This document shows, piece after piece, positions 1 to 64,000 of a stretch of DNA of 64,000 nucleotides; positions within the stretch are counted from its first letter, which is position 1; every line of letters starts with the position of its first letter. The stretch spans positions 512,001 through 576,000 of the forward strand of contig CBDCJO010000001.1 of NCBI GenBank assembly GCA_965217865.1. Reading direction: 5' to 3'. The translations under genes and the position numbers were made by a program. Below the pieces are notes generated by a model. It did no database searches. It saw nothing but the letters and a program-made list of their open reading frames with translations, and was not told where the DNA came from. The stretch comes from Candidatus Latescibacterota bacterium (GTDB lineage Bacteria > Latescibacterota > UBA2968 > SICM01).

Positions 1-564
1 TTGTCCTCGGGCCTTCAAGTGGGCGATTCTATTCTCCTCACCAAGGGGATGGGAATTGAAGCCACAGCCATAATTGCTCGAGAAAAAGGGGTGGAGCTGG
101 AAGGGGTCTTCGGACACGATTTTTTATCTCGCTGCAAGGATTACCTGAAGGATCCCGGATTGAGCGTGCTGGTGGAAGCCCGTATCGCCTGTGGGGCTGC
201 AAATATACACGCCATGCACGACCCGACCGAAGGCGGGGTTGCCTCCGGACTACACGAACTGGCCAGGGCTTCAAAAGTGGGAATCGAGGTGATGGAGGAT
301 CGGCTTTTCATGGCAAAGGAGTCGCGGGTTCTTTGCGACGCCCTTTCACTCGATCCGCTCGGGGTCATATCCTCCGGTGCCCTTCTCATCGGGGTTTCGG
401 ATACGGAGGCTGACGCCGTAATTGGAGCCATCCGGAATTCCAGCATTCGATGCGACCGGATCGCAACCGTCCGTGAGAGAGGCTTTGGGATCAAAATAGG
501 AGATGGCGGACATCTGGCCGACCTTCCTGCCTTTCCCCAGGATGAGATCGCCAAAGTCTTCTAA
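1..564 (+). CDS. AIR synthase-related / HypE-like protein, 5' partial
   Basis: AMHDPTEGG and DPLGVISSGALLI motifs of the PurM/HypE C-terminal domain; runs off the window start. Confidence 0.8.
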   Translation: MSSGLQVGDSILLTKGMGIEATAIIAREKGVELEGVFGHDFLSRCKDYLKDPGLSVLVEARIACGAANIHAMHDPTEGGVASGLHELARASKVGIEVMEDRLFMAKESRVLCDALSLDPLGVISSGALLIGVSDTEADAVIGAIRNSSIRCDRIATVRERGFGIKIGDGGHLADLPAFPQDEIAKVF

Positions 565-601
565 ACCAAATCCTTTCGGGGTTTGACCCACCGAGGATGC
601 G

Positions 602-1210
602 ATGATCAATGGCGTCATTTTTGACATGGATGGAACCATCACGAAACCCTGCATCGATTGGCCCACCCTCCGGGAGCGGATCGAGGTTCCCCGGGGACAA
701 ACGATCATCGACCACATCGCCAGTCTGGATCCCCCAGACGATCAACGGGCGGAGGGAATCCTCCTTGAAGTGGAGATGGATGCTGCAAACCGATCTGAAT
801 TGAATCCGGGTGCAGCCCAATTGCTTGAATACCTGAGAGAGCGTGAGATAAAAACCGCCCTGGTCACCAACAACCACCTGAAGGCGATGCAATTCGTCCT
901 GAAAAAACATGGACTCCGGTTTGGAACGACGATCAGCCGTGATGATGGGCCGATCAAGCCGTCGGCGGACCTGATCCGAAAAGCCATGAGGGCCCTCCTT
1001 CTGTCCCCCTCGGAGGTCTTATCGATCGGCGACGGTCGGTATGACCTTGAAGCAAGCAAAAAAGCGGGTGTCCCTTTTTTATACGTCACCCACGACCGAC
1101 CGTCGTTCGACCATTCCCCGGCAGTTTCATCCCTGGTTGAGGCTTTATCCTGGGTAAAGTTTAGTACGGAGAAACGCGGGTCCGGGGTGATCGGATCGCC
1201 CGCCGATTGA
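602..1210 (+). CDS. HAD-superfamily hydrolase
   Basis: Motif I FDMDGT, motif II VTNN, KP, motif IV IGDGRYD. Confidence 0.9.
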   Translation: MINGVIFDMDGTITKPCIDWPTLRERIEVPRGQTIIDHIASLDPPDDQRAEGILLEVEMDAANRSELNPGAAQLLEYLREREIKTALVTNNHLKAMQFVLKKHGLRFGTTISRDDGPIKPSADLIRKAMRALLLSPSEVLSIGDGRYDLEASKKAGVPFLYVTHDRPSFDHSPAVSSLVEALSWVKFSTEKRGSGVIGSPAD

Positions 1211-1270
1211 GAAAATGACACTTCGGCCCTGGATTCGGTTTTGGGGGTTTTATCCAGCCGCGAGAAAATC

Positions 1271-2431
1271 TTGGCGAATCTGGACAGCTTCGAATATCTT
1301 TCTCCGACACGCCTGATCGTGGGTCCGAATTCCATATCTAAGATCCCGGACCTGATTCAGGAACGCGGCCTTCGAAAGGGCCTGGTCGTTACCGATCCCG
1401 GGCTGGCGGCTGCTGGAATCGTCGATCGGGTTGTATACCTATTGAAGGACGCCAAGCTCCCCTGTGAGATCTTTGGCCGAGTCGAGGCCAATCCGCCCTT
1501 TTCAAACGTCGAGGCGGCCTACCGGGTTTTTGTCGAAGGACACTGCGACTTTCTGATCGGTCTGGGCGGAGGTAGTCCCATGGACGTGGCCAAAGGCGTG
1601 GGGGTCGCGGCGTCTCACGGAGGACATATAAAGGAGTTGGTGGGTCTCGGAAAGTGTCGGAACAGAATCCCTTTCCTGCTGTGTATACCCACAACCTACG
1701 GGACGGGGAGCGAGGTTACCCCCTTCGCTGTGATCACTGACAAAGACCTGAAGTTAAAGGCGACCATCGGGAGCCCATTTATCATCCCACACGCTGGAGT
1801 CCTCGACCCCGATCTCTCCGTGTCCCTTCCCCCCTCGATCGCGGGGGCAACTGGTATGGACGCCCTCACCCACGCAATCGAATCCTACGTGGCCTTGACA
1901 TCTCACGTCATCACAGAGGGCCTTGCACTCCACGCGATCCGTCTGATCGGGGAGAATCTTCGGAAAGCGGTCGCAAGCCACAACGACCGCGAAGCGACTG
2001 AACGAATGCTCGTCGCCAGCACGATGGCCGGAATGGCCTTTTCGCAGACGCGCCTCGGCAACGTCCACGCCATGTCGCACCCGGTTGGAGCACATTTCGG
2101 GGTCCCTCACGGGATTGCCAATGCAATCCTCCTGACCCGGGTGATGGCGTTCAACTTGATGTCCTGTCCGGCGAAATTCGCCATGATCGCAAATGCCCTT
2201 GGCGAATCACACGAGGGCCTGACGACGGTTGAGGCGGCTGAGTCGAGCCTCCTGGCTGTCGAGAAATTGGAACGGGATGTGGACATCCCGGATGGTCTGG
2301 GGAAGGTCGGGGTGAAATCTGACGCGATTCCCACCCTCTCCCAAGACGCCATGAAGAGCGGAAACGTCCTCATCAACCCAAGAAAGACCTTTCTTGAGGA
2401 TATCGTCGATCTATATGAGAAAACCATGTAA
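1271..2431 (+). CDS. Iron-containing alcohol dehydrogenase
   Basis: GGGSPMD, PTTYGTGSEVT, DALTHAIE, HAMSH, HG motifs; start uncertain (TTG 1241 or 1271). Confidence 0.92.
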   Translation: MANLDSFEYLSPTRLIVGPNSISKIPDLIQERGLRKGLVVTDPGLAAAGIVDRVVYLLKDAKLPCEIFGRVEANPPFSNVEAAYRVFVEGHCDFLIGLGGGSPMDVAKGVGVAASHGGHIKELVGLGKCRNRIPFLLCIPTTYGTGSEVTPFAVITDKDLKLKATIGSPFIIPHAGVLDPDLSVSLPPSIAGATGMDALTHAIESYVALTSHVITEGLALHAIRLIGENLRKAVASHNDREATERMLVASTMAGMAFSQTRLGNVHAMSHPVGAHFGVPHGIANAILLTRVMAFNLMSCPAKFAMIANALGESHEGLTTVEAAESSLLAVEKLERDVDIPDGLGKVGVKSDAIPTLSQDAMKSGNVLINPRKTFLEDIVDLYEKTM

Positions 2432-2479
2432 AGGGACGACGCCTGCGTCCTCTCCAAAGATTCAGCAGGAAAGGGGAGC

Positions 2480-3250
2480 ATGAAGATGACCCAAGAGCGT
2501 TTTAACCTGCGCGACAGAGTCGCAATCGTTACCGGTGCCAGTAGAGGAATCGGACATGGCATCGCGTTGGGCCTCGCAGAAGCCGGGGCGGACCTGGTCC
2601 TTATGGGGAGAGTGAAGGATACGCTCGACAAGGCAGCCCGGGAAATTTCTGGCCTGGAGCGAAAGGGATTTGCCATCGTCGGTGACGCCTCAAGGGAGGA
2701 AGACGTACGACGTGTCGTAGATCAAACCCTTGAGCGATTTGGACACATCGACATCCTCGTGAACAACGCGGGTGTCACCTATCGTGCCTCAGCCGAAGAT
2801 TTCCCTGTCGCCGAATGGGATCGGATTATGGAGGTGAACCTCCGCGGTGTTTTCCTGATGAGCGCCCGGGTCGGAAAAGAGATGATCAAACGGGGCAGGG
2901 GCAAGATCGTCAATATCGCTTCCCTCGCGACTCACATCGGCATTCCCCTCGCGAGCGCCTACGCGGCCAGCAAAGGGGGGGTCGGGCAGTATACGAAAAC
3001 CCTTGCGGTAGAATGGGCGAAGCACAACATTCAGGTCAACGCCATCGCACCCGGTTATATCGAGACGGATATGACCCGGCCCCTCAAGGAGAACCCTGAA
3101 CGAGCGGAGTGGATCATGCTCCGGACCCCCGCGCGGAGATGGGGAAAGCCGGAGGACTTGGCAGGGGCAGCAGTCTTCCTGGCCTCCCCCGCCTCTGATT
3201 TCATCACAGGACAAATCCTGGATGTGGACGGGGGTTGGATGGCGGGTTGA
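2480..3250 (+). CDS. SDR oxidoreductase, KduD/gluconate 5-dehydrogenase-like
   Basis: TGASRGIG, NNAG, YAASK, C-terminal VDGGW; GGGGAG RBS. Confidence 0.9.
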   Translation: MKMTQERFNLRDRVAIVTGASRGIGHGIALGLAEAGADLVLMGRVKDTLDKAAREISGLERKGFAIVGDASREEDVRRVVDQTLERFGHIDILVNNAGVTYRASAEDFPVAEWDRIMEVNLRGVFLMSARVGKEMIKRGRGKIVNIASLATHIGIPLASAYAASKGGVGQYTKTLAVEWAKHNIQVNAIAPGYIETDMTRPLKENPERAEWIMLRTPARRWGKPEDLAGAAVFLASPASDFITGQILDVDGGWMAG

Positions 3251-3304
3251 CGGGGGAAGGTTTCAGGGTTCAGAACCCTGTCTTTTCACTGACGGAGGTT
3301 TCCA

Positions 3305-4606
3305 ATGGAATACCCGAAATTGTTTCGTATGAGGCAGAAATTCGATGCGCCTAGTTTAAACGATGTGCCCAATGCTGTCCGGGATGAGATTCGAAGGATC
3401 GATCCCGGCAAACGAATCAAACCGGGCCAGAGCATAGCCATTACCGTTGGGAGCCGGGGCGTTGCGAATGTCGATGTGATCGCGAAGACGATCGTGGAGG
3501 AGATGGAAGCCATCGGTGCCCGTCCCTTCATCGTTCCCGCGATGGGGAGCCACGGCGGCGGAACAGCCGAGGGCCAAACCGAGGTGCTTGCCCGCTACGG
3601 TATAACCGAGGGGTTGATGGGCTGTCCCGTGCGATCGTCTATGGAGGTCATTGAAGTAGGCCGGACCGATTTTGGAATGCCGGTATATTTTGACCAGATC
3701 GCTTCCCAGGCCGACCACGTCATCGTTTTCAACCGGGTAAAGCCCCACACCGGCTTCCGGGGAGAGATCGAAAGCGGGCTTTTCAAAATGATGTTGATCG
3801 GACTCGGCAAACATAAAGGCGCTTCCCTGTATCACCGAGCCATCGTCCATCACTCCTTCGATAAGATCGTTAAGGCAGTGGGTCAGATGGTGCTCACCAG
3901 ATGTCGGGTGGCGTTCGGGCTCGCAACGCTTGAAAACGGATACGACCAGACCGCGATGGTCAAAGCCCTCCAGCCCGAGGAATTTGAAACCGTCGAAAAG
4001 GAACTTCAGAAGCAGGCCAAGGCGTGGTGTCCCAAACTTCCGTTTAAAGAAGCGGACCTCCTGATCGTGGATGAGATGGGCAAGGATATCAGTGGGGCCG
4101 GACTCGATACGAATGTGATCGGTAGAAAGGGCGACGACCGGAAAGCCCAGCCTGACGAGTGGCCCAAGATTCTACATATCTTCACGAGGGACCTCACCGA
4201 AACGACCCACGGGAATGCCGTGGGGATCGGTTTTTCCAGTTTCACGACCCGCCGGCTGGTCGAGAAGATTGACCGGACCGCCACCTATATCAACTCCATC
4301 ACGGGGCAGCATCCCTCTTCGTCTCAGGTCCCGATGTATTACGACACGGACGGCGAGGTCCTCGACATTGCGTTCGTCTCCATGGGACTCACCGAATCCC
4401 CGGATGCCAAGGTTATGTGGATCCGGAATACACTCGACCTTACGGAAGTCGAGGCCTCCGAGGCCTACTGGGGTGAGGCGGAGGGAAGGGCCGACCTGGA
4501 GATCTTGTGCGAGCCCCGACCGATGCGTCTGGGTGAGGACGGGAATCTTCCTCAGTTCGACCAAATGGCAAAATCCGTCCAGAGTGCGACGGTCGCTGCA
4601 AAATAA
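3305..4606 (+). CDS. LarA-superfamily (lactate racemase domain) protein
   Basis: VGSRG, PAMGSHGG, NRVKPHT, GLGKHKGA, GKDISGAGLD motifs; GGAGG RBS. Confidence 0.8.
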   Translation: MEYPKLFRMRQKFDAPSLNDVPNAVRDEIRRIDPGKRIKPGQSIAITVGSRGVANVDVIAKTIVEEMEAIGARPFIVPAMGSHGGGTAEGQTEVLARYGITEGLMGCPVRSSMEVIEVGRTDFGMPVYFDQIASQADHVIVFNRVKPHTGFRGEIESGLFKMMLIGLGKHKGASLYHRAIVHHSFDKIVKAVGQMVLTRCRVAFGLATLENGYDQTAMVKALQPEEFETVEKELQKQAKAWCPKLPFKEADLLIVDEMGKDISGAGLDTNVIGRKGDDRKAQPDEWPKILHIFTRDLTETTHGNAVGIGFSSFTTRRLVEKIDRTATYINSITGQHPSSSQVPMYYDTDGEVLDIAFVSMGLTESPDAKVMWIRNTLDLTEVEASEAYWGEAEGRADLEILCEPRPMRLGEDGNLPQFDQMAKSVQSATVAAK

Positions 4607-4672
4607 GTACAGGGACGGCCGATCGGATTCCTTGAGAATCCGAATTTTTCAACCCTCCCTATCTGGAGTTTT

Positions 4673-5338
4673 ATGGTGGCCAGGATTCTCTTGGTAGACG
4701 ACGATGAAAACGCCCTTCGCGTGGTGAGTGAGAAACTCCGGTCCGAGGGCATGGATGTCCTGATCGCGACAGGCGGTCAGGAGGGGATCGACAAGGCCAA
4801 ACAAGAACGGCCAGATCTTGTCATCACCGACCTCATGATGCCGGAGATAAACGGTTATGCGGTCGCGAGGGCCATCCGGGAGGATGTATCCCTGGTGTGT
4901 ACACCCATCATCATGTTGACGGCGCAAAGCCAGGTCGACGAAGTAATAAAAGGTCTCGCTATGGGCGCGGACGACTATATTGTCAAACCCTTCGGGCTCC
5001 AGGAGCTCCTCGCTCGCGTCAACGCGCTTCTGAGGATGCGCGATTTTCAGATCAAATCGATGGAAGCGGAGCGCATGAAGGCCCTACTGGAGATGGCTGG
5101 GGCTGCGGCTCACGAGATAAACCAGCCCCTTACGGTTATTATGGGCTATGCGGACATGATCCAAAAGAGGATGGAGAAACAAGATCAATTTTATGAATTT
5201 GTGACATCGATTTATAAAAATTCCCTTCGAATCTCCGAAATCATCAAAAAACTCCAATCGATCCGTCGTTATGAAAGCAAGCCATACATCGGAAACGTGA
5301 ATATCATGGATTTCGACGGATCCTCGAAAACGGATTGA
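4673..5338 (+). CDS. Response regulator, REC plus HisKA-like helix pair, no ATPase domain
   Basis: LVDD...TDLMMP...LTA...KPF, then AHEINQPL H-box; ends about 55-75 aa later. Confidence 0.85.
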   Translation: MVARILLVDDDENALRVVSEKLRSEGMDVLIATGGQEGIDKAKQERPDLVITDLMMPEINGYAVARAIREDVSLVCTPIIMLTAQSQVDEVIKGLAMGADDYIVKPFGLQELLARVNALLRMRDFQIKSMEAERMKALLEMAGAAAHEINQPLTVIMGYADMIQKRMEKQDQFYEFVTSIYKNSLRISEIIKKLQSIRRYESKPYIGNVNIMDFDGSSKTD

Positions 5339-5374
5339 GGAAAGGGGATTTTGCCCCTTTCTGTGAAAATTCCC

Positions 5375-5403
5375 TTGTATTTTCACCTTAAATTTGTGAT
5401 ATT
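5375..5403 (+). promoter_or_regulatory. Putative sigma70 promoter
   Basis: TTGTAT-17-GATATT with extended TG in an AT-rich intergenic stretch. Confidence 0.45.
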
Positions 5404-5506
5404 TATAAGGTCCAGGGCAGTGTGAAACCCCGTGCAAAGGCTTTCTACGATACCTGCGGCGTGTCGCAGGACGTGGAGATGCCGTGCATATCAGGGAGGT
5501 GGTAGC

Positions 5507-5947
5507 ATGCCGGGAAGAGTTGACGGAGTTCTCGGCGCACCGAGGAATGCGAACCTGACGGCAAGGCAAGGCGTCGAGGGCCGCGGAGGGGAAGAGGAGG
5601 AGAATCGAAACCAGACCGCCCGAGCCGAGGCTGAACGTGGTGATCGGGTGACCCTCTCTCGAGAGGGCCTGAACGCACAGGGTGGCCAGCCCGTCAGGGA
5701 GGAACAGGGACGTGGTCAGCCGGTTGATGTCAGGGCTACGGATCAAGCTGAGCCCAATCCGGCGCCGGAAGGTCAGCCCGGGGAAAACGCAGCCTTGAGG
5801 GAGGAACCCCAGGTGAGAGTTGACCAATCTCGAGCCGATCGTGCGGGCGGAGAAGAGATCGAGGAGGAACAGCCCAATGAGATCCTGGCCGCGAGGGAGC
5901 GGAACAGGGCCGGGACCGTGGGAAGCCGCTTCAACGCCGTCGGATGA
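5507..5947 (+). CDS. Hypothetical low-complexity (E/R/Q/G-rich) protein, possibly flagellar-associated
   Basis: GGGAGGT RBS before ATG 5507; DRVTLS motif; C-terminus GSRFNAVG. Confidence 0.65.
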   Translation: MPGRVDGVLGAPRNANLTARQGVEGRGGEEEENRNQTARAEAERGDRVTLSREGLNAQGGQPVREEQGRGQPVDVRATDQAEPNPAPEGQPGENAALREEPQVRVDQSRADRAGGEEIEEEQPNEILAARERNRAGTVGSRFNAVG

Positions 5948-6457
5948 CTTCCGTTCAAACTGAATTAACTTAAAGCCCACCGATGCATCGAGAGATGAAC
6001 AGTGGGCTTCCTTTTGCCGTTTTCCCTGGAATTCCTTTAAATTTGGACCAGAATCCGTGGGTTTTTCCAAAAATTGGCTGGTCTCCCGGATCGCCCGTTC
6101 CCACGTAGCCCAGGCCGTCCGTTATAGCCGCGGACGGTTTCTCGACGTTGGATGTGGCGACCAGCCGGCACTCGATTTTGTTACACCTGGAGGCCTTCGA
6201 TAAAGGTATCTTGAGGCCCTTGTCAGGATATCTTTCGGCCTGGTCCAGGTTCTTGTGCTTTGCCTCGATCGTGTTCATCGAGTGAAGGCGACACTTGGAA
6301 CTATCTCGCGTTGGGTAAGAAACCTCCCAAACTAAAAAATGGTTGATCCGGAATTCCAATCGTAGTACCATGCCAGAGGGTGCTTGACCGAAATGTGCGG
6401 GCAGGCTGGCGGGTTCTCCGGGGTTGAAAAGATCGCGTTGTTTGGAGGATAGAGACA

Positions 6458-7483
6458 ATGGTCAGAGTCGGAATCGCCGGCATCGGATTCATGGGAATGA
6501 CCCACTACAAGGCGTTCCAGAAGGTGAAGGGCGGGAAGGTGACGGCGATCTTCACGAGAGATCCAAAAAAACTTTCGGGCGACTGGACCAAGATACAGGG
6601 AAACTTCGGCGATAGTGGAGGAATCCAGGATCTTTCAAAGGTGAAACGGTATGATCGGCTTGATGACATGATTTCCGACCAGGACCTGGATCTGATTGAT
6701 ATTTGCCTTCCCACTTATCTCCACACCCAGGTTGCCCTTAAGGTTCTGAGAAAAGGGGTGAACGCCTTCGTTGAAAAACCAATAGCCCTCAATGTCCGGG
6801 ATGCCAATCGGATGATCTCGGCCGCCCGAAAGGCGGGTCGACACCTTATGGTGGGACAGGTTCTCCGATTCTCTCCCGAGTTCGCCTTCCTCAAATACGC
6901 TTTGGAGAGCGGAAAATACGGAAAGCTCATGGGAGCACACTTCAAACGGGTTTGTTCAAAGCCGAACTGGTCTCGAGACAACTGGTTCGCAGACCTGGAT
7001 AAAACCGGCGGCGCTGGGCTCGACCTCCATATTCACGACACCGACTTCGTCCTCTACCTTCTCGGGATGCCGGATCGCGTCTTCTCCAACGGTACATTGG
7101 TGGCAGGTCATGTACAGTATCTGACGACGCATTACATCTATGACAGGGGAAATTTCAGCGTTACATCCGAGAGCGGATGCGTTACGCAATCTGCCTTGCC
7201 GTTCAAGCACGGCTATGAGGTCTACTTCGAAAAAGCCTCGTTCTGCTACGACTCGATGTATGAATCCCCCATCCTTCACCTTACCTCGAACGGGAGAAGG
7301 ACAACCCCCAGGCTCCGCACCCAAGACCTTTTCGTGGGGGAGCTCCAGCACACCGTGGACTGTATCCGGAAGGGCGTGAAATCCCCGATTATCTCAGGGG
7401 AATCCGCAAGGGATTCACTCCGGCTTTGTCAGATCGAGCTCGACGGGGTTCGGAAGAGAAGGATTCTCACCGTTAAAAAGTAG
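6458..7483 (+). CDS. Gfo/Idh/MocA family oxidoreductase
   Basis: GIGFMG, CLPTYLH, EKP, DLHIHDTD. Confidence 0.92.
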   Translation: MVRVGIAGIGFMGMTHYKAFQKVKGGKVTAIFTRDPKKLSGDWTKIQGNFGDSGGIQDLSKVKRYDRLDDMISDQDLDLIDICLPTYLHTQVALKVLRKGVNAFVEKPIALNVRDANRMISAARKAGRHLMVGQVLRFSPEFAFLKYALESGKYGKLMGAHFKRVCSKPNWSRDNWFADLDKTGGAGLDLHIHDTDFVLYLLGMPDRVFSNGTLVAGHVQYLTTHYIYDRGNFSVTSESGCVTQSALPFKHGYEVYFEKASFCYDSMYESPILHLTSNGRRTTPRLRTQDLFVGELQHTVDCIRKGVKSPIISGESARDSLRLCQIELDGVRKRRILTVKK

Positions 7484-7497
7484 GATTCAAAAGATCC

Positions 7498-8448
7498 ATG
7501 GACCTTGTCGTTTTTCCGGACATTCACGATCGATGGCTGCTGAAACTGGCGTACGCGTCCGCCAAGGTGGAGGTCCTGCGGGCGGGATCGGTGGAGGAGG
7601 CTGAGGACCTTATAGCCAACGCCGACGCCCTATACGGGCAGATGACGCCAAGACTCCTGAGCGCCGCCAAAAACCTCAAATGGGTTCAGGCCCCGTGCAT
7701 CGGCCTGGAAAATTACATTTTCCCCGAACTTGTGGATCACCCCTGCGTCCTCACGAACGTTCGCGGGATCTTCAGCGAGATCATCGCAGATCACGTCTTC
7801 GCGATGATCCTCTCGTTTGCCCGGGATTTCCATCGACATTTCCGCAACCAGCTGGAGGCCCACTGGCCTGATTCCAAGGACGATGGGTCTGTGATCCATC
7901 TTCCGGATCAAACCCTGGGAATCGTCGGCCTGGGAGGGATCGGGGAGGAGGTCGCCCGTCGTGCTGCCGTTTTCGGGATGAGGGTTATCGCCCTGGACCC
8001 CAACCCAAAAGGGAATACCGAAAACGTAGGGGAGGTATATCAACCGGATGGGTTTTTCGAATTCCTGGGAGAGTCCGACCTAGTTGTCATCTGCTCCCCT
8101 CAAACCCCGTCGACCATCGGGATGTTCGACGGTTCCGCATTTACCGCTATGAAACGCTCAGCGATATTGATCAACATCGGCAGAGGAAAGATCGTCCGGT
8201 TAGATGCCTTGACCTCTGCGCTGAGGGAAGGCCTAATCGCAGGCGCAGGACTTGATGTGTTCGAGGAGGAACCCCTGCCGGAAGATCACCCGCTCTGGAA
8301 GATGGCAAATGTCATCATCACACCCCACGTGGCAGGAATCGGCCCATACATCATGGAGCGCAGGATCGAAATTGTGGTGGAAAACATCAAACGTTTCGGC
8401 TCAAAAAAACCTTTAATTAACTTGGTGGACAAGAAAACCTGGTGTTGA
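7498..8448 (+). CDS. D-2-hydroxyacid dehydrogenase
   Basis: GLGGIG, NIGRG, LDVFEEEP, TPHVAG. Confidence 0.92.
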   Translation: MDLVVFPDIHDRWLLKLAYASAKVEVLRAGSVEEAEDLIANADALYGQMTPRLLSAAKNLKWVQAPCIGLENYIFPELVDHPCVLTNVRGIFSEIIADHVFAMILSFARDFHRHFRNQLEAHWPDSKDDGSVIHLPDQTLGIVGLGGIGEEVARRAAVFGMRVIALDPNPKGNTENVGEVYQPDGFFEFLGESDLVVICSPQTPSTIGMFDGSAFTAMKRSAILINIGRGKIVRLDALTSALREGLIAGAGLDVFEEEPLPEDHPLWKMANVIITPHVAGIGPYIMERRIEIVVENIKRFGSKKPLINLVDKKTWC

Positions 8449-8493
8449 ACCTCTCCCCGAGAGTGCCGAAACGGTGAAGTCTGAGAGCCACTC

Positions 8494-8853
8494 ATGGCTA
8501 CGATTCTGATCGTTGATGATAACCAGGACATCCTGGATCTCCTGAGTCATTTTTTCGACTCCAAAGGCCACCGGGTTCTCACTGCCACGGATGCTGAAGA
8601 CGGTTTGAAAAAGGTGCGTGCCGAAAAGCCCGTCCTGATCCTGATGGATATCATGATGCCCCGTATCCACGGCGTCGAAGCACTGCGTCGGGTGAAGGCG
8701 ATCGACCCGGAGATTAAGGTCATCATGATCACCGCTGTGGACGATAAGGAGATCTCTAAAGAGGCCCTGGCCAGCGGCGAGACAGATTACGTCACAAAGC
8801 CGATCGACTTGCAGTATCTAGACACGGTCGTCACTTTTGCCCTGTTCGAATAA
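8494..8853 (+). CDS. Single-domain response regulator
   Basis: IVDD, MDIMMP, ITA, KP. Confidence 0.9.
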   Translation: MATILIVDDNQDILDLLSHFFDSKGHRVLTATDAEDGLKKVRAEKPVLILMDIMMPRIHGVEALRRVKAIDPEIKVIMITAVDDKEISKEALASGETDYVTKPIDLQYLDTVVTFALFE

Positions 8854-8891
8854 CGACTGGATTTCCGGTTTCTTCAAGAATCGACATTCGG

Positions 8892-9386
8892 ATGCCGACT
8901 GCAGATTTAATCTTCGATGAGTTAAAACGATGGAACATCACTCAGGTTGTTGGTCTCCCCGACAACGGGTCCCGTCTCCTCTACGAGCGAATCCGGGGTG
9001 ATCACTCCATGGGGTTTATCTCCGTCTGCAGGGAGGGCGAAGCATTTGCGGTTGCATCCGGTCTCTACATCGGCGGTTGCAGGCCGAGCGTGATGGTGCA
9101 GAACACCGGCTTCCTGGAATCTGGAGACGGTTTCCGAGGTACGGCCTACAACATGGCCATCCCCCTTGTAACGTTCATCGGCTACCGCGGTTACAACAGC
9201 ATCTTTTCGGACTCACCCCGCGTCGACACCGCGGCTTCTTTCTTGGAGCCAACCTTAAAGGCCTGGGGCATGCCCTACTACAAGCTCGGGTCGGATACGG
9301 ACCTCCCCGTGATCTCCGAGGCATTCCTTCAAGCCCAGGAGGGATCCAGGCCTGTGGCCGTGTTGATCATTGGGGATTGCACATAA
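8892..9386 (+). CDS. ComD-like TPP-dependent (sulfo/phosphono)pyruvate decarboxylase alpha subunit
   Basis: GLPD, CREGEAFAVASG, QNTG, IGYRG. Confidence 0.75.
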   Translation: MPTADLIFDELKRWNITQVVGLPDNGSRLLYERIRGDHSMGFISVCREGEAFAVASGLYIGGCRPSVMVQNTGFLESGDGFRGTAYNMAIPLVTFIGYRGYNSIFSDSPRVDTAASFLEPTLKAWGMPYYKLGSDTDLPVISEAFLQAQEGSRPVAVLIIGDCT

Positions 9387-9982
9387 TGATGAATAAATAC
9401 GATTGCCTCAAGGCAATCGCCGCCAACCGAAGTGACGAGATCGTCGTGACCACCATGGGGGTTGCGCTTCCCTGGTCCGCTCTTTCCGATCACCCGCGGG
9501 ACTTCGCCTCCGTGGACAGTGGGATGGGACACGCTGCGGATTTCGGCCTGGGACTTGCACTGGCAAGACCGGATCTTAAGGTCCTCATACTCAACGGCGA
9601 TGGAAGCATGCTGATGAGTCTTGGGACCCTGGCGACCATCGTTGGCTCAGGTGCGCGTAACCTCATCCTCTTCGTCGTGGAAAACCGCACTTATGAGGTA
9701 ACTGGAAATCAACCCGTCCCCGGGGCAGGGGACATCTGTTTCGCACGAATGGCCGAAGCCTCGGGCTTCCCAAGGGTTTATGAATTTCGTGAACAGACTG
9801 ACCTTGAAAAGGGACTTCCGGAGGTATTGTCCGGCGAGGGACCTCTCTTCGTCACCCTCCGGGTGGAACCAGGCATGGAACCTCCCCCCATGCGTGAGAA
9901 GGAAAATCCCGCCCCCTACTTGAGGGATAGCGTGGCCGGATCGGCTCGCAGGCTTCGTACCGTCCTTGAACAGGGACCTTGA
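9386..9982 (+). CDS. ComE-like TPP-binding decarboxylase beta subunit
   Basis: TAATG coupling to the upstream gene; GDGSMLM...N TPP motif, YEVTGNQP. Confidence 0.78.
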   Translation: MMNKYDCLKAIAANRSDEIVVTTMGVALPWSALSDHPRDFASVDSGMGHAADFGLGLALARPDLKVLILNGDGSMLMSLGTLATIVGSGARNLILFVVENRTYEVTGNQPVPGAGDICFARMAEASGFPRVYEFREQTDLEKGLPEVLSGEGPLFVTLRVEPGMEPPPMREKENPAPYLRDSVAGSARRLRTVLEQGP

Positions 9983-10025
9983 AGATCGGCATATTCTTCC
10001 ACAATTTGTCCAAAAAGTTACGACG

Positions 10026-10058
10026 AAAAAGGGGCGATCCTTCGGATCGCCCCTTCGT
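10026..10058. terminator. Bidirectional intrinsic terminator
   Basis: AAAAAGGGGCGATCC-TTCG-GATCGCCCCTT, perfect stem. Confidence 0.85.
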
Positions 10059-10074
10059 TCAGGGGTTAAGATTG

Positions 10075-10090
10075 CGGCACAGACTTTGCT
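10075..10090 (+). promoter_or_regulatory. Putative sigma54 (-24/-12) promoter
   Basis: CGGCAC-AGACT-TTGCT; GG-N10-GC spacing, 39 nt upstream of the fliG-like start. Confidence 0.6.
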
Positions 10091-10128
10091 ATTGTATGGA
10101 CCGATATTCCATAAAGGAGGAAACCTAT

Positions 10129-10755
10129 ATGCCTCAGACGGACGACTTACCCCCCCGACAAAAAGTTGCCATCCTGATGATCGCCCTAGGTCAGGATACG
10201 ACGGCCGAGATCTTGAAGTACCTGAACGATATCGAGATTGAAGGAATTACGCAGGCCATCGCAGAACTTAAGACGGTAACCTCACACCAAGAAGAACATG
10301 TCCTGCAGGAGTTCGAGCAGCTCCTGGCCACGGGAAGCTACATCGCCACGGGCGGGATCGAGTTTGCGAGAGGGGCCCTGGAGAGGGCGGTTGGCCCTCA
10401 CAGATCTCAAACCATCCTCGATCGCGTCAACAGCACAACCACCAACGGATTTTACCTCCTGCGCAACGTGCCGCCGAATCAGCTTGTCCCATTCATCTCC
10501 AAAGAGCACCCACAGACGATCGCCCTGATCCTTTCCCAGCTCGATCCCGGACAGGCCGCTGGGATTATCGGGATGCTCCCCGATGACATTCGCTCCGATG
10601 TGACCTACCGAATCGCCACGTTGGAACAGATCTCACCGCATGTCCTCAGGGACATCGAGCAAAGTCTGGCCCATGAACTCCAGGCGGTTTTGACCGGCCA
10701 AATCGAAGAGGCCGGCCAGATCTCCGTCTCCAAAACCCAAGAGGTTTTCATATAG
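10129..10755 (+). CDS. fliG: FliG-like protein, N and M domains only (C-terminal domain absent)
   Basis: AAAGGAGG RBS; KVAILMIALG, GGIEFA, EHPQTIALILSQL; stops near the GG linker. Confidence 0.8.
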   Translation: MPQTDDLPPRQKVAILMIALGQDTTAEILKYLNDIEIEGITQAIAELKTVTSHQEEHVLQEFEQLLATGSYIATGGIEFARGALERAVGPHRSQTILDRVNSTTTNGFYLLRNVPPNQLVPFISKEHPQTIALILSQLDPGQAAGIIGMLPDDIRSDVTYRIATLEQISPHVLRDIEQSLAHELQAVLTGQIEEAGQISVSKTQEVFI

Positions 10756-10807
10756 GTTTCGATCGATCTTCGATCTATTTTCCCCTGCTTACCAAGGTCC
10801 TCCTTCC

Positions 10808-11515
10808 CTATGGTCCACGGTTCACCCCTTCGGTGATCCCCTCCGCCTCCAACTCGTAGTCATCGTAGTAAGCCACGCTGTTCCCCTTGATCGTTTTGAA
10901 CAGGATCTTTGCGCGCGCGGCAGTGCTGTCCCGTGTCATCATCCAGATACCCGAAGATCCGGGTTCATAATCCCATTCTATCTTCAACGTTCGGATGGGA
11001 AACGGGGGATTCGTCATCTCCCCCACCACCTTCACAGGACCGTAATTCCACGCAGAAATCCAAAGGTGGCCTTTGATCCGACGTACTTTGTCCCTCGCGG
11101 GATCGATCTTAAGCTTATAAGTGATATGCCCCCTGACCACATCGGTTCCGATCAGTCCTACCGTGTAATCGTACTTCCCCAGGGGAAATCCCATAAGGTT
11201 TTTTAGCGGGAAAGCGTTGGATGGATGCCCGATGTTGGTCCATTCCACCTTCCGATCGACAAGGGATGGGGGTCGATAGATGACGACTGCCTTTTCTCTT
11301 CTCTTATCCCCCTTCGATTCCTGGACCACCAGCTGGACGACGCTCAAGCTCCGGACGAACGCTCGGGCCCGTTCCTGGTATCGGTTGACCTCTGCCACAA
11401 TCCGGTCGACTTCTTGGGCACCGGCCCCCGCGTACGCGAACAGGATGAGAAAGCCGATGAGCCAGGCATTGCATTTCGACCGGCGAACGCATGTCATGTT
11501 TTCTTTTATCGTCAT
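10808..11515 (-). CDS. Exported hypothetical protein (LolA-like beta fold possible)
   Basis: Signal peptide AGAGA|QE; TGATG coupling to the upstream gene; beta-strand pattern. Confidence 0.6.
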   Translation of the reverse strand: MTIKENMTCVRRSKCNAWLIGFLILFAYAGAGAQEVDRIVAEVNRYQERARAFVRSLSVVQLVVQESKGDKRREKAVVIYRPPSLVDRKVEWTNIGHPSNAFPLKNLMGFPLGKYDYTVGLIGTDVVRGHITYKLKIDPARDKVRRIKGHLWISAWNYGPVKVVGEMTNPPFPIRTLKIEWDYEPGSSGIWMMTRDSTAARAKILFKTIKGNSVAYYDDYELEAEGITEGVNRGP

Positions 11516-12696
11516 CACAGCAATCGGTAATTGAGGCTGGAGGTAAAACTCCTGGTCCACGGAAGCCCTTCGCTCTTGTCCACCTGAACACCGACCACGA
11601 AGTTCGTTTTGTTCTCGAGGAAGAAGCTGAATAAGGCGCCAAAAGAAGTGCCCACCTTGCTCTGGCCTGTCTGATTTCTTTCCGCACGAAGAATGTCCTG
11701 AATTGAAATGTCGATGCGGTTGCTCACCTCATAGACAAAATCGCTGATGAGGCCCGCAGTATACACCCGCCCGAAACGCCGGGTGAACGGACTGTTCAAC
11801 TCCAGGCGCTGATTGAATTGAATCCGCCAGCCCAGGGGCAACGAATAGCGGTAGTCCGCCGAGGCAGATGGATCCCCCCGTGGAATCCCCCTGTGTGAAG
11901 CCGTCGTCTGAAAACTAACCCCGAAACTGAATTCCTTTCCGTAGAACCGGTTATTGACCCGCTCCTGAAAGAGGACTTCGTTGATTCGAAGGATGCCACC
12001 CGCCCCAATCCCTTTGGGGGCCACACCCGACCCCACGATCACCCGCTCCATCTCCTCAAACCACCACTTCTTGTAGGTGGACCCGTATCGCTCCTTGAAC
12101 TCACGCTCCTTTTCAATGACGTGGCCCAGTTCGATCAAGTCTTCTTTCGGCAGGTGGTCCGAGATCGCATCCTCCCGGATCAGAAATGCCTCTACCCGAA
12201 CCGCCCGGGCAAGCGACGTGGCGTCGATGAATCTGCCGTTCCCGGCACCAACAGTAACCCGTGTAGAGGGTTGGTCGAAGGCCTTGTCGTAATCGAAGTT
12301 GACATCCGAGAACGCAAAGATCGACGTCCCCCACAGGATATATTTCTTGCCCCTCAAGTCCACGTCCGAGGCATACTGCGACGTATCCCTTGAAGAACTG
12401 ACATCCCGGTTGAGCGCCCCGGACCCGATGGCATCCAGCGAATAGCCGAAGGAAAGGCCTTCCCTGAATCGTTTGTAGGTGAATGCGAGGCTCCCGCTTC
12501 TTCCCTTCAGGTCCCCCCCCTCGGCCGCGTAGTTGAAGCTGAAGTCAGCGCGGAGGTTCTGGACAGTGGTCACCGGAACCGTATAGTCCTTGATGTCGGC
12601 ATTCTGAGCCGATGATTCGTGGGATAGAATCAGGACTGAGAAAATCCACGCAAATTGGCGAAGGCCCATCACGGCTCCGATGCGATCTGGTTTCAC
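11515..12696 (-). CDS. Putative outer-membrane beta-barrel protein
   Basis: Signal peptide, amphipathic beta strands, C-terminus SLNYRLL. Confidence 0.6.
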   Translation of the reverse strand: MKPDRIGAVMGLRQFAWIFSVLILSHESSAQNADIKDYTVPVTTVQNLRADFSFNYAAEGGDLKGRSGSLAFTYKRFREGLSFGYSLDAIGSGALNRDVSSSRDTSQYASDVDLRGKKYILWGTSIFAFSDVNFDYDKAFDQPSTRVTVGAGNGRFIDATSLARAVRVEAFLIREDAISDHLPKEDLIELGHVIEKEREFKERYGSTYKKWWFEEMERVIVGSGVAPKGIGAGGILRINEVLFQERVNNRFYGKEFSFGVSFQTTASHRGIPRGDPSASADYRYSLPLGWRIQFNQRLELNSPFTRRFGRVYTAGLISDFVYEVSNRIDISIQDILRAERNQTGQSKVGTSFGALFSFFLENKTNFVVGVQVDKSEGLPWTRSFTSSLNYRLL

Positions 12697-12753
12697 AGAA
12701 GTTTTTCGGTATCCTTTGGAGGGCGGAACAGGGGGGAACCCACGGGGGGGTTA

Positions 12754-13863
12754 TTATCTGATCTTGAGAGTCGCCAGTCCAATGAGCGCAAGGAGGCCGG
12801 ATACAATCCAGAAGCGGATGACCATCTTTGTCTCACCAATCCCGCGATGCAGGAAGGTATAATGGACGGGGGCTCTGTAGAAGATGCGTCGTCCGATCCA
12901 ATTGATTCCGAGCTTTTCCTGAATGAGCACGGAGAAAGCTTGCAGCACGAAGATGCCACCCACAATCAGAAAGAGCACCTCGGATTTGAGTAGGACGCCA
13001 AGGGTGCCCAACGTACCCCCTAAAGCTTGCGAACCGGTGTCCCCCATGATGATTTCTGCGGGATAAGCGTTATACCAGAGGAAACCGACCCCGGCCCCGA
13101 AGATGGCGGCACAGACGATGGCTATTTCCCCGCTCCCGTAGAGGTAAAAGAAGTGGAGGTAGCTTGAGTATTTTGTGTTTCCGATCACGTAAGCGAACAC
13201 GCCGTAGACCACGGCGGCGAACGATACCGGGACAATCGCCAAGCCGTCCAGACCATCGGCGAAATTGACCGAGTTGGCAATCGCCACGATGGTCAGGGTG
13301 ATAAACGGAAGATAGACCCAGTAAAGGTCAACCACAGGTGTCTTTACCATCGGAACAAAAAGTTTTGTAGCCAATTCCGGTGGGATCGGAGAGAAAGAAG
13401 CATAGAGGCAAACCGTTCCCAGGGCAAGGCCGAAACCGGATTGAGCCAGAAGCTTTGACCGTTGCGAAAGTCCTCGGTCGCTGTCCTGCCGCCTGCTCTT
13501 GAGATAATCGTCGGCTGCCCCGATCCCTCCAAACCACACGAGGGCCGAACACAACAGGGGAATGAATGGATTGGCCAAATCGCACCAGAGAAGGATACCG
13601 GAGAGGATTGACAAAATAATGACGGCCCCTCCCATCGTCGGTGTCCCACTTTTTCCCTCGTTGGATAGCTGGCCATAATCCCGGATGACATCCCGCATCC
13701 CGGATCGATATAGAAATTCCACGATACGGCGGCCCAAAATCATCGTCAGCAAAAATGCGGTCAAGGCGGCGGCGATCGCCCGGAATGTCAAATAGTCAGC
13801 CAGCCTCAGAAACGAAAGCTCCGACAAGGATTCACGCAATACATCAAAAAGGTAGAACAGCAA
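12754..13863 (-). CDS. mraY: Phospho-MurNAc-pentapeptide transferase, divergent
   Basis: KSGTPTMGG, DDYLK, NFADGLDGL, YNAYPA, MGDTGS; HHH motif reads HYT. Confidence 0.9.
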   Translation of the reverse strand: MLFYLFDVLRESLSELSFLRLADYLTFRAIAAALTAFLLTMILGRRIVEFLYRSGMRDVIRDYGQLSNEGKSGTPTMGGAVIILSILSGILLWCDLANPFIPLLCSALVWFGGIGAADDYLKSRRQDSDRGLSQRSKLLAQSGFGLALGTVCLYASFSPIPPELATKLFVPMVKTPVVDLYWVYLPFITLTIVAIANSVNFADGLDGLAIVPVSFAAVVYGVFAYVIGNTKYSSYLHFFYLYGSGEIAIVCAAIFGAGVGFLWYNAYPAEIIMGDTGSQALGGTLGTLGVLLKSEVLFLIVGGIFVLQAFSVLIQEKLGINWIGRRIFYRAPVHYTFLHRGIGETKMVIRFWIVSGLLALIGLATLKIR

Positions 13864-13869
13864 ATTCGA

Positions 13870-14805
13870 TCACCTCTGTTTGAGCCGAATCAGATCTTGG
13901 GTCAAGGTTCTTAGGTTGCCTCGAAGCGGAAAATGAGGGCTGAAGCTCGGACACGGAATGAAAAGCAAGTCCAGCGATTTTTCAACCAATTCCGCATCTC
14001 GGATCACGTCCCTTATGATCAGTTCGTGCACGGTCTGGAGAGCCGCTTCCCGTACACGCCAGTTGCGATGGCCAAACAGGTCCAGGATGGGTCTCACCGA
14101 AACCGTCCCCCCGACGTTCCCGAGGGCCAATGCAGCCTCCATGACCACCTCAAAGGACCTGTCCTTAAGGCAGGGGAGGAGGAACCCCTCGATCTCAGGA
14201 TCCGCTACCACCTGACCGGCCAGCTTGCGGATTGTAGTGGCTGCTGAAGACCTCACCTCATAGTAGGGATCTTTCAGAGCTGTGATGAGACCCGATTTGA
14301 TCTCCGGACGGAATAAGCCGAGATTACCGATCGTCTGAACGATGTTTCTCCTGATAAAACCCACCTGACGGAAATCCCCTCCGAAAATCCGGCGGATCAG
14401 ACGGTCGGGGGTCCGGTCGCGCAACATATCCAGGAGAACGGGCGTCATCTCACGATAACCGATCAACCCGACCAGTTTAACCCCCACATTCCGCACTCGC
14501 CAATCTTCGTCTTCGAGATATTCTCTGATCCTGGATCGGACCAGATCGATCTCCATTCCATCCGCCAGAGGCAGGTTTTTTCTCTCCGTCACAAAGGAAA
14601 GGAGTTGGAACGGAGAGTAACGACAAAGGTCTGTTTCACTTTCATGGTTTGAAGAGGCCAATATCTCCTCTTGGTTGGTCGATTGCCCTCCCGGACCTTT
14701 TATCACACGGGCTTGTCCCAATCCAGAAACTCCGGGATCGCGATGGAACTCCGCGACAAGGAATTTGGGAGCACGAAGGGAATAAGCCCTCCGGGTTCCC
14801 AACAT
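13870..14805 (-). CDS. HEAT-repeat protein
   Basis: Repeats DEDWRVR, DPYYEVR, DRSFEVV, HRNWRVR; start uncertain. Confidence 0.8.
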   Translation of the reverse strand: MLGTRRAYSLRAPKFLVAEFHRDPGVSGLGQARVIKGPGGQSTNQEEILASSNHESETDLCRYSPFQLLSFVTERKNLPLADGMEIDLVRSRIREYLEDEDWRVRNVGVKLVGLIGYREMTPVLLDMLRDRTPDRLIRRIFGGDFRQVGFIRRNIVQTIGNLGLFRPEIKSGLITALKDPYYEVRSSAATTIRKLAGQVVADPEIEGFLLPCLKDRSFEVVMEAALALGNVGGTVSVRPILDLFGHRNWRVREAALQTVHELIIRDVIRDAELVEKSLDLLFIPCPSFSPHFPLRGNLRTLTQDLIRLKQR

Positions 14806-15525
14806 TTAAAAAATCAGAATGGCCCGGATACCGGGATGGACCGTTTTGAATATCGTTTGAGCATGGTCTGGGAGAACACCAAAAGACACGCGGATTCCTG
14901 GATATACAGCCTCCCAATTCAAACCCGCAGTGACATGGTCCCTCATCCCTCGAAGGGTTGCGAGCACCCGCGCTGTCACGGGCTTATCATTTTCACTGGA
15001 CCGGACTGAATCGACAGGGATAACGCGAACGACCAGCTCGTGATCGAAGAAAAGGTTGTAAAAGAACGGCGTGGGGTTTTTCGTTTTAGGAGAGAAAAAT
15101 AGGAGCGTATCCGCGGAAGATCGGGCTTGGGGGATGATGGGTTGCGGCGGAAGCCCGAGATCCTCCTTCTTCCTAGCTGTATGGGGACTCGAGGTGTTAC
15201 GGGGAGAATCCGACCATGCCTTGATATCCCCCTCTACGGTGATGTCCAACAGATCATAGGCCTGTAAATCCACCCCGCGAATCTTGAATCGGAGTTTCCG
15301 GGATCTCAGATCGATGATGGCGTATGCCGAATTAAGCTCGGCCAAGGCCAATTCAAGGCGCAACGACCGGTTGTCGTGTTCCAGGATCGCCTTTTCATGC
15401 GAGAGGGCGATGAACGATCTGCGCAGGTGATCCATTCCCAAATCCGATGGGGGCAAACCGCCCGCCGCCGAAGTGGCGCTGATCAAGGTCACCACGACGA
15501 CCGGAATCCATCTCCGGGTCATCAC
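14806..15525 (-). CDS. Exported YkuD-like protein lacking the catalytic His/Cys
   Basis: Signal peptide, coiled coil, YAIIDLRSRKL like the YkuD first strand, IFKTVHPGIRAILIF like the YkuD tail; no Cys. Confidence 0.55.
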   Translation of the reverse strand: MMTRRWIPVVVVTLISATSAAGGLPPSDLGMDHLRRSFIALSHEKAILEHDNRSLRLELALAELNSAYAIIDLRSRKLRFKIRGVDLQAYDLLDITVEGDIKAWSDSPRNTSSPHTARKKEDLGLPPQPIIPQARSSADTLLFFSPKTKNPTPFFYNLFFDHELVVRVIPVDSVRSSENDKPVTARVLATLRGMRDHVTAGLNWEAVYPGIRVSFGVLPDHAQTIFKTVHPGIRAILIF

Positions 15526-15544
15526 GCCTCACCTCTCCGAGGTC

Positions 15545-16483
15545 TCAGAAGATATAAACTTTGGTCCCCCTTTTGGAGGCGTTGAAAACGACTTTCAGAT
15601 CCTCGTCGCCAAGTCTAATGCAACCGTGGGTCACGTCCCTTCCCAAAAGGCGGGTAAATAGGGTGCCGTGGATTAGATAAGGGCCACCGATGTCCATCGC
15701 ATAATCGCCAAGCACACCCGCCTCGCGCCTCTTTCTCCAATCTCTCGGGATCGGTTCATTCTCTTCAATAAAGGCCCAATCCGGCTTGGTCCAGATCGGT
15801 TCCTCAATCTTGCGCCGAATCTTCCGGATACCGAGAGGCGTCCGGAAGATCCAAACCCTTCCGTCCGGACCGATCAGCGTGTCCCCCTTGCCGGTGGAAC
15901 AGGTGGCATTCAGAAGGGTTTCTCGATGCCCCCGGAGGAACAACCGGTTTGCGTTCGTATCAACGACGATGTATGGATCCTGAGGCACCAAGGCCTCGAT
16001 CTTGATCTGGAGGTTTCTTTTCTCTCGGAGTAAGCGGGAGACATCCCGCTTCAAATCCCGTTGCGCTACTGTGGACGGATCTGCAATTTCCCCGTGGGGT
16101 CCCACGATGTCCGGTGCCATGGCTTGAATCTTCAGCCTAAGTCTGAGATTTCTGCCGATCAAGGCAGCAATCTTCTGTTTGATCGTCCAGTTTTCAGCCA
16201 GCCGCTCTTCCGCAGTTTCGTCGGAGAGGAATTCGGCGATCCCATCCTCAACCCCGAAGCTTGAGGGTCGAACTTTATACAGGGAGGTATCGTCAGGTCT
16301 GGATATTGGATAGGCATCACGACCGGGTTGAACCACCATGGCCAGATCCCGGTTTGGCCGGTCTTTATAAAGATCATCTGATTCCCCTTCCCCGTTCCCC
16401 TTCTCAGGAATCGAGAGGAGCGCGAGGAAAATCCCCGGTATCGTGATCCATTTTGAAAATCCCGTCATGTGGTGACGCCCCAT
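15545..16483 (-). CDS. L,D-transpeptidase (YkuD)
   Basis: IVVDTNANRL, TPLG, IHGT...THGCIRL; GGAGG RBS. Confidence 0.9.
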   Translation of the reverse strand: MGRHHMTGFSKWITIPGIFLALLSIPEKGNGEGESDDLYKDRPNRDLAMVVQPGRDAYPISRPDDTSLYKVRPSSFGVEDGIAEFLSDETAEERLAENWTIKQKIAALIGRNLRLRLKIQAMAPDIVGPHGEIADPSTVAQRDLKRDVSRLLREKRNLQIKIEALVPQDPYIVVDTNANRLFLRGHRETLLNATCSTGKGDTLIGPDGRVWIFRTPLGIRKIRRKIEEPIWTKPDWAFIEENEPIPRDWRKRREAGVLGDYAMDIGGPYLIHGTLFTRLLGRDVTHGCIRLGDEDLKVVFNASKRGTKVYIF

Positions 16484-16511
16484 TTTGAGAAAACCTCCGT
16501 GCGGCAGACCT

Positions 16512-17597
16512 TCAGCTTCGCGGATTGCATCCGACGATCGTGACAGGGGTTCCCACCCGCACGTGACCGAAAAGGGTCTCAATGTCGATGTCGGTCAGGG
16601 CAACGCACCCTTCTGTCCAGTCCTTGCCGCGCCCCCCGCTGCCGTGAATCGTGATCGACCCCCCGATATCCGCACCCCGGGGGATCCTTCCCCTCTGCTT
16701 GAGCATTTTGAACCGACGCTTGTCCTCTTCGTTTGGGTAGTCCAACAACAATCCCCGATTATATTTTGCTTCCGCAATCTTTCGAACGATCTTGTACTTT
16801 CCCTCGGGGGTGGCGTGATCCCCCCGGTGGAGCTTCTTCCCCAGCCATCGCATGCCGATATCCACCTGGAAACGTTTCCGGAGCACCCCCCCATAGTACA
16901 GTTCGGCACGACGATTGACTTTGTCCACCACGACGGCGTGGGCGGAATGGAGACTTGACCACTTCAAGGTTTCATCGACCCATCTTCCCCACCGTTCTTG
17001 ATGTCTTGCGTAATCCCTGATTCGTAACTCGACTCCGGACCGCACTCGATCGAGCCCCGCAATCGTCCGGTCTAATAGGTCTTGAACGGCCTCATACTTT
17101 TCACCATTTAGAAGGTGCCCCGCTTCCTCAAGGGCAACCCGGGCCGCCCCAACCTCCCGGTTCCCGCCGCGATCCAGGGGAACCCTTCCCAAAATGGAAA
17201 GCGTACGATCGATGACGGCCTTTGTCTTCTCAAGCGTCCCAAACGCGACTTCCCGAGCGCGGGTTTTATTCTGGACGGCCGATACTCGAGCCTGAACGGC
17301 TCTGGATCCAGCCATCGACGCCAACCTTTTTGCCCGATCGTAGGTTCTGAACCAGATAAACCGGCGCATCTGGCGCGCGCTTTCGCGTTGGGCGCGCAAG
17401 AGGGTTCGCTCGGAAACCTCAAACGCCTCCGGAGAATAGTTCTCCGCATCGGCTTGTCGGGCGGCCTCCACCTTCACCTTTGCCGCATCCAATTCCCGAA
17501 CAGGCAATTCCGCACAGGCCCCCGCAACCAGCAGAAGGATGCAACTGGACGGGAAAATGATCTGTCTTCTACGAGATGACGCGATCAACCGATCCAC
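16512..17597 (-). CDS. Lipoprotein L,D-transpeptidase with N-terminal DUF4398-like domain
   Basis: Lipobox AGAC; ARQADAENYSP; TPEGKY, LDYPN, IHGSGG...WTEGCVAL. Confidence 0.88.
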   Translation of the reverse strand: MDRLIASSRRRQIIFPSSCILLLVAGACAELPVRELDAAKVKVEAARQADAENYSPEAFEVSERTLLRAQRESARQMRRFIWFRTYDRAKRLASMAGSRAVQARVSAVQNKTRAREVAFGTLEKTKAVIDRTLSILGRVPLDRGGNREVGAARVALEEAGHLLNGEKYEAVQDLLDRTIAGLDRVRSGVELRIRDYARHQERWGRWVDETLKWSSLHSAHAVVVDKVNRRAELYYGGVLRKRFQVDIGMRWLGKKLHRGDHATPEGKYKIVRKIAEAKYNRGLLLDYPNEEDKRRFKMLKQRGRIPRGADIGGSITIHGSGGRGKDWTEGCVALTDIDIETLFGHVRVGTPVTIVGCNPRS

Positions 17598-17720
17598 ATC
17601 GATGCCGTTTCAAAAGTGAAAGCGCGTGAAGCGTTTCCTAACCGAGGAAGAGGGGCTTCGAATTCCGTACCGGCCAACCGTTCGGGCATCGTACTTTCCT
17701 CGGGATCTCCGGATACGAGT

Positions 17721-18356
17721 TTAGCGTTTCCGGGGGCTCCACCACGGGTTTTTCATCTGGTACTTTTCGATAGCTTCATCCACCTGACTCTTTACGTTGT
17801 CGGCAGTTGATTTGATGGCACTGGCCTTGTCTCTGGCCCCAAAATAATCTTCTCCCGAAATGGCCGAACTCACGCCAGCCACCTGCGCCTCCACGCCTGC
17901 CAGATCGGACTCGAGTTGCTCGACATCAGCTCTCGTCCCCTTCCCGCGCGGAGCAACACCAAGAGATTCTTTCGCAGCTTCAATAGAGGCTGTGGCATCG
18001 TTCAGTGCCGCCTCGGCCTCGGCCTTGGCCTTGGCCTTGGCCTTGTTTTCCTGTGCAAGTTTGGCCACGCCATCGGCCTTCGACTTCGTATCGGTTGCAT
18101 CCTGCTTTACCCGGTCATAACTCCGGAACAAGGGAAACTTGCCCTCCTGGGCTCCCAGCTCCGCATCGATGCTCTTTATCGATCCTTCCAGGGCACTGAA
18201 CTCGGCAGTCGCATACTTGGGCGCTTCGGCCTTACGGGCGTTTTCCACTGCAGCCTTTGCAGCATCGACCTCAGACGTAGGGGGTGCTGCGCAACTTGAA
18301 ACCAACCCGGCGACCGCAAAACTTAGAACAAGAAGGGACATTTGTTTCATGGCCAA
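17721..18356 (-). CDS. Ala-rich coiled-coil lipoprotein, DUF4398-like
   Basis: Lipobox VSSC; AKAAVENARKAEAPKYA; AGGAGG RBS. Confidence 0.8.
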   Translation of the reverse strand: MAMKQMSLLVLSFAVAGLVSSCAAPPTSEVDAAKAAVENARKAEAPKYATAEFSALEGSIKSIDAELGAQEGKFPLFRSYDRVKQDATDTKSKADGVAKLAQENKAKAKAKAEAEAALNDATASIEAAKESLGVAPRGKGTRADVEQLESDLAGVEAQVAGVSSAISGEDYFGARDKASAIKSTADNVKSQVDEAIEKYQMKNPWWSPRKR

Positions 18357-18582
18357 GTTTCATCCTCCTGATATAGAACGCCATCGTTCATGGTGTAATT
18401 CAACCTTTGAGCGGACGAACAAGAAGAACACCCTCACCACACCAAATCGATTTACCTTCCTTCACCTCCTTTTGACAGAATTGATCCCTTCTTAAGAAAT
18501 AGGCCCTTACCGGACGAAAGAAACGCCCATCATCGGCCTCGTGAATATTTCCATGGCCCGATCCACAGTATAGATCCGGACA

Positions 18583-19386
18583 TCATCTCCGTTTCACGGC
18601 CTTGAGCCTTTGCCTGGCCAGGTCCGCTTCGTCGGATTCCGGGAACTGTTTGATCAGGTTTCGGAGTTGTCTAATTCCCTTGGTTCGATGGTTTAACGCG
18701 AGACGTGCGTATCCAAGCTTTAACATCGCCGCGGGAACCTTATCCCCGTCGGGATAGTCCGTGATCACCCTCTGAAATGCTTTGATGGCCTTCGAAAAGT
18801 TCTTCTGGGCGTAGTGGCACTCTCCCAACCAATAACCAGCGTTATCAGAAAGATCGCTCTTTGGAAAATTTTCCAAAAGCTGCGAGAACTCGGAGATCGC
18901 CAGGGAATAATTCCCTGATTTCATGTCCTCAGAGGCCAGGTCATAAAGACCCCTGACATCCGATACAAACTCAGGTGAGGGGGTGCCGGCGAAGGTGTCC
19001 ACCCGGGAGGCCCGGGACTGAGATCCCCTCGAAGGCGTTGCCTGCCTGCTCCCGCCGTAGAGCCGCACGGATTCCAAACCCTTGGCCAGGTCCGCAAGGC
19101 GGCGGGCGGCCTCATCGAGTTTGGCCTGAACCTGCCCTAACCTCTGTTTGACATCCCCCTCGTCCGTTGAAAGCTCTGCCCACCTGCGCTTGCCTTCTTC
19201 CGCCTGGGCCTTCATCAAGCTATCCAGAGATCCGACTTGCAGGGATAGGGATCTGAGTTCTCCGCGAACGATCCCCATATCGGTCTGAACCGTCTTGACC
19301 ATCTCCTCAGTGGCACAGGCAACCGTTCCTGCCGCCACGGCCAGAAAAATCAGACGGGTGATCGGCCTGAGCGAAGTCAGGTGCAT
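18583..19386 (-). CDS. cpoB: Tol-Pal system protein CpoB/YbgF
   Basis: Lipoprotein-like signal, coiled coil, TPRs with AGYWLGE and PAAMLKLG; directly follows pal. Confidence 0.9.
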   Translation of the reverse strand: MHLTSLRPITRLIFLAVAAGTVACATEEMVKTVQTDMGIVRGELRSLSLQVGSLDSLMKAQAEEGKRRWAELSTDEGDVKQRLGQVQAKLDEAARRLADLAKGLESVRLYGGSRQATPSRGSQSRASRVDTFAGTPSPEFVSDVRGLYDLASEDMKSGNYSLAISEFSQLLENFPKSDLSDNAGYWLGECHYAQKNFSKAIKAFQRVITDYPDGDKVPAAMLKLGYARLALNHRTKGIRQLRNLIKQFPESDEADLARQRLKAVKRR

Positions 19387-19396
19387 AGGCTCCCCC

Positions 19397-20035
19397 TTAA
19401 GGGGCCATGGGTTCGGTGACTCTCGTCTCGGTACGCCTGTTCTTGGACCAGGCCATCTCGTCGTGACCGGGGTCCACAGGGCGCTCTTTTCCGTAGCTGA
19501 TCGTCCCCAGCCTTCCGGCGTCGATCCCAGCCTTCACAAGGAATTTCTGGTGGCTATCCGCCCGCCTCTGGCCAAGCGCCAGGTTATACTCGATCGTTCC
19601 ACGCTCGTCACAGTGTCCCTCGATCGTGACCTGGAACTCCGGGTTATCGTTCAATTTCTTCACGTGTTCGGCAAGCGTGGCTTTTTGGTCGTCTCGGATA
19701 TTGTGTCTATCGTAGTCGAAGTGGACTTCGGAAAAGGTCCTTCGTGCAATCTCTTTCGCCCTGGCATCTGCCTCGGCCTTGGCCTTTGCTTCGGCCTTGG
19801 CCTTTGCTTCGGCCTCGGCCCTTGCCCGGGCTTCTTCCTCGGCTTTGATTCGAGCAAGCGAATCGGCTGTCGCCTTTCGGGCCATTGCTTCAGCCTCCGC
19901 TTTGGCCCTCGCGTCGGCTTCCTCCTGCGCGCGAATGGCGGACTGATCCACACATCCGATGGCCAGGAGCGCCACGACTGCGGTCGAACAGGCCAGGTTC
20001 CGTTTGATGATTATCCTCATACCATCGAATTTCAT
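19397..20035 (-). CDS. pal: Peptidoglycan-associated lipoprotein Pal
   Basis: AIGC lipobox; [36 protein letters not shown]; AAGGAGG RBS. Confidence 0.95.
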
Positions 20036-20124
20036 GATTGCCTCCTTAACTGGAGTTGTGGATTGCTCACGCGAAAATGCCGACTCTCTTGAAGGATAAC
20101 CGGCCCCCGAATGAGCGCCCGGGT

Positions 20125-21480
20125 TCATTCCTGCTCCATCATTAACGCCGGAGACCAAGCCGGAGAAATCCCCGGGGTCAACCGTCGAACATTGGTGCCA
20201 TCCCAATTCATGACATAGATCTCCTCCCTCCCGTTCCGATCCGACCAGAAGACGATCTGTAACCCGTCCGGCGACCAGGACGGATCTTCATTGCTTCCCC
20301 CGGCGGTTAGCCTGAAAGGGGTTCCTCCTTCCACTTCCGTCACATAGACATCGAAACCTTCAAAACCCCGTCGGACGAAAGCGAGCTTCTTCCCGTCCGG
20401 CGACCACCGAGGAGACCCTTCATAGGCGTCCGGTTCCCAGGTCAACCTGCCAAGGTTCGATCCATCCCTGTCCATCATATAAATCTGCGGAATTCCCGAA
20501 CGATCAGAGGTGAAAGCAATCCTATCCCCCCCGGGGGACCACGCCGGTTCTGTGTCTGTTTCGGGATGATCCGTCAACCGGCGAAGCCTCCATCCCGATG
20601 TCGTGATCGTATAAAGATCGATGTTGTCCCCATCCTTGACCGAGAAAAGGATCTGACGCCCATCGGGCGACCACGCAGGAGAGATATTCAATACTGAAGA
20701 GGTACGAATCGGGGTCGTGAAACCCGTTAAGACATCGGCGATGAACAGCTCCCACCGGTCATGCTGGAGCGAAGAATACGCGATCTGTTTTCCATCGGGC
20801 GACCACTCGGGAGATAGGTTTACCGTACCGTCGTCGGTTACCTGACGAGCCCCGTGGCCATCGTAACCCATCACGAAGATCTCTTTGTCGCCGTTTCGCT
20901 TCGAAACGAATGCGATCTGCGACAAAGCCACGCCCCGTTGACCCAGCAGGCTGTATATGATATCGTCGTTTAATCGGTGCGCAACAGACCGCGCACGGTC
21001 CAGATCCACGACATAGGACTTTGCGATCAATAGTCTCCCGTCGGGGAGCCGGTAAAGCGTCGCGAAAAGCTCTGTATGGTCGAGCGTTCGGTGAACCTCA
21101 CCCCGGACCAGACCCCGGGCGCCCGCGGCGGACCAGATATCGAGCAAAGATCCGTGTCCCGTGCTGTCTACGATAGCGGAATCCGCAAGAACGTCGAACC
21201 TGCCGGAGTATCTGAGATCGTCCCTCAGTACGTTGAAGATGACATCCGCGACCTGAACCACCGTTGCATCCGTCGTGTCCCGAACAAATGTGGTGAGGCC
21301 AAGGGGGGTCTTCCGGATCCCCCCTTTTACACCGAGGTAAACCTCCGGATAAAACCGAACGGTATCCGACCGGACATCGGTCGGGGTGGGCTGGGCAGAC
21401 GCCTCTCCCACCGCTAGGATGATGGGAGAGAGAACGAGACAATATACGATCTGTTTAAAACGACGAGATCCGGAGACCAA
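20125..21480 (-). CDS. tolB: TolB
   Basis: [10 protein letters not shown]-terminal domain; PxWSPDG propeller repeats; start approximate. Confidence 0.92.
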
Positions 21481-21487
21481 GGCGTCT

Positions 21488-22162
21488 TCAATTTTCAAAG
21501 TCGAAATGTACCCCAAGTTGGTCACTCTGATACCCATCGGGAAGAGGCGCCAGCGGCCCTGCCCAGGCTACAGCGTTGAAAGCCGCACGGTCGAACACCA
21601 GCACCCCAGATCCTGCTTCCACAAGAGATTCCGTGATCATCCCGTCCTTCCTGATCCTGAAAAAGACAGTCGCCTTCAGGATCCCTTGCTTTCCCACGAT
21701 CATGGGCTCTTCCCACCGCGACAAGATTCGAGACTTGACGTCTTTAATGTAATCGGGAAACGGGAAAGGCTCCCCCTCCAGCCTCATCCCCCCTCCACTT
21801 CCCCCAGGTCCCTGCCCGCCTCTACTCGGGCTCGCACCTTCTTTCCCGGGTCGCTGGCTCCAACGGCGGGCGGGCTTCTTCGTTCCCTTCGGGGCCGACG
21901 GTTCGTTGGACGGCGCCCGTTTTACCTTCAGGCCGGTTCTTACCCTTGGCCTCACCACTTCCGTTTGGGGGATGTTCAACGACTTCTCGCCTTCCCCGTG
22001 CGCCGCTCCGAGCCCACCCAGTCCCTGTGGGAAACCGACAAGCTCCACACCATACACCCTGACCGGTGGGCCGCTCTGCCTATTCCCCCTCTCAGACCCC
22101 CATACGACCCCGGCAACAGCGATAACGTGGATGATCATGGAGATCAAGACTGCGCTCTTCAT
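21488..22162 (-). CDS. tolA: TolA/TonB-family protein
   Basis: N-terminal SxxxH TM segment (SMIIH), G/P-rich linker, TonB_C-like SG...FDRAA. Confidence 0.75.
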   Translation of the reverse strand: MKSAVLISMIIHVIAVAGVVWGSERGNRQSGPPVRVYGVELVGFPQGLGGLGAAHGEGEKSLNIPQTEVVRPRVRTGLKVKRAPSNEPSAPKGTKKPARRWSQRPGKEGASPSRGGQGPGGSGGGMRLEGEPFPFPDYIKDVKSRILSRWEEPMIVGKQGILKATVFFRIRKDGMITESLVEAGSGVLVFDRAAFNAVAWAGPLAPLPDGYQSDQLGVHFDFEN

Positions 22163-22587
22163 GGCCGCCCAACCCCCTCGACGATCTCTTCGACCAGCCC
22201 CAACCGGGTGACACCCGATGCCTTGATCCTCCCGACGATCTCCACCACCTTCCCGTAGGGAACCTCTTCATCCGCGCGGAGGAAAACAGGACGATCCCCG
22301 ATCCGGGCCCGTGCCGCCTCGAAGCGTTTTTGAAAATTGGCGAACGATACGCGCTCCCTATCGATCTGCACCTTCAGGTCGCGGGTGATCGTGACAACCA
22401 CGCCTTCCTGAACCTCCGCCTGACCGATCGTCGACTTCGGAAGGTTCACCCCAAGCCATTCCATCATCGCCGGGACAGTCACCATGAAAATGATCAGGAG
22501 AACCAGCATGACGTCCACGAACGGCGTCACATTGATATCCGAGAGGACCGACCTCCGGGACCCCGACCTCAGACGCTGAACGTTCAC
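22159..22587 (-). CDS. tolR: TolR/ExbD
   Basis: INVTPFVDVMLVLLIIFMV, LRADEEVPYG. Confidence 0.92.
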   Translation of the reverse strand: MNVQRLRSGSRRSVLSDINVTPFVDVMLVLLIIFMVTVPAMMEWLGVNLPKSTIGQAEVQEGVVVTITRDLKVQIDRERVSFANFQKRFEAARARIGDRPVFLRADEEVPYGKVVEIVGRIKASGVTRLGLVEEIVEGVGRP

Positions 22588-23285
22588 GTTCTTCCCCGGA
22601 CCGGTACGGTGGCCACGAACTCCACGGCGAACTGCTCCACCTCGCGCTGGATGGCTTCAACCCGTCCGAGAAAATAGTTATACGCGATCACCGCCGGAAC
22701 CGCGGCCGCGAGGCCGGCAGCCGTCGCGATCAGCGCTTCCGCGATTCCAGGAGCCACGACCGCAAGATTCGCCGAACCCCGTAGGCCGATGTTCAAGAAA
22801 GAGGTCATGATCCCCCACACCGTTCCGAATAACCCGATGAAAGGGCTGATGTTTCCAACTGTGGCCAGGAAGGGCAGATGCCTTTCCAGGGATACCATTC
22901 GCCCGGTAGCGGCGACATCCAGGGTCCTCCGAAGGTCCTCCCGATCTCCGGACCATCCTCCGCCCCCCTCTCCGTAGACCAACTCGTAGCCCGTTCGAAA
23001 GATTCCGCATAACGGGGACCGATTCAAAATCCGGCTCATCTTGTATATATCGGAAACTTGGGCCCTGGATCGAAAAAGCCGCAACAACCTCGACGACTCG
23101 TGCTGAATTCGCCTTAGATCGACCAGTTTTCGACCGATGATCCCCCAGGAGACCACCGAGAAGAAAAATAAAACAAGCAAAACCCCTTTGACAACCGGTC
23201 CCGCTTCCCCGACCAGCCCAATTGCGCCCTGGGACAACCCGGTTCCAAGCATAGGCAAAAAGGTGAAGTCGCGTTTAGGCGACAA
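22584..23285 (-). CDS. tolQ: TolQ/ExbB
   Basis: SPFIGLFGTVWGIM, VAPGIAEALIATAAGL; start may be ATG 23252. Confidence 0.92.
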   Translation of the reverse strand: MSPKRDFTFLPMLGTGLSQGAIGLVGEAGPVVKGVLLVLFFFSVVSWGIIGRKLVDLRRIQHESSRLLRLFRSRAQVSDIYKMSRILNRSPLCGIFRTGYELVYGEGGGGWSGDREDLRRTLDVAATGRMVSLERHLPFLATVGNISPFIGLFGTVWGIMTSFLNIGLRGSANLAVVAPGIAEALIATAAGLAAAVPAVIAYNYFLGRVEAIQREVEQFAVEFVATVPVRGRT

Positions 23286-23343
23286 AAGCTGGGGTCAAAG
23301 GCCGTAATCGGCACGGCTGCTGATGGCGAACGACATAAAGGGT

Positions 23344-25795
23344 TCAGAACTGAAATTTGGATTCCGATTTCGGGTTTTGGCGGGCCGCCCCTGGCTTCCC
23401 CGCAAACCTGTCCCGGAAATGCCCTTGGTCGGTCCGTTGACCGTCCCCCCCAGGAGATGACCGCCATCCGTCCCCAGCGATCGGGGACCCGGGGAAACGC
23501 TCCGTACCCGCCCTAAACGCCACAGGTTCCCCCCCGCGCTCGTCCGACAAGATTTCGCCCCGGGTGCTCAGATAGTTAAAGGCGATTCCTTCCGGGACCT
23601 CAAATTCCCGAGAGGGTTTGTCGAAAAGGGCCCCCTTCATAAAATCCAACCAGATAGGGGCGGCCACATATCCCCCGGTAAACTTCTCTACCCATGGGTC
23701 TGCGATCATCGTAGCCCACCCACGTGCCGGCCACGAGTTCCGGGGTATAGCCGACGAACCAGACATCTGTAAGGCCGTTTGTCCCGGTCTTCCCCGCGGT
23801 TGGCCGACCGAGTTCCTTGACCCTTCTGGCCGTACCCCTTTCCACTACCGCTTGGAGCATGTTGGTCATGATGTAAGCGGTCTGGGGGGAGATGGCGTAT
23901 TCTTCATCCGGTGTTTCGGCTTGCCCGTTCGACGAACCGGTCTCCCTTCCCCTTTCGTGCCATTTGCCAGGACGGTTGACAAATCGGTTGTCTTCGAGCA
24001 CCCGCCCCTTTCGATCCCGGATCATCGTGATGAAAACGGGCTCCACTTTCCGGCCGGCGGCGGCAAAAACCGTGTAGGCCTTCGTCAACTCCAGTAAGGA
24101 GATCCCCGAAGAACCCAGGGCAATCGAGGGGTTCGGTCCTAAGGGGGTCGTGATTCCAAGCCTTCTTGCCCGCTCGACAACAGCCTGAGGCCCAAGACGA
24201 TCCGTCAACCGAACCGATACGGAGTTCAGAGATTTTGCCAAGGCGCTCCTGAGGGTCTGCGGCCCCATGAACTTTCCCTTGAAGTTCCTCGGGGTCCAAT
24301 CCTTTATCGTTATCGGAGCATCTACAACCACCGTCATTTGGGTATAGTCGAGGGAATCCATGGCAACCGAATAGATGATCGGCTTAAAGGCCGAACCCGG
24401 TTGTCTTCGGGCTTGGATGGCCCGGTCGAATTGGCTCCTGCTGTAGTCATACCCTCCGACCAGCGAGCGCACGTATCCGTTCGAAGGGTCGATGGCCACC
24501 AGGGCTCCCTGAATCAGCGGATCCTGATCCAGGGAGACGCGATAGATGCCTCCTTCGCGCCCCACGACTCGGACGTCAACAATATCACCGGGCCCCAGGC
24601 CCCTCCGAAGGCTGCGCTCTGTGGCCACCCCTTCGTTCCCGAGCGTCCGACTTGCCCATTTGGATTCATCCTCATCCAGGATGGCCCTTAAAGACCCGAT
24701 ACGGAGCCGAACCCGGTTTCCAACCTTTGATACCACCGCCTGATATTTCTCCCCCTCATCGAGCTTGATACTCTGGCCTCGGGAGGAACCGCCGGCTTTG
24801 GCGCTCCGAATCTCCTCGGCTTGCTTCTGCAGGAACGATTTCACCTGCCGCGGACTCAGAAATCCGATTCTCCCTCGGAATCCCATGTCCTGATCGAGAC
24901 CTCGCAAGCCCCCCTGGATGGCTTGATTTGCCGCCATCTGAATCTGCAGGTCCAAACCTGTGTAGATCTTTAGGCCATCCCGGTAGATCGACTCGGATCC
25001 ATAATTCGATCTGACGTTTTTTCTGACTTGTTCGACAAAATAAGAAGCGACCTTGTGATTTCGATCCTCCCAGGGATCGATCTGAATATCCTGTTTAGCA
25101 GCCCGTTTGGCTTGACGAAGGGTTATAAACCCCTCCTTGAACATCCTCTGGAGGGTGTAGACCTGCCTTTGTTTGGCTCCCCGGAAATTGGTAATCGGGG
25201 AATAATGGGACGGGGCCTTCGGCAAACCCGCCAGCATAGCAGCCTCGGCCAGTCCCAACTCGTTGACGTGCCGTCCGAAATAGTTTTGAGCGGCGGCCTC
25301 AACGCCGTATGCCCCGTGTCCAAAGTAGATCTGGTTGAGATAGAGGTGGAGGATCTGTCCTTTGTTCAATTCCCGTTCGATCCGATAGGCCAGGATCGCC
25401 TCTCGGATCTTTCGGCTGTAGGATATCTCACGGTCCAGAAAAAATTCCCGGGCGATCTGCTGGGTTATGGTGCTCCCCCCTTGGGGACGCTTGCGTGGCT
25501 CGAGATTCTTCAGGAAGGCCTTTGCAATACGCAGAAAATCCACGCCGCTGTGTTCAAAGAATCGCCCATCCTCCGCCGCAACGAAAGCCTTTTTAACCAC
25601 CCTCGGAATGGAGTCCAGGGGAACGACCACTCGCCTTTGAATATAAAATTCTCCGATTACCGTTCCGTCCGCAGCATAAACCTGGCTCAATACACTGGGA
25701 TCATAGTCTTGGATGGCCGTTAGATCCGCGGGGAGCTGCCGATTATAATAGCGGTAAGTCCCCCGCTGCCTGATTTTCGGAAAAAAATACGGCAA
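23344..25795 (-). pseudogene. mrcA: PBP1A (class A PBP), frameshifted near 23689 and lacking the N-terminal TM anchor
   Basis: GT motifs EDGRF and GGSTITQQ; TP motifs SAFK, SLN, KTG; the C-terminal TGG..AAPIW segment is in another frame (ORF 23344..23766). Confidence 0.8.
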
Positions 25796-25834
25796 CCAAA
25801 CACGGGAAATGCGCTCCTCCTGCCTTCAAATTAA

Positions 25835-25864
25835 TAACTTACGACATTAAACGATCCTTGTCAA
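25835..25864 (-). promoter_or_regulatory. Sigma70 promoter for PBP1A and possibly the tol-pal cluster
   Basis: TTGACA-17-TAAGTT followed by AGGAGG. Confidence 0.65.
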
Positions 25865-26016
25865 GTACGAAGTGAAGGAGGTGAAAACCACGACAGAGGT
25901 TCATTCCGGATTTGGTCCGCGGGAGCCCGGGGTCCCCTTTTTCGGGGGTTTCAGATCTTGTGGGGGCGGGCTTGGATCACGAAACCTCCCGGGTTAATAC
26001 AGTTTAAGATCAAAGA

Positions 26017-26065
26017 TAAAGGAGGCGACTCTCAGTCAAATTCCCTGAGAACCTCCTCCTTTAGC
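26017..26065 (-). terminator. Hairpin downstream of the sigma factor gene
   Basis: TAAAGGAGG...CCTCCTTTA stem with an inner CTCAG/CTGAG pair. Confidence 0.5.
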
Positions 26066-26104
26066 CCAAATCGACAACACGCTTAAAACACACGGAGATC
26101 GGAT

Positions 26105-26977
26105 CTATATCTCTTCCGAATATGGGATCAACTTCTTACCGCGGGTGGGATGCCTTAACTTTCGCAAGGCCTTTTCTTTGATCTGCCGCACGCGTTCTCG
26201 GGTAAGACCGAACTTGACCCCGATCTCCTCCAGGGTCATCTCGTTCGCCCCTCCCAAACCGAAATAGAGACGGACCACCTCGGCCTCCCGATCTTCGAGC
26301 GTTCCCAGGGCGACATCTATCTCCTCCTCAAGGGAATTCCGCATCAAAAGCGCGTCGGGCGGTTCCTGGCGGCTATCCGCCATAATCTCCATAAGACTGT
26401 TTTCATCGTTGTCGTCGAAGGTCGCGTCGAGGGACAAGATCCGCTGCCCGCTGGCAAGCGTTTCCGCAACCTGGTCGACAGAGATGCCCAACTCCTCTGC
26501 AATCTCCTCTTCTGCCGGTCGCCGGGAAGTCTCCTGCTGTTTGTCGGTGGAAAACCTTGAGATTCGACGGAGCAGATCAACCCTGTTCAGGGGCAGGCGT
26601 ACGACCCGAGAATGTTCTGCGAGTGTCTGGAGAACGGCCTGTCGGATCCACCAGACCGCATAAGATATGAATTTGAACCCTTTCGTCTCGTCAAACCGCT
26701 CCGCCGCTGTGATTAACCCGACGTTTCCCGCGCTGATGAGGTCCGCCAAGGGGACCCCCTGATTCTGATACTCACGTGCCACGCTGATGACAAAACGGAG
26801 GTTTGCCTCGACGAGTTTCGTTCGAGCCTGGAGATCCCCCAATTTGATTCTCTGAGCGAGTTCGACTTCCTCTTTGGATGAAAGGGGCTGCGATGCCGCA
26901 ACATCCTCCAGATATCGTTGCAGAGAATCCTTCACATCATCATAGGCACTGTGTAAACTCTGGTTCAAATCGATCAC
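26105..26977 (-). CDS. RNA polymerase sigma factor, RpoD/SigA-like short form (no region 1.1)
   Basis: ANLRFVISVA, GFKFISYAVWWIRQ, TRERVRQIKEKALRKL. Confidence 0.95.
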   Translation of the reverse strand: MIDLNQSLHSAYDDVKDSLQRYLEDVAASQPLSSKEEVELAQRIKLGDLQARTKLVEANLRFVISVAREYQNQGVPLADLISAGNVGLITAAERFDETKGFKFISYAVWWIRQAVLQTLAEHSRVVRLPLNRVDLLRRISRFSTDKQQETSRRPAEEEIAEELGISVDQVAETLASGQRILSLDATFDDNDENSLMEIMADSRQEPPDALLMRNSLEEEIDVALGTLEDREAEVVRLYFGLGGANEMTLEEIGVKFGLTRERVRQIKEKALRKLRHPTRGKKLIPYSEEI

Positions 26978-27042
26978 CTCTATAAAGTTATGGAGAATAT
27001 GGTAGAGAATCCTGGATAACGTCGGACAGGAACCCTGAAACC

Positions 27043-27071
27043 TATATATAAGCCTGTTTAGAATTTGTCAA
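27043..27071 (-). promoter_or_regulatory. Sigma70 promoter for the sigma factor gene
   Basis: TTGACA-17-TATATA. Confidence 0.55.
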
Positions 27072-27224
27072 GTTTATTTTAAATTCAGACTGGAGGGAGG
27101 ATTTTGAGCGATTATATTCAATCTTTTAGTATGTATATCGACCGTGGGTGGACTAATATCGACAATTCTTTACAAATTGTCAAATTAGCGGCACGTCAGA
27201 TTCTGTTGGTCGGTTACCCGCAAA

Positions 27225-27253
27225 TTGACATTCATTCCTCTTTTTATTAATTT
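27225..27253 (+). promoter_or_regulatory. Sigma70 promoter
   Basis: TTGACA-17-TAATTT. Confidence 0.6.
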
Positions 27254-27309
27254 CACCGTGTCGACCCACCCCGGAACCGACGCCTGTCCCCAAAACCCTG
27301 ACCTCCGAT

Positions 27310-27585
27310 ATGGCCCCGACCCTATTTTTTGTCCTCATCATTGCTTTGTTCGTTTTCGCGGCTGCTTTGCTATACGGCAGGTCGACCCCCGTGAACACAC
27401 CCGAGGCATTCATCGAAGATCGGCTATCTAAATTTATATCAACCGAATTGATCGATGACGTAACGACATATGCGAATCGAACGAACCGGTCCATTCAAGA
27501 TGTTGTCGACCAGGCCTTGAGGGAATTCCTGAATCAGAGAAATCGACTTGAAGGCAACGATCCGATCAGGAACCCTCGGGTGTAG
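27310..27585 (+). CDS. Small membrane-anchored protein with a ribbon-helix-helix-like C-terminus
   Basis: N-terminal TM helix; ISTELIDDV..YA...NRSIQDVVDQALREFL matches the RHH pattern. Confidence 0.6.
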   Translation: MAPTLFFVLIIALFVFAAALLYGRSTPVNTPEAFIEDRLSKFISTELIDDVTTYANRTNRSIQDVVDQALREFLNQRNRLEGNDPIRNPRV

Positions 27586-27754
27586 CCGGCTCAAGATCCT
27601 CCTGGATGGACTCTCCATAGAAATGATCCCATTCACAATCGCACCAGTTCTCGCTTCCGCAGACGATACACGGGGTTTCCGGCGATTTTAATTGTGCGGG
27701 CTTAAGCCTGGCAGGCGACCTCCGACCTTCTTTCCTGCCTCTCTCCTTCGTCAT
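27566..27754 (-). CDS. 62-aa Cys-rich microprotein (CxxC-x5-CxC)
   Basis: AGGAG RBS and its own consensus promoter; CIVCGSENWCDC. Confidence 0.6.
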   Translation of the reverse strand: MTKERGRKEGRRSPARLKPAQLKSPETPCIVCGSENWCDCEWDHFYGESIQEDLEPATPEGS

Positions 27755-27808
27755 TTTTCTCTCCTTTTTTTTTAAAAAAAGCCTCTCTCTCTTTCCCGAA
27801 GACCGTTC

Positions 27809-27837
27809 AATATAGGATCTAATACTCAGATTGTCAA
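27809..27837 (-). promoter_or_regulatory. Sigma70 promoter
   Basis: TTGACA-17-TATATT. Confidence 0.7.
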
Positions 27838-27914
27838 GGACCTGCCTGTCGCTGCCATCTGGTGGTGGAAGATCTTTCGGAGGGCGTGGTGGGATGGAAA
27901 TTCCTGACCGTATT

Positions 27915-30026
27915 TCACGTTCGATCAGCCATCCCTTCCATACGCTTCCTGTCATCTCTAGACGCCGAACGACGTCCGATGAACACCTCTGCAATCATCA
28001 GTGCAAGGGCAGCCCCCAGAAATATCCCCCGGAGTTCTTGGCCGGAACGCTTTTTCTTCACCAGAACCGGGAGGTTCTCATCCGGTTCGACAATATGCAG
28101 CCGCCCCTTTCCGAAAATACGTCTCAAGCGGTCGTGAGAAATAGGCGAGAGATCCGATCCGGTCTCCGCGTCTATGGCAGAAACGAAATTGTCCGAAACA
28201 CGATCCTCGGACCGTACTTCCCATACGCCGGGGAGTTCCAGGGGGCCGATTCTGAAAACCGGACCTTTTTCAGAACCCTCTGCGCGAACGACTTGAGATA
28301 AACCGTCGGGGGAGATGATGTCGGCAGTCGCCCCGTCGTTCAAGACGGGTCGCTCCGCGGTCTGACCCACGTGATATGCCTCGAACATCGGAGGATGGGC
28401 AACTGCATATTGTGCGATTCTGTGGAGCAGGGGGACGAACAGGCCGCGTAAGGGCAGGTCGCTCCATTCCAGATCCACCGCACTGGTAAACAGGATCACC
28501 CTCCCCTTGCCCAGTCGGGCCTCCAGCATGGCTGCACCCCCATCGCCATAGGAGGCAATCGTTTGAACCCGGTCAATCTTTGCACGGGCAACATCGAAGG
28601 AGGCGAAGAACCTCGGGGCTTGGAACGCCTTCGGGAGCAGTTCACGAAACAGAGGATGCCCTCTCTTCATCTCCCCCAGGCCGCGGTAGGCCCGACCGGT
28701 TCCCTTTGTTCGCCGGCGGGCGACAAGCTTGATGGGGAGCAGATGTGGAAGAACCCGTTCGTTGTAATAATTCAAATCGATCTTGCCGCCAAGAAAGATC
28801 AATGCACCCCCGCCTCGTCGAACGCGATCTCGAACAAGGGCAATTTGGCCGGGCGACGGCCGTGTCACATCGGAGAAGACGATCAGTTCGCTCTGAACGA
28901 TATCGGTGGCCAGAAGCCTATCTTGGGTCGTGGATTTTGCCTTCACAAGCCGGGAATCTTCCCCAAGGGAGAACGCACGCTGGAGGTAATAGGTGTCCTT
29001 CCCGGAACCTCCGATCAGGATGGCTTCGATTTTATCTGGAACGTCAACCACGACATACCGGGTATTGTCGACAGGAAGGGGATCGTCCCCAGCCTCTGCA
29101 AACCCGACCGTCTTTCCGCTCCGATCGGGCGAAACCTGAAAGACAATCCCCTTTCGCTCCCCCGCCTTTAGGTCGATGACCGTCTGGCCGACCCGCTTCC
29201 CGTCGAACCAGAACCGGACCGGGATGTCCCGTTTCGGGACCTCCCCCGTATTTGAAATCTCGATATCGATGGCTATCGGGGAGCCGATCATGACGATCTG
29301 ATTCGATGCCGACAACCTCGTTACCGCAAGGTTTTCGACCGCCCCGGGACGCTCCGGGACTACGTAAACCGCCACATCCTTGAACGATGCGAGAGAGTCC
29401 CCCAAACCCGACCATCCAACCCGAGCGAGGTTGGTAAATAAAAAGACCTCCTTTTGATGCTCCTTCGAAGCGCTTAAAAATTCTACGATTCGCTTCAGGA
29501 GGTTTCCGATTCTTGGGATGCGGTTTGTCACCTCAAGGGATGTGAGCTGCTCCCGGAGATCACCGGGGCTCGTCGGGTTAAACGACCGCGGATGGTCGGA
29601 AAAAGGAATAAGTTCTACGTTGTCCCGCTCATCGAACAGACTCAAAGCCCCTTCAACCCGTGTTTTCGCCCGGTCGAAAAGCCTTCCCGTCGGCGTACGA
29701 TAGCCCATCCCGTAGGACTGGTCGAGCGCCAGGGCAGCGGAGGTGCGAAGACGGGCCCCGAACGGAGACCCGGTGGGCTCTCGCAAAACCGGTCTGGCGA
29801 ATCCTAAAACGAGGGCCAACACGACAAGCGTTCGAAGAATCAGCAGAAGCACCTGCCTGATCCTGACCCTTCGCATCCTGTCCTGCTGGAGCTGCCGGAG
29901 AAGGGCGACATTGCTGAACTGAACCGTCGTTGCCCGCCGACGATTAAACAGGTGGATAAGAAGGGGAAGGATTGCCGCCCCGAGGCCATAGAGTAACGCA
30001 GGGTTGAAAAAGCTCATAGGATACAC
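27915..30026 (-). CDS. BatA domain / vWA / Ig-like membrane protein
   Basis: FFNP..L.GL.A..LPLLIHLFNRR...LLL.LR....ARP N-terminus; DQSYGM vWA-like motif; C-terminal TM ending AE. Confidence 0.85.
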   Translation of the reverse strand: MYPMSFFNPALLYGLGAAILPLLIHLFNRRRATTVQFSNVALLRQLQQDRMRRVRIRQVLLLILRTLVVLALVLGFARPVLREPTGSPFGARLRTSAALALDQSYGMGYRTPTGRLFDRAKTRVEGALSLFDERDNVELIPFSDHPRSFNPTSPGDLREQLTSLEVTNRIPRIGNLLKRIVEFLSASKEHQKEVFLFTNLARVGWSGLGDSLASFKDVAVYVVPERPGAVENLAVTRLSASNQIVMIGSPIAIDIEISNTGEVPKRDIPVRFWFDGKRVGQTVIDLKAGERKGIVFQVSPDRSGKTVGFAEAGDDPLPVDNTRYVVVDVPDKIEAILIGGSGKDTYYLQRAFSLGEDSRLVKAKSTTQDRLLATDIVQSELIVFSDVTRPSPGQIALVRDRVRRGGGALIFLGGKIDLNYYNERVLPHLLPIKLVARRRTKGTGRAYRGLGEMKRGHPLFRELLPKAFQAPRFFASFDVARAKIDRVQTIASYGDGGAAMLEARLGKGRVILFTSAVDLEWSDLPLRGLFVPLLHRIAQYAVAHPPMFEAYHVGQTAERPVLNDGATADIISPDGLSQVVRAEGSEKGPVFRIGPLELPGVWEVRSEDRVSDNFVSAIDAETGSDLSPISHDRLRRIFGKGRLHIVEPDENLPVLVKKKRSGQELRGIFLGAALALMIAEVFIGRRSASRDDRKRMEGMADRT

Positions 30027-30037
30027 CGATCAACCAC

Positions 30038-30070
30038 AAAAAAACCCCGCCTCCCGGAAAGGAAGCAGAG
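30038..30070 (-). terminator. Intrinsic terminator after PTS IIA
   Basis: CUCUGCUUCC...GGAGGCGGGG followed by U7. Confidence 0.75.
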
Positions 30071-30116
30071 CTGAAAGGTTCTAGATTTCGAGAAGAGACG
30101 GCGAATCAACCTGCAT

Positions 30117-30596
30117 CTATGAAGCCGCCGCACTTGTTTGAAGCTTCTCCTCCCCGGATATGATTGTGAGAACCTTCTCGGGACTCTTGGCTTGAATCAG
30201 GAGGTTTCGAAAATTTTCCCCTTTGAGGAGTCGGGAGATGCGGGCAAGGGCTTTGATATGAGGCCCGGACACGTTGGCCGGGGAAATCAGAAGGAAAAAG
30301 ATGTAAGCGGGTTGGCCGTCCAGGGATTCGAAGTCCACTCCTTCTTCCTTGGTTCCCAGGACGCCGCTCAGCGTCTTTGCGGCTTCGGATTTTCCGTGGG
30401 GGATAGCAATTCCGTGGCCGATCCCGGTGCTCATGATCCCCTCTCGTTGTAGGACCGCCTCCAATATTTGATCACGATTCGTGATCTGACTCCCCTCATC
30501 CAGCGCACTGACGAGTTCTTCTATGATCTCCTGTTTTTCTGTACCTTTCAACCCGATAATGATCGATTTTTCCGAAATGATATCCAACAGGGTCAT
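30117..30596 (-). CDS. PTS IIA (fructose/nitrogen-type) subunit
   Basis: REGIMSTGIGHGIAIPHGK, FESLDGQP, HIKALARISRLL. Confidence 0.92.
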   Translation of the reverse strand: MTLLDIISEKSIIIGLKGTEKQEIIEELVSALDEGSQITNRDQILEAVLQREGIMSTGIGHGIAIPHGKSEAAKTLSGVLGTKEEGVDFESLDGQPAYIFFLLISPANVSGPHIKALARISRLLKGENFRNLLIQAKSPEKVLTIISGEEKLQTSAAAS

Positions 30597-30658
30597 TAAA
30601 CCCTCCGCACACCGACGGCAGCACAAAAACGGTTCGAAGTCAAAATTGATTTTTCGAA

Positions 30659-30687
30659 ATTATAGGGCATCCCCTCTGATAAGTCAA
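30659..30687 (-). promoter_or_regulatory. Sigma70 promoter for PTS IIA
   Basis: TTGACT-17-TATAAT. Confidence 0.75.
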
Positions 30688-30744
30688 GCCCAAATACCCG
30701 AGGGGAATGACGATCTCTTTTACTTTTGATATCGAAAGAATTGT

Positions 30745-30773
30745 TTGACAAGGTACCGGGGATCTCATATTAT
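30745..30773 (+). promoter_or_regulatory. Orphan sigma70 promoter (no downstream plus-strand gene)
   Basis: TTGACA-17-TATTAT. Confidence 0.6.
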
Positions 30774-30949
30774 GTTATGGTTCTCCATATCTCTATATCA
30801 CCAACCCGACTCACCTCTTGATTTTCCATAAAAATCGCACAACACCAAAACGAGTGCGGCGATGTTCCTGCCCTACTCGGTGTTGACCTAAAACACAAAT
30901 ATAAAATAAAACTTTGCAAGCGGACCATCTCAGGGAAGCTCTCGCCTCC

Positions 30950-31006
30950 CCTGAGCCCTCCCACCAATGGTGGACAAAAAGATCAAGAAAACCGGGAGGG
31001 CTCAGG
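30950..31006. terminator. 13-bp stem directly after the flagellin stop codon
   Basis: CCTGAGCCCTCCC...GGGAGGGCTCAGG. Confidence 0.65.
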
Positions 31007-31007
31007 A

Positions 31008-32153
31008 CTACTGGAGAAGCGAAAGCGCGCTCTGCGGGATGGCGTTGGCTTGGGCAAGAAGCGCGGTGCTCGCTTGCACCAGGATCTGTGCCCTTGTGAA
31101 GGCCGATACCTCTTCGGCGACGTCCGCATCCCGGATCGAAGACTCCGAGGCCTGTACGTTTTCGACCGTGTTGTTGAGCGAGCGGATGGTGAAGCCGAGC
31201 CGGTTTTGGAACGCACCCAGATCACCCCGCTGCTGCGACACGACGTCGATCGCCTGGTCGAGAACCGCGATGGCGTTGCGCGCGCTCCCCAACGAATTCA
31301 CTGATACTGAAGAGAGATTCAGGTTGACGCCTGTCGCACGCATGTCGGAGATGCTCAGCTCAATCCGATCCGTGTTCGTGTTGTTCGGACCGATCTGGAA
31401 CGAACCTCCGGTTCCCGAATCGATGAGCAACACCCGGGTGTCGAGATCCCCGTCCGTGTAGGCGTCGTTCAAGTTCAGGACGATGCCCAGACGGTCGAAG
31501 CTTGCGATGGCCGTCGTCCCCGTGGCCACCGTGTTCCCGTCAAGGGCGGTGCCGATGCTGATCGTTTGCGTGATGGTACCGTTGCCCAGTGTGAGCTTGC
31601 TGTCCGTCGTACCGGCATCCACGAAGGTGTATGTCCCCGACTGTGCCCCGGAGATCTGGGCGCTGAGAAGCCCCGTCGTGGCTGACACCAGGGCTGTGGA
31701 TACGGCTGTATTCGTGCTGACGGTGTTCCCGAATCCCGTGAGCAATGTGACCTTGTTGTAGGTCGTTGCGTTGGCGATCCGGTCTATCTCCGACACGAGT
31801 TGTGTGACCTCGGAATTGAGGGCCTTGCGGTTCGTATCGTTGATCGTGGAAGATGACGCTTGAACCGACAACTCCCGCATCCGAATCATAATCGCGCTTA
31901 CTTCGTTCAGCGCGCCTTCGGCGGTTTGGATCAGATTGACTCCCTGTTCAGCGTTCCGGACCGCTTGTTTCAGGCCGGAAATCTCGGCGCGCATGCTTTC
32001 CGAGACGGCCAACCCGGCGGCGTCGTCCGCGGCCCGATTGATTCGAAGACCTGAAGAGAGACGCTCTATCCGTATTGACAATTCACGATTGTTGATGAGC
32101 AAGTGCCGCCGGGTATTAATCGCTGCAATATTGTGATTAACCCGAAGTGGCAT
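31008..32153 (-). CDS. fliC: Flagellin
   Basis: RLSSGLRINRAADDAAGLA; RGDLGAFQNRL, IRDADVAEE, LAQAN...LSLLQ. Confidence 0.97.
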   Translation of the reverse strand: MPLRVNHNIAAINTRRHLLINNRELSIRIERLSSGLRINRAADDAAGLAVSESMRAEISGLKQAVRNAEQGVNLIQTAEGALNEVSAIMIRMRELSVQASSSTINDTNRKALNSEVTQLVSEIDRIANATTYNKVTLLTGFGNTVSTNTAVSTALVSATTGLLSAQISGAQSGTYTFVDAGTTDSKLTLGNGTITQTISIGTALDGNTVATGTTAIASFDRLGIVLNLNDAYTDGDLDTRVLLIDSGTGGSFQIGPNNTNTDRIELSISDMRATGVNLNLSSVSVNSLGSARNAIAVLDQAIDVVSQQRGDLGAFQNRLGFTIRSLNNTVENVQASESSIRDADVAEEVSAFTRAQILVQASTALLAQANAIPQSALSLLQ

Positions 32154-32159
32154 CTTAAA

Positions 32160-32210
32160 ACCTCCTTGTTTTGGTCACCCCTACTTACACTCGGCATCCT
32201 TACCGAATGC
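32160..32210 (-). promoter_or_regulatory. CsrA-type sites in the flagellin leader
   Basis: Hairpin GCAUUCGGUA-AGGA-UGCCGAGUGU with GGA in the loop; second ACAAGGAG overlapping the SD. Confidence 0.7.
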
Positions 32211-32350
32211 TTGTTCGTGGATCTTTAGAATTTACAAGGGCATAGATGACTCCTTTCATATAGGCTTTGCGACAGTCCAATCTCTTTCAATACTTAATAA
32301 CTGCTTAATTTATCCTAAATGATATTGATTGATACTAAATGGTGTCATTT

Positions 32351-32378
32351 ATATCGGCACCTTTTTTAAAACCCTTTA
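32351..32378 (-). promoter_or_regulatory. Sigma28 (FliA/SigD) promoter
   Basis: TAAA-N16-GCCGATAT. Confidence 0.85.
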
Positions 32379-33045
32379 GCATTATTTTTCCGGAATTTAG
32401 CCCGTTAAACTCATCCGATGGTGTGATGCTCAATCCGCGGTCCTCGGCTGATCACCCGGGAGCCTATATCCTAAACCCCTCCGCACGATCCCCCTTCAGA
32501 CACCGATTCATGGAGACACCCCCTGCTCCACCCGTGATCTCCAGAATCCCCCGGCTGCATTCCCTGTTTGTCTTCCGGGGTTTGATCCTTCAACCTCCGT
32601 TCCCTTTTTGTCCTCGGATAGAAATGATTTCTGGTGTCCTGGCTTTTTGGAGCGGGTTTCCCGATTGCATAGGTCCTCGGCCTCTACCTAAATGAAAGAA
32701 TTACAGGATCTTTTATTCAGCACGGATCTGATACCCTACGGCTTGAAACAATGATGGCACAGAGGGTAACGTTTTGGGCGACTTTGAAACTACGAACGTG
32801 GAACTGACACCGCGTCAGAAGATTCTCTTCTCAGCGCCTGCAGACCCGCATCGCCACTTCCCACGCTATTTAAAGGCTTTGAAAGTGAGGAAGCCCATCC
32901 ACAGTCCTGACGGTTCCCGTATCCCGCCAGCGTGTAACAACGGCTGCCCGCGCTCACAGAACCTCTCTCCACCAACAGCGCCTTCGGCGCCATCGGGAAA
33001 CCTCAAGCGTGACTTGCTGACCTCTGGGGTTATGGAGCTGCCGAT

Positions 33046-34248
33046 ATGAACAAGAGCGCTCCCGTGCGTCCCCCCAAAGGGACTCCCAGCCAGGTCGGCA
33101 TTCTTTCCCTGGGCCACGCCGTCACGGATGCCTATGCGGCGTTTCCGCCCCCCCTCTGGCCGATCCTTGTAGCCAAATTGGGTCTGTCGTTGAGCCTTGT
33201 TGGTCTTTCGACCGCCGTTTTGCACATCTCGACGTCGTTCTTCCAACTACTCTATGGCTACCTGGCCGATCGAACGCAGAGGCGTCTGTTCGTCGTGGCC
33301 GGTCCGGCGATCTCCGGCATATTTATGGGCATGATCGGACAAGCCCAATCCTACGCAGTGTTGCTGACCTTGCTGGTGCTCGCGGGTTGGGGGGTGGCCG
33401 CCTTTCATCCCCAAGCTACGGCGACCGTCGGGATGGGGGGGTTTGAGCGGAAGGGACTCGCCATTTCGATCTTTATGTCCGGGGGTAGCCTGGGTTATTC
33501 CGCGGGTCCCTTGATCGCCTCCTCTTTTGTGGTATGGCACGGCCTGCAAAATCTCTATCTTCTTATTCTACCTGGTGTTCTGATTTCCTGTGTCCTGTTT
33601 CGATTCGTGCCCTCCCCTCCTCCGCGACAGCCTGCAGTCGGCCTTTTTGTGGACTTCAGAAGATGGTTTCGGCCGTTAGCCGTCATCTACGCCATTTCCG
33701 CACTCCGGGCTTCGGCGGTCACCGGACTGATCACATTTCTCCCCCTCCTGCTTCAGTCCCGTGGGCATTCCCTGGTCGAGGGAGGAGGGGTCCTCAGCCT
33801 TTTCCTGCTATCCGGAGGCGTCGGAGGGTTTGTCGGGGGTGCCCTTTCCGATCGTGTCGACAGAAGAAGGCTCATCCTGTTCTCCCTTCTGGCAAGCCCC
33901 CCCCTTCTTCTGATGATGATCAACACGGGGAACATCGGGATTCCATTTTTGCTCCTGATGTCCCTTTCAAGTTGCATCCTCTTCCTCTGCCACTCGGTGA
34001 CCGTGATCCTCGCCCAGGAAATCCTTCCGAACAGGATCAACACGGTTTCAGCCCTGATGATGGGTGCGTCGTGGGGAACGGGAAGTCTATTGGCCGGAGC
34101 ATTCGGATTCTTCGCGGATGCTTACGGTCTACCAGCCACATTATCCGGGATCGCATCGATTCCCACCCTCGGGGGTATTTTGTGTCTTATCTTTTTCAAA
34201 ACCAGCGTGAGGGAATCAACCGATTCATTGACCACCAAGCGTGCGTGA
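33046..34248 (+). CDS. MFS transporter, Fsr-like
   Basis: About 12 TM helices; GHAVTD, GYLADR, AFHPQA, GALSDRVDRR. Confidence 0.88.
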   Translation: MNKSAPVRPPKGTPSQVGILSLGHAVTDAYAAFPPPLWPILVAKLGLSLSLVGLSTAVLHISTSFFQLLYGYLADRTQRRLFVVAGPAISGIFMGMIGQAQSYAVLLTLLVLAGWGVAAFHPQATATVGMGGFERKGLAISIFMSGGSLGYSAGPLIASSFVVWHGLQNLYLLILPGVLISCVLFRFVPSPPPRQPAVGLFVDFRRWFRPLAVIYAISALRASAVTGLITFLPLLLQSRGHSLVEGGGVLSLFLLSGGVGGFVGGALSDRVDRRRLILFSLLASPPLLLMMINTGNIGIPFLLLMSLSSCILFLCHSVTVILAQEILPNRINTVSALMMGASWGTGSLLAGAFGFFADAYGLPATLSGIASIPTLGGILCLIFFKTSVRESTDSLTTKRA

Positions 34249-34291
34249 GGAAATCTGGCCCGTCCCATTAATATTCTGAGGAAGAGACTCG

Positions 34292-34639
34292 ATGGCGTTT
34301 CAGATAACCTGGAGAAGATGGTTTAAAAAAGCCCAGCGGCGGATTCGGAGCACAAAAAAACTCCCTTTGCAGCGGGCATATCTGAAACAGCGCCGCTTGT
34401 GGGACTATGCCATCGCCGTATGCGGAGTCCTGACCGTGGTGGCGGCCATCTTAGAGCCATCCCTGGCCCTCTTGCCTGCTTTGACCACGGTATTTGCCAT
34501 CTACCAGTACCGGAAATGCAATCGAATCGCCGAGATGATCGGAGATGCGGAGGAACTTCACCGTTGGGTGGAAAAATTGCAGAAGGAAGAGGAGCGGTCG
34601 GAGAGGCTCCGGCAGAGGGGATCCGGAGGAAAAGCGTAA
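34292..34639 (+). CDS. Hypothetical small membrane protein
   Basis: GAGG RBS; basic N-terminus, two short TM segments, charged coiled tail. Confidence 0.6.
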   Translation: MAFQITWRRWFKKAQRRIRSTKKLPLQRAYLKQRRLWDYAIAVCGVLTVVAAILEPSLALLPALTTVFAIYQYRKCNRIAEMIGDAEELHRWVEKLQKEEERSERLRQRGSGGKA

Positions 34640-34812
34640 ATACCTGTTTTTCAGGCCTTAATGATCTTATTATCCTTAACCTGAACCAGGACGAATCCTC
34701 AGACTATTTGTTTGACATCTGTATGGCTCCCGTGTTACCTTGTGTATGGTTAGGTAAACCACGATTTTATGCACCAGGATTCCACCCGCGAATATTGTTT
34801 TAAAAGGAGGAA

Positions 34813-35460
34813 GTGGCTGTGAAAGCATATGTTGCTGAGTTTATCGGTACCTTCGCTTTGGTTTTTCTGGGGTCCGCATCCGTTGCCCTCGCTCCCGCAT
34901 CCGTAGGCCCGATCATGCCCGCTCTGGGCCACGGCCTTGCCCTGGTCTCCATCGTATACACCTTCGGGCATATCAGTGGCGCGCACGTCAATCCGGCCGT
35001 GACTATCGGAGTCGCTATCGCAGGCGCGATCAAGCCGGCCACGGCAATCGTTTACATCGTTGTACAGATCGTCGGGGCCATCGTCGGCGCGTGGATCCTG
35101 AACAAAATCCTGAGCGGCCAGGCCGCCAATTTCGGCGCATTCAGCTTCACCACGGCCACATCCAAGGCCCTCCTCCTGGAGGCCATCCTCACATTCTTCC
35201 TGGTAAGCGTCGTACTCCAGGCGGCTGTCGCGGGCAAGGCCGGACCGGCCGCCGGGCTCGCCATCGGGTTGACCCTTGCGGTATGTATCGTGGCAGGGGG
35301 CTCGATCACAGGCGCCTCTCTGAACCCCGCCCGCACGCTCGGCCCGGCCATCGTCTCGGGGAATATGGGCCAGGTCTGGGTCTATATCGTCGGAACGATC
35401 CTGGGAGGATCCATAGCGGCGGTCGTGAATCGCTATGTCCTGGGGATCGATGCCAGTTGA
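34813..35460 (+). CDS. Aquaporin (MIP family)
   Basis: AEFIGTF, SGAHVNPAVT, GASLNPART; AAGGAGG RBS. Confidence 0.95.
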   Translation: MAVKAYVAEFIGTFALVFLGSASVALAPASVGPIMPALGHGLALVSIVYTFGHISGAHVNPAVTIGVAIAGAIKPATAIVYIVVQIVGAIVGAWILNKILSGQAANFGAFSFTTATSKALLLEAILTFFLVSVVLQAAVAGKAGPAAGLAIGLTLAVCIVAGGSITGASLNPARTLGPAIVSGNMGQVWVYIVGTILGGSIAAVVNRYVLGIDAS

Positions 35461-35484
35461 CCGTTTCCCGGCCAAGAGGATCCC

Positions 35485-36924
35485 ATGCCAACCGATCGTG
35501 AGGAATACCAAAATCCCCTGACCAGGCGGTATGCCAGTCGCGAGATGAGCGCCTGCTTTTCAGACCAGAAGAAGTTCAGCACCTGGCGAAGGCTCTGGGT
35601 TGCCCTGGCCGAGGCGGAGCAGGAACTCGGCCTCCCGATCACAGACGCGCAGATTGCCGAGCTTCGCCGCTTCCAGGACGATATCAACTTTGAGGCCGCG
35701 GACACCCGCGAACGGCAGATCCGGCACGATGTGATGGCTCACATTTACGCCTACGGGCTACAGTGCCCGAACGCCCGGTCCATCATCCACCTGGGCGCGA
35801 CCAGCGCTTACGTCCAGGACAACACGGACCTGATTCAGATGCGCGACGGCCTCCTGATCCTGAAGCGGAAGATCGTCAACCTGATCGCGGAGTACAGGTC
35901 CTTCGCCGTGGCTTACAAAGACCTCGTTACCCTCGGCTTCACCCACTTTCAGTCCGCCCAGCCGACAACGGTCGGAAAGCGGGCGACGCTCTGGCTGCAG
36001 GACTTCCTGATCGATTATCACGAGCTCGAACACCGCCTGGCAACGCTTCGTCTCCTCGGCTCCAAAGGCACCACCGGGACCCAGGCAAGCTTCGTGGAAC
36101 TTTTCGAAGGGGATGAAAAAAAGGTCGTGGAACTTGATCGGAAGGTGGCCGAAAAGATGGGGTTCGCCCGCACTTATTGTGTCACCGGGCAAACTGCACC
36201 CCGAAAGGTGGACTCCCAGTCAGCTGCTTTCCTGGTCGGCCTGGCGGAGTCCGCCCATAAATTCGGGGATGACATTCGCCTTCTGCAGCATCTCAGGGAG
36301 GTGGAGGAGCCGTTCGGGAAGGAGCAGGTGGGATCCTCTGCGATGGCCTACAAGCGCAATCCGATGCGATGCGAACGGATATGCTCCCTCGCACGGTACT
36401 TGGCCTCCCTATTCCAGAGTCTGGTTTGGACCGCATCTACCCAGTGGCTGGAGCGGACCCTGGATGACTCCGCGAACAAGCGTCTCGCCATACCCCAGAT
36501 GTTCCTGGCGGCCGACGGGATCCTGATCCTCCAGCTCAACGTCGTTCGAGGCCTGGTGGTTCACCCGAAGGTGATCAGCCAGCACCTGGACCGTGAACTT
36601 CCTTTCCTGGTCAGCGAGGCCATCTTGATGGAGGGTGTCAAGCGAGGGGGCGATCGACAAGCCCTGCACGAGCGAATCCGTCAGCACGCCATGGCCGCAG
36701 GGCAGGTCCTCGTGGACGAGGGAGGGGACAACGACCTTCTGGACCGGATCGCCGGTGACCCCGCTTTCGGGTTCACCCGGGAGGACCTGGACCGGACCAT
36801 CGAACCGTCCAGGTTCGCAGGTCGGGCGTCTTCGCAGGTGGTTGAATTCGTTCGGGATGAGGTCGATCCTGTCCTGGAGGCCGAGGCGGACCTCCTCGGG
36901 TCCGAGGCGGAGGTCCGGGTGTGA
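35485..36924 (+). CDS. purB: Adenylosuccinate lyase
   Basis: RHDVMAH, HLGATS, GFTHFQ, GSSAMAYKRNP. Confidence 0.96.
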   Translation: MPTDREEYQNPLTRRYASREMSACFSDQKKFSTWRRLWVALAEAEQELGLPITDAQIAELRRFQDDINFEAADTRERQIRHDVMAHIYAYGLQCPNARSIIHLGATSAYVQDNTDLIQMRDGLLILKRKIVNLIAEYRSFAVAYKDLVTLGFTHFQSAQPTTVGKRATLWLQDFLIDYHELEHRLATLRLLGSKGTTGTQASFVELFEGDEKKVVELDRKVAEKMGFARTYCVTGQTAPRKVDSQSAAFLVGLAESAHKFGDDIRLLQHLREVEEPFGKEQVGSSAMAYKRNPMRCERICSLARYLASLFQSLVWTASTQWLERTLDDSANKRLAIPQMFLAADGILILQLNVVRGLVVHPKVISQHLDRELPFLVSEAILMEGVKRGGDRQALHERIRQHAMAAGQVLVDEGGDNDLLDRIAGDPAFGFTREDLDRTIEPSRFAGRASSQVVEFVRDEVDPVLEAEADLLGSEAEVRV

Positions 36925-37595
36925 CCGAACCCGACCTCCCCTGTATCGGAACAGACGAGTCGGGGAAAGGAGACTACCTCGGACCTTTGGTGGTGGCCGG
37001 CGCCTGCCTGGATGAACCCGCGGCCAACGATCTGTCGGTCCGGGGAGTGATGGACTGCAAACGCCTGACGGACCGCAGGGTAAAGGAACTTTCAACGAAG
37101 ATCAGGGAAATTTGCGGACCGAAACGGTTTTCCGAAGTCGTGCTTCCCCCCGAGACCTACAACAGGCTTTATGAGGAGATGAAACGTGAAGGAAAAAATC
37201 TCAACACCCTCCTGGGTTGGGGACACGCTCGCGTTATTGAGAACATCCTAAACATGACCCCATGTCCCCTGATCGTTGCCGACCAGTTCGGGGACGAAAA
37301 CCTCATCCGCTCCCACCTCTCCAGCGCCTTCAATAATATCAAACCCAAACTCATCCAGCGCCCCCGGGCAGAAACCCATATCTCCGTGGCCGCGGCTTCC
37401 ATCCTCGCGCGGGATCGCTTTATCCGGTGGATGGAAGACGCATCTCATCGTCTCGGTGGCGCCTTGCCAAAGGGTGCATCTTCCGCTGTCACCGAGGCCG
37501 CGCAATCGATCGTGACCCGATATGGTCCTGATGAGCTCCGAAAAGTCGCCAAACTCCACTTCCGCACCACGCGAGAGGTCCTGAAGGCGACTTGA
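36921..37595 (+). CDS. rnhC: Ribonuclease HIII, catalytic domain only
   Basis: GTDESGKGDYLGP, DQF, VAAASILAR, LPKGAS, AKLHF; GTGA overlap with purB. Confidence 0.88.
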   Translation: MTEPDLPCIGTDESGKGDYLGPLVVAGACLDEPAANDLSVRGVMDCKRLTDRRVKELSTKIREICGPKRFSEVVLPPETYNRLYEEMKREGKNLNTLLGWGHARVIENILNMTPCPLIVADQFGDENLIRSHLSSAFNNIKPKLIQRPRAETHISVAAASILARDRFIRWMEDASHRLGGALPKGASSAVTEAAQSIVTRYGPDELRKVAKLHFRTTREVLKAT

Positions 37596-37640
37596 TCCTT
37601 CAGCGTCCTTTTCGTCAGCTGGAGGGATTCCCGATTTCCT

Positions 37641-39524
37641 TCACGAAACCGGTCTGTTGAAGGCGACCCGCCTCAAAATTCCTTTCCCCTGTTCGATCTC
37701 GTAAGTGAAACCCGCCTCAAGGTTCTCCAGAGATTCCGTTGAACCTCCGGGCCACCTAATCGACAGACGATCCACCCGGTTCCGGCCCCCAAGCCCGAAC
37801 GTTAAGGTGGTCTCGCTCTGGCTGAGATAGGAGGAACCCGTGCGAACCATCGACTGCTGCTCCATGTCCCCGGCGATTGCGGTGACGATCGCCCCCAGGG
37901 CTTGCAGGTTGGGCGACGCCCCCTTCAGGTGCAGGCGAACGGCCTGCCCAACCGGCCCATCGTTCCGGGCGAGAAAGGCGGGACCACCGCAGGTGGTTAG
38001 GACCAGATCCAGGTCGCCGTCGCCGTCCAGGTCCCCTGCGGCCATACCCCGCGCGACCAGACCCATGTCAAAGGGGGATCCGGATCTGTCCGTCACCTCC
38101 CGGAAGACCCCTTCACCCGCATTCCAGAAAAGCTGCGGCCGCTGCGCGTAGGAGATATCCTTCTGAACGCTCTGGATTTCGGGTTCGATATGGCCGTTTG
38201 CCAACGCAAGGTCCGTAAATCCGTCGAGATCATAGTCTAAGAACAGAAGCCCGAATGTGAGCCTCGGAAGACTCGCCTGCGTAATTCGCCTCCCGCCCGC
38301 CTCATCGATGAAGACCCCCCCGCCCGCCTCGCGGTACATGGAGACAGGCTCACGGCTGAAGTTTCCAATCGCGATCGAGAGGACACGGTCGTTGTCCAAC
38401 GAGGCCACGTCCACCCCCATCCCTGCGCGGGCCCTTCCCACCTCATCATACGCGACGCCAGAGGCCAGTGCAACGTCCTCAAAGCTCCCGTCTCCCCGGT
38501 TCCGATACAAAAAGTTCGGCTGAGTATCGTTCGTGACGACGATGTCGGGATAACCGTCGCCGTTGAAGTCTGCGACCGCCAACCCCATCGACTTCCCCTC
38601 CGGGTTGTAAATTCCCGCCTTTTTTGTGATCTCCCCGAAGGTTCCATCACCCAAGTTGCGGTAGAGACGACACGTCGAGCCGTCATACTGCTGAGGTGTG
38701 GCATACGACTTGTTCACCCCATCGATCGTGGTGAAAAGGTCTGTCTCCGGGGACCACCGGACATAGTTGCAGACAAACAGGTCGATCCAGCCGTCAAGAT
38801 CTACGTCCACCCATGCCCCGCCCGTGGACCACTCCGGGTTTTCTCTTCCACCTTCCCCCTTCCATCGTCCTCCTCCCACCCCTGCCTTTCCCGTGACATC
38901 GCGGAATCGTGCCCCGTCATTCCGAAGAAGACGGTTGTCCCCCATCGCAGTCAGAAAAAGATCCGCATCCCCGTCTGCGTCATAATCCCCGGCCGCCGCA
39001 CCCATCCCATATATTGATAAGGAAAGGCCCGCCTCTTTCGTGACGTCCTCGAATGTCCCGTCTCCCCGGTTTCGATACAGCCGGGAAATCGGGGCCACAC
39101 CGTCCTTATCGTGTCCCGGCCAGGTATCGCTGTTCACCAGGAAGATATCCAGAGACCCGTCGCCATCATAGTCGAACAGCGCGCACCCGCTCCCCATGCT
39201 CTCCGGCATCCACTTTTCTCCGAACGCCCCTGTTTCGTGGAGAAAGTCGATCCCCGACGCACTCGTAATGTCGGAGAAGGTGATTGACGGCGGCTCCCCC
39301 CGAACCCCGGAAAGGGTATAGTCCGCTTGGGGTTTCGCGTAGGTGGAAGGATCTATTTTCGGCTCCGACTTTTCCGGGCCGCAAGAAACCGGGTAACAGA
39401 GTATAATAAGGCACAGGAGGAGAAAGTAGGATCGAGACCGCACCGGGGAAAAATTGAAGGCCTTGGAGGTATTAATTATCGCTTTTGATCGTTCCCTCAC
39501 CATCTTGCGTAGATCAATTTCCAT
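37641..39524 (-). CDS. CRTAC1-family (FG-GAP plus ASPIC/UnbV) lipoprotein
   Basis: DYDGDG..D repeats, LYRN.GDG.F, GSSYLSQ...FGLG; PVSC lipobox. Confidence 0.9.
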   Translation of the reverse strand: MEIDLRKMVRERSKAIINTSKAFNFSPVRSRSYFLLLCLIILCYPVSCGPEKSEPKIDPSTYAKPQADYTLSGVRGEPPSITFSDITSASGIDFLHETGAFGEKWMPESMGSGCALFDYDGDGSLDIFLVNSDTWPGHDKDGVAPISRLYRNRGDGTFEDVTKEAGLSLSIYGMGAAAGDYDADGDADLFLTAMGDNRLLRNDGARFRDVTGKAGVGGGRWKGEGGRENPEWSTGGAWVDVDLDGWIDLFVCNYVRWSPETDLFTTIDGVNKSYATPQQYDGSTCRLYRNLGDGTFGEITKKAGIYNPEGKSMGLAVADFNGDGYPDIVVTNDTQPNFLYRNRGDGSFEDVALASGVAYDEVGRARAGMGVDVASLDNDRVLSIAIGNFSREPVSMYREAGGGVFIDEAGGRRITQASLPRLTFGLLFLDYDLDGFTDLALANGHIEPEIQSVQKDISYAQRPQLFWNAGEGVFREVTDRSGSPFDMGLVARGMAAGDLDGDGDLDLVLTTCGGPAFLARNDGPVGQAVRLHLKGASPNLQALGAIVTAIAGDMEQQSMVRTGSSYLSQSETTLTFGLGGRNRVDRLSIRWPGGSTESLENLEAGFTYEIEQGKGILRRVAFNRPVS

Positions 39525-39527
39525 TTT

Positions 39528-42470
39528 TCATTTTCCGTTTTCTCCGTTCTCATATGTACCTAGACGACGTCCATCGGAAACCCATAGCGGCACCGGCCTC
39601 CGATAGAGCGGCTGTGTGGACCGCGTGTCTTCAGGATGTCTTAGCAGATAGGTCCTTGTGGCCTCTTTCGCAGATTCATCGATCTGATAGACGAGATAGG
39701 CCTTTTCAGCACCCTCAGCCTCCTTCGTCCTGCCCAGTGCCCGAAGCGCGAGCATCCTGTGATAATGGGCGACCCGGTGCTCGGGATCGATCTCAAGCAC
39801 ACGCCCCATAGCCTCCAGGGATTCGATAAACTTTCCGTCCAGGTAGAGGACCCGCCCAAGATTCGACCAGGCCGCCCGATCCTCGGGAAAGTCCTGAAGG
39901 ACCCGCCGGTAGGCATTGGCGGACCTTTCATATCGGCCGTCCTCCTGAAGCACGATCCCCCAGACCCAGGCATTCTGCGGATCGTTGGGTGACAAACCTT
40001 CGGCGATCTGGATCTGTTTGTAGGCCTCCAGGATATTTCCGTCTTTTACCGCGGTTCGGGCTAAGTTGCGGGGTCCGTCTGGCAGGTCCGGAGCCAGGGA
40101 GGCGACCCGTACGAAAGCCCACTGCGCCCATTTCGTCTCGTTCTGGAGGAGAAGCCCGATCCCGTAGTCGTTAAGTCTTGACCACGCCACCCCTGGCTTT
40201 ATCTCCGTTTCCACCGCTGCGATCCCCGCCCCTTTGGGAAGGACAGGAAGCACGACTTCGTCCTTTGCGATCTGGGTGATCGGAAGGTCCGGCACCCTTT
40301 CGAAGCCCGCAAACCCGACCCGATTGGCGTGGAAAGCGAACTCAGTGTACTTCCGATCGAACTTTCGCCAGAGGAGTCGGGCCCGCAACGTCAATTCATT
40401 GCTTGAGGGATTTTCCGGAACTCGGAACGAATATCGGGCGACATCAGCGGTCCCCGGTCCGATCACACGGACATAGACCGAAGTAAAGATGTCCTGGGCG
40501 TTGCGACGGTGGATCGCATTACCATAACGATCGACCAGGAGGGCCTTGTAGAAATGTGCTTCGGGGTCAACGTGACCGTCCGCTCGAACGAAACCGTTGA
40601 CCGCGATCGGACCGCCCTCGGAATCGACGACGGAAAATTCCAGCCAACCCTCGTTCGAATCATTCGTTCCGCCCGGGAAGGTGTGCCCGACACCCTGGTT
40701 CCGGACGACCACATCAACCGAGACTTCGTCTCCGGCTACAACCGCGGGACGGATCGCGTCCAGGGGACCGATGGGCGTCCCAGACTCCCCCCGACGGATC
40801 GCAAACAGATCCACCCGCAGTTTCTCATCCTGCAGGAACGATTCGATCCTCCCGATCGTTTCTTCGTCCCCACGCAAAAACGGGAGAGCGGTGTTAACAG
40901 CCAAAAAACGGTGAGACCTGACGAAGCCGTCCTTGGCCGCCACGTCCCCCCGAAAGACCTTTTCCAGAGGCATGTGACAGTCCTGGCAGATTCGCTTGTT
41001 CGATGGAAGATAGAAGGTTCGCGAAGCGTTGCGCGCCACTCCGCTGTCGTGCCAGTTGTCGAACTCATCCTGCCCTCGCACCCAGCGGTAGCCGTTCAGT
41101 CTGACATCTAGGCTTACTTTGTGGCAGGTTGCGCAGAACTCAGGGGACCGGAAGAACGGCTTGAGCATCTGGCCCTTGTGGACAGTGGGTTTTGCTTTGA
41201 GGGCTGCGTCATGGATTGCCTGACCCAGGGTGTTCTTCGAATCCGCGAAGAGATAGGGATCCTCCTGTTCATCCGCGATATTGTAACCCCCGTTTCCTGT
41301 CCGGTTGTGGATCTTATCGATGGCGTGACAACCCAGGCAGGTGAGACCGGCCTGAGCCTGTGCGCTTCGTCGGTCGATCGGTTCGGTCATCTTTCCGGCC
41401 AGCATCAACGCCGGGTCGTGACAGCCGGAACACCACTTGGACTTCACAGAGGCCTCCCGTCCTTTGAGTTCCTCGTAGTGGACGAGGTGGGCTTGAACTT
41501 CCGGATTGGAAGATCTCGAATTTTCACGCATGTCGTTGATCGTGGCCTCATAAAACGGATTGTTGAACGAAGCGAAGCGGTGGGCGGACCGGGACCACTG
41601 TTCCACGATGTCGGCGTGGCAGCGCGCGCAGGTCGCTGCGCCAATCTCTTCATTCACCACAAAGCCATATCGATCTAAGTCCGGGGAGAGCCGATCCGGC
41701 CGCGAGATGTCCCCTCGTGTGATGATCCGCGACGGCAGGAAGTCTCCCGTGGTCGTGGTCGCGGCTGACGGAAAGAACGGGCTGTCGGTCGGCACATAGT
41801 TTGCAGGGAGAAACCCGTCCCGAACGTAGGCGGTAAGGTCCCGGGCCCGGGCCCCGGGGCCCCTGTCTTTCCCCGCGGAAGCCGCAATCCGCGCTTCTTC
41901 GGTCAGGACCATCCCTCGGGGACTCATGCCGTGGCCGATGATCGCCAGGAAGGCAACTGCCAGGACAGCGGCGATCCCGTTCCGGATCGTGGTGCGTGAC
42001 GGTGCTGAGATCGATACCAGGCGGTGGTAGAGATAAACGGAAGGGACCAGACCCGCACAGACCACGTGAACCCAGAATGCCCACCGATTGTCACGGCTGT
42101 TGGCCGCGGTGAGGATAAACAGGCCGGTGACTGCAAGGACAAGGCCGCCGATGACCAGGGTTACCCCGGAGTTAATCGAGGTTGGGTGCCGCCTTCTCCA
42201 CACACCCGGCAGATGCCAGATGAGAAACACGACCGCGACCAGGACCATGGCCAGTCCCGCCCCGGTGTGCAGGAGAACCATCCCCTGAAAGAGCCTGGGG
42301 AGAGCCAGTTCCGTGAGGGCGAAATATCCGATGCCCGCCGCTCCGGCGACGCGATTCGCCAGGAGATAGAGCGTGTTTCCGAAGACGAAGACCCCAAGGG
42401 CAACGAGCAAAAGGAGGAGTCGTCGCTTTCCCCCTTTCAAACCGAATTGTTCATCTCGATCGTTCGGCAC
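39528..42470 (-). CDS. Membrane-anchored pentaheme c-type cytochrome with C-terminal TPRs
   Basis: About 5 N-terminal TM helices; CARCH, CSGCH, CLGCH, CATCH, CQDCH; TPR tail. Confidence 0.88.
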   Translation of the reverse strand: MPNDRDEQFGLKGGKRRLLLLLVALGVFVFGNTLYLLANRVAGAAGIGYFALTELALPRLFQGMVLLHTGAGLAMVLVAVVFLIWHLPGVWRRRHPTSINSGVTLVIGGLVLAVTGLFILTAANSRDNRWAFWVHVVCAGLVPSVYLYHRLVSISAPSRTTIRNGIAAVLAVAFLAIIGHGMSPRGMVLTEEARIAASAGKDRGPGARARDLTAYVRDGFLPANYVPTDSPFFPSAATTTTGDFLPSRIITRGDISRPDRLSPDLDRYGFVVNEEIGAATCARCHADIVEQWSRSAHRFASFNNPFYEATINDMRENSRSSNPEVQAHLVHYEELKGREASVKSKWCSGCHDPALMLAGKMTEPIDRRSAQAQAGLTCLGCHAIDKIHNRTGNGGYNIADEQEDPYLFADSKNTLGQAIHDAALKAKPTVHKGQMLKPFFRSPEFCATCHKVSLDVRLNGYRWVRGQDEFDNWHDSGVARNASRTFYLPSNKRICQDCHMPLEKVFRGDVAAKDGFVRSHRFLAVNTALPFLRGDEETIGRIESFLQDEKLRVDLFAIRRGESGTPIGPLDAIRPAVVAGDEVSVDVVVRNQGVGHTFPGGTNDSNEGWLEFSVVDSEGGPIAVNGFVRADGHVDPEAHFYKALLVDRYGNAIHRRNAQDIFTSVYVRVIGPGTADVARYSFRVPENPSSNELTLRARLLWRKFDRKYTEFAFHANRVGFAGFERVPDLPITQIAKDEVVLPVLPKGAGIAAVETEIKPGVAWSRLNDYGIGLLLQNETKWAQWAFVRVASLAPDLPDGPRNLARTAVKDGNILEAYKQIQIAEGLSPNDPQNAWVWGIVLQEDGRYERSANAYRRVLQDFPEDRAAWSNLGRVLYLDGKFIESLEAMGRVLEIDPEHRVAHYHRMLALRALGRTKEAEGAEKAYLVYQIDESAKEATRTYLLRHPEDTRSTQPLYRRPVPLWVSDGRRLGTYENGENGK

Positions 42471-42530
42471 TGCAGGCTCTCCGATACCCGATGATTGGCG
42501 ATACGAGGTTTTGTGATATGACCCAAAAAT

Positions 42531-42559
42531 AAACTACCAGAATCATATTGACCTGTCAA
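42531..42559 (-). promoter_or_regulatory. Sigma70 promoter for the cytochrome/CRTAC1 pair
   Basis: TTGACA-17-TAGTTT. Confidence 0.6.
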
Positions 42560-42697
42560 GCTTCCCCCGATCGGATATAAACGGTCCCCCGTGAATAATC
42601 GCTCCTCAACGGAAAGCGTTACCTATGATTCCCCTTGTCCTGTAACTGAGCGTTTATATATTTCAACGACAACATTTCAACGGCAACCGAGGCAATA

Positions 42698-43302
42698 GTA
42701 AACCACCCCGCCCAAAGGGCGGGGCATTAACCACTCCCATCCCCAAACAGATCCAACTGTAGGGGCCCTTTCTGCTCTTGACGATGATACCGAATATATT
42801 GCTCAATCACTTCAGAAGTCACCTTGTCGCCTACGGTGCGGGCAAAATAACCATCTTCCCAGAATTCTCCACCCCATAACTCCCGTTTCACCTCTGGATG
42901 TTCTCGGAAGACCCCGCTGCCCGAAATACTCTTCAAAATGCCCACTACCTTAGAAATCGAATACCGGGGAGGAAACGACAAGAAAATATGCACATGATCT
43001 TCGGCCACTTCCATCTCTTGGATGTCAAAACCAAAATCCTCTGCTATCCGATGAAACAGCTTGCCCACATACTCTCGAAGGTCACCTCGCAAAATCCATT
43101 TCCGATACTTCGGTGCCCATACCAGATGATACTGGCTATCATAGACTGCGTGACTGGTCCGTCGGAGTCCCATCGTATGCCTCCTGAGTCGATATGAGTC
43201 TCAGTGGTCTGCACACGATAAGACAGCCTTTTAGCTTGCCTTCGGCAAGCTAAACTTTTCCTCCCCTTCCAAAGGAAGGGGTATCCAAGTCCAAATACTT
43301 TC
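42698..43302 (-). mobile_element. IS200/IS605-family element (tnpA only), 605 bp
   Basis: Subterminal hairpins CCCCTTCC-AAA-GGAAGGGG (43263-43281) and CCCCGCCC-AAA-GGGCGGGG (42706-42724); guide/cleavage pairs GATA/TCAT and AATG/TTAC. Confidence 0.88.
42727..43173 (-). CDS. tnpA: IS200 Y1 (HUH) transposase
   Basis: YHLVWAPKYR, DHVH, FWEDGYF, YIRYH; AGGAGG RBS. Confidence 0.96.
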   Translation of the reverse strand: MGLRRTSHAVYDSQYHLVWAPKYRKWILRGDLREYVGKLFHRIAEDFGFDIQEMEVAEDHVHIFLSFPPRYSISKVVGILKSISGSGVFREHPEVKRELWGGEFWEDGYFARTVGDKVTSEVIEQYIRYHRQEQKGPLQLDLFGDGSG

Positions 43303-44922
43303 ATGAAAGAACCGATAAAAAATCAATCATGGATTCTTCTTCTGGCTCTCTTCATCTGCGCAGACCAGGGCAATTCCGATGATCCAATGCCCGATGATCC
43401 ATCCCGGGCCATCCTTTTTTTCGGGAACAGCCTCACCGCGGGTTACGGCCTCGATAAAAAGGCGGCTTTCCCCGCCCTGATCCAGGAAAAAATAGACCGT
43501 ATGAGCTGGCCTTATATTGTTGTGAATGCGGGACTGAGCGGGGAAACATCCGCGGGGGGCCTCCGGCGAATCGATTGGATGCTCAAAAAACAGTTCGAAC
43601 TTATTGTGATCGAACTCGGGGGAAACGACGGCCTCCGGGGCGTCCCGCTGGAGGAGACCCGAAAAAACCTCAACGCCATCGTTGACCGAATTATCGAACG
43701 GGGCCCGCAGGTAAAAATCGTCATCGCAGGGATGCAACTCCCCCCCAACCTGGGTTCCGATTATACAGGTGCATTCAAGTCCATATATCCGAACCTTGCG
43801 AAAAAATACAATACGCCTTTAATCCCCTTCCTGTTAAAAGGAGTTGGGGGGGACCCGAATCTCAACCTGCCTGACGGGATCCATCCCAACGCCAAAGGGC
43901 ACAAAATCGTCGCGGAGACCGTATGGGCGACCCTCAAACCGATTTTGCAATCGATTCAAGAGGCACAAGCCGAGCCCCCGCCGGAAGGAATAAAGGCTGC
44001 GGTCGAACGCGTGGCCTTTGGTTCCTGCCTCCGCCAGGACAGGCCGCAGCCTGTCTGGAAGTCGGTCCTGGAAACCGCCCCTGATGTTTTTGTCTTCCTC
44101 GGGGATAATATCTATGCCAACACGACGGACCCGGAGGTGATGCGACGAAAATATGGGTTGTTGAACGGACAAGCGGGATTCAGGACCCTCAGGAATCGCT
44201 GTCGAATTCTCGCCACCTGGGACGATAACGATTACGGATCGAACGACGGCGGTGCAAACTATCCGATGAGAGGCCTTTCGCAACGGATATTCCTGGATTT
44301 CTGGAGATGGTCCGAGGGATGGTCACATCCGGGCGTCTATCAGTCCAGGATCCTCGGTCCGCCGGGTCAGGAAGTGCAGTTCATCCTTCTTGACACACGA
44401 TATTTCAGGTCAAACCTAGTAGGGGAATCCGGCCTATATCGTCCCAACGCCGAACCAGATGCGACCGTCCTTGGCGACCTTCAGTGGAAATGGCTCGAAG
44501 AGGAATTGCGCAAACCCGCCGAAGTACGGATAATCGCCTCGAGTATTCAGGTCATACCCACAGAGCACAGATGGGAAAAATGGGCCAATTTTCCCAGAGA
44601 ACGGGAAAGGCTTTTCGGGCTTATCGCATCAACGGGAGCCAACGGAGTCGTCTTTTTAAGCGGGGACAGGCACCTTGCGGAAATCTCCCGGCTGACGACG
44701 GGTGTTCCTTACACACTGTATGAAGTGACTTCAAGCCCGTTGAACCAGAAAGGAGGGGGAAGCAGCGCGGAGCCGAACCGCTTCAGGATAAGCCAGAGCA
44801 ATTATCGAGAGGGGAATTTCGGCTTGATCACCATCGACTGGGATCGTCGGGTTCTCAAGTTGGCCATCCTTAATGAAGGTGGAGCGGAAGTGTTTTCGCA
44901 GCGTGTGCCCCTGATACATTGA
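43303..44922 (+). CDS. TesA-like SGNH arylesterase fused to PhoD alkaline phosphatase
   Basis: Signal peptide; GNSLTAG, NAGLSG, GGND, DGIHPN; then FGSC, GDNIY, WDDND, LDTRY, SGDRH. Confidence 0.88.
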   Translation: MKEPIKNQSWILLLALFICADQGNSDDPMPDDPSRAILFFGNSLTAGYGLDKKAAFPALIQEKIDRMSWPYIVVNAGLSGETSAGGLRRIDWMLKKQFELIVIELGGNDGLRGVPLEETRKNLNAIVDRIIERGPQVKIVIAGMQLPPNLGSDYTGAFKSIYPNLAKKYNTPLIPFLLKGVGGDPNLNLPDGIHPNAKGHKIVAETVWATLKPILQSIQEAQAEPPPEGIKAAVERVAFGSCLRQDRPQPVWKSVLETAPDVFVFLGDNIYANTTDPEVMRRKYGLLNGQAGFRTLRNRCRILATWDDNDYGSNDGGANYPMRGLSQRIFLDFWRWSEGWSHPGVYQSRILGPPGQEVQFILLDTRYFRSNLVGESGLYRPNAEPDATVLGDLQWKWLEEELRKPAEVRIIASSIQVIPTEHRWEKWANFPRERERLFGLIASTGANGVVFLSGDRHLAEISRLTTGVPYTLYEVTSSPLNQKGGGSSAEPNRFRISQSNYREGNFGLITIDWDRRVLKLAILNEGGAEVFSQRVPLIH

Positions 44923-45015
44923 ATATTGAAGATCGGAGAATTGAATATTTTAAAAACTCAGGACTTTCATGTGCCCTTTTGAATCTCGCATTTCAATATT
45001 CTTCAATCTTCAATT
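44919..45015. repeat. AT-rich heptamer inverted repeat between convergent genes
   Basis: TTGAATA/TTGAAGA units facing TTCAATA/TTCAATC units; GAATATTGAA/TTCAATATTC is a perfect inverted repeat. Confidence 0.55.
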
Positions 45016-45026
45016 TCCCCTGACCC

Positions 45027-47576
45027 TCATTCTACATTCCTCAGAACCTCCAGGGGCGGACGACTTATCACCCCATGGATATTGAGCATCCCGAGCAGGA
45101 TCGTCAACCCGATCACAAGCGTAAAAATCAGAGCAAGGGGGACGAACGGGATCGCAAATGCGATATCAAACACAAACCTCGCCAGAATCCATCCCCCCGT
45201 AAGAGCCAGTCCCATCCCGGTCAATGTCGCAAGACCACCCAGTAAAAGATACTCGAGCAGTTGAATCTGGACGATCTGACGTTGGGAGGCCCCCAGAGTG
45301 CGGAGGAGGACCGCTTCGTGAATACGCTGATAGCGGTTCGCGATCACGCACGACGCAAGAATGATGAACCCCGTAAGCGTGCTGAACAGCGCCATAAACC
45401 GAATCACGGATCCCACCCTGGATAGGATCTCGTCCGCCGTCTTCAGAATCAAACCGAGGTCCAGTGAGGAGACATTGGAGAATCTCTGAACGAGCCTCCG
45501 TTGCAGCTTTGCGGATTCTGCCTGTGAACGCACCCGCGTGGTCAACACCGAAAATTGGGGGGCCGACTCCAGGACCCCCGCCGGAAATACCACAAAAAAA
45601 TTGGGCTGCACCCGCTGCCATTCGACGTTCCGGATGCTTCCCAAAGTCGTGACGATCGGGACCCCTTGAACGTCAAAGGTCACGGTGTCCCCCAGTGTCA
45701 CCCCCAGCCTCTGTGCGGTTCTTTCCTCCATCGAGATCGGCACCGGCCCGCCCCCACCGGTCACAGACCCTGTCCACTCCCCTGCGACGATCTCCTCAGA
45801 CTCAAAAAGATGATCCCGGTAGGTCGACCGGTATTCCCGCCTTAAAGCCCATCTGGATACCCTCGAAGACTTTCGCAGTGAATCCGCGCTCTCTCCTTTC
45901 ACCGAGGCGACCCGCATCGTCACCACCGGGGACCGGTGCAGAATCGGTAGATCGTAAGATCGAACAAGGTCCACCGTCTCATCAACCTGATCGGTCTGGA
46001 TATCGAACAGGACCAGGTTAGGCCGGCCTTCACCCCCGGCGAGGGAAATCTGTCGAATCAATGAAAACTGTGAAATATAGAGTATGGCGATCAAGGAGGT
46101 CCCCAATCCCAGGGAAAGCATCATAACCAGGGTCTGGTTGTTCGGCCGGTAGAGGTTTGCCAGGGCTTGCCGCCACACGTATCTCCACGATCTGGGGAAG
46201 AATCGCCTCACGAGCTTCATCAAGAGATAGGCGACCCCCGCAAGCAGCCCAAATGCCCCCCCAAGCCCGGCGATAAGCCCCAAACCCGCTTTCCAGTGAC
46301 CCGTCTGAACAGCCCCTAAAAGACCGACAAGGAGAATGATCATCAGAAGAATTCCGATTCGGAGGGGATCTCTCGCTTTACCGGACCCTTCATAGGCCGT
46401 CCGCAAGGCGGCCAGGGGTGAGGTTCTGCGGATCGAAACCAGGGGATGCATGGCAATCATGAGGCTCAACCCAAGGCCGATCGACAATCCCTGCAAAACG
46501 GCTTTCAACGAAGGATTTACGGAAACCTCCACGGAGGGGAAGAACCCGCCCAGAACATTCGGAAGGAGTTGTTGGACAAAAAGACCCATCAAGCCCCCTC
46601 CGAGAGAACCGATCAAACCCATGGACGCCGCCTGGATCAGATAGATCGTAAAGGCCTGACGGTTCCGGGCCCCAAGGCACTTAAGGACCGAGATCGTCAC
46701 CAGTTTTCCGCGGATATAAACGTGAATACTTGCCCCAATCCCCACACATCCCAGGAGCAGCGCGACGAACCCGGTCAGACTCAGGAAATGGTCAAGGTTA
46801 TCGAGCATACGGCCCCATCTCCTTTTGCGCCGGTCTACGGTTTCGTATCTTAAATCCTGTTCGGCCAGCTGTGGCTCAATCCTCTTTAAGAGCCCCGTCA
46901 GCATCTCATCCTCAACCTTAAACAACACGCGGTAAGTTGCCCGGCTCCCGTGTTGGATGAGATCCGTCCGATCGAGGAGGGAGAGCGGGATAAAGACAAC
47001 CGGGGCGACCATCATGCCGGCCGGTCCCTCGTCCGGGACCCGGTTCAACCGCCCTGCAATCCGGAAGGTCAGGTCCCCTAAACGCGCGGAGTCCCCCACC
47101 GCAACGCCGTACTGGAGCATCAACCCTTCGTCCAGAAGGGTCTCCCCTTTCCCTTGATATCGCTCCGCGGCTTCCCGAGGTTCTGTCAGGAGCCTTCCGT
47201 AATAAGGAAACGCATCCCCCACGGCCCGTACCTGAACCAGGCGCGTCCCCCCGCCTTTGGGGAAATAGATCATCGAAACAAACCGAACTTCTCGAGATTG
47301 AAGGCCGCCGATCGAATCGATCAGGGCTTCGGTCTTCGGATTAAACGGCCGCGATTGACTCAGGACCAGGTCCGCTCCGAGAAGGGTCTTGGACTGGGCG
47401 TTCACGGCATCCTCAAGGTTCTCCTTAAATGAACGTATCGCAACAAGAGCGGCAACACCCAGAAGGATTGACGATACGAAAAGAAGCAGCCGTCCCCGAT
47501 GGGATCTGCTGTCCCGCCAAGCCATTTTCCAGACCCAAGGGTCAAAAAGAGGAGCCATGGATTTAATCGAAGTCAT
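45027..47576 (-). CDS. ybbP: YbbP-like (MacB/FtsX) ABC permease
   Basis: AWRDSR, LLGADL, PYYG, DIQTDQ, V.W....PNFFVVF, LRTLGAS. Confidence 0.88.
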   Translation of the reverse strand: MTSIKSMAPLFDPWVWKMAWRDSRSHRGRLLLFVSSILLGVAALVAIRSFKENLEDAVNAQSKTLLGADLVLSQSRPFNPKTEALIDSIGGLQSREVRFVSMIYFPKGGGTRLVQVRAVGDAFPYYGRLLTEPREAAERYQGKGETLLDEGLMLQYGVAVGDSARLGDLTFRIAGRLNRVPDEGPAGMMVAPVVFIPLSLLDRTDLIQHGSRATYRVLFKVEDEMLTGLLKRIEPQLAEQDLRYETVDRRKRRWGRMLDNLDHFLSLTGFVALLLGCVGIGASIHVYIRGKLVTISVLKCLGARNRQAFTIYLIQAASMGLIGSLGGGLMGLFVQQLLPNVLGGFFPSVEVSVNPSLKAVLQGLSIGLGLSLMIAMHPLVSIRRTSPLAALRTAYEGSGKARDPLRIGILLMIILLVGLLGAVQTGHWKAGLGLIAGLGGAFGLLAGVAYLLMKLVRRFFPRSWRYVWRQALANLYRPNNQTLVMMLSLGLGTSLIAILYISQFSLIRQISLAGGEGRPNLVLFDIQTDQVDETVDLVRSYDLPILHRSPVVTMRVASVKGESADSLRKSSRVSRWALRREYRSTYRDHLFESEEIVAGEWTGSVTGGGGPVPISMEERTAQRLGVTLGDTVTFDVQGVPIVTTLGSIRNVEWQRVQPNFFVVFPAGVLESAPQFSVLTTRVRSQAESAKLQRRLVQRFSNVSSLDLGLILKTADEILSRVGSVIRFMALFSTLTGFIILASCVIANRYQRIHEAVLLRTLGASQRQIVQIQLLEYLLLGGLATLTGMGLALTGGWILARFVFDIAFAIPFVPLALIFTLVIGLTILLGMLNIHGVISRPPLEVLRNVE

Positions 47577-47642
47577 TGATCGGCAAACCTGTTTCGGGAG
47601 AAGGACGGGAAATTGTGAAGTGGAGGGGTTAAAGGATCGGGC

Positions 47643-48335
47643 TTACCAAGATGCGGGATCCCCATGGCCATCGGACAGGACCGCGCCTCCCTTCAGTTTG
47701 ATAACCCGCTGGCTGCGACCTGCAAGCTCCAGGTTGTGGGTGGCCATGATCAGGGTGGTTCGGGCTTCGCGGTTCAATTCAAACAACAGATCCACGACCC
47801 TCTGACTCGTATCGGCATCCAGATTACCCGTCGGCTCGTCGGCGAACAAGATCTTTGGCCGGTTGACAAACGCCCGAGCGATGGCCACCCGCTGCTGTTC
47901 TCCCCCGGAGAGTTGGGCGGGATAATGCTCCAGACGCTCCCCGATGCCCACTCGTTCCAGGAGGTTCTCGGCCACGGCCCTTGAATCGCTCTTCCCGCGA
48001 AGCTCCAATGGGACCAGGACATTCTCAAGAGTCGTCAGGGTTGGAATGAGGTTGAAATTCTGAAAAACGAAGCCTACGTATAGGTTTCGTAATCTTGCCC
48101 GCTCATCCTCATTCAGTCGATCCAGACACACCCCTTGAAGGGTCACCGAGCCGGAACTGGGGCGATCGAGCCCTGCGCACAAACCCAGAAGGGTTGTCTT
48201 GCCGCTTCCAGAGGGACCCACAATCGCACAGGATTCGCCTTCAGAGAGTGAAAGGGACACATCCCTCAGGACCGTCAGCGCATGGCTCCCGCTGAAATAG
48301 GACTTTGTCAATCCGTCAACTTGAAGGGCGTGCAT
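47643..48335 (-). CDS. ybbA: YbbA-like ABC ATP-binding protein
   Basis: [28 protein letters not shown]. Confidence 0.92.
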
Positions 48336-48380
48336 GGGCTATAGTTTCCAATTAATTGACATCCGATGTTGGATAACCAC

Positions 48381-49262
48381 CTATCTCCCCAGTTGCGTCA
48401 ACAACCTGTCCGGATAGTCCGTTAACATTCCATCAACCCCAAGATTCATCATGCGTCGTATATCGTCCAGGTCATTCATCGTCCACACGTAAACCTTCAC
48501 CTTATGTCGGTGGGAACTGCGAATAAAGTCCGGCGTGATCACGTGCAGTGGGCCGAGATACTCGGGGACCAGCATGGCTTCTGCGGGAGGCCGGTAAACA
48601 GCGCCCAGGTACAACCGGTTCAGGATGTAAAAGGTCAGTGCTTCAGTGAAACTGGCTGCTGAGGCTGTTTCTGGGCAGAGGCGCCTGAACTCGCTAATTA
48701 TCCCTGCATCCCCCGAAGCGACGATCACACCATCCGTCATACCGAAGCGGTGGATCGTCTGGCATAGCGATGGGCCGATAGCGGGGTCGGAGGATTTGAT
48801 CTCAATGTTAACGTGAACTTCCGGGAATGCCGAAAAGACTTCCGCAAGCGTGGGAACCCGAATCCCCCGACCTCGGTACGGAAAGCTTCTCCCCCCGTCA
48901 TCGCTCCATCGGTAGCCCGCATCCAGTTTCTTGAGTTCCGCCAGGGTAAATTCCTCAACCCTTCCTGTTCCGTCCGTGGTTCGATCCACCGTCCGATCGT
49001 GAAGGATGACAAGGGCCCCATCCGCGGTGCTTCGCAAATCCATATCGAGGACATCCACACCCCGATCCAGGGATCTTTTAAAGGCAAAAAGCGTGTTTTC
49101 CGGCCAGGCGCCAAGGCCGCCGCGATGCGCAAAAGTGAGGACCCTCTGGTTGGAGTGAAAAGGATGGGAAGGAACAGGCTGGACGAGGTTCCCACGAATG
49201 CCGAAGACCAGCCCCAATGACACGATAATTCCGGCAGTGACTATAAAAATAAGCTTTCGCAC
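48381..49262 (-). CDS. Glycerophosphodiester phosphodiesterase
   Basis: AHRGG, PENT, HDRTVDRTT, NIEIK, VWT, TDYP; N-terminal anchor. Confidence 0.92.
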   Translation of the reverse strand: MRKLIFIVTAGIIVSLGLVFGIRGNLVQPVPSHPFHSNQRVLTFAHRGGLGAWPENTLFAFKRSLDRGVDVLDMDLRSTADGALVILHDRTVDRTTDGTGRVEEFTLAELKKLDAGYRWSDDGGRSFPYRGRGIRVPTLAEVFSAFPEVHVNIEIKSSDPAIGPSLCQTIHRFGMTDGVIVASGDAGIISEFRRLCPETASAASFTEALTFYILNRLYLGAVYRPPAEAMLVPEYLGPLHVITPDFIRSSHRHKVKVYVWTMNDLDDIRRMMNLGVDGMLTDYPDRLLTQLGR

Positions 49263-49558
49263 AGCACCGACATCGTGAAGATTAAACCCGAGATGATTGG
49301 TTCCTCTGGATGTGTGCAGATTTTATCGTCCTATCGCAGACCTCGCTTCGCTCGCGCGAACCCAGCTCGCTTATCGGGGGGAGGACGGAGGAACCTGTCA
49401 AGGGAAGGAAGGCACCTTGTTTCTTCCAGAAGGGAGAAATTTACCCTTGCGAGAGTTAAAAAACCGGGCTACATTCTCAACATCCTGGAAACACAGGTGA
49501 TCCGGTTGATCGGTTCTCATCGCAATAACCTGCTTTGCAAGTTTGCGGAGGTCTGCCA

Positions 49559-49816
49559 TTGAAGGTCGAAGTCCGCATGTTCGCTTACTTCGACAAATAC
49601 CTGCCCCCCCATGCCGATGGGCGAAAAGCCACGGTGGAACTCCCCGAATCCGCCAACGTGGAAACCCTCGTTTCGCATCTCGGAATCGCAGAGGATGAGA
49701 TGGAGGGGGATTACATGCCCTACGTCGTCATCATCAACGGCGAACACACGGCATGCGATGCCCCCCTGAATGACGGCGATCAAGTCAGCCTTTTCCCCCC
49801 CTTACCCGGGGGTTGA
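49559..49816 (+). CDS. MoaD/ThiS sulfur-carrier protein
   Basis: Beta-grasp pattern ending FPPLPGG; GGAGG RBS; TTGCGA-17-TACATT at 49447-49475. Confidence 0.85.
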   Translation: MKVEVRMFAYFDKYLPPHADGRKATVELPESANVETLVSHLGIAEDEMEGDYMPYVVIINGEHTACDAPLNDGDQVSLFPPLPGG

Positions 49817-49875
49817 ATCCCTTGACACCCGGCCTGCGATCCGATAAATTTTGAATTCCTCAATTCGCAGCTCGC

Positions 49876-50817
49876 ATGAACCTGTTGGAAAAGGAGCGCA
49901 CCATGCAAGACTCGATTTATCGACACGCAAAGGTGGGACTCGTTCATTTCATGGCCTATAAACAGACCATGGGCGGTGAGGGTCCTATCATAGAGACCCT
50001 CTCGGGATTGGCGACAGACCCTTATTTCGAAGTCGTCGAGATAACCACGATCGCGGACGAAGCCGTCCGCACGCAAGCGAGGGATCTGCTTGAATCAGCC
50101 CACGTTGAGGTTGCCTTCGGGGGGCAGCCGATCCTCCTGAGAAATAAGCTCAATCTCAACGACGAAGACGCCGTGGGCCGAAAAGCCGCTGTAGACGCGA
50201 TGATTGCCGCACTGGAGGAAGCTGAGTTTATCGGAGCACCCGGAATCGGACTTTTGAGCGGAGTCGATCCCGGGGAGTCCGGACGGGAAAAGGGTGTAGA
50301 CCTTCTGGTGGACTCCCTTGGACAGATCTGCGCGGATGCATCGGGCCGAAATATGCGGGTGGTGTTGGAGACGTTCGATCGCCTCCCTTACGGAAAGAAC
50401 TGCCTTGTCGGACCCAATTCGCTGGCCGTAGAGGTATCGGAGCGAGTCCGGGCGGACCATCCGAACTTCGGTTTGATGCTGGACCTGAGCCACCTCCCGC
50501 TGCAGGGGGAGACTCCGAGGGATGCCCTGCCCCTGGCCAAAGACCATCTCGTCCACGCGCACATCGGAAACTGCGTAATGCGGAACCCGGACCACCCTGC
50601 CTATGGAGACAATCATCCGAGGTTCGGTTGCCGGGACGGCGAAAACGACATCCCTGAACTCGTGGAATTCTTAAGAATCCTTAAGGACATCGGCTATCTG
50701 AATCCTGACGACAGGAAAATCCTGAGCTTCGAAGTGGCCCCCATGGATGGCGAAAGCTCAGAAGTCGTCATCGCCAACTCCAAACGGACCTTGAACGCGG
50801 CATGGGCCCGGGTGTAG
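49876..50817 (+). CDS. Sugar-phosphate isomerase/epimerase TIM-barrel protein
   Basis: LETFD, LDLSH, HAHIGN, GDNHP, SFEV; promoter TTGACA-17-TAAATT at 49822-49850; start may be the second ATG. Confidence 0.85.
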   Translation: MNLLEKERTMQDSIYRHAKVGLVHFMAYKQTMGGEGPIIETLSGLATDPYFEVVEITTIADEAVRTQARDLLESAHVEVAFGGQPILLRNKLNLNDEDAVGRKAAVDAMIAALEEAEFIGAPGIGLLSGVDPGESGREKGVDLLVDSLGQICADASGRNMRVVLETFDRLPYGKNCLVGPNSLAVEVSERVRADHPNFGLMLDLSHLPLQGETPRDALPLAKDHLVHAHIGNCVMRNPDHPAYGDNHPRFGCRDGENDIPELVEFLRILKDIGYLNPDDRKILSFEVAPMDGESSEVVIANSKRTLNAAWARV

Positions 50818-50978
50818 GACAGAATAAGACGGATTGAAAAGTTTGGGATAGGAGAAGGAGGAAAGTGAGGGGGAAGTAGGGAGGTCGGTGGAACTTGGCA
50901 TTAGTCGAATCCGGGCACCAGCCGTGCCCGGATTTTTATTTACCTTGAGGATATTCAGCTTCAACCTGGCGATCATGC

Positions 50979-52529
50979 CTAATCCGCATTCACGACGGCT
51001 TTCTCCGTTTGCGAATGTAAAAAGGCATTGTGATCGTAATCGAGGGCTCCTTTCGGGAGCCACTCCCAGAAAGGCCCCAAGTCCACCCGAATCTTATCCA
51101 GGAAAAACCGAGGGAGTTGGGTTGTTTCCTGTTCGAAAAAGTCTCGGAACGGCTTATCGACATCCAGCCGGCGACGGATTTCAGAATAATATTTGATCCG
51201 GCCGACACCCTGGTTGGATCTCGCTCGTAAAACGTTCATCCATCTCCAATTTGTGGGTTGCATTCCTTTGTATCGACGTACGATCGATCGCCACGAAAAA
51301 GTGTACTTGTTTATATCAATCATGTGTTCAAAGAACTGTGACCAGGTATAGTTCTTGGGCTTGACGTTCATCGCCTCCTGCGTGTTCAGAAAATGAAACG
51401 GAAAGGGGAGAACCCGATTTTCCCGTTGATATTCGAGGTTAAGCGGGGCGGACTCCCCGAAAGCGGAAAGTAAACAAAAGGCAGGATAGGCCCCGGGTGC
51501 AAGGTCTACGAATAGCTTGGTTGCTTCAAACGGTTCCGGTCCGTCGTCGACATCCAGCCCGTGGACAAAGTTCGCTTGAAGATACGGGATGTAGCTCATC
51601 ACCATATTGATATGATCCGAGACCAGACGTACTTTTTCCATCCCGACCCTTTTTCCGGTCTTCGATTTATTCCCCATGTCAAACCAGGACTCGATCCCCG
51701 GCATCATGACTTTGAAGCCGATTTTCTTGAGCCGCTTCAAACGGGCCTCTGAAAGCAGGGAGAGGCTGCTTTCCCCGTAATAATCGATGCTGCCCGGAGG
51801 AACGGCTTCCTCGATCGCGTCGATGCATTCATCGAACCGGACGCCGAAGTTTGGATCGTGCCAGCTAACGCGTGGGTGTTCGAACTTTGTCAAAAGAAAG
51901 CGCAGATCCTCTTTGATCACGTCGAATTCGAGCTGCTGGTAGGGAATGACCGAATCCGTACAGAAGCTGCAGGTATAGGGACAACCCAAGCTGCCGATCA
52001 TCGGGACCATCTTAAGCATGGGCGCTTTTTTCAAAGTCGGTTCGATAAAATTCCAGCGCTCTTTTACGCCCGGAAGCTCGAGGGGCTGCTTCTCCGCAGA
52101 TACTTGGAGCCCGAACGGCCGGTGTGGAGAACAATCCTCCAGGACATCCCGGATAACGGTTTTATCGGTGAATCCGAAGACATAGTCGAAATATTTTGAG
52201 GCATCACCCGGAAAACCCCGGGCGTGGGGGCCGCCGATTGCCGTAACCGCACCTCGCGATTGGAACAGATTGCTCAGGGCATAGGCCAGCTGCGCCGTAT
52301 GGGAATACGCGCCGATAAAGACAAGATCGACGTCGTCAGGAATTTCATTGATCAGGTCCTCAAACCCCGTAAAACACACAAACCTGACATCGTGGCCATC
52401 TTGTTCGCACCACGCGCCGATTACCTGGGGCATGATGCTCGTGAGGTTTGGATGCATGACCCGAGCCCACAATGTGGTGGCGGGGGCTTTCGTAACCAGG
52501 TCGATAATTCCGACACGCAGCTTTTTCAT
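50979..52529 (-). CDS. B12-binding radical SAM protein
   Basis: IGGPH in the cobalamin domain; GCPYTCSFC. Confidence 0.88.
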   Translation of the reverse strand: MKKLRVGIIDLVTKAPATTLWARVMHPNLTSIMPQVIGAWCEQDGHDVRFVCFTGFEDLINEIPDDVDLVFIGAYSHTAQLAYALSNLFQSRGAVTAIGGPHARGFPGDASKYFDYVFGFTDKTVIRDVLEDCSPHRPFGLQVSAEKQPLELPGVKERWNFIEPTLKKAPMLKMVPMIGSLGCPYTCSFCTDSVIPYQQLEFDVIKEDLRFLLTKFEHPRVSWHDPNFGVRFDECIDAIEEAVPPGSIDYYGESSLSLLSEARLKRLKKIGFKVMMPGIESWFDMGNKSKTGKRVGMEKVRLVSDHINMVMSYIPYLQANFVHGLDVDDGPEPFEATKLFVDLAPGAYPAFCLLSAFGESAPLNLEYQRENRVLPFPFHFLNTQEAMNVKPKNYTWSQFFEHMIDINKYTFSWRSIVRRYKGMQPTNWRWMNVLRARSNQGVGRIKYYSEIRRRLDVDKPFRDFFEQETTQLPRFFLDKIRVDLGPFWEWLPKGALDYDHNAFLHSQTEKAVVNAD

Positions 52530-52733
52530 TCTACCTCACACGATAAAGTGTTAGCTTACACCCCCGTCTCGATCTGGAAAGACCGTTTACTGAGGTCGAT
52601 CTCCTCAGAACAGATGTTGCAGGATTATTTAATCAGGATCGGGCCTCTTTGGCGGAAGTTTCTGGCAGGGAATATGGCTTCCGACAACGGAGAGTTCTCT
52701 GAATGCTGAGCATAGGATATGCAAACAGCAGAG

Positions 52734-52764
52734 AAAAACTCCGGGGGGGACAATCCACCGGAGT
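52734..52764 (-). terminator. Intrinsic terminator
   Basis: ACUCCGG...CCGGAGU followed by UUUU. Confidence 0.75.
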
Positions 52765-52786
52765 CACGCGAGGGGTGTGCTATGCG

Positions 52787-52905
52787 GCGGGAAGGTGAGA
52801 TCTAAATACGTTGCGTTATCCTGTGGTGCTTGAGGGTTAACGCCAACCAATGGGAGCGCCCCCACGACAAACGCGCTTGAATAGCCTAACACCACTCCCT
52901 CCCGC
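52787..52905 (-). ncRNA. Candidate structured RNA (long irregular hairpin, possibly 6S-like)
   Basis: Hand-folded nested stems GCGGGAGGG/CCUUCCCGC, GCGUU/AACGC, GUGG/CCAC, GGUUG/UAACC; G-U pairs favour the minus strand. Confidence 0.45.
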
Positions 52906-53000
52906 GAACGAACGCTTTGATTAATCCAGTAAGGTCTGATCAGAAAAGTCGCATCTCAGGTTAGACCACGCAAACCTTTACCGTTTTTCTCTCTCGAGAA

Positions 53001-53201
53001 TTACTTCTGAAATCGCTGAGATTTCTGCCGCCTGCGTGTAGAGCGCTGTTGTTTCATCTTGCGGACTTCGGCCTGAGTCATGAAATAGCGTTTGCGCTTC
53101 ATCTCCGTGAGAAGGCCGGACCTTTTTACCTTCGTACTGAACCTTCTCAGAACCTTCTCGATGGGTTCTTCGCTTCGCATTTTGATTCCAATATGTCCCA
53201 C
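53001..53201 (-). CDS. rpsU: 30S ribosomal protein S21
   Basis: EPIEKVLRRF...SGLLTEMKRKRYF; GAGGAGG RBS. Confidence 0.85.
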   Translation of the reverse strand: MGHIGIKMRSEEPIEKVLRRFSTKVKRSGLLTEMKRKRYFMTQAEVRKMKQQRSTRRRQKSQRFQK

Positions 53202-53223
53202 AATCCCCTCCTCGCCATTAGGA

Positions 53224-54978
53224 TTACTCTGTAATGATATCTTTGAACGTCTTCCCCGACGGAATCATGGGCAGGACGTGTTCCTGATGGGGAACGATCA
53301 CATCCAAAACATAGGCCGTCTTGGACGAGAGCATCTCCCCTATCCCGTCGGCAAGTTCCTCTTTTTTGACCATCCTGCGGGCCGGGATGCGAAATCCCTC
53401 ACAGATCGAAACCAGATCGGGATAGATGCCCTCCCTCGACGGATCACCGATGAAGGTGTGGCCCCTGTTGCTCGCGTAAAACCGGTCCTCCCACTGTACG
53501 ACCATTCCGAGGTGCTGGTTGTTGATGACACACACCTTCACGGGGATGTCGTCCGCGTAGGCCGAGGCCAGTTCCTGTACGTTCATGATGAAACTTCCGT
53601 CGCCGTCGATGTCGATCACCTCGCGATCCGGACACGCCAATTTCGCCCCGATGGCCGACGGAAGTCCAAAGCCCATCGCCCCGAGTCCGCCTGAGGTGAT
53701 CCACCGTCTGGGGTCTACAAACTTGTAGTACTGCGCAGCCCACATCTGATGCTGCCCGACGCCCGTGGTAATAATCGCCTCCCCGTCCGTCATCTCGTAG
53801 AGCAACTGAATCGCATACTGAGGCATGATCGCTCCGTCGATCTCCTTGTAACTGAAAGGATACCGCTCCCGCTGTTCATCAAGCTCCGCGTGCCAGGCGC
53901 TGTAATCTCCACCCTCAACAATCTGGTTGAGGATTTCGAGCGCGGGCTTCAGGTCCCCCAGTATCGGGATGTGAGCGGGTTTATTCTTGTTCAGTTCCGA
54001 GGCATCGATATCGATATGCACGATCTTCGCATTTTTCGCGAATTCGGACAGCAACCCCGTTACGCGGTCATCAAACCTCACCCCCAAGGCTAGGAGAAGA
54101 TCTGCACGGTCGAGCGCATAATTGGCGTAGACCGAACCGTGCATTCCGACCATCTGCAGGGAGAGGGGATGGGTCTCGGGAAAAACACCCAGACCCATCA
54201 GGGTGGTCGTAATCGGAATGTTCGTCTTCGTGGCGAGTTCGGTTATCTCGCGATGCGCGTCCGAGGCGACGACTCCCCCGCCGGCGTAGATGACCGGTTT
54301 TTTCGCCTCTTTGATGGCCTCCGCGACCATCTCGATCTGCTCGCGGTTCGCCCTCACGTGCGGATTGTACCCGCGGAAGCTTATCTCGTCCGGGTAGTCC
54401 GGTACGATTTCACTCTGCTGAATGTCCTTCGGGATATCCACAAGCACCGGCCCGGGACGACCTGTGCGTGCGATGTAGAACGCCTCTTTCACGACGCGTG
54501 GGATATCCTCCACTTTATCGACCAGGTAGTTGTGTTTTGTGATCTGCCGGGTGATCTCGACCGTCGGGGTTTCCTGGAAAGCGTCCTTCCCGATCACCTT
54601 TGTACCCACCTGACCCGTGATGCACACGATCGGGACGGAATCCATCTTCGCATCCGCGATCCCCGTCACCAGATTGGTCGCACCGGGGCCGGATGTGGCG
54701 ACACACACGCCGACCTTTCCGGATGCCTTGGCATAACCCTCAGCGGAAAACACCTCCCCCTGCTCGTGTCGGGCAAGGATGACCCGGATATTCGAACGGG
54801 TTAGGGCTTGGTGGATCTCCATGCTGGCCCCGCCCGGGTATCCGAAAATGACCTCGACCCCTTCCCGGACCAGCGCTCCGACCAGGATATCGGCCCCGCG
54901 TTGCTTCTTCTGGGATTTTGGTTGTCCTTCACTCAGAAGGCCAGGGTCAGGTTGTCGGGCCGTTTTCGCCGTGGGCAT
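53224..54978 (-). CDS. ilvB: Acetolactate synthase large subunit
   Basis: [44 protein letters not shown]; promoter TTGACT-17-TAATAT at 55030-55058. Confidence 0.96.
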
Positions 54979-55253
54979 CCTTCATCGTCTCCTTGTGGTA
55001 AAAAGAAGGATTTTTTTAAGCATCTATTAATATTACGGTTTTATCCACTTGAAGTCAACGACTATTTCGAACAAAAACGGGCCCCCGGTTCAGGCCTTCT
55101 CCCCCGCGGAAAAAGGAATTCAATGCCCTTCATCATCTTGACATTCCCATACAAATCGCTTATTATTAAGCGGTTCCGCTTATACCTAAAACCCCGCCTT
55201 TCCTCTTCGCCCAGGCATGATCTCTTTCCCTGCTCCCCTCTCTGATTACACGC

Positions 55254-57437
55254 GTGAATACTGAAGACCGCATCATGAATTCTGAAGACCACACGGAAAG
55301 GCTCCAAGGCGTCATAGAGCGGATCACCTACCGGGTCGAGGACACGGGCTACACCGTTGCCCGATTCCGCCCGAAAGGAAAAGGGGGGGGTATCGTCACA
55401 ATCGTAGGTAACCTGGCCTCGGTAAACCCCGGCGAGAGCCTGATCCTGGATGGGGAGTGGTCCAAACACGCCCAGTACGGTCGGCAGTTCAAAGTCGTCA
55501 CCAGTCGGACAGTCTATCCCACGACGCTGGAAGGGATCCGAAAGTACCTGGGGTCCGGCCTGATCAAAGGTGTGGGACCGGTCACCGCGGGCAGAATCGT
55601 CGATTACTTCGGAGAAGAAACCCTGGAAATCATCGAGAAGACACCTTCGCGGCTGACCAAGGTGGAAGGGCTTGGTCGCAAACGCGTCGAGATAATCCAG
55701 AGGGCATGGGAAGCCCAGCGGGAAATCAAAGAAGTCATGCTTTTCCTCCAGTCCCACGAGGTGAGCACGGGCCACGCGACGAAGATCTGGAAACACTACG
55801 GCAATTCCGCCATCTCCCTGGTGCGGGAGAACCCCTACCGCCTCGCAGACGATATATGGGGCTTCGGGTTCCTGACGGCGGACCGTATCGCACAGAAACT
55901 AGGCGTGGAGGCGCGCTCCGAGAAACGGATCCGGGCTGGGATTCGGTACGTGTTGGGCATGGCTGCGGATAACGATGGGCACGTCTTTCTCCCCCTTGTG
56001 GAACTCACACGCAGGTGTTCCGAGGACCTCGATGTGGATGCCGACCTGGTTTCCCCCTGCCTTGAGACCCTCGAAGCCGAGGACGGGGTGATCGTCGAAG
56101 AGGATCGCATCTACATCCCCCCTCTTCGCCACGCGGAGCAGGGGGTGGCCACGCGCGTCCATCAGCTCACATCCATCGCCAGGATCGAGACCGGTGATCT
56201 GAATGCCGAGATCGCAGCGGTTGAACGGAAGACCTCCATATCTTTCGCCGCGGGTCAGAAGGATGCTCTGAAGAAGTCCCTTTCCCACGGACTGCTGGTC
56301 ATCACCGGTGGTCCTGGCACGGGCAAGACCACGACGATCATCGGAATACTCTCCCTTTTCGAGCGAAGGAACAAACGGACCGCACTGGCCGCACCCACGG
56401 GTCGCGCCGCCCGGCGAATGACCGAAGCCACAGGCCGCGAAGCGAGAACGATCCATCGGCTTCTGAAATTCAACCCCCAGAGGATGTCTTTCGAACACGA
56501 CGCCCACCATCCGCTCGAGGTAGACGCCCTGATCGTCGACGAGGTGTCGATGATCGATGTCGTACTTCTGAACAGCCTCCTTCGCGCGGTACCGCTGACA
56601 GCGACCGTCGTCCTAGTGGGAGATGTGGACCAGCTCCCTTCTGTCGGTCCGGGAAACTGTCTCCGGGACCTGATCGGATCAGAGAGCGTCCCGGTCGTCG
56701 TCCTGAACGAGATCTTCAGGCAGGCTCAACAGAGCCGGATCGTCACGAATGCGCATAGGATCAACATCGGGGAGCTCCCTGAGATGCAACCCCAGAAAGA
56801 CGCCGATTTCTTCTTCATCGAAGAGGAGGATCCCGCTCGCATCGCCGAGACGATCAAGGGCCTTTGCACGGTCCGCCTTCCCAAGACATACGGTCTGGAT
56901 CCGATCCAGGATATCCAGGTACTCTCCCCGATGTACCGCGGGGAAACCGGGGCCACACATCTTAACGCCCTTCTCCAGGGATCCCTCAATCCCTTCGGTC
57001 CTTCCGTTCAGCGAGGGGATACCGCATTCCGGGTCGGGGACAAAGTGATGCAGGTCCGTAACGACTACACCCAGGATGTGTTCAACGGAGATCTCGGCGT
57101 GGTCTCAAAAATCGACCTCGAAGAAGGGTCACTCGAGGCCGCGTTTCCGCACCGCATCGAATACGACGTGTCGGACCTGGATAAGCTGGTGCTTGCGTAT
57201 GCCATCAGCTGTCACAAAAGCCAGGGGTCCGAATACAAGGCGGTGGTGATGCCCATAACAACACAGCACTATACCATGCTACAACGCAACCTCCTGTACA
57301 CCGCCGTTACCCGCGCCCGGATGCTCGTGGTCCTGGTCGGCACACGGAAGGCCCTGGCCATCGCGGTCAAAAACAACAGCGTCGACGCACGCTACACATC
57401 ATTGGTCGAAAAAATCCGGGAGAGGAACCCCGAATAG
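55254..57437 (+). CDS. recD2: RecD2-like ATP-dependent helicase
   Basis: YLGSGLIKGVG, NPYRL, GGPGTGKT, DEVSM, GDVDQLPSVGPG, HKSQGSE, YTAVTR; promoter TTGACA-17-TATTAT at 55138-55166. Confidence 0.95.
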   Translation: MNTEDRIMNSEDHTERLQGVIERITYRVEDTGYTVARFRPKGKGGGIVTIVGNLASVNPGESLILDGEWSKHAQYGRQFKVVTSRTVYPTTLEGIRKYLGSGLIKGVGPVTAGRIVDYFGEETLEIIEKTPSRLTKVEGLGRKRVEIIQRAWEAQREIKEVMLFLQSHEVSTGHATKIWKHYGNSAISLVRENPYRLADDIWGFGFLTADRIAQKLGVEARSEKRIRAGIRYVLGMAADNDGHVFLPLVELTRRCSEDLDVDADLVSPCLETLEAEDGVIVEEDRIYIPPLRHAEQGVATRVHQLTSIARIETGDLNAEIAAVERKTSISFAAGQKDALKKSLSHGLLVITGGPGTGKTTTIIGILSLFERRNKRTALAAPTGRAARRMTEATGREARTIHRLLKFNPQRMSFEHDAHHPLEVDALIVDEVSMIDVVLLNSLLRAVPLTATVVLVGDVDQLPSVGPGNCLRDLIGSESVPVVVLNEIFRQAQQSRIVTNAHRINIGELPEMQPQKDADFFFIEEEDPARIAETIKGLCTVRLPKTYGLDPIQDIQVLSPMYRGETGATHLNALLQGSLNPFGPSVQRGDTAFRVGDKVMQVRNDYTQDVFNGDLGVVSKIDLEEGSLEAAFPHRIEYDVSDLDKLVLAYAISCHKSQGSEYKAVVMPITTQHYTMLQRNLLYTAVTRARMLVVLVGTRKALAIAVKNNSVDARYTSLVEKIRERNPE

Positions 57438-57565
57438 GTGAACGTTCCCCCTTGCTTCCCTGCAGGTAGATGGAAAACGAAATTCCTCTCCGATGACACC
57501 ATCCCCGAATAAAAAAGGGCGGCCTATGGCCGCCCTTGAACGTGTTGATCGCCGGGGTGATCCGG

Positions 57566-59422
57566 CTATGGGGCTCTCTGCGGAAGGACACCATCATCCG
57601 GGACATAGGAATCGAGGATCCCCTGGATTTCCCCCTGGAATTTTTCCAGGGACCCCTGGACTTGATGGCGGAACTCCTCCCGGACCGTATGATAATATTC
57701 CTGCGCGGCCATCCGGAGGACCTCTGCGTTGTGATGCAGCGTCCTCCTGCGATCGTCCTGAAAATCCTCGAACCGGGCGTGTATGGCCTGCATGAAACGG
57801 CTGGCGTACGCCCCCACGTTTCGTTGAAAGGCCTCGCGGGTGCCCTCGCGAAAACGCTCCAGGTGCTCCAGCGCCTCGGAGAAAAACGACTTCATCTCGT
57901 CCACGTGAAGCGCCTGTTGGGTGGTCAGGATCAGATGATGGCCCTGAACGGCGAGGCGTATCGCATCCGGAAAACTCTTCGGATGACTCCGAAGGGTCCG
58001 GAACATGAACTTCCAGTACTCCAATCGGTAATGTCCGGCGAGGCCCTGCCGCCAGAGCGACCTGAACAAGGCCTTGATCTCCGTCCCGGTGATCGGCATC
58101 TTGCTGATCGGGAACCGCGTCCGATTATCGAAAAAGGTCGAACAGCGTTCAAAAAAGATTTTGGGACTGTTCAGGGTCTCGACAGCGGTTCGGTGTCGAT
58201 CCAGAAGCTCTTTTGGATCCATAACCGGCACATAGCTCAACTCCCGGTTGAAAATCCCGGAATCGCCCGTATATTTGGCCCCCTGGACCAGACGCCCAGC
58301 ACGGCCGAAACGCTTATAATCCGGCGTGTCGCGCAGGACGCCCAGGATCCCCACCATAGCAACCGGAATCCCGGCCTCCCGAATAAACGCGATCGTTCGA
58401 TCGGCGATGTCGTCCGGGTCCGTATCGAGTCCCATGATGAACCCGGCCTGGACTTCAAACCCCGTCCGTTGCAAAATCCGGACCTTGTCCAGGAGCGGAG
58501 CCCCCCCCTGCAGGTTCTTCTGCGCCCCCATAAACTTCAAACTCTCCTCCACCGGGGATTCGATGCCGGCGAACACCTTGTCGAACCCCGCCTGGTACAT
58601 CGCCTCCAGGAGATCGGGATCATCGCTCAACCGGATGCTGGCCTGCGTGTGAAACTGAAACGGGTAGTCCCGCTCCCTCTGCCAGGGAATGACCTCCTCC
58701 TCCATTGCCGCGCGAATCTTATCCCGGTTTCCGACAAAGTTGTCGTCCACGGCCATGACCGCCCCGCGCCAACCCTCGTGGTAGAGGGCATCCAGCTCCT
58801 CAATGATCCTGCTCTTTCCCTTGACCCGGGTATCCTTCCCGTATAGGGATGGAATATTGCAAAATGTGCAACTTTCCGGACAGCCCCGGGTCATCTGGAT
58901 GACCATGTTGCTGTAGTCGTGCAGGTCGATCAGATCCCATCGGGGTAAAGGCGTCAGGGCTAGATCTCGAAACTTTCCCCTTCGATCAATAGTTTCCCGC
59001 TCCGTCGAACCCGGATCGGAAATCATCCGCTCCACGACATCCAGGAACCCGTTCTCCGCCTCACCCAGATAGAATACCCCGTTGCCCTCAATCTCATCGT
59101 AATACTGGGTGGGCAGGGGTCCCCCGTTAAGTACAGGCACGCCGTAAGCGTTGCATCTCGCCATGATCTCTTCGAGGGATTGCCAGTGAATGATCATCGA
59201 CGAAGTGATCACGATATCTGCCCATTCGAGATCCTCGTCCCGAAGCGGGGTCACATTGATATCCACCAATCGGAGCGTGTAGCTTTCAGGGGGCATCATG
59301 CCCGCGATCGTCAGCAAACCCAGAGGCGGAAAGGCAGACTTCTTACTGACCATTTTAAGGGCTTCGTCGAAACTCCAGAATGTAATTGGGTTTTTCGGAC
59401 AGGTCAGCAGGGCATTTGGCAT
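57566..59422 (-). CDS. B12-binding radical SAM protein (HpnP/DUF4070-like)
   Basis: TFWSF, PPLGLLT, GGP, GEAE, RGCPESCTFC, VDDNF; promoter TTGACT-17-TATGCT at 59555-59583. Confidence 0.9.
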   Translation of the reverse strand: MPNALLTCPKNPITFWSFDEALKMVSKKSAFPPLGLLTIAGMMPPESYTLRLVDINVTPLRDEDLEWADIVITSSMIIHWQSLEEIMARCNAYGVPVLNGGPLPTQYYDEIEGNGVFYLGEAENGFLDVVERMISDPGSTERETIDRRGKFRDLALTPLPRWDLIDLHDYSNMVIQMTRGCPESCTFCNIPSLYGKDTRVKGKSRIIEELDALYHEGWRGAVMAVDDNFVGNRDKIRAAMEEEVIPWQRERDYPFQFHTQASIRLSDDPDLLEAMYQAGFDKVFAGIESPVEESLKFMGAQKNLQGGAPLLDKVRILQRTGFEVQAGFIMGLDTDPDDIADRTIAFIREAGIPVAMVGILGVLRDTPDYKRFGRAGRLVQGAKYTGDSGIFNRELSYVPVMDPKELLDRHRTAVETLNSPKIFFERCSTFFDNRTRFPISKMPITGTEIKALFRSLWRQGLAGHYRLEYWKFMFRTLRSHPKSFPDAIRLAVQGHHLILTTQQALHVDEMKSFFSEALEHLERFREGTREAFQRNVGAYASRFMQAIHARFEDFQDDRRRTLHHNAEVLRMAAQEYYHTVREEFRHQVQGSLEKFQGEIQGILDSYVPDDGVLPQRAP

Positions 59423-59603
59423 GTCATTCTCCCGTTACCGGCTTGAACTTCGACATTCCGGAGGCCTTCTGAAACGCCGGAATGAAAAGGAGAAAGGCGC
59501 GTTGGGAAAGAGGATGGAAAGATGGTTCACACAGACGCGTGCAAATGTAGCATAAGCATAACCAGAACGGGAACTTGAGTCAAGGAAATTTCGAAAAGGT
59601 TCA

Positions 59604-61328
59604 TTAAAACAGGTGGTTCATGCGGATATGAACCATACCCCCACCCAGACCCTCGTCCTGTCCGAACCCGACATCCACCCCAACGACCCCCGCCCGGGAA
59701 TCCGTGCGCAGGCCTGCGCCGTAACCCGTACGGTAGAGCGTCATCCCCCTGACCTCCGGGCCGAACGCCAACCGGTCTGAAATCACCCCCGAATCCAGAA
59801 AGAGAAACACCCGAGATCGCCTCCCGATCAGGAATCGGTGTTCAACCCCGCCCCACAGAGCCCTGACCCCAGCGAACTGCTCCTCCCGATAGCCCCTCAG
59901 GGAAGACGCACCGCCGAGCCGCAGTTTTTCACTCAGGGGAGCAACGGCTTCTCCGGTGTGGATCCCCCGAAAATGAGCCATCACCGCGATGGTCTGACCC
60001 TTGAAAATCGGGAAAAATCGCTCCGCGTCCCCCTCAAGGCTCCAGCGGTTGACCCTCCTGTTTGTCCCCGGGAACGATGCGCGGCCGAAAGACCCGGCGG
60101 CTTTGATGAAGCTCCCTTTCCTAGGGTTGTTGGGGTGGTCCCGGGTCTCATACGAAAGCCCCATCATGCTCCGCCACGTCCGACTCCGGGGAGCAAGCCC
60201 CAGACCCAAAGAGTCGGGGGAGACCTGATCCCATCCGGATTCAACCTCCAGCCCAAACGCACCTGTCAGCGGAATACGGACGCCGAATCCGACCCCGGCC
60301 GAGACATAGCCCGGCCGCTGAAGCAACTCAAACCGGAACCTTCCCGCAAGGGGCGTCGAACCGATCCAAGGCTCATCGTAATGAAAGATCAGGTCGGATG
60401 CCGAGGGCCCCCTCCGGTCCCATCGGATTGAAGCGCGACGACCCGTCCCCGCCAGGTTTCGAAATGACAGGTCCACCCGGCCCGCCATGTAGCCTCCCCC
60501 GCTTTCCGCGCCCGGCACGTACCCGACGACCCCATCGATCTGGTTGGCTCTCCCCTCCTCGACCTCGAGGGACAGGTGGACCGAATCGTTTTCAGGTTTG
60601 TGCATCAGCTTCACATCGCCGACCCGATCGAAGAGGCCGGACCGGATCAATCGACTCCGTCCGCGATCGACCCGGCTCTGGTCATAGAGCTCCCCGACAC
60701 TGAGGCCCATCATTCGCCAAAGAACATCCGACCGCGTGGACCTGGCTCCGGACACCTTCAACCCGCCGACTTGAACGGACGGACCCTGTTCGATCCTCAG
60801 CGAGAGATCGACCACCCCGTTCGAATCGGGGACCCCGATTGTCGGGTAAACGGCACAGAAAGGATAACCTCTGTTCTCGTAGCTGCGGAGGATATTTTCG
60901 ATATCCGCTTCAAACCGGTCCGGCCGGAACACCGCTCCCAACTTCGTTTCAAACCCGTCAAGGACATCGGGAGACACCGACGCCGCAAGATGGATGCGGC
61001 GGACTCGAATCCGGGGTCCCTCCCGAAGCGGAAAGACCACCTCGCAGCGACCATTTCCTTGAGTGACTACGGGAAAATCCACCTCTGCGAGGTACCGTCC
61101 GGCCCTCCGGCAATGGTCCAAAATCCGTTCCACATCCCGATGAAGGAAGAGACTATCCAGGACCGCTCCCGGCCTGGTTTCCAGGCTGTTTTGGAGATCG
61201 GTAACCGAAAGATCCCGTCCCCCCTCGATCCGAACCGAAGTGATCACTGGAGACTCTGCGAATACCGGGGGTACTGCGTGAAAAAGCAGAAGGGGCCAGA
61301 AAGTCAAGCATATATGGAATGGTCTCAT
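59604..61328 (-). CDS. BamA/TamA (Omp85) family protein
   Basis: Signal peptide from ATG 61328, POTRA-like repeats, LRGY motif, C-terminal F. Confidence 0.85.
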   Translation of the reverse strand: MRPFHICLTFWPLLLFHAVPPVFAESPVITSVRIEGGRDLSVTDLQNSLETRPGAVLDSLFLHRDVERILDHCRRAGRYLAEVDFPVVTQGNGRCEVVFPLREGPRIRVRRIHLAASVSPDVLDGFETKLGAVFRPDRFEADIENILRSYENRGYPFCAVYPTIGVPDSNGVVDLSLRIEQGPSVQVGGLKVSGARSTRSDVLWRMMGLSVGELYDQSRVDRGRSRLIRSGLFDRVGDVKLMHKPENDSVHLSLEVEEGRANQIDGVVGYVPGAESGGGYMAGRVDLSFRNLAGTGRRASIRWDRRGPSASDLIFHYDEPWIGSTPLAGRFRFELLQRPGYVSAGVGFGVRIPLTGAFGLEVESGWDQVSPDSLGLGLAPRSRTWRSMMGLSYETRDHPNNPRKGSFIKAAGSFGRASFPGTNRRVNRWSLEGDAERFFPIFKGQTIAVMAHFRGIHTGEAVAPLSEKLRLGGASSLRGYREEQFAGVRALWGGVEHRFLIGRRSRVFLFLDSGVISDRLAFGPEVRGMTLYRTGYGAGLRTDSRAGVVGVDVGFGQDEGLGGGMVHIRMNHLF

Positions 61329-61403
61329 AGAGCAGAGTATAGCCGAACCCCGGGTTATTCGCAAATTTTTTTCACAATAACTCTCTCTCACAGGAGGCTC
61401 AGG

Positions 61404-61891
61404 ATGGGAAGATATTCGAAACAGGCCTGGAAAGGCAAGCATCTTTTTATGGGTATCGATCTTCATCGCAAAAGTTGGCACGTGACAATTCGTTCCGAAG
61501 ACGGTTTGGTCCTTTTTTCCAACAACATTGGTGGCCGTTGGGAGGACCTGGAGCGATTGTTGTCCCGGTTCTCCGACGCGGGACAGATCTCGGTCGTCTA
61601 CGAGGCAGGGTATTTTGGGTTTTGGGTATATGATCGTCTGATCGACTATGGGGTAGATGCGCGGGTTACGCCGCCTCATATGATTTCTCAACGCTCTGGT
61701 AGTCGGGTGAAAAATGATCGTCTGGATAGCGGGAAGTTAGCCGGGTTCCTACAGTCTGGCCATTTGGAGGCCGTATATGTTCCGACTTTGGAAGAGCGAG
61801 CGCACCGGCAAGTGTCCAGACGTCGTCGTCAGTCCATCGGCAATCGGGTTCGGGTTCAAAACCGGATCAAAGCAGAGCTTCGGGTGAATGG
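61404..61891 (+). pseudogene. IS110-family transposase, N-terminal (DEDD) fragment
   Basis: AGGAGG RBS; GIDLH, YEAG, KNDRLD; breaks off after RIKAELRVNG. Confidence 0.88.
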
Positions 61892-62347
61892 AACGACACG
61901 ATGGTGTCCGCCGCCTGGGCGGCGAGGGTGGCCTGCCGGAGGTCGAGCCGGGCGGAGAAGCTGTCGCGCCCGTGGGAGGCCATGCCATACCTGTTGCGGA
62001 GTTCGCACAAGCCCTGGATGGTCTGGAGCAGACCCCGGATCGTCTTTTCCACCGATTCGCGCGCCTTCGCCGGGTCGGGATGGTTACGCGGCAACAGGGC
62101 CAGGCGGTTGGTCGTCTCCTTCAAGAGCTTCGGTGCATCCCAGTTGGGGTCCGCCGGCTGGCCGATATCGGCGAGCACCGTCTTGCAGACGGATTCGACC
62201 AGCGTCTTGGAAAGATCGAAGGCGAAGTCCGGCACGCTCTCCAACGCACTCTCGATGGCATGGATCTGCTGATCGATAGCCTCGGCGAGCGGACCGTCGA
62301 GTACCGCCGCGCGAGCGCCGACCATCTGAAAGCGAGCGCGAGCTGAA
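61890..62347 (-). pseudogene. Abortive-infection (Abi_C/HEPN-like) protein fragment
   Basis: AFDLSKTLVESVCKT...LRNRYGMASHGR; truncated at both ends. Confidence 0.7.
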
Positions 62348-62987
62348 CGGGATCTCGACCGGCGTGGTTTACCGGCACCCCTGTTCGTCACGACCGACGG
62401 AGCCGGTGGGCTTATCCAGACCATCGACCAGATGTGGCCGAAGAGTCTGCGCGGGACGCTGCTGGGTGCATCGGATGCGCAACTTTGCAGCCAAGGTGCC
62501 CGATGCGCGCTGGCATGAGATCAAGCCGTATCTGGTGATGATTCGTGACGCCCCGGATCTTCAGGCCGGCCAAAGTGCGGTGCGAGAGTTTCTGGAGAAG
62601 TTCAGCAAGGAGTTCCCCGGTCTGTGCAAGTGTCTCACGGAGGACCTCGAAGCTCTCCTCGCACACCTCCAGCTTCCCTGGCGACTCCGGAAGTTCGCCC
62701 GCACCACCAACCTGATCGAACGCAGCTTTGTCGAGGAACGCCGCCGAACCAAAACATTGCCGCGATTCTTCTCCGAAAAGAGTTGCCTGAAGCTCGTCTA
62801 TGCTGTTCTCATCCGTGCCGCTGCCAGGTGGCAGAATATCAACATCACGTCCACCGAACTGCTCCAGCTCCAGCTGCTCTATGAGGAACGACAGATCGCA
62901 CCACCGGCTGAAATGGTAGCCGTTGCGGAACCTCACTGGACCTCCAGTTGAAGGTTTGCATTTTGCAGGACGCTTAAGACTTGACCC
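62348..62987 (+). mobile_element. IS256-family remnant: frameshifted C-terminal transposase plus right end
   Basis: TTDG...(+1 frameshift near 62455)...RCWVH, TTNLIER; ends GACTTGACCC. Confidence 0.85.
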
Positions 62988-63999
62988 AATCCTGTCCAGA
63001 CGTTGAACACTTTTCATAGAATTGGATAGCCTTTTCGTATATTTCTTCGCGGTGCTTTGCCAAACTGTGTGTATCGTCGCCAAAGACGATTAGCGTACAG
63101 TTGCCGCCAGAGTCATTAATGAGTTTCTCGACGTGCTGCATTTCGCTTGTGGTCGCGACGGTATCAAGCGCGCCATGAAACAGCAGGATTGGCCTCTTTA
63201 TATGGGTAGCATGTGTCAATACGGATCGCTCAACTAATGCTTTCTCGCGTTCCCTTGGACTGCTTGGAAGGATTCTATCATGATGGAGGCGCAAGACTCG
63301 AAGACTTGTGCAAGTACACGTGGAGATCCCACCTACGAATGGTGAAGATGCATCTGCCAGGGCAAGGAGACTTAGAAACCCGCCATAGCTATTACCGAAC
63401 AGAGCGATTCTCCTGCCTGTACTAAAGTGTTGCTGCCAGTAGATTCCACAGTCTAATACATCCTGAACGTCTGCGACCCCGGCGACCCCGGTGTTCGCTC
63501 GATCGAGGTCCTCGCCGAAGCCGGTAGAGCCCCTATAAGCCACGCGCACAATCTCGAATCCCTGGCGAAGCAGCCCTAAAGCCCATGAGTCATTTCTATC
63601 GAGACTGCCTCCAGGCCCACCATGCACATACAGAACAGCGAGCTCTCGTGGAGACGGCGGAACCAACCGCTGTACTGGAAGAGCTAAACCATCCGAAGCA
63701 GGAACCGTAAATTCCTCAAGCCTAAAACTCGGTACGGGTTCGGTATGCTCAGCTACGACAGTGCATCCTTCAGATTCTTTCCAGCGGTAGACCTTATGGT
63801 CTGTTCCAAGAAAACAGACGGTATCGTTGTCGGCTCTGAAGGCGATTTGATACCAAGTCAGGTTCTTCGCCACGCTAACCCCGGAATCCAATCTGATGCG
63901 TGAATCTACGCGGCCTACGGGAAACTGCACCCAAACAAGCTCATCGGGTTTGACGCAGAGAAGCCTGTTCGTCGAGTTTGAAAATGCACCTTCTTTCAC
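62974..63999 (-). CDS. S9 family peptidase, 5' partial
   Basis: VHGGPG, YRGSTGFG, GNSYGG, HGALD, DTH; last codons fall inside the IS256 end. Confidence 0.85.
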   Translation of the reverse strand: MKEGAFSNSTNRLLCVKPDELVWVQFPVGRVDSRIRLDSGVSVAKNLTWYQIAFRADNDTVCFLGTDHKVYRWKESEGCTVVAEHTEPVPSFRLEEFTVPASDGLALPVQRLVPPSPRELAVLYVHGGPGGSLDRNDSWALGLLRQGFEIVRVAYRGSTGFGEDLDRANTGVAGVADVQDVLDCGIYWQQHFSTGRRIALFGNSYGGFLSLLALADASSPFVGGISTCTCTSLRVLRLHHDRILPSSPREREKALVERSVLTHATHIKRPILLFHGALDTVATTSEMQHVEKLINDSGGNCTLIVFGDDTHSLAKHREEIYEKAIQFYEKCSTSGQDWVKS

Positions 64000-64000
64000 A

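Follow-up and report, generated by a model that had tools for sequence, protein, structure and literature searches.

A string of 15 co-directional genes in Candidatus Latescibacterota bacterium (positions 10808-25795 of the window, that is, of the whole 64,000-nucleotide stretch of DNA that was analysed) is probably a family-specific succession of three independently inherited envelope modules. These are an ordinary Tol-Pal module, a housekeeping mraY with a HEAT-repeat protein that likely serves MraY, and a lipoprotein/L,D-transpeptidase (LDT) cassette, a likely tether between outer membrane and peptidoglycan. The string is a local arrangement and not one new machine. New here are a loop lysine present in 103 of 104 lipoproteins, a stand-alone HEAT gene under purifying selection, the lack of any MurJ above cut-off in 61 genomes of the class, and a class A penicillin-binding protein (PBP) gene that is broken in the source strain.

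Gene order and conservation of the locus

The source genome is 96% complete, in 2 contigs. The features of the locus are as follows (window coordinates, strand, description).

10808..11515, minus, exported protein; weak DUF5686/LolA-like similarity, both under cut-off
11515..12669, minus, exported protein, probable outer-membrane beta-barrel (lead only); Atlas cluster
12754..13863, minus, mraY, the only one of the genome, cassette-type clade; TIGR00445 279.8 bits against a cut-off of 192.05
13870..14805, minus, stand-alone HEAT-repeat protein, start uncertain; HEAT_2, conserved part 13870-14640
14806..15525, minus, Cys-less LDT paralog (pseudo-enzyme), fourth cassette gene; hhalign against the LDT
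15545..16468, minus, L,D-transpeptidase, HGCIR, Cys+2 = Arg, start inferred; PF03734 over the Pfam cut-off
16512..17597, minus, lipoprotein, DUF4398-like helical part plus YkuD domain of the DpaA/YafK type, predicted amidase or carboxypeptidase
17721..18350, minus, helical lipoprotein related to DUF4398, candidate peptidoglycan-attached tether; lipobox Cys at 18291-18293
17940..17942, minus, Lys139 codon of that lipoprotein, AP-x-G-K loop, candidate acceptor lysine
18583..19386, minus, cpoB/ybgF; TIGR02795 114 bits, over cut-off
19397..20035, minus, pal, start inferred from relatives; TIGR02802 133 bits, over cut-off
20125..21537, minus, tolB; TIGR02800 343 bits, just under the cut-off of 343.15
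21488..22162, minus, tolA, short, TonB_2 C-terminal domain; PF13103, E 6.5e-9
22159..22587, minus, tolR; PF02472; TIGR02801 107 bits, just under the cut-off of 127
22584..23285, minus, tolQ; PF01618; TIGR02796 205 bits, just under the cut-off of 221
23344..25795, minus, class A PBP (PBP1A family), broken in the source strain; TIGR02074 597 bits

The original prediction of 15 co-directional genes, in this order and with mostly small gaps, was confirmed. Counted from the 3' end, the intergenic gaps are -1, 84, 6, 0, 19, 43, 123, 232, 10, 89, -50, -4, -4 and 58 nt, and an independent contig (run X6, 20,691 nt) carries the same order over 10699-26200. The whole 15-gene order is kept in all three genomes of the source genome's family (f1), among which synonymous sites are near saturation; together with the mostly small gaps, this makes selection for co-expression possible. 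Conservation of the order in relatives was thus found within family f1 and, for the full set, ended there. A neighbourhood search across genomes for the DUF4398, YkuD, HEAT and mraY order returned only these three genomes, and neither Tol-Pal nor YkuD genes lay near any of 78 other HEAT/mraY loci. In two genomes (G001 and G002), the junction between cpoB and the lipoprotein gene is interrupted by SLT and DegP genes. A promoter and terminator scan of the locus gave counts within the chance range (12 vs 7.5 +/- 3.0; 21 vs 19.5 +/- 4.8). Two sponge metatranscriptomes contain 0.32 and 0.24 of the sampled words, which was not counted as evidence of expression.

The terminal exported protein (10808..11515) is conserved in family f1. 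Its neighbour, predicted to be an outer-membrane barrel, is an exported protein whose barrel identity is a lead only: there is no Pfam match, DUF481 occurs in 26% of the members of its Atlas cluster, and the single-sequence fold, with a pLDDT of 31, was disregarded. It has a 43% paralog at G000:C1:265440 and adjoins mraY in family f1 only. The barrel was also considered as an LDT substrate and rejected, as it does not travel with the LDT cassette and its predicted N-terminus, Gln after the signal peptide, is not the Gly-Gly or Ala-Asp described for the Coxiella and Brucella barrels (PMC12729407).

Tol-Pal module and class A PBP

The tolQ-tolR-tolA-tolB-pal-cpoB set is complete and in canonical order, and the module that it forms with PBP1A is ordinary. 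The position of tolA matches that in other tol-pal operons of the phylum, and relatives of Pal align from residue 58 of its ORF. The locus resembles E. coli tolQRA-tolB-pal-cpoB with PBP1B-LpoB (PMC4458516) in having this complete order beside a class A PBP, and differs in that the PBP is of the PBP1A family and is broken in the source strain. The PBP1A ORF at 23600-25795 has no N-terminal membrane anchor; the frame breaks near 23690 and the C-terminal end lies in another frame (23344-23766). The protein is intact (833 aa) in one close relative (P0263), and a second (P0261) has the same breaks as the source strain. Across four runs the break was polymorphic, X2 having the allele of the window at a depth of about 25 of 33, and X4, X6 and X10 lacking it. 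A plain assembly error was rejected on the strength of the allele in run X2 and of the same breaks in the second assembly, P0261. A class A PBP directly upstream of Tol-Pal was seen in family f1 only (0 of 22 other Pal loci fetched, some of them on short contigs). Pal was over threshold in 12 of 132 class genomes; 120 were Pal-negative.

mraY and the HEAT-repeat protein

Only one mraY over the cut-off was found in the genome, and the dcw cluster, which runs murF-ftsW, has none. It is therefore the housekeeping copy, and not the accessory copy beside a canonical dcw gene that had been proposed. The search for a second canonical mraY returned three other GT4 matches of 48-93 bits, the best without a MraY signature in Pfam. 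Like canonical dcw MraY as described in PMC5039524, the protein is over the TIGR00445 cut-off, has the catalytic motifs and is the sole copy; it differs in lying outside dcw, in a separate clade, with HYT for HHH and a HEAT module directly before it. The catalytic residues D118, D119, D275 and H334 are kept, and are invariant in 88 cassette rows, and the Asp-Asp, DGxDG and MGDxG motifs and the first loop-E His are intact. The HHH motif, with the consensus PXHHHXEXXG (PMC5039524), reads HYT (PVHYTF) in all three f1 genomes, so that MraY is indeed a sequence variant. HHH is present in 19 of 22 MraY of family f2, in 26 of 27 dcw MraY and in none of 72 further cassette MraY. Outside f1 and f2, the 70 cassette MraY whose motif can be read likewise all have another residue in place of the third His. 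Synthesis of a variant lipid I/II was not supported, as this is the sole mraY and its catalytic motifs are intact; the product is most likely ordinary lipid I. MraY trees were built with FastTree on 136 rows and with IQ-TREE on 41 of 137 rows; in the latter, the cassette group had a support of 83/85, and the AU test rejected grouping the source MraY with the dcw MraY of the phylum (p = 3.4e-5). The sole copy is thus not the phylum's dcw-type MraY.

Directly before cassette-clade mraY stands a HEAT module with RNxGxK, GGDF-GxxRRN and DPYxE motifs. In family f1 it is a gene of its own, 4-6 nt before mraY in all three genomes, and was modelled as an alpha-solenoid (pLDDT 89). The N-terminal part varies, and two runs differ in frame near 14733. 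The gene is under purifying selection, with a dN/dS of 0.14-0.28, and the residues invariant in its family are retained. In other phyla the module is fused, as the C-terminal part of MurG-HEAT and at times of MurJ/MurG-HEAT proteins, and the MurG-HEAT/mraY cassette occurs in several phyla. MurG-HEAT directly preceded mraY in all 18 f2 loci from 29 genomes (one split by a frame break); among 78 further HEAT loci, 75 were fused to MurG and 77 had mraY, and a second split (L108) again left HEAT as its own gene before mraY. A profile search of 1.84 billion representatives was excluded from these counts, being crowded by generic HEAT proteins and having short matches that may be cut fragments. Cassette mraY and murG were the only copies over cut-off in all 42 MurG-HEAT genomes tested, and the six dcw clusters checked in such genomes had neither gene. 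The source locus has no MurG. The sole murG of the genome lies in dcw, and its product falls with the dcw MurG of f3/f4 (SH-aLRT 95) and outside the MurG-HEAT clade (SH-aLRT 99).

We infer that mraY may have come in with a MurG-HEAT/mraY cassette and displaced the dcw mraY; family f1 would then have kept its native dcw murG and lost the MurG half of the cassette, retaining the HEAT module since it works with cassette MraY. This history is tentative, and we place it slightly on the doubtful side of an even balance. The HEAT protein could also have been kept for native MurG rather than for MraY.

No MurJ above cut-off was found in 61 class genomes, and no Amj in the five class genomes tested. 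A literature search, with subscription papers mostly beyond reach, returned no description of a MurG-HEAT-repeat fusion with MraY, nothing on Latescibacter peptidoglycan MurJ and nothing on horizontal transfer of MraY/MurG outside dcw; for DUF4398 it gave only work on other topics. The natural Mur chimeras in the consulted passages of PMC10214165 are MurE-MurF, MurC-Ddl, MurC-MurB, MurG-MurC, MurD-FtsW and MraY-MurG, with no HEAT fusion.

The lipoprotein/LDT cassette

The cassette consists of the helical lipoprotein, the DpaA-like lipoprotein, the LDT and its Cys-less paralog. Of 36 metagenome loci with room for all four, 35 had the complete set, and named members occur in Bacteroidales. It is mostly located away from mraY/HEAT loci; both YkuD genes of the source genome sit in the 10808-25795 locus. 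The LDT was found in 129 of 132 class genomes, in single copy in all but one, and was adjoined by the lipoprotein in 10 of 10 sampled f2-f4 class loci, without tol-pal or mraY beside them. It has the His...Gly-Cys-x-Arg motif (Arg in 63 of 68 rows, the remaining 5 having no readable motif), and its best PDB match was 4lzh. The predicted Cys-less LDT-like gene held up: an alignment of its product with the adjacent LDT spans both proteins (hhalign probability 84.8%, E 6.5e-6), 0 of 60 homologues have the His...Gly-Cys motif, and the gene is present in 47 of 48 loci with room.

The DUF4398-YkuD protein, originally taken for an L,D-transpeptidase, is instead predicted to be DpaA-like, of the hydrolase type. 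Its YkuD domain, over the Pfam cut-off, has H318, C331 and Ala at Cys+2. Equivalents of E. coli DpaA K83/Y109/C143/A145 occur in 82/75/82/82 of 82 rows; among the cleft residues, R108 is mostly Lys, and Q86, K130 and Y131 are not kept. In single comparisons, the family profile finds E. coli DpaA at E 4e-15 and the LDT profile finds it at 0.004. The Cys+2 rule, hydrolase vs transpeptidase, and the DpaA residues were taken from PMC8263019 and PMC10653827; the rule does not separate anchoring from cross-linking enzymes.

The helical lipoprotein matches DUF4398 weakly (E 0.0013), and the class members end in a PWY-type tail. Lpp (PF04728) had no match in the genome, and the lipoprotein itself gave none. 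It further differs from Lpp in its length of about 190 mature residues, in having no conserved C-terminal Lys and in a candidate acceptor that is an internal loop Lys; mature Lpp has 58 residues. A C-terminal Lys as acceptor was rejected, being found in 36 of 62 homologues and replaced by Arg in the source genome. Lys139 is the most conserved residue after the lipobox Cys. In an alignment rich in related Bacteroidales rows, 103 of 104 rows have the loop Lys, as do 29 of 30 when the rows are clustered at 50% identity, and it is never Arg, unlike other basic columns, which do show Arg replacement; another Lys column is conserved nearly as well (99 of 104). Lys21 of Coxiella LimB (PMC12729407) is a precedent for an internal acceptor Lys. 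On this pattern of conservation, Lys139 is a likely candidate for the site of attachment to the cell wall, and the invariant Lys could instead be structural.

That LDT genes tether the lipoprotein to peptidoglycan is plausible, in line with the tethering originally proposed. A tetrapeptide would serve the LDT (Cys+2 = Arg) as donor, and meso-DAP would be linked to Lys139 of the helical, lipid-anchored lipoprotein, with the Cys-less paralog as a non-catalytic partner; the DpaA-like lipoprotein would break the meso-DAP-Lys139 bond again. We regard this attachment and release scheme as evenly poised between right and wrong.

Alternative explanations

The original prediction treated the genes as a single dedicated and co-transcribed system that would extend Tol-Pal, produce a variant lipid I/II and cross-link or tether peptidoglycan at constriction. 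The order conserved in family f1 with its small gaps, the family-specific HYT, the presence of both YkuD genes in the locus and a second case of Tol-Pal adjoining the cassette (tol-pal-cpoB directly before it in both genomes of family f9) agree with it. We nevertheless consider it very improbable: the order is conserved in f1, yet the mraY is the only one of the genome and hence essential housekeeping, the third His is replaced throughout the readable non-f2 cassette MraY outside f1, Tol-Pal and YkuD genes are absent from the vicinity of the 78 other HEAT/mraY loci, 129 class genomes have the LDT vs 12 with Pal, and PBP1A is broken in the source strain and the DpaA-like gene in a close relative. 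What may survive is a narrower link, in which the lipoprotein cassette and Tol-Pal are functionally coupled, the DpaA-like enzyme freeing the covalent tether where Tol-Pal pulls the outer membrane in at division, with mraY and HEAT as hitch-hikers. Of 25 Pal-positive genomes, 5 have the cassette after cpoB, and these represent two families of two classes; the full-length DpaA-like gene occurs in 9 class genomes, all Pal-positive, and in 0 of 120 Pal-negative genomes. However, these 9 genomes represent about three lineages, the f9 locus has no DpaA-like gene, G105 has all four cassette genes and no Pal over threshold, and a tol-pal operon was seen upstream in the f1 locus alone among the 28 metagenome loci that extend at least 4 kb in that direction. 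We therefore view such coupling as a minority possibility. In 5 of 5 genomes of genus g15, some 3.5 kb separate the DpaA-like gene and mraY, the other cassette genes being absent from the stretches fetched.

A different role for the cassette is about as doubtful as that coupling: the LDT would make 3-3 cross-links, the Ala-type YkuD protein would act as an L,D-carboxypeptidase, and both would be activated or scaffolded non-covalently by the lipoprotein, which would not be their substrate. The failure of the Cys+2 rule to tell anchoring from cross-linking, the loss of DpaA Q86, K130 and Y131, the missing C-terminal Lys and the suggestion in PMC8263019 that DpaA-like proteins of Lpp-less species may be carboxypeptidases are consistent with it. 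The loop Lys that is never Arg, the LimB precedent (PMC12729407) and an adjacency of lipoprotein and LDT that persists when other partners are lost argue for covalent tethering instead. As for the stand-alone HEAT gene, its fusion to MurG in nearly all other cases and its variable N-terminus with frame differences might indicate a decaying leftover of the fusion, or a protein serving native MurG in trans; this is unlikely, given the low dN/dS and kept invariant residues, the constant position 4-6 nt before mraY and the second split at L108. A HEAT protein that works with cassette MraY is tentatively preferred.

Relation to known systems and significance

With E. coli Lpp, LdtA/B/C and DpaA/LdtF, as described in PMC8263019, PMC10653827 and PMC12729407, the cassette shares a helical lipoprotein, a YkuD transpeptidase of the Arg type and a YkuD hydrolase of the Ala type with K83, Y109, C143 and A145. 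Unlike the E. coli set, it has its genes in one cluster and includes an extra Cys-less paralog, and its hydrolase is itself a lipoprotein, with a DUF4398-like helical part fused to the enzyme domain. With the LDT-attached beta-barrels of Coxiella and Brucella and with Coxiella LimB, which uses an internal Lys (PMC12729407), it would share LDT-mediated tethering of the outer membrane without Lpp, here as a candidate. A bolder and rather speculative reading is that the DUF4398-like lipoprotein, though unrelated to Braun's lipoprotein, is its functional analogue, attached at an internal hairpin Lys by a transpeptidase/pseudo-transpeptidase pair, released by its own DpaA-like lipoprotein, and the main outer-membrane tether in a mostly Pal-less class and also in Bacteroidales, and that HEAT is the soluble subunit of a horizontally spread MraY in a class with no MurJ found.

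The absence of MurJ matches from the class, and of Amj from the five genomes tested, points to another lipid II flippase. With its separate HEAT gene, family f1 offers a natural dissection of the MurG-HEAT fusion, which raises the question of a soluble MraY partner. How the outer membrane of Lpp-less diderms is held to the wall, and what their DpaA-like enzymes cut, is left open in PMC8263019; for such tethering the cassette names a candidate substrate, an attaching enzyme, a detaching enzyme and a single residue, and of the 132 genomes of the class, 129 retain the cassette core and 120 lack a Pal over threshold.

Gene order and neighbourhood

Fifteen co-directional genes related to the cell envelope had been predicted in this stretch, and their order was confirmed in the window and on an independent 20.7-kb contig from another sequencing run. 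The genome carrying the window (G000) comprised 6.43 Mb on two contigs, C1 and C2, and was 96% complete and 9% contaminated. The intergenic gaps within the cluster were small, save for those downstream of cpoB (232 nt) and of the lipoprotein gene (123 nt).

25795 down to 10808, minus strand: PBP1A, tolQRAB, pal, cpoB, DUF4398-related lipoprotein, DpaA-like DUF4398-YkuD protein, L,D-transpeptidase (LDT), Cys-less LDT paralog, HEAT, mraY, probable barrel, exported protein
26105-26977, minus strand: sigma-70 factor, 5' of PBP1A, present also (94% identical) in G001, a second genome of the window's family f1
31008-32153, minus strand: flagellin-like ORF, farther upstream of PBP1A than the sigma-70 gene
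9979-10755, plus strand: fliG, shortened to about 200 of the 349 residues of the G001 protein, followed by the last few C-terminal residues

The probable barrel had a 43% identical paralog in a different context (G000:C1:265440-266801). In G002, the third f1 genome, the exported protein was followed by a D-Ala-D-Ala carboxypeptidase of the Peptidase_S11 family (L045:17875-18777), which was not so in the window.

The window PBP1A was without the N-terminal hydrophobic segment of its 96% identical counterpart in the close relative P0263, and its reading frame was broken near position 23690. The break was missing from three sequencing runs; its presence as the majority allele in a fourth run, and again in a second assembly, makes a strain allele probable. 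G000 encoded another class A PBP at C2:4.616 Mb.

mraY is the sole copy and lies outside the dcw cluster

The mraY gene had been predicted to be an accessory copy. A second, canonical dcw mraY was looked for in G000 and none was found, no gene but that of the window exceeding the TIGR00445 cut-off. The dcw cluster (C2:968-983 kb) was ordered mraW-ftsI-murE-murF-ftsW-murG-murC-murB-ftsQAZ, with both mraY and murD missing. murD was located at C2:1.344 Mb, and lay outside dcw in every locus of the phylum that was checked; mraY was found between murF and ftsW in all eight dcw loci from other classes. Near the displaced murD, a transposase-like ORF recognised by eye (G000:C2:1340641-1342041) interrupted the adjoining gene. 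The window MraY retained D118, D119, D275 and H334, and mraY was full length in all five cluster members.

Very divergent MraY proteins were encoded outside dcw in f3 and f4, two families of the same class. At these loci (e.g. L064:9705-10748) the only MraY-like gene scored approximately 110-130 bits, under the cut-off, had HDH in place of the HHH motif and formed a long separate branch. This represents another replacement of the dcw mraY within the class, independent of the first.

A MurG-HEAT/mraY cassette

The window HEAT gene corresponds to the C-terminal part of a fused MurG-HEAT protein. In family f2, also of this class, the fusion was directly 5' of mraY at all 18 loci, drawn from 29 genomes, and, as read by eye, mostly had a block of conserved genes on one side and a RecG-like gene on the other. 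Genome contigs were scanned and gave 250 relatives; the 80 best were retained, 78 of them outside f1. Among these 78, MurG was fused to HEAT at 75 (the other three being two loci cut by contig ends and one split), mraY was the next gene after HEAT at 77, MurJ-like sequence was fused or adjoining at 8, and Tol-Pal, PBP1A and YkuD genes were found at none within the 10 kb or less that was fetched. Pfam confirmed both MurJ-MurG-HEAT and MurG-MurJ-HEAT proteins. Record titles included Syntrophobacteraceae, Myxococcota, Acidobacteriota, Planctomycetota and Gemmatimonadota. In the 42 genomes tested of those 78, the cassette held the only murG and the only mraY over cut-off, and both genes were missing from all six dcw clusters fetched from cassette-bearing genomes. 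Within the phylum, where families f5-f14 belong to other classes, the HEAT module was present in f1 (3/3), f2 (74/76), f13 (1/1) and f14 (4/5) and absent from f3-f12.

In a tree of 41 of 137 rows, the window MraY fell among the cassette MraY proteins (support 83/85, unstarred); its union with the phylum's dcw MraY in one clade was rejected (AU p = 3.4e-5). The HHH motif was HYT in all three f1 genomes. None of the 72 non-f2 cassette MraY examined kept HHH (the motif was readable in 70), and HYT is therefore no marker of a special function at the window locus. The f1 MurG was the native dcw gene, clustering with f3/f4 MurG in the tree. The simplest history would be a replacement of the dcw mraY by the cassette in f1, followed by loss of the cassette's MurG half, with HEAT retained beside MraY.

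In f1, HEAT was a separate gene, 4-6 nt 5' of mraY, with dN/dS of 0.14-0.28 (dS being near saturation in two of the three pairs). The protein was predicted to be an alpha-solenoid (pLDDT 89) with no membrane segment, and may bind MraY. At 13863-13872 of the window a single TGA separated HEAT and mraY, both in the same frame; the 4-nt gap in relatives indicates that read-through is not conserved. An independent split of the fusion, into murG, HEAT with its own ATG and then mraY, was seen at L108:1460-4480.

For lipid II flippases, MurJ was over the TIGR01695 cut-off in none of 61 class genomes, with sub-cut-off matches in two, and five MurJ queries gave no match in G000 at E 1e-5. Amj was absent from the five genomes tested, and G113, from another class, had no PF03023 match.

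YkuD enzymes and the lipoprotein

In 86 of 88 rows, the DUF4398-YkuD protein had Ala at position +2 from the catalytic Cys; the LDT, the other YkuD protein, had Arg there in 63 of 68. According to PMC8263019, this position divides DpaA-like hydrolases from transpeptidases. Of the Escherichia coli DpaA residues named in PMC10653827, K83, Y109, C143 and A145 were matched in 82, 75, 82 and 82 of 82 rows, and Q86, K130 and Y131 were not kept. The gene after the LDT encoded a Cys-less paralog of it.

A metagenome scan found at least 558 relatives, 80 of which were kept. At 36 loci the sequence extended far enough in both directions, and at 35 of these the four-gene cassette (lipoprotein, DpaA-like YkuD, LDT, Cys-less paralog) was complete and in order, the named members being Bacteroidales and Prolixibacteraceae. 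The LDT was present in 129 of 132 class genomes. At ten sampled f2-f4 loci the lipoprotein was always immediately 5' of the LDT, the Cys-less paralog was detected by profile at four, and neither tol-pal nor mraY was adjacent. The DpaA-like gene was frame-broken in the close relative P0284, with a C-terminal break matching one in sequencing run X6, whose contig skipped 46 nt within this gene (window 16670-16717). In G112, a genome of family f9, an M23-peptidase-like ORF recognised by eye (L328:7397-8014) occupied the place of the DpaA-like gene, between lipoprotein and LDT.

Lpp was not found in G000. The C-terminal Lys of the lipoprotein was not conserved (36/62), and the class lipoproteins ended in a PWY-type tail. 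After the lipobox Cys, the most conserved residue was a Lys in an AP-x-G-K loop with long helical stretches on either side, present in 103 of 104 rows (one column off in the last) and in 29 of 30 after 50% clustering; it was never Arg, which the other Lys columns tolerated, one of these still being 95% Lys. A Lys that never gives way to Arg suits an acceptor amine and, together with an internal Lys acting as acceptor in Coxiella LimB (PMC12729407), favours attachment through the loop. The LDT would join this Lys to meso-DAP, and the DpaA-like enzyme would cut the lipoprotein-peptidoglycan link, releasing the tether. We favour this reading, at a probability near one half, over one in which the LDT makes 3-3 cross-links and the lipoprotein is a non-covalent partner.

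Relationship to Tol-Pal

Of 132 class genomes, 12 had Pal over threshold, and among 61 examined for a close TolB, 6 had one; such scarcity is unusual for diderm bacteria. The lipoprotein/LDT cassette lay 3' of cpoB in 5 of 25 Pal-positive genomes of the phylum (three f1, two f9), with SLT and DegP inserted between them in two of the three f1 genomes. This adjacency was absent from the fetched stretches, some on short contigs, of the other 20. A full-length DpaA-like gene was present in nine class genomes, all Pal-positive, from approximately three lineages. PBP1A was 5' of tolQ in f1 only. The E. coli CpoB works together with PBP1B (PMC4458516).

The literature searched gave no description of two of the three modules, and supplements of the cited papers may hold related lists. 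The original prediction of one system across the fifteen genes was mostly not borne out, mraY being a housekeeping sole copy and the cassettes occurring apart elsewhere. With dispensable ends and an intact mraY, a mosaic fits better than one machine. What survives of the proposed coupling to Tol-Pal, once a single dedicated system is set aside, is a modest hint that tether release may be coupled to Tol-Pal.

Follow-up and report, generated by a model that had tools for sequence, protein, structure and literature searches.

The window, a 64,000-nucleotide stretch of a Candidatus Latescibacterota genome (G000), carries a 605-bp insertion sequence of the IS200 group on the minus strand at 42698..43302, directly in front of the start codon of a plus-strand gene, tesA-phoD. 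Positions without a prefix refer to the window, and the prefixes C1: and C2: denote contigs of G000. The element contains only tnpA (42727..43173, minus strand) and has neither terminal inverted repeats nor a target duplication. Its 148-aa product is a Y1 HUH transposase with the motif H60-V61-H62 and a catalytic tyrosine that is probably Y126; it matched PF01797 at 136 bits (cut-off 23) and NF033573 at 152.5 bits (cut-off 55). Subterminal hairpins lie on the minus strand at 43263..43281 (left) and 42706..42724 (right). The left-end fold had a z score of -5.15 and none of 200 shuffles was equally good; for the right-end fold z was -3.0, and 1/200 shuffles did as well.

The left guide GATA (43282..43285, minus strand; element bases +18 to +21) predicts a target TC.T, and the right guide AATG (42725..42728, minus strand) predicts TT.C. 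Both predictions, which the initial annotation had drawn from the guide/cleavage rule, agreed with the ends found, the pairs being GATA/TCAT and AATG/TTAC. The plus-strand letters GTAA at 42698..42701 read TTAC on the minus strand and form the right cleavage motif, the closing bases of the element; ATGA at 43303-43306 reads TCAT. The host target (T)TCAT (43303..43307, minus strand) corresponds on the plus strand to the ATG and the start of codon 2 of tesA-phoD, and a host T at 42697 (minus strand) occupies target position +1.

A Y1 HUH TnpA, subterminal hairpins, a fixed motif without duplication and guide pairing place the element in the IS200/IS605 family. It has no tnpB, is mostly filled by tnpA and, at 605 bp, falls within the range of the IS200 group (about 600-700 bp). 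By its testable defining features it is an autonomous member of that group. The tnpA stop codon and the right guide overlap at 42725-42729. A 12-base palindrome formed by the target and the first element bases spans the left junction (43298-43309), and its core eight bases are palindromic in every TTCAT copy. A search of Rfam with the window element and with a 208-bp relative described below returned nothing at the gathering level, only weak sub-threshold matches.

The intact tesA-phoD gene (43303..44922, plus strand) encodes 539 aa with a signal peptide predicted by eye, a TesA-like GDSL hydrolase domain, whose match fell below the NCBIfam equivalog cut-off, and a PhoD-like phosphatase domain. 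The same fusion occurs in P0002 and P0121-P0123. The protein of the window differs little from P0121 and shares its first methionine with P0002, P0122 and P0123; the called starts of P0124 and P0125 differ. No frameshift or stop was found in the tesA-phoD reading frame in G000, P0121-P0123 or P0002. Among genome-level relatives, 35/40 matched one of the domains and 0/40 the whole fusion; these genomes are too distant to supply an empty site. Among the 120 best matches only P0001 and P0002 list both domains, and the fusion looks lineage-specific. Class-level relatives have a stand-alone TesA, which at several loci converges on the same ABC permease. The intergenic region is shared with a divergent 980-aa ORF (39528-42470) that has TPR and multihaem-cytochrome-like matches.

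The native Shine-Dalgarno sequence of the gene, GAGG, lies at 42689..42692 on the plus strand; in the empty allele, 5 bases separate it from the ATG. Its pairing energy with the 16S tail of the genome was -5.9 kcal/mol, against a median of -6.3 for 992 called starts. The insertion puts 605 bp between this sequence and the ATG at 43303. Across the last 25 bases of the element the pairing energy with the 16S tail was 0 kcal/mol; by this measure no replacement Shine-Dalgarno was present in the element end, and no upstream in-frame start was found in the empty allele. The insertion therefore removes the ribosome-binding site without replacing it, as the initial annotation had claimed in stating that the gene is separated from its Shine-Dalgarno sequence. 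Since the Shine-Dalgarno is separated from the ATG and the element end supplies none, the filled allele likely silences or weakens tesA-phoD. A terminator-like hairpin in the left end of the element (43230..43254, plus strand), 48 bases before the host ATG, likely stops read-through.

A sigma-70-like promoter match was present at 42635..42662 on the plus strand (9/12 positions), but it was at chance level: the scan found 2 such sites against 0.9 +/- 0.9 in shuffles. A connection to phosphate is not supported, its sole basis being the PhoD domain. Six RNA runs contained just 0.05-0.11 of the words, and none gave useful coverage of the gene. The leader before the Shine-Dalgarno contains a 14-base tandem repeat (42660-42687), and 39 bases (42573-42611) are missing from a divergent allele found in sequencing runs X3, X4 and X11.

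Other copies in G000 defined the target and the ends. All 35 left ends followed TCAT, as expected from the TCAT target first proposed for the window copy, and 32 of them followed TTCAT. Right ends were TTTAC in 33/34 cases, with T as the next base in 32/34. Pairing left with right ends gave 31 elements, of which 12 are 604-605 bp long, four 317 bp and 15 229 bp. The window copy did not differ from two other copies, ten of the 11 other 604-605 bp copies had 0-5 differences, and tnpA was intact in 11/12 full-length copies. These near-identical copies with intact transposase genes indicate that the spread was recent. The four 317-bp copies are internal deletions of the same element, and the 15 paired 229-bp copies, all identical (e.g. 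C2:298260-298488), are a gene-less derivative of it. A further gene-less element of 208 bp has same-clade ends with an extra hairpin within the right end (C2:317214-317421, locus L105; C2:2852461-2852668, locus L102). Its guides obey the same rule, and an empty paralogue gives the same A↓ATGAA target (the arrow marks the insertion point). An autonomous parent for it was found in none of 60 relatives, and a metagenome scan gave 0 matches.

The ends define (T)TCAT↓T as the target, which reads A↓ATGA(A) on the opposite strand. A right end that includes the next T was considered and rejected. An interrupted ORF at C2:4501385 stays in frame only with a TTAC end, empty paralogues inside dispersed repeats align through the junction, and base 42697 is retained in an empty allele from run X12; the T therefore belongs to the host. 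The other copies, the empty paralogues, the frame test and the empty alleles together confirm the ends originally assigned to the window copy (42698 and 43302). Several copies (C1:338531, C2:1511683, 473495, 5161982 and 5252673) sit within other small dispersed repeats, and the left ends at C1:338531 and C2:1511683 occupy the identical position in members of a single dispersed repeat family. Dozens of near-identical copies of an unrelated repeat, about 1.53 kb long, lie on C2 (e.g. 1052603-1054137), and a 5.7-kb block is present in exact duplicate around C2:1073223 and 3766725.

The guide rule was also assessed in relatives. In IS608, the first two guide bases are described as pairing crosswise with the first two bases of the cleavage motif (PMC5934647); the fourth guide/target pair was deduced here from the published pairs AAAG/TTAC and GAAT/TCAA. 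Among 80 related loci examined, the rule fitted 48 of 68 parsed left ends, whereas shuffled guides fitted a mean of 21.9 and a maximum of 34, evidence of covariation between guide and target in these relatives. Each of the 66 parsed right ends paired: 43 had a guide starting with A and the motif TTAC, and 23 a guide starting with G and the motif TCAC, under a parser that admitted only TTAC or TCAC. The right end was followed by T in 63/66. The TnpB domain PF07282 was not found in G000 (96% complete), while its control was positive in 8/14 genomes; in the search for IscB with PF14239, the control itself matched 0/14 genomes.

Natural alleles of the site were read from Logan contigs of 8 of the 21 listed runs (X1, X3, X4, X5, X6, X11, X12 and X14). 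In X14 the junction lay outside coverage. X1 and X5 were filled by the IS, their contigs (depth 8 and 4) crossing from flank to IS with no branch, and either run may be close to the source of the window. X3 contained a joint from 42697 to 43303 that skips 605 bases, at depth 13.2 and with a short side of 30 bases; letters inside the joint are not excluded. A flank contig of the same run (depth 25.9) ends at 42697. The joint is thus at about half the flank depth, which suggests, from contigs that do not phase haplotypes, that an empty and a second allele coexist in one sample. The X3 joint fits an empty site, where excised and never-filled alleles look alike. A divergent empty allele whose product starts M-E-I-S, as in P0002, was seen in X3, X4 and X11 and was the only allele in the latter two; X12 held another empty allele, starting M-E-N-S as in P0122 and P0123. 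The alleles of X4, X11 and X12 and one allele of X3 start with ATGG, which is not a target, so that the target is not conserved in these sister lineages. The empty-site junction that had been predicted was recovered in this way, through the 42697/43303 joint in X3, the base 42697 kept in X12 and the aligned paralogues. With the ends and the junction fixed, precise excision would restore the Shine-Dalgarno-ATG spacing, as first proposed.

In X6, two contigs (2202 and 6032 bases, depth 21 and 29) diverged from the reference exactly at the junction. Their letters matched the ends of the 208-bp element at 22/22 bases on the right and 18/20 on the left, and the left end was four bases shorter than in the 208-bp element of G000, which suggests end drift. 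This insertion was seen by its two ends, with no single record spanning both. From these letters, a different element of the same clade appears to have entered at the identical nucleotide. P0121, which is full length, has the two amino-acid changes visible in X6. The chance of a second hit at the same base is about 0.2-2%, assuming uniform use of 1540 non-coding motifs and a strain with 3-35 insertions, a figure that rests on one site and few strains. With three states seen (IS200, second element, empty), the tesA-phoD start site looks both reused and polymorphic.

The initial annotation further held that a TCAT target would land the element on start codons, antisense to the gene. Sites in G000 were collected for two element families, excluding four left ends without a right end, and 33 sites gave 30 independent ones after three duplicates were collapsed. 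Four of the 30 were start codons, each of a Pfam-positive ORF with the element antisense to it: tesA-phoD and the genes for a di-haem oxidoreductase, an HTH_17 protein and a protein with an NPCBM-associated domain. At the latter three genes the elements are of the 229-bp type (C2:5660720, 1022735, 1073223 and 3766725). The 72-aa HTH gene was counted as a start even though it is absent from the gene-caller set. The site at C2:2852461 was not accepted; it passes the ORF-length criterion but lacks a Pfam match and lies in DNA called coding.

A home-made gene caller gave 4956 genes. Of the 2918 AATGAA motifs in the genome, it placed 111 at starts and a further 51 close to a start and in frame with it. 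The four start-codon sites compared with 2.65 expected from all motifs (p 0.27) or 3.03 from AT-matched motifs (p 0.36). None of four start-codon criteria gave a significant excess (best p 0.096); the curated count against the gene-caller background gave p 0.08, and 4/24 non-coding sites gave p 0.24. A special start-codon preference was thus unsupported under these criteria and gene-caller tests, all of which lean upward and have little power (n=30, home-made caller). Deep coding DNA was avoided by 24/30 sites, more than the expected 15.8 (p 0.002). In four further genomes whose elements target TCAT, the raw count of start-like left ends was 2/15. As to a bias of the active strand towards the lagging-strand template, 14/33 sites are on the locally G-rich strand, and the skew is irregular. 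About one copy in eight therefore sits on a start codon. The motif together with selection against disrupted genes can account for this share, although a modest real excess may exist. Antisense landing on start codons does occur, as claimed, but without a significant excess over the motif and with 26/30 sites elsewhere.

We consider it probable, though well short of certain, that the window holds a young copy at its normal target motif, which here is a start codon, that the insertion likely silences or weakens the gene, and that excision is likely a rare one-way reversion and not a regulated switch. According to the family literature, TnpA would locate its target through base pairing between single-stranded target DNA and the guide at the base of the left hairpin, and would excise the element without gain or loss of bases. 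Excision is described as single-stranded and precise, with the target kept (PMC3201880), and as coupled to replication (PMC5027513). Insertions within genes would be purged, and survivors would collect in intergenic DNA, roughly one eighth of them on a start codon. The tesA-phoD site seems to be either readily hit or of little cost when lost, since in another strain a second element of the clade appears to have entered at the same base. The step from filled to empty would be feasible but rare, while the step from empty to filled would compete with about 2900 motifs, which points to a ratchet rather than a toggle. In a Geobacillus system, excision is reported to exceed integration by orders of magnitude, an insertion in lacZ reverted, and loss of the element was permanent when TnpB was absent (bioRxiv 2023.03.14.532601). 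Without TnpB, an excised site would likewise escape re-cutting here. As causes of the reuse of the site we rank a hot or dispensable site first, selection for lower expression second and true cycling third.

Selection for lower expression could act in parallel in several strains: if loss or reduction of the exported TesA-PhoD were favoured in some hosts or conditions, independent start-codon insertions would be selected and reversal would be unneeded. Two different elements at one nucleotide (G000, X1 and X5 against X6), the unbranched filled allele in X1 and X5 and its missing Shine-Dalgarno speak for this. However, ordinary mutations would inactivate the gene too, and the ORF is undamaged in G000, P0121-P0123 and P0002. 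Target use is also uneven in any case, as the two left ends at one position of a dispersed repeat family indicate. We regard this explanation as unlikely, although it fares best among the alternatives.

Next in rank, and likewise improbable in our judgement, is a nearly neutral insertion, in which expression of the gene would continue, driven by a promoter facing outward from the left end or through translation starts that need no Shine-Dalgarno. The ORF is intact, roughly one called start in ten has pairing weaker than -1.1 kcal/mol, and Salmonella IS200 is described as producing an antisense RNA opposite the 5' region of tnpA (PMC4513863), a direction that here would run toward tesA-phoD. 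Against this, the scan found no plus-strand promoter-like site within the element, the terminator-like hairpin stands ahead of the ATG, and the pairing energy across the last 25 bases was 0.

The site could also serve as a reusable landing pad. Several TCAT-targeting IS200-clade elements would alternate there, and their scarless removal by TnpA would act as a TnpB-free ON/OFF switch on an exported esterase-phosphatase, made possible by a single codon-2 base that sister lineages lack. We think this doubtful. Least probable is a reversible switch resembling phase variation, with TnpA repeatedly inserting (OFF) and precisely excising (ON) and both states kept, as at IS492/eps and IS1301/siaA: the geometry is ideal, family excision is described as scarless (PMC3201880; lacZ reversion in bioRxiv 2023.03.14.532601), three states exist, tnpA is intact in 11/12 full-length copies and no TnpB was found to re-cut an empty site, but the element is dispersed over the genome (35 left ends, 2918 competing motifs), the related system integrates orders of magnitude less often than it excises (same preprint), the contigs of X1 and X5 are unbranched, the empty allele may never have been filled, and ATGG replaces the target in X4, X11, X12 and one X3 allele. 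The scarless switch suggested by the initial annotation gained no support as controlled switching, with its promoter match at chance level and its phosphate link coming only from the PhoD domain. The second element at the same base in X6 and the probably mixed population in X3 do speak for more than chance.

The preferred reading, a young copy at an ordinary motif, shows how an ATGA-type target drops elements between the Shine-Dalgarno and the start codon. Because such insertions spare the ORF, the annotated gene looks normal although it is probably off. Should reuse by the second element reflect cycling, this would amount to phase variation by peel-and-paste elements. In the open-access literature we found no description of such phase variation, nor of an IS200/IS605 element between a Shine-Dalgarno and a start codon. 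Insertions of IS492 in eps, IS1301 in siaA and IS5 at fucAO are comparable, with insertion inactivating and precise excision restoring the gene (PMC5493358). Those cases have a single hotspot and measured reversion, whereas the window element has 35 left ends and is known here from sequence; the locus does not yet qualify as IS-mediated phase variation of the IS492/IS1301 type.

Salmonella IS200 resembles the window element in having a single tnpA and left-end inverted repeats, one of them a terminator, described as bidirectional; it is longer, at 707 bp against 605 bp (PMC4513863). Unlike it, the window element has a defined (T)TCAT↓T target and IS608-type guides. The gene-less 229-bp and 208-bp elements of G000 resemble PATEs in their near-terminal palindromes and absence of duplication (PMC3119063), while the window element is autonomous. 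A precedent for the target is given by IS605B-1_MA and the ISC elements, whose N↓ATGA target is the same on the other strand, with insertion directly before ATGA and no duplication (Kapitonov et al., PMC4810608); these carry TnpB or IscB, whereas the window element has TnpA only, and the term 'start codon' is absent from the main text of that article. N↓ATGA targets are already published. The window finding is real and mostly ordinary, and the site is possibly a hotspot.

In IS608 of Helicobacter pylori and ISDra2 of Deinococcus radiodurans, as in the window element, the cleavage motif pairs with a guide located at the base of the hairpin, and insertion occurs 3' of a short motif without duplication (PMC5934647). 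The same source gives +1 preferences of about 70% for IS608 (TTAC↓C) and about 90% for ISDra2 (TTGAT↓G). The window element differs in lacking tnpB, in its TCAT target with a +1 T and in a guide at +18 to +21 instead of +16 to +19. In a transposase-only clade that prefers T at +1, it is a clean natural case of the IS608 guide rule, and its locus provides three natural alleles.

Follow-up and report, generated by a model that had tools for sequence, protein, structure and literature searches.

Within a 64,000-nucleotide stretch of a Latescibacterota contig (the window), we read one locus, with slightly more confidence than doubt, as a YbbAP-TesA system that together with a likely lysophospholipase D would clear lysophospholipids from the inner membrane, and whose TesA carries a lineage-specific PhoD domain, probably weakened in this genome. 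GDPD, ybbAP and tesA are a conserved module and PhoD is a late add-on. GDPD belongs to this module because, among the best 80 of 553 matches, 39 of the 70 related loci with at least 2.5 kb of upstream sequence have it immediately before ybbAP; PhoD was found in none of these 80 ybbP loci. The synteny proposed in an earlier note on this DNA thus stands for GDPD-ybbAP-tesA and fails for PhoD.

Table 1. Features of the TesA-PhoD and GDPD-ybbA-ybbP locus (positions in the window)
Feature	Position	Strand	Basis or remark
IS200-like element, tnpA 42727-43173	42697..43302	-	Profile match; strain comparison
TesA-PhoD fusion gene, 539 aa	43303..44922	+	Domain profiles; contigs from three studies cross the linker
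Likely Sec signal peptide, about residues 1-25, without twin arginine	43303..43377	+	Inferred from sequence and hydropathy
TesA-type SGNH esterase domain, residues 36-215	43408..43947	+	Domain profile, structure match, conserved columns
Variable linker, residues 216-234	43948..44004	+	Up to 10 of its 19 residues vary among alleles
Compact PhoD catalytic domain, residues 235-539, without the PhoD N-terminal domain	44005..44919	+	Domain profile, ligand alignment
Asn273 (AAC)	44119..44121	+	Asp in 112/113 close homologues
Asn309 (AAC) of WDDND	44227..44229	+	His in 113/113 close homologues; both alleles in public runs
ybbP-like Type VII ABC permease, 849 aa	45027..47576	-	FtsX x2 and MacB_PCD; best NCBIfam NF041854 YbbP
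ybbA-like ABC ATPase, 230 aa	47643..48335	-	Best NCBIfam NF007879 YbbA
GDPD-family enzyme, likely lysophospholipase D of LpgD/GDE4 type	48381..49262	-	PF03009, fold matches

The fusion gene and its distribution

A TesA-type esterase and a compact PhoD domain share one frame (Table 1), with Lipase_GDSL_2 (residues 39-202, E 8.7e-29) and PhoD (residues 251-490, E 4.3e-20) matches both above the Pfam cut-offs. These matches, and the 104 bp between the convergent stops of the fusion and ybbP, show that the single SGNH esterase-PhoD frame converging on GDPD-ybbA-ybbP is real, as the earlier note had claimed. The two halves are the sole TesA and sole PhoD matches of the genome (96% complete), in which searches for the PhoA and PhoX families gave no match. 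The linker near 43960, for which read support had been in question, is crossed by contigs from three studies: an 11.8-kb contig of run X6 (study P3) spans 43302-45300 unbroken with 17 differing letters, and contigs of X3 and X10 (study P2) and X11 (study P4) also bridge it. Six more database proteins share the architecture at 88-99% identity, and none of the seven contains a stop or frameshift. These contigs and like proteins rule out an assembly artefact as the source of the fusion. Third-position G+C content (GC3) was 0.63 in the TesA half and 0.61 in the PhoD half, with no clear difference in base composition.

Near its N-terminus, the protein carries a short run of hydrophobic residues (11-residue hydropathy of 2.9 from residue 10) and no twin arginine, which suggests export via Sec. 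In the TesA half, the SGNH catalytic residues S43, G80, N108, D191 and H194 are intact, there are 0 deviations from 74 relatives at 49 conserved columns, and the model fits chain T of 9GE8 with a TM score of 0.91 by target. Residues N149 and Y154 of the LPPNLGSDY loop match the YbbP-contacting Asn138 and Tyr143 of E. coli TesA, whereas E. coli Arg141 and Arg142 are replaced by Ser and Asp.

The fusion was found in just two clusters among the best 120 candidates of one search and 120 of another, and both halves occurred in one frame in a single genome of 41 (G000). A search of 1.84 billion representatives gave no two-domain match in its best 150 hits, a weak negative, since the query's own fusion is missing from that set of representatives. 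Compact-PhoD matches in 22 other genomes (of 151) lie in frames of 314-441 aa, and none of the 74 neighbouring TesA frames runs more than 39 residues past the domain. The search for this architecture therefore yielded further examples but from one narrow lineage only, and a wide spread of the fusion was not found in the capped candidate sets scored.

Planctomycetota (L140 and P0253-P0316, including Fuerstiella and Rubripirellula) encode SGNH-PhoD fusions that are alike in domain order and size; PF13472 and PF09423 are both present in 49 of the 64. Their PhoD halves are 45-53% identical to the one described here, whereas their SGNH halves are of a different subfamily (22% median identity to this TesA; 1/64 at E<1e-3). 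All 64 keep WDDHD where WDDND is found here, and ybbAP is absent from the one such locus read. These proteins stood apart from the TesA-PhoD fusion in a quick tree. A tree that groups the two PhoD types was still acceptable in an AU test of 35 rows (p 0.31), but the different SGNH halves disfavour a common origin and argue for independent fusions. No paper on a PhoD-SGNH fusion was found in a literature search limited to non-subscription papers.

The conserved GDPD-ybbAP-tesA module

A YbbA-type ATPase and a duplicated FtsX/MacB permease of YbbP type are encoded in one operon with GDPD, with gaps of 45 and 66 bp. Their scores (274 bits against a cut-off of 336 for YbbA, 344 against 999 for YbbP) fall below cut-offs that are E. 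coli-centred. Among the best 80 of 553 matches, tesA adjoins ybbP in 74 loci and is convergent in 59. Together with the solved E. coli complex (PDB 9GE8; PMC12646458), these counts support the tesA-ybbAP link. As in E. coli, ybbA, ybbP and an exported TesA are found at one locus; unlike E. coli, tesA is convergent rather than divergent, a lysophospholipase D-like gene precedes ybbA, and TesA bears a C-terminal PhoD domain. Pairing of GDPD with ybbAP was observed in Latescibacterota (27), Gemmatimonadota (8) and 6 further records only, and GDPD was absent from all 15 E. coli-like divergent ybbAP-tesA loci of other phyla, so the association may be one inherited event. In genomes G004 and G030, a GDPD of like type lies far from tesA.

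The earlier note had this GDPD releasing glycerol-3-phosphate, an activity of GlpQ-type enzymes. The enzyme is closer to LpgD and LyPls-PLD, which are membrane-anchored lysophospholipases D, than to GlpQ. Indeed, LyPls-PLD and S. aureus LpgD took the top six places in a Foldseek search with the GDPD model (pLDDT 90.5), above T. tengcongensis GDPD and GlpQ; GlpQ structures ranked ninth and lower, with rmsd of 3.8-4.1 compared with 2.3-2.7 for the best lysophospholipase D chains. LpgD is marked by a long hydrophobic helix 6, an extended loop 7 and an N-terminal membrane helix (PMC10404611). Such an N-terminal helix is found here (residues 4-22, hydropathy 2.69; helix 2-26 in the model), and the family profile aligned ungapped with LpgD (8GHH) over the apparent helix 6/loop 7, labels that are our own mapping, where 2PZ0 shows an 11-residue gap. 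Thus, the GDPD barrel, the membrane helix, the long hydrophobic helix and loop before the last strands, and both catalytic His are shared with S. aureus LpgD and the lysoplasmalogen-specific phospholipase D (7YM0), at about 31% identity to LpgD-type enzymes. Residues H46, H88, D75 and E154 are present; the first metal Glu of LpgD-type enzymes is replaced by Asp73, at a position that is Glu in 39 of 40 relatives. By score, the family profile placed 2PZ0 just above LpgD (197 vs 191 bits), and the best NCBIfam model, NF053857 LpgD, reached 141 bits, below its cut-off of 450. Overall, the enzyme is likely a lysophospholipase D making lysophosphatidic acid rather than a GlpQ-type enzyme, and probably LpgD-like in function yet outside the NF053857 equivalog. 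It is encoded with an ABC system; our searches of non-subscription papers found none tying an LpgD-like GDPD to such a system, and none of the papers listed on lysophospholipase D or glycerophosphodiester mentioned YbbP.

The altered PhoD half

The nine metal ligands (C242, D268, Y271, D307, D308, N314, D315, D455, H457) are all kept in the alignment, corresponding to the Fe3+/CaA/CaB set of B. subtilis PhoD (Cys, Asp, Tyr, Asp-Asp, Asn-Asn/Asp, Asp, His) as given in the available text of PMC4223295. The fusion thus shares the Cys-type Fe3+/2Ca2+ set of that enzyme (2YEQ), with the Asn272-to-Asp variant that the same text calls common. It differs in comprising only the catalytic core of about 305 residues, with the N-terminal domain unmatched, in lacking the twin-arginine signal and C-terminal cap helix, and in reading WDDND for WDDHE. 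The PhoD half of the structure model (loops with pLDDT <50) was set aside because the underlying alignment had mixed TesA-only with PhoD-only rows in shared columns.

The WDDND reading (residues 306-310) in place of WDDHD/E, pointed out in the earlier note, is borne out and is joined by a second change, Asp273Asn. A sequencing error is ruled out, since WDDND recurs in four of the seven fusion proteins and also in contigs of X3, X6 and X11. The other three alleles keep His/Asp, and His309 is found in 132 of 138 compact-PhoD representatives. In a quick tree, the three Asn rows form a group at 97% within the fusion clade, so His/Asp is the ancestral state there and Asn/Asn is derived within the lineage. 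Simple decay of PhoD is disfavoured because, among Asn alleles, it diverges no faster (12/304 differences) than TesA (12/180).

Judged by motif position, His309 would be the general-acid His of other metallophosphoesterases. In Dbr1 and MPE, mutating the His that follows the metal-binding Asn to Asn destroys activity on natural substrates but not on bis-pNPP. With Asn at both 273 and 309, a His-Asp general-acid unit is likely missing and PhoD activity on glycerol phosphates likely lower. The available text of PMC4223295 does not list the WDDH His as a metal ligand and gives the leaving-group role to the third metal, without discussing a general-acid role for the His. Our search of non-subscription papers found none combining PhoD, WDDHE and the active site.

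Expression of the fusion could also be affected. The IS200-like element, of which the genome holds 11 further near-full copies, sits directly before the ATG in this strain and is absent there in some others. It parts the gene from a GAGG site, the probable ribosome-binding site; the closest Shine-Dalgarno-like run ends about 20 nt ahead of the ATG. The PhoD step is likely weak in this genome because of both the Asn273/Asn309 pair and this separation. With a Pho-box pattern, we found no similar site upstream of GDPD and a single weak match (3 mismatches) upstream of the fusion, so phosphorus recycling, the purpose proposed in the earlier note, stays conjectural; a promoter and terminator scan gave counts at chance level.

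Proposed mechanism and alternative readings

In the proposed mechanism, the membrane-anchored GDPD would take the head group off a lysophospholipid to give lysophosphatidic acid, as its likeness to LpgD suggests. YbbAP would lift the lysolipid from the outer leaflet to docked TesA; the complex was shown in E. coli, where lipid extraction was only proposed (PMC12646458). TesA would then deacylate it to glycerol-3-phosphate or a glycerophosphodiester, and the tethered Fe/Ca PhoD of His/Asp alleles would free phosphate. The first three steps are the conserved part and the PhoD step the late addition.

A rather unlikely alternative is an incidental PhoD tail: a promiscuous phosphatase domain, picked up behind tesA and exported with the signal peptide of TesA, that has a general role unrelated to YbbAP and is now being lost in this sub-lineage. 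The restriction of the fusion to two clusters, the two altered near-invariant residues and the insertion at the start codon agree with it. Furthermore, 14 of 33 long compact-PhoD representatives bear a partner domain, of nine kinds and many unrelated to lipids; fusions with sulfatase, GH43 and SASA also occur. Because compact PhoD joins so many unrelated domains, the fusion on its own is weak evidence for a pipeline. A further 91 PhoD loci, many of which are short, showed no TesA, YbbP or GDPD neighbour, and 47 ORFs picked from 89 beside stand-alone compact PhoD revealed no lipid theme. However, the seven intact frames and a PhoD conserved as much as TesA speak against an incidental tail, as do PhoD partners that target lipids or phosphoesters (GDPD in P0334 and P0339, ceramidase, PI-PLC and a second SGNH type) and the recurrence of the amide pair at 273/309 in four unrelated PhoD clusters.

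We consider improbable a more elaborate periplasmic disassembly line for lysophospholipids, in which a Type VII ABC transporter would serve three enzymes (lysophospholipase D, docked esterase and tethered Fe/Ca phosphatase) and a recurrent Asn/Asn PhoD subtype would be a switch that spares glycerol-3-phosphate rather than breaking it down. Lower still we place the full phospholipid-to-phosphate pipeline of the earlier note, with TesA deacylating, GDPD yielding glycerol-3-phosphate and PhoD freeing phosphate. Four activities are indeed encoded at one locus, GDPD-PhoD fusions exist, the fusion holds the genome's only PhoA/PhoX/PhoD-type match, and B. subtilis PhoD frees phosphate from phosphoester bonds, glycerol-3-phosphate being among the substrates assayed (available text of PMC4223295). 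However, the GDPD fold is nearer to lysophospholipases D, PhoD is missing from the related loci, the gene is parted from its GAGG site, and the loss of His309 and Asp273 speaks against an unimpaired PhoD step in this strain. Least probable is a retuned PhoD subtype that keeps its metals and either acts on substrates that have a good leaving group or binds TesA's phosphoester product uncleaved: Asn309 arises four times on the tree (fusion clade included), position 273 is Asn/Gln in 4/4 representatives with Asn309 and 0/132 with His309 (Fisher p 6.9e-8, valid only if rows were independent), and Dbr1 His-to-Asn mutants retain 42% of bis-pNPP activity, but a phylogeny-aware test on the FastTree tree had only 6 pairs (median p 0.25), locus L125 combines Asn273 with His309, four other Asn309 proteins lack the Asn314 kept here and may be a different case, and the covariation could also reflect loss of the partner once the His is gone.

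For the favoured YbbAP-TesA and lysophospholipase D reading, the conserved gene order bears on a question left open in the Discussion of the 2025 structure paper (PMC12646458), namely whether the natural substrate of YbbAP-TesA is lysophospholipids or acyl-CoA. In dozens of genomes, ybbAP is immediately preceded by a lysophospholipase D-like gene; this gene context is evidence for lysophospholipids, and GDPD, YbbAP and TesA make up a testable three-component system. In addition, the His/Asp and Asn/Asn alleles of the fusion are a natural pair for probing what the histidine of WDDH does in the widespread PhoD family of phosphatases.

A TesA-PhoD fusion facing GDPD-ybbA-ybbP

The earlier note had reported an SGNH esterase and a PhoD domain within one ORF converging on GDPD-ybbA-ybbP, and we observed both domains as well as this gene order, with ybbP, ybbA and the GDPD gene on the minus strand facing the fusion. 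The fusion is real, not an artefact: a single contig of public sequencing run X6 covers the gene from end to end, the linker is crossed by contigs of X3, X10 and X11, and the architecture is common to seven proteins, which fall into two 90% clusters. The best-matching runs, X1 and X2, may derive from the window's own sample and do not enter this evidence. Among the 120 matches listed of 3678, both Pfam families occurred only in P0001 and P0002 (the Asn/Asn and His/Asp fusion alleles), as they did among long TesA-like proteins (120 listed of 140). The genome (6.4 Mb) yielded a single TesA, a single PhoD and a single clear YbbP locus. For the repeat between the convergent stops, the genome contains 68 local matches, and contig depth there is very high in public runs.

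Elsewhere in the genome, the IS200-like element before the fusion occurs in 11 further near-full copies. The ATGAA that makes up the fusion start is common to most copies, and we take it to be the target site. The insertion is polymorphic since contigs of X3 and X11 join across its position. The element separates a GAGG motif from the fusion ATG and brought in a hairpin, and the fusion is probably expressed less in the window strain. Genes for CXXCH/TPR and FG-GAP/ASPIC-UnbV proteins diverge from the fusion promoter region.

Features in and around the fusion locus (window positions)
Feature	Position	Strand	Description
CXXCH/TPR and FG-GAP genes	37641-42470	-	980-aa protein with N-terminal membrane segments, CXXCH haem motifs and TPR repeats; then FG-GAP/ASPIC-UnbV protein
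GAGG motif	42689-42692		
IS200-like element	about 42697-43302		directly before fusion ATG
Hairpin	43230-43254		within IS200-like element
TesA-PhoD fusion ORF	43303-44922	+	539 aa; SGNH domain residues 39-202, PhoD domain residues 251-490
Short repeated element	44917-44970		between stops of fusion and ybbP
Upstream flank of operon	49535-52529		ThiS/MoaD-like gene, sugar-isomerase-like TIM barrel, radical SAM-like gene

We surveyed 80 related ybbP loci (the best 80 of 553 matches, to which all counts in this paragraph refer). In 74 of them tesA adjoined ybbP, always as a stand-alone gene, 59 being convergent as in the window and 15 divergent as in E. coli. GDPD was present in 41 loci (Latescibacterota 27, Gemmatimonadota 8, without a phylum title 6) and in none of the 15 divergent loci, which came from other phyla. 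Of the 70 loci having at least 2.5 kb upstream, 39 carried GDPD directly upstream. The closest named YbbP relatives were from Latescibacterota (up to 66% identity), which makes it likely that the genome belongs there too. PhoD was found in 0/80 loci. These counts and the phylum spread indicate that the conserved unit is GDPD-ybbA-ybbP with a convergent tesA, possibly from a single ancestral event, and that PhoD is a late addition; the synteny proposed earlier thus holds for GDPD, ybbAP and tesA and fails for PhoD. In one close fusion-bearing relative, ybbP was called in two pieces (P0129, P0132), perhaps through a real frameshift or an assembly error. The ThiS/MoaD-like and sugar-isomerase-like flanking genes had no tblastn match in the 80 loci.

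Fusions of compact PhoD

The PhoD half is a compact catalytic core of a type that usually stands alone (~350 aa). A metagenome scan revealed a second SGNH-PhoD protein (locus L140, 5884-7572) with 64 close relatives (P0253-P0316), whose named members are in Planctomycetota and are annotated just as alkaline phosphatase D or hypothetical. Because their SGNH half is of a different subfamily from the window TesA, two separate origins of the pairing are likely, although the PhoD tree is no proof of this (AU p 0.31). Other partners of compact PhoD include GDPD, ceramidase, SASA, GH43, sulfatase, PI-PLC, beta-lactamase, peptidase and further domains, so the second SGNH pairing lends modest support to a functional link. 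This promiscuity would also suit a PhoD tail incidental to YbbAP-TesA, which we consider unlikely; against such a tail in decay, the PhoD half differs no more than the TesA half between Asn alleles. Fusions to GDPD, ceramidase-family and PI-PLC domains (P0334, P0339, P0351, P0367) are a hint that some members of the family act on lipid head groups.

TesA half and lysophospholipase D-like GDPD

The link of tesA to ybbAP invoked in the earlier note is well founded, as E. coli TesA docks on YbbP via Asn138 and Tyr143 in the consulted portion of PMC12646458. Counterparts of this pair (N149 and Y154) are kept in the window TesA half, along with the full catalytic residue set (0 deviations at 49 conserved columns). 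Lysophospholipids and acyl-CoA are the candidate substrates put forward in the same portion, which describes extraction as unconfirmed.

A single N-terminal membrane helix is present in the GDPD protein, and apparently also in its neighbours in related loci; the GDPD protein would face the periplasm because its N-terminus is basic. The top six fold matches of its structure model (pLDDT 90.5) were lysoplasmalogen phospholipase D and S. aureus LpgD, with T. tengcongensis GDPD and GlpQ ranking after. According to the available text of PMC10404611, LpgD turns lyso-PG into LPA and is set apart from GlpQ by its membrane helix and a helix 6/loop 7 groove. Over the hydrophobic helix and the loop after it, the GDPD family profile aligned ungapped with LpgD and with a gap in 2PZ0, whereas the overall score slightly favoured 2PZ0 (197 vs 191 bits). 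As the window protein fell below the NCBIfam LpgD cut-off, we suggest likeness to LpgD rather than membership. Its Asp73 sits where 39 of 40 relatives keep a metal-binding Glu, and a second, shorter GDPD is encoded elsewhere in the genome. This fold ranking speaks against the glycerol-3-phosphate-releasing enzyme assumed previously. A full working phospholipid-to-phosphate pipeline in the window strain is improbable.

The Asn pair of PhoD and the proposed role of the locus

The PhoD half keeps every metal ligand of the set defined in the part of PMC4223295 consulted. The WDDND noted earlier in place of WDDHD/E was borne out and is accompanied by a second change: four of seven alleles, including that of the window, have Asn at both 309 and 273, and three have His and Asp. 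Among close homologues (113 aligned of 118), His309 occurred in 113/113 and Asp273 in 112/113, and WDDHD was found in all 91 other PhoD loci examined and all 64 Planctomycetota-type proteins. A quick tree (5/7 alleles) nested the Asn state inside the fusion clade, and both alleles occurred together in runs X10, X11 and X13.

From its motif position, His309 may correspond to the His after the metal-binding Asn that acts as general acid in Dbr1 and MPE, where Asn abolishes natural-substrate activity and spares bis-pNPP (PMC5113202, PMC7826289, as excerpted). Changes of CthPnkp His264 lowered cyclic phosphodiesterase activity tenfold (PMC3675462, likewise excerpted). In 138 compact-PhoD representatives, Asn or Gln stood at 273 in 4/4 with Asn309 and 0/132 with His309, and the tree requires four changes for the Asn309 state; both would favour a retuned PhoD, which we regard as improbable. 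The independent-pair test was underpowered (p 0.25), locus L125 breaks the pairing, and all four Asn309 representatives are without Asn314. These four unrelated proteins (P0473, P0484, P0510, P0428), which carry WDDND, possibly form a PhoD subtype whose active site is rearranged. In another protein, P0465, several ligands have been lost, as would be expected of a pseudo-enzyme.

On balance, the locus is probably a YbbAP-TesA system with a lysophospholipase D-like GDPD for lysophospholipid breakdown, its PhoD tail being likely weakened in the Asn/Asn allele. Lysophospholipid would be converted through LPA and next glycerol-3-phosphate, with phosphate freed by PhoD of His/Asp alleles. What the sequence and its analysis show directly is which genes lie at the locus, their synteny, the states of key residues, the likeness in fold and the insertion, while the YbbAP-TesA complex, LpgD chemistry and the PhoD metal site are established by published work. 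Within the open-access text retrieved, we found no description of the TesA-PhoD fusion or the GDPD-ybbAP link. The locus is a variation on the known YbbAP-TesA system and the fusion itself a narrow curiosity; its testable parts are the linkage of a lysophospholipase D-like gene to ybbAP and the paired Asn variant of PhoD.
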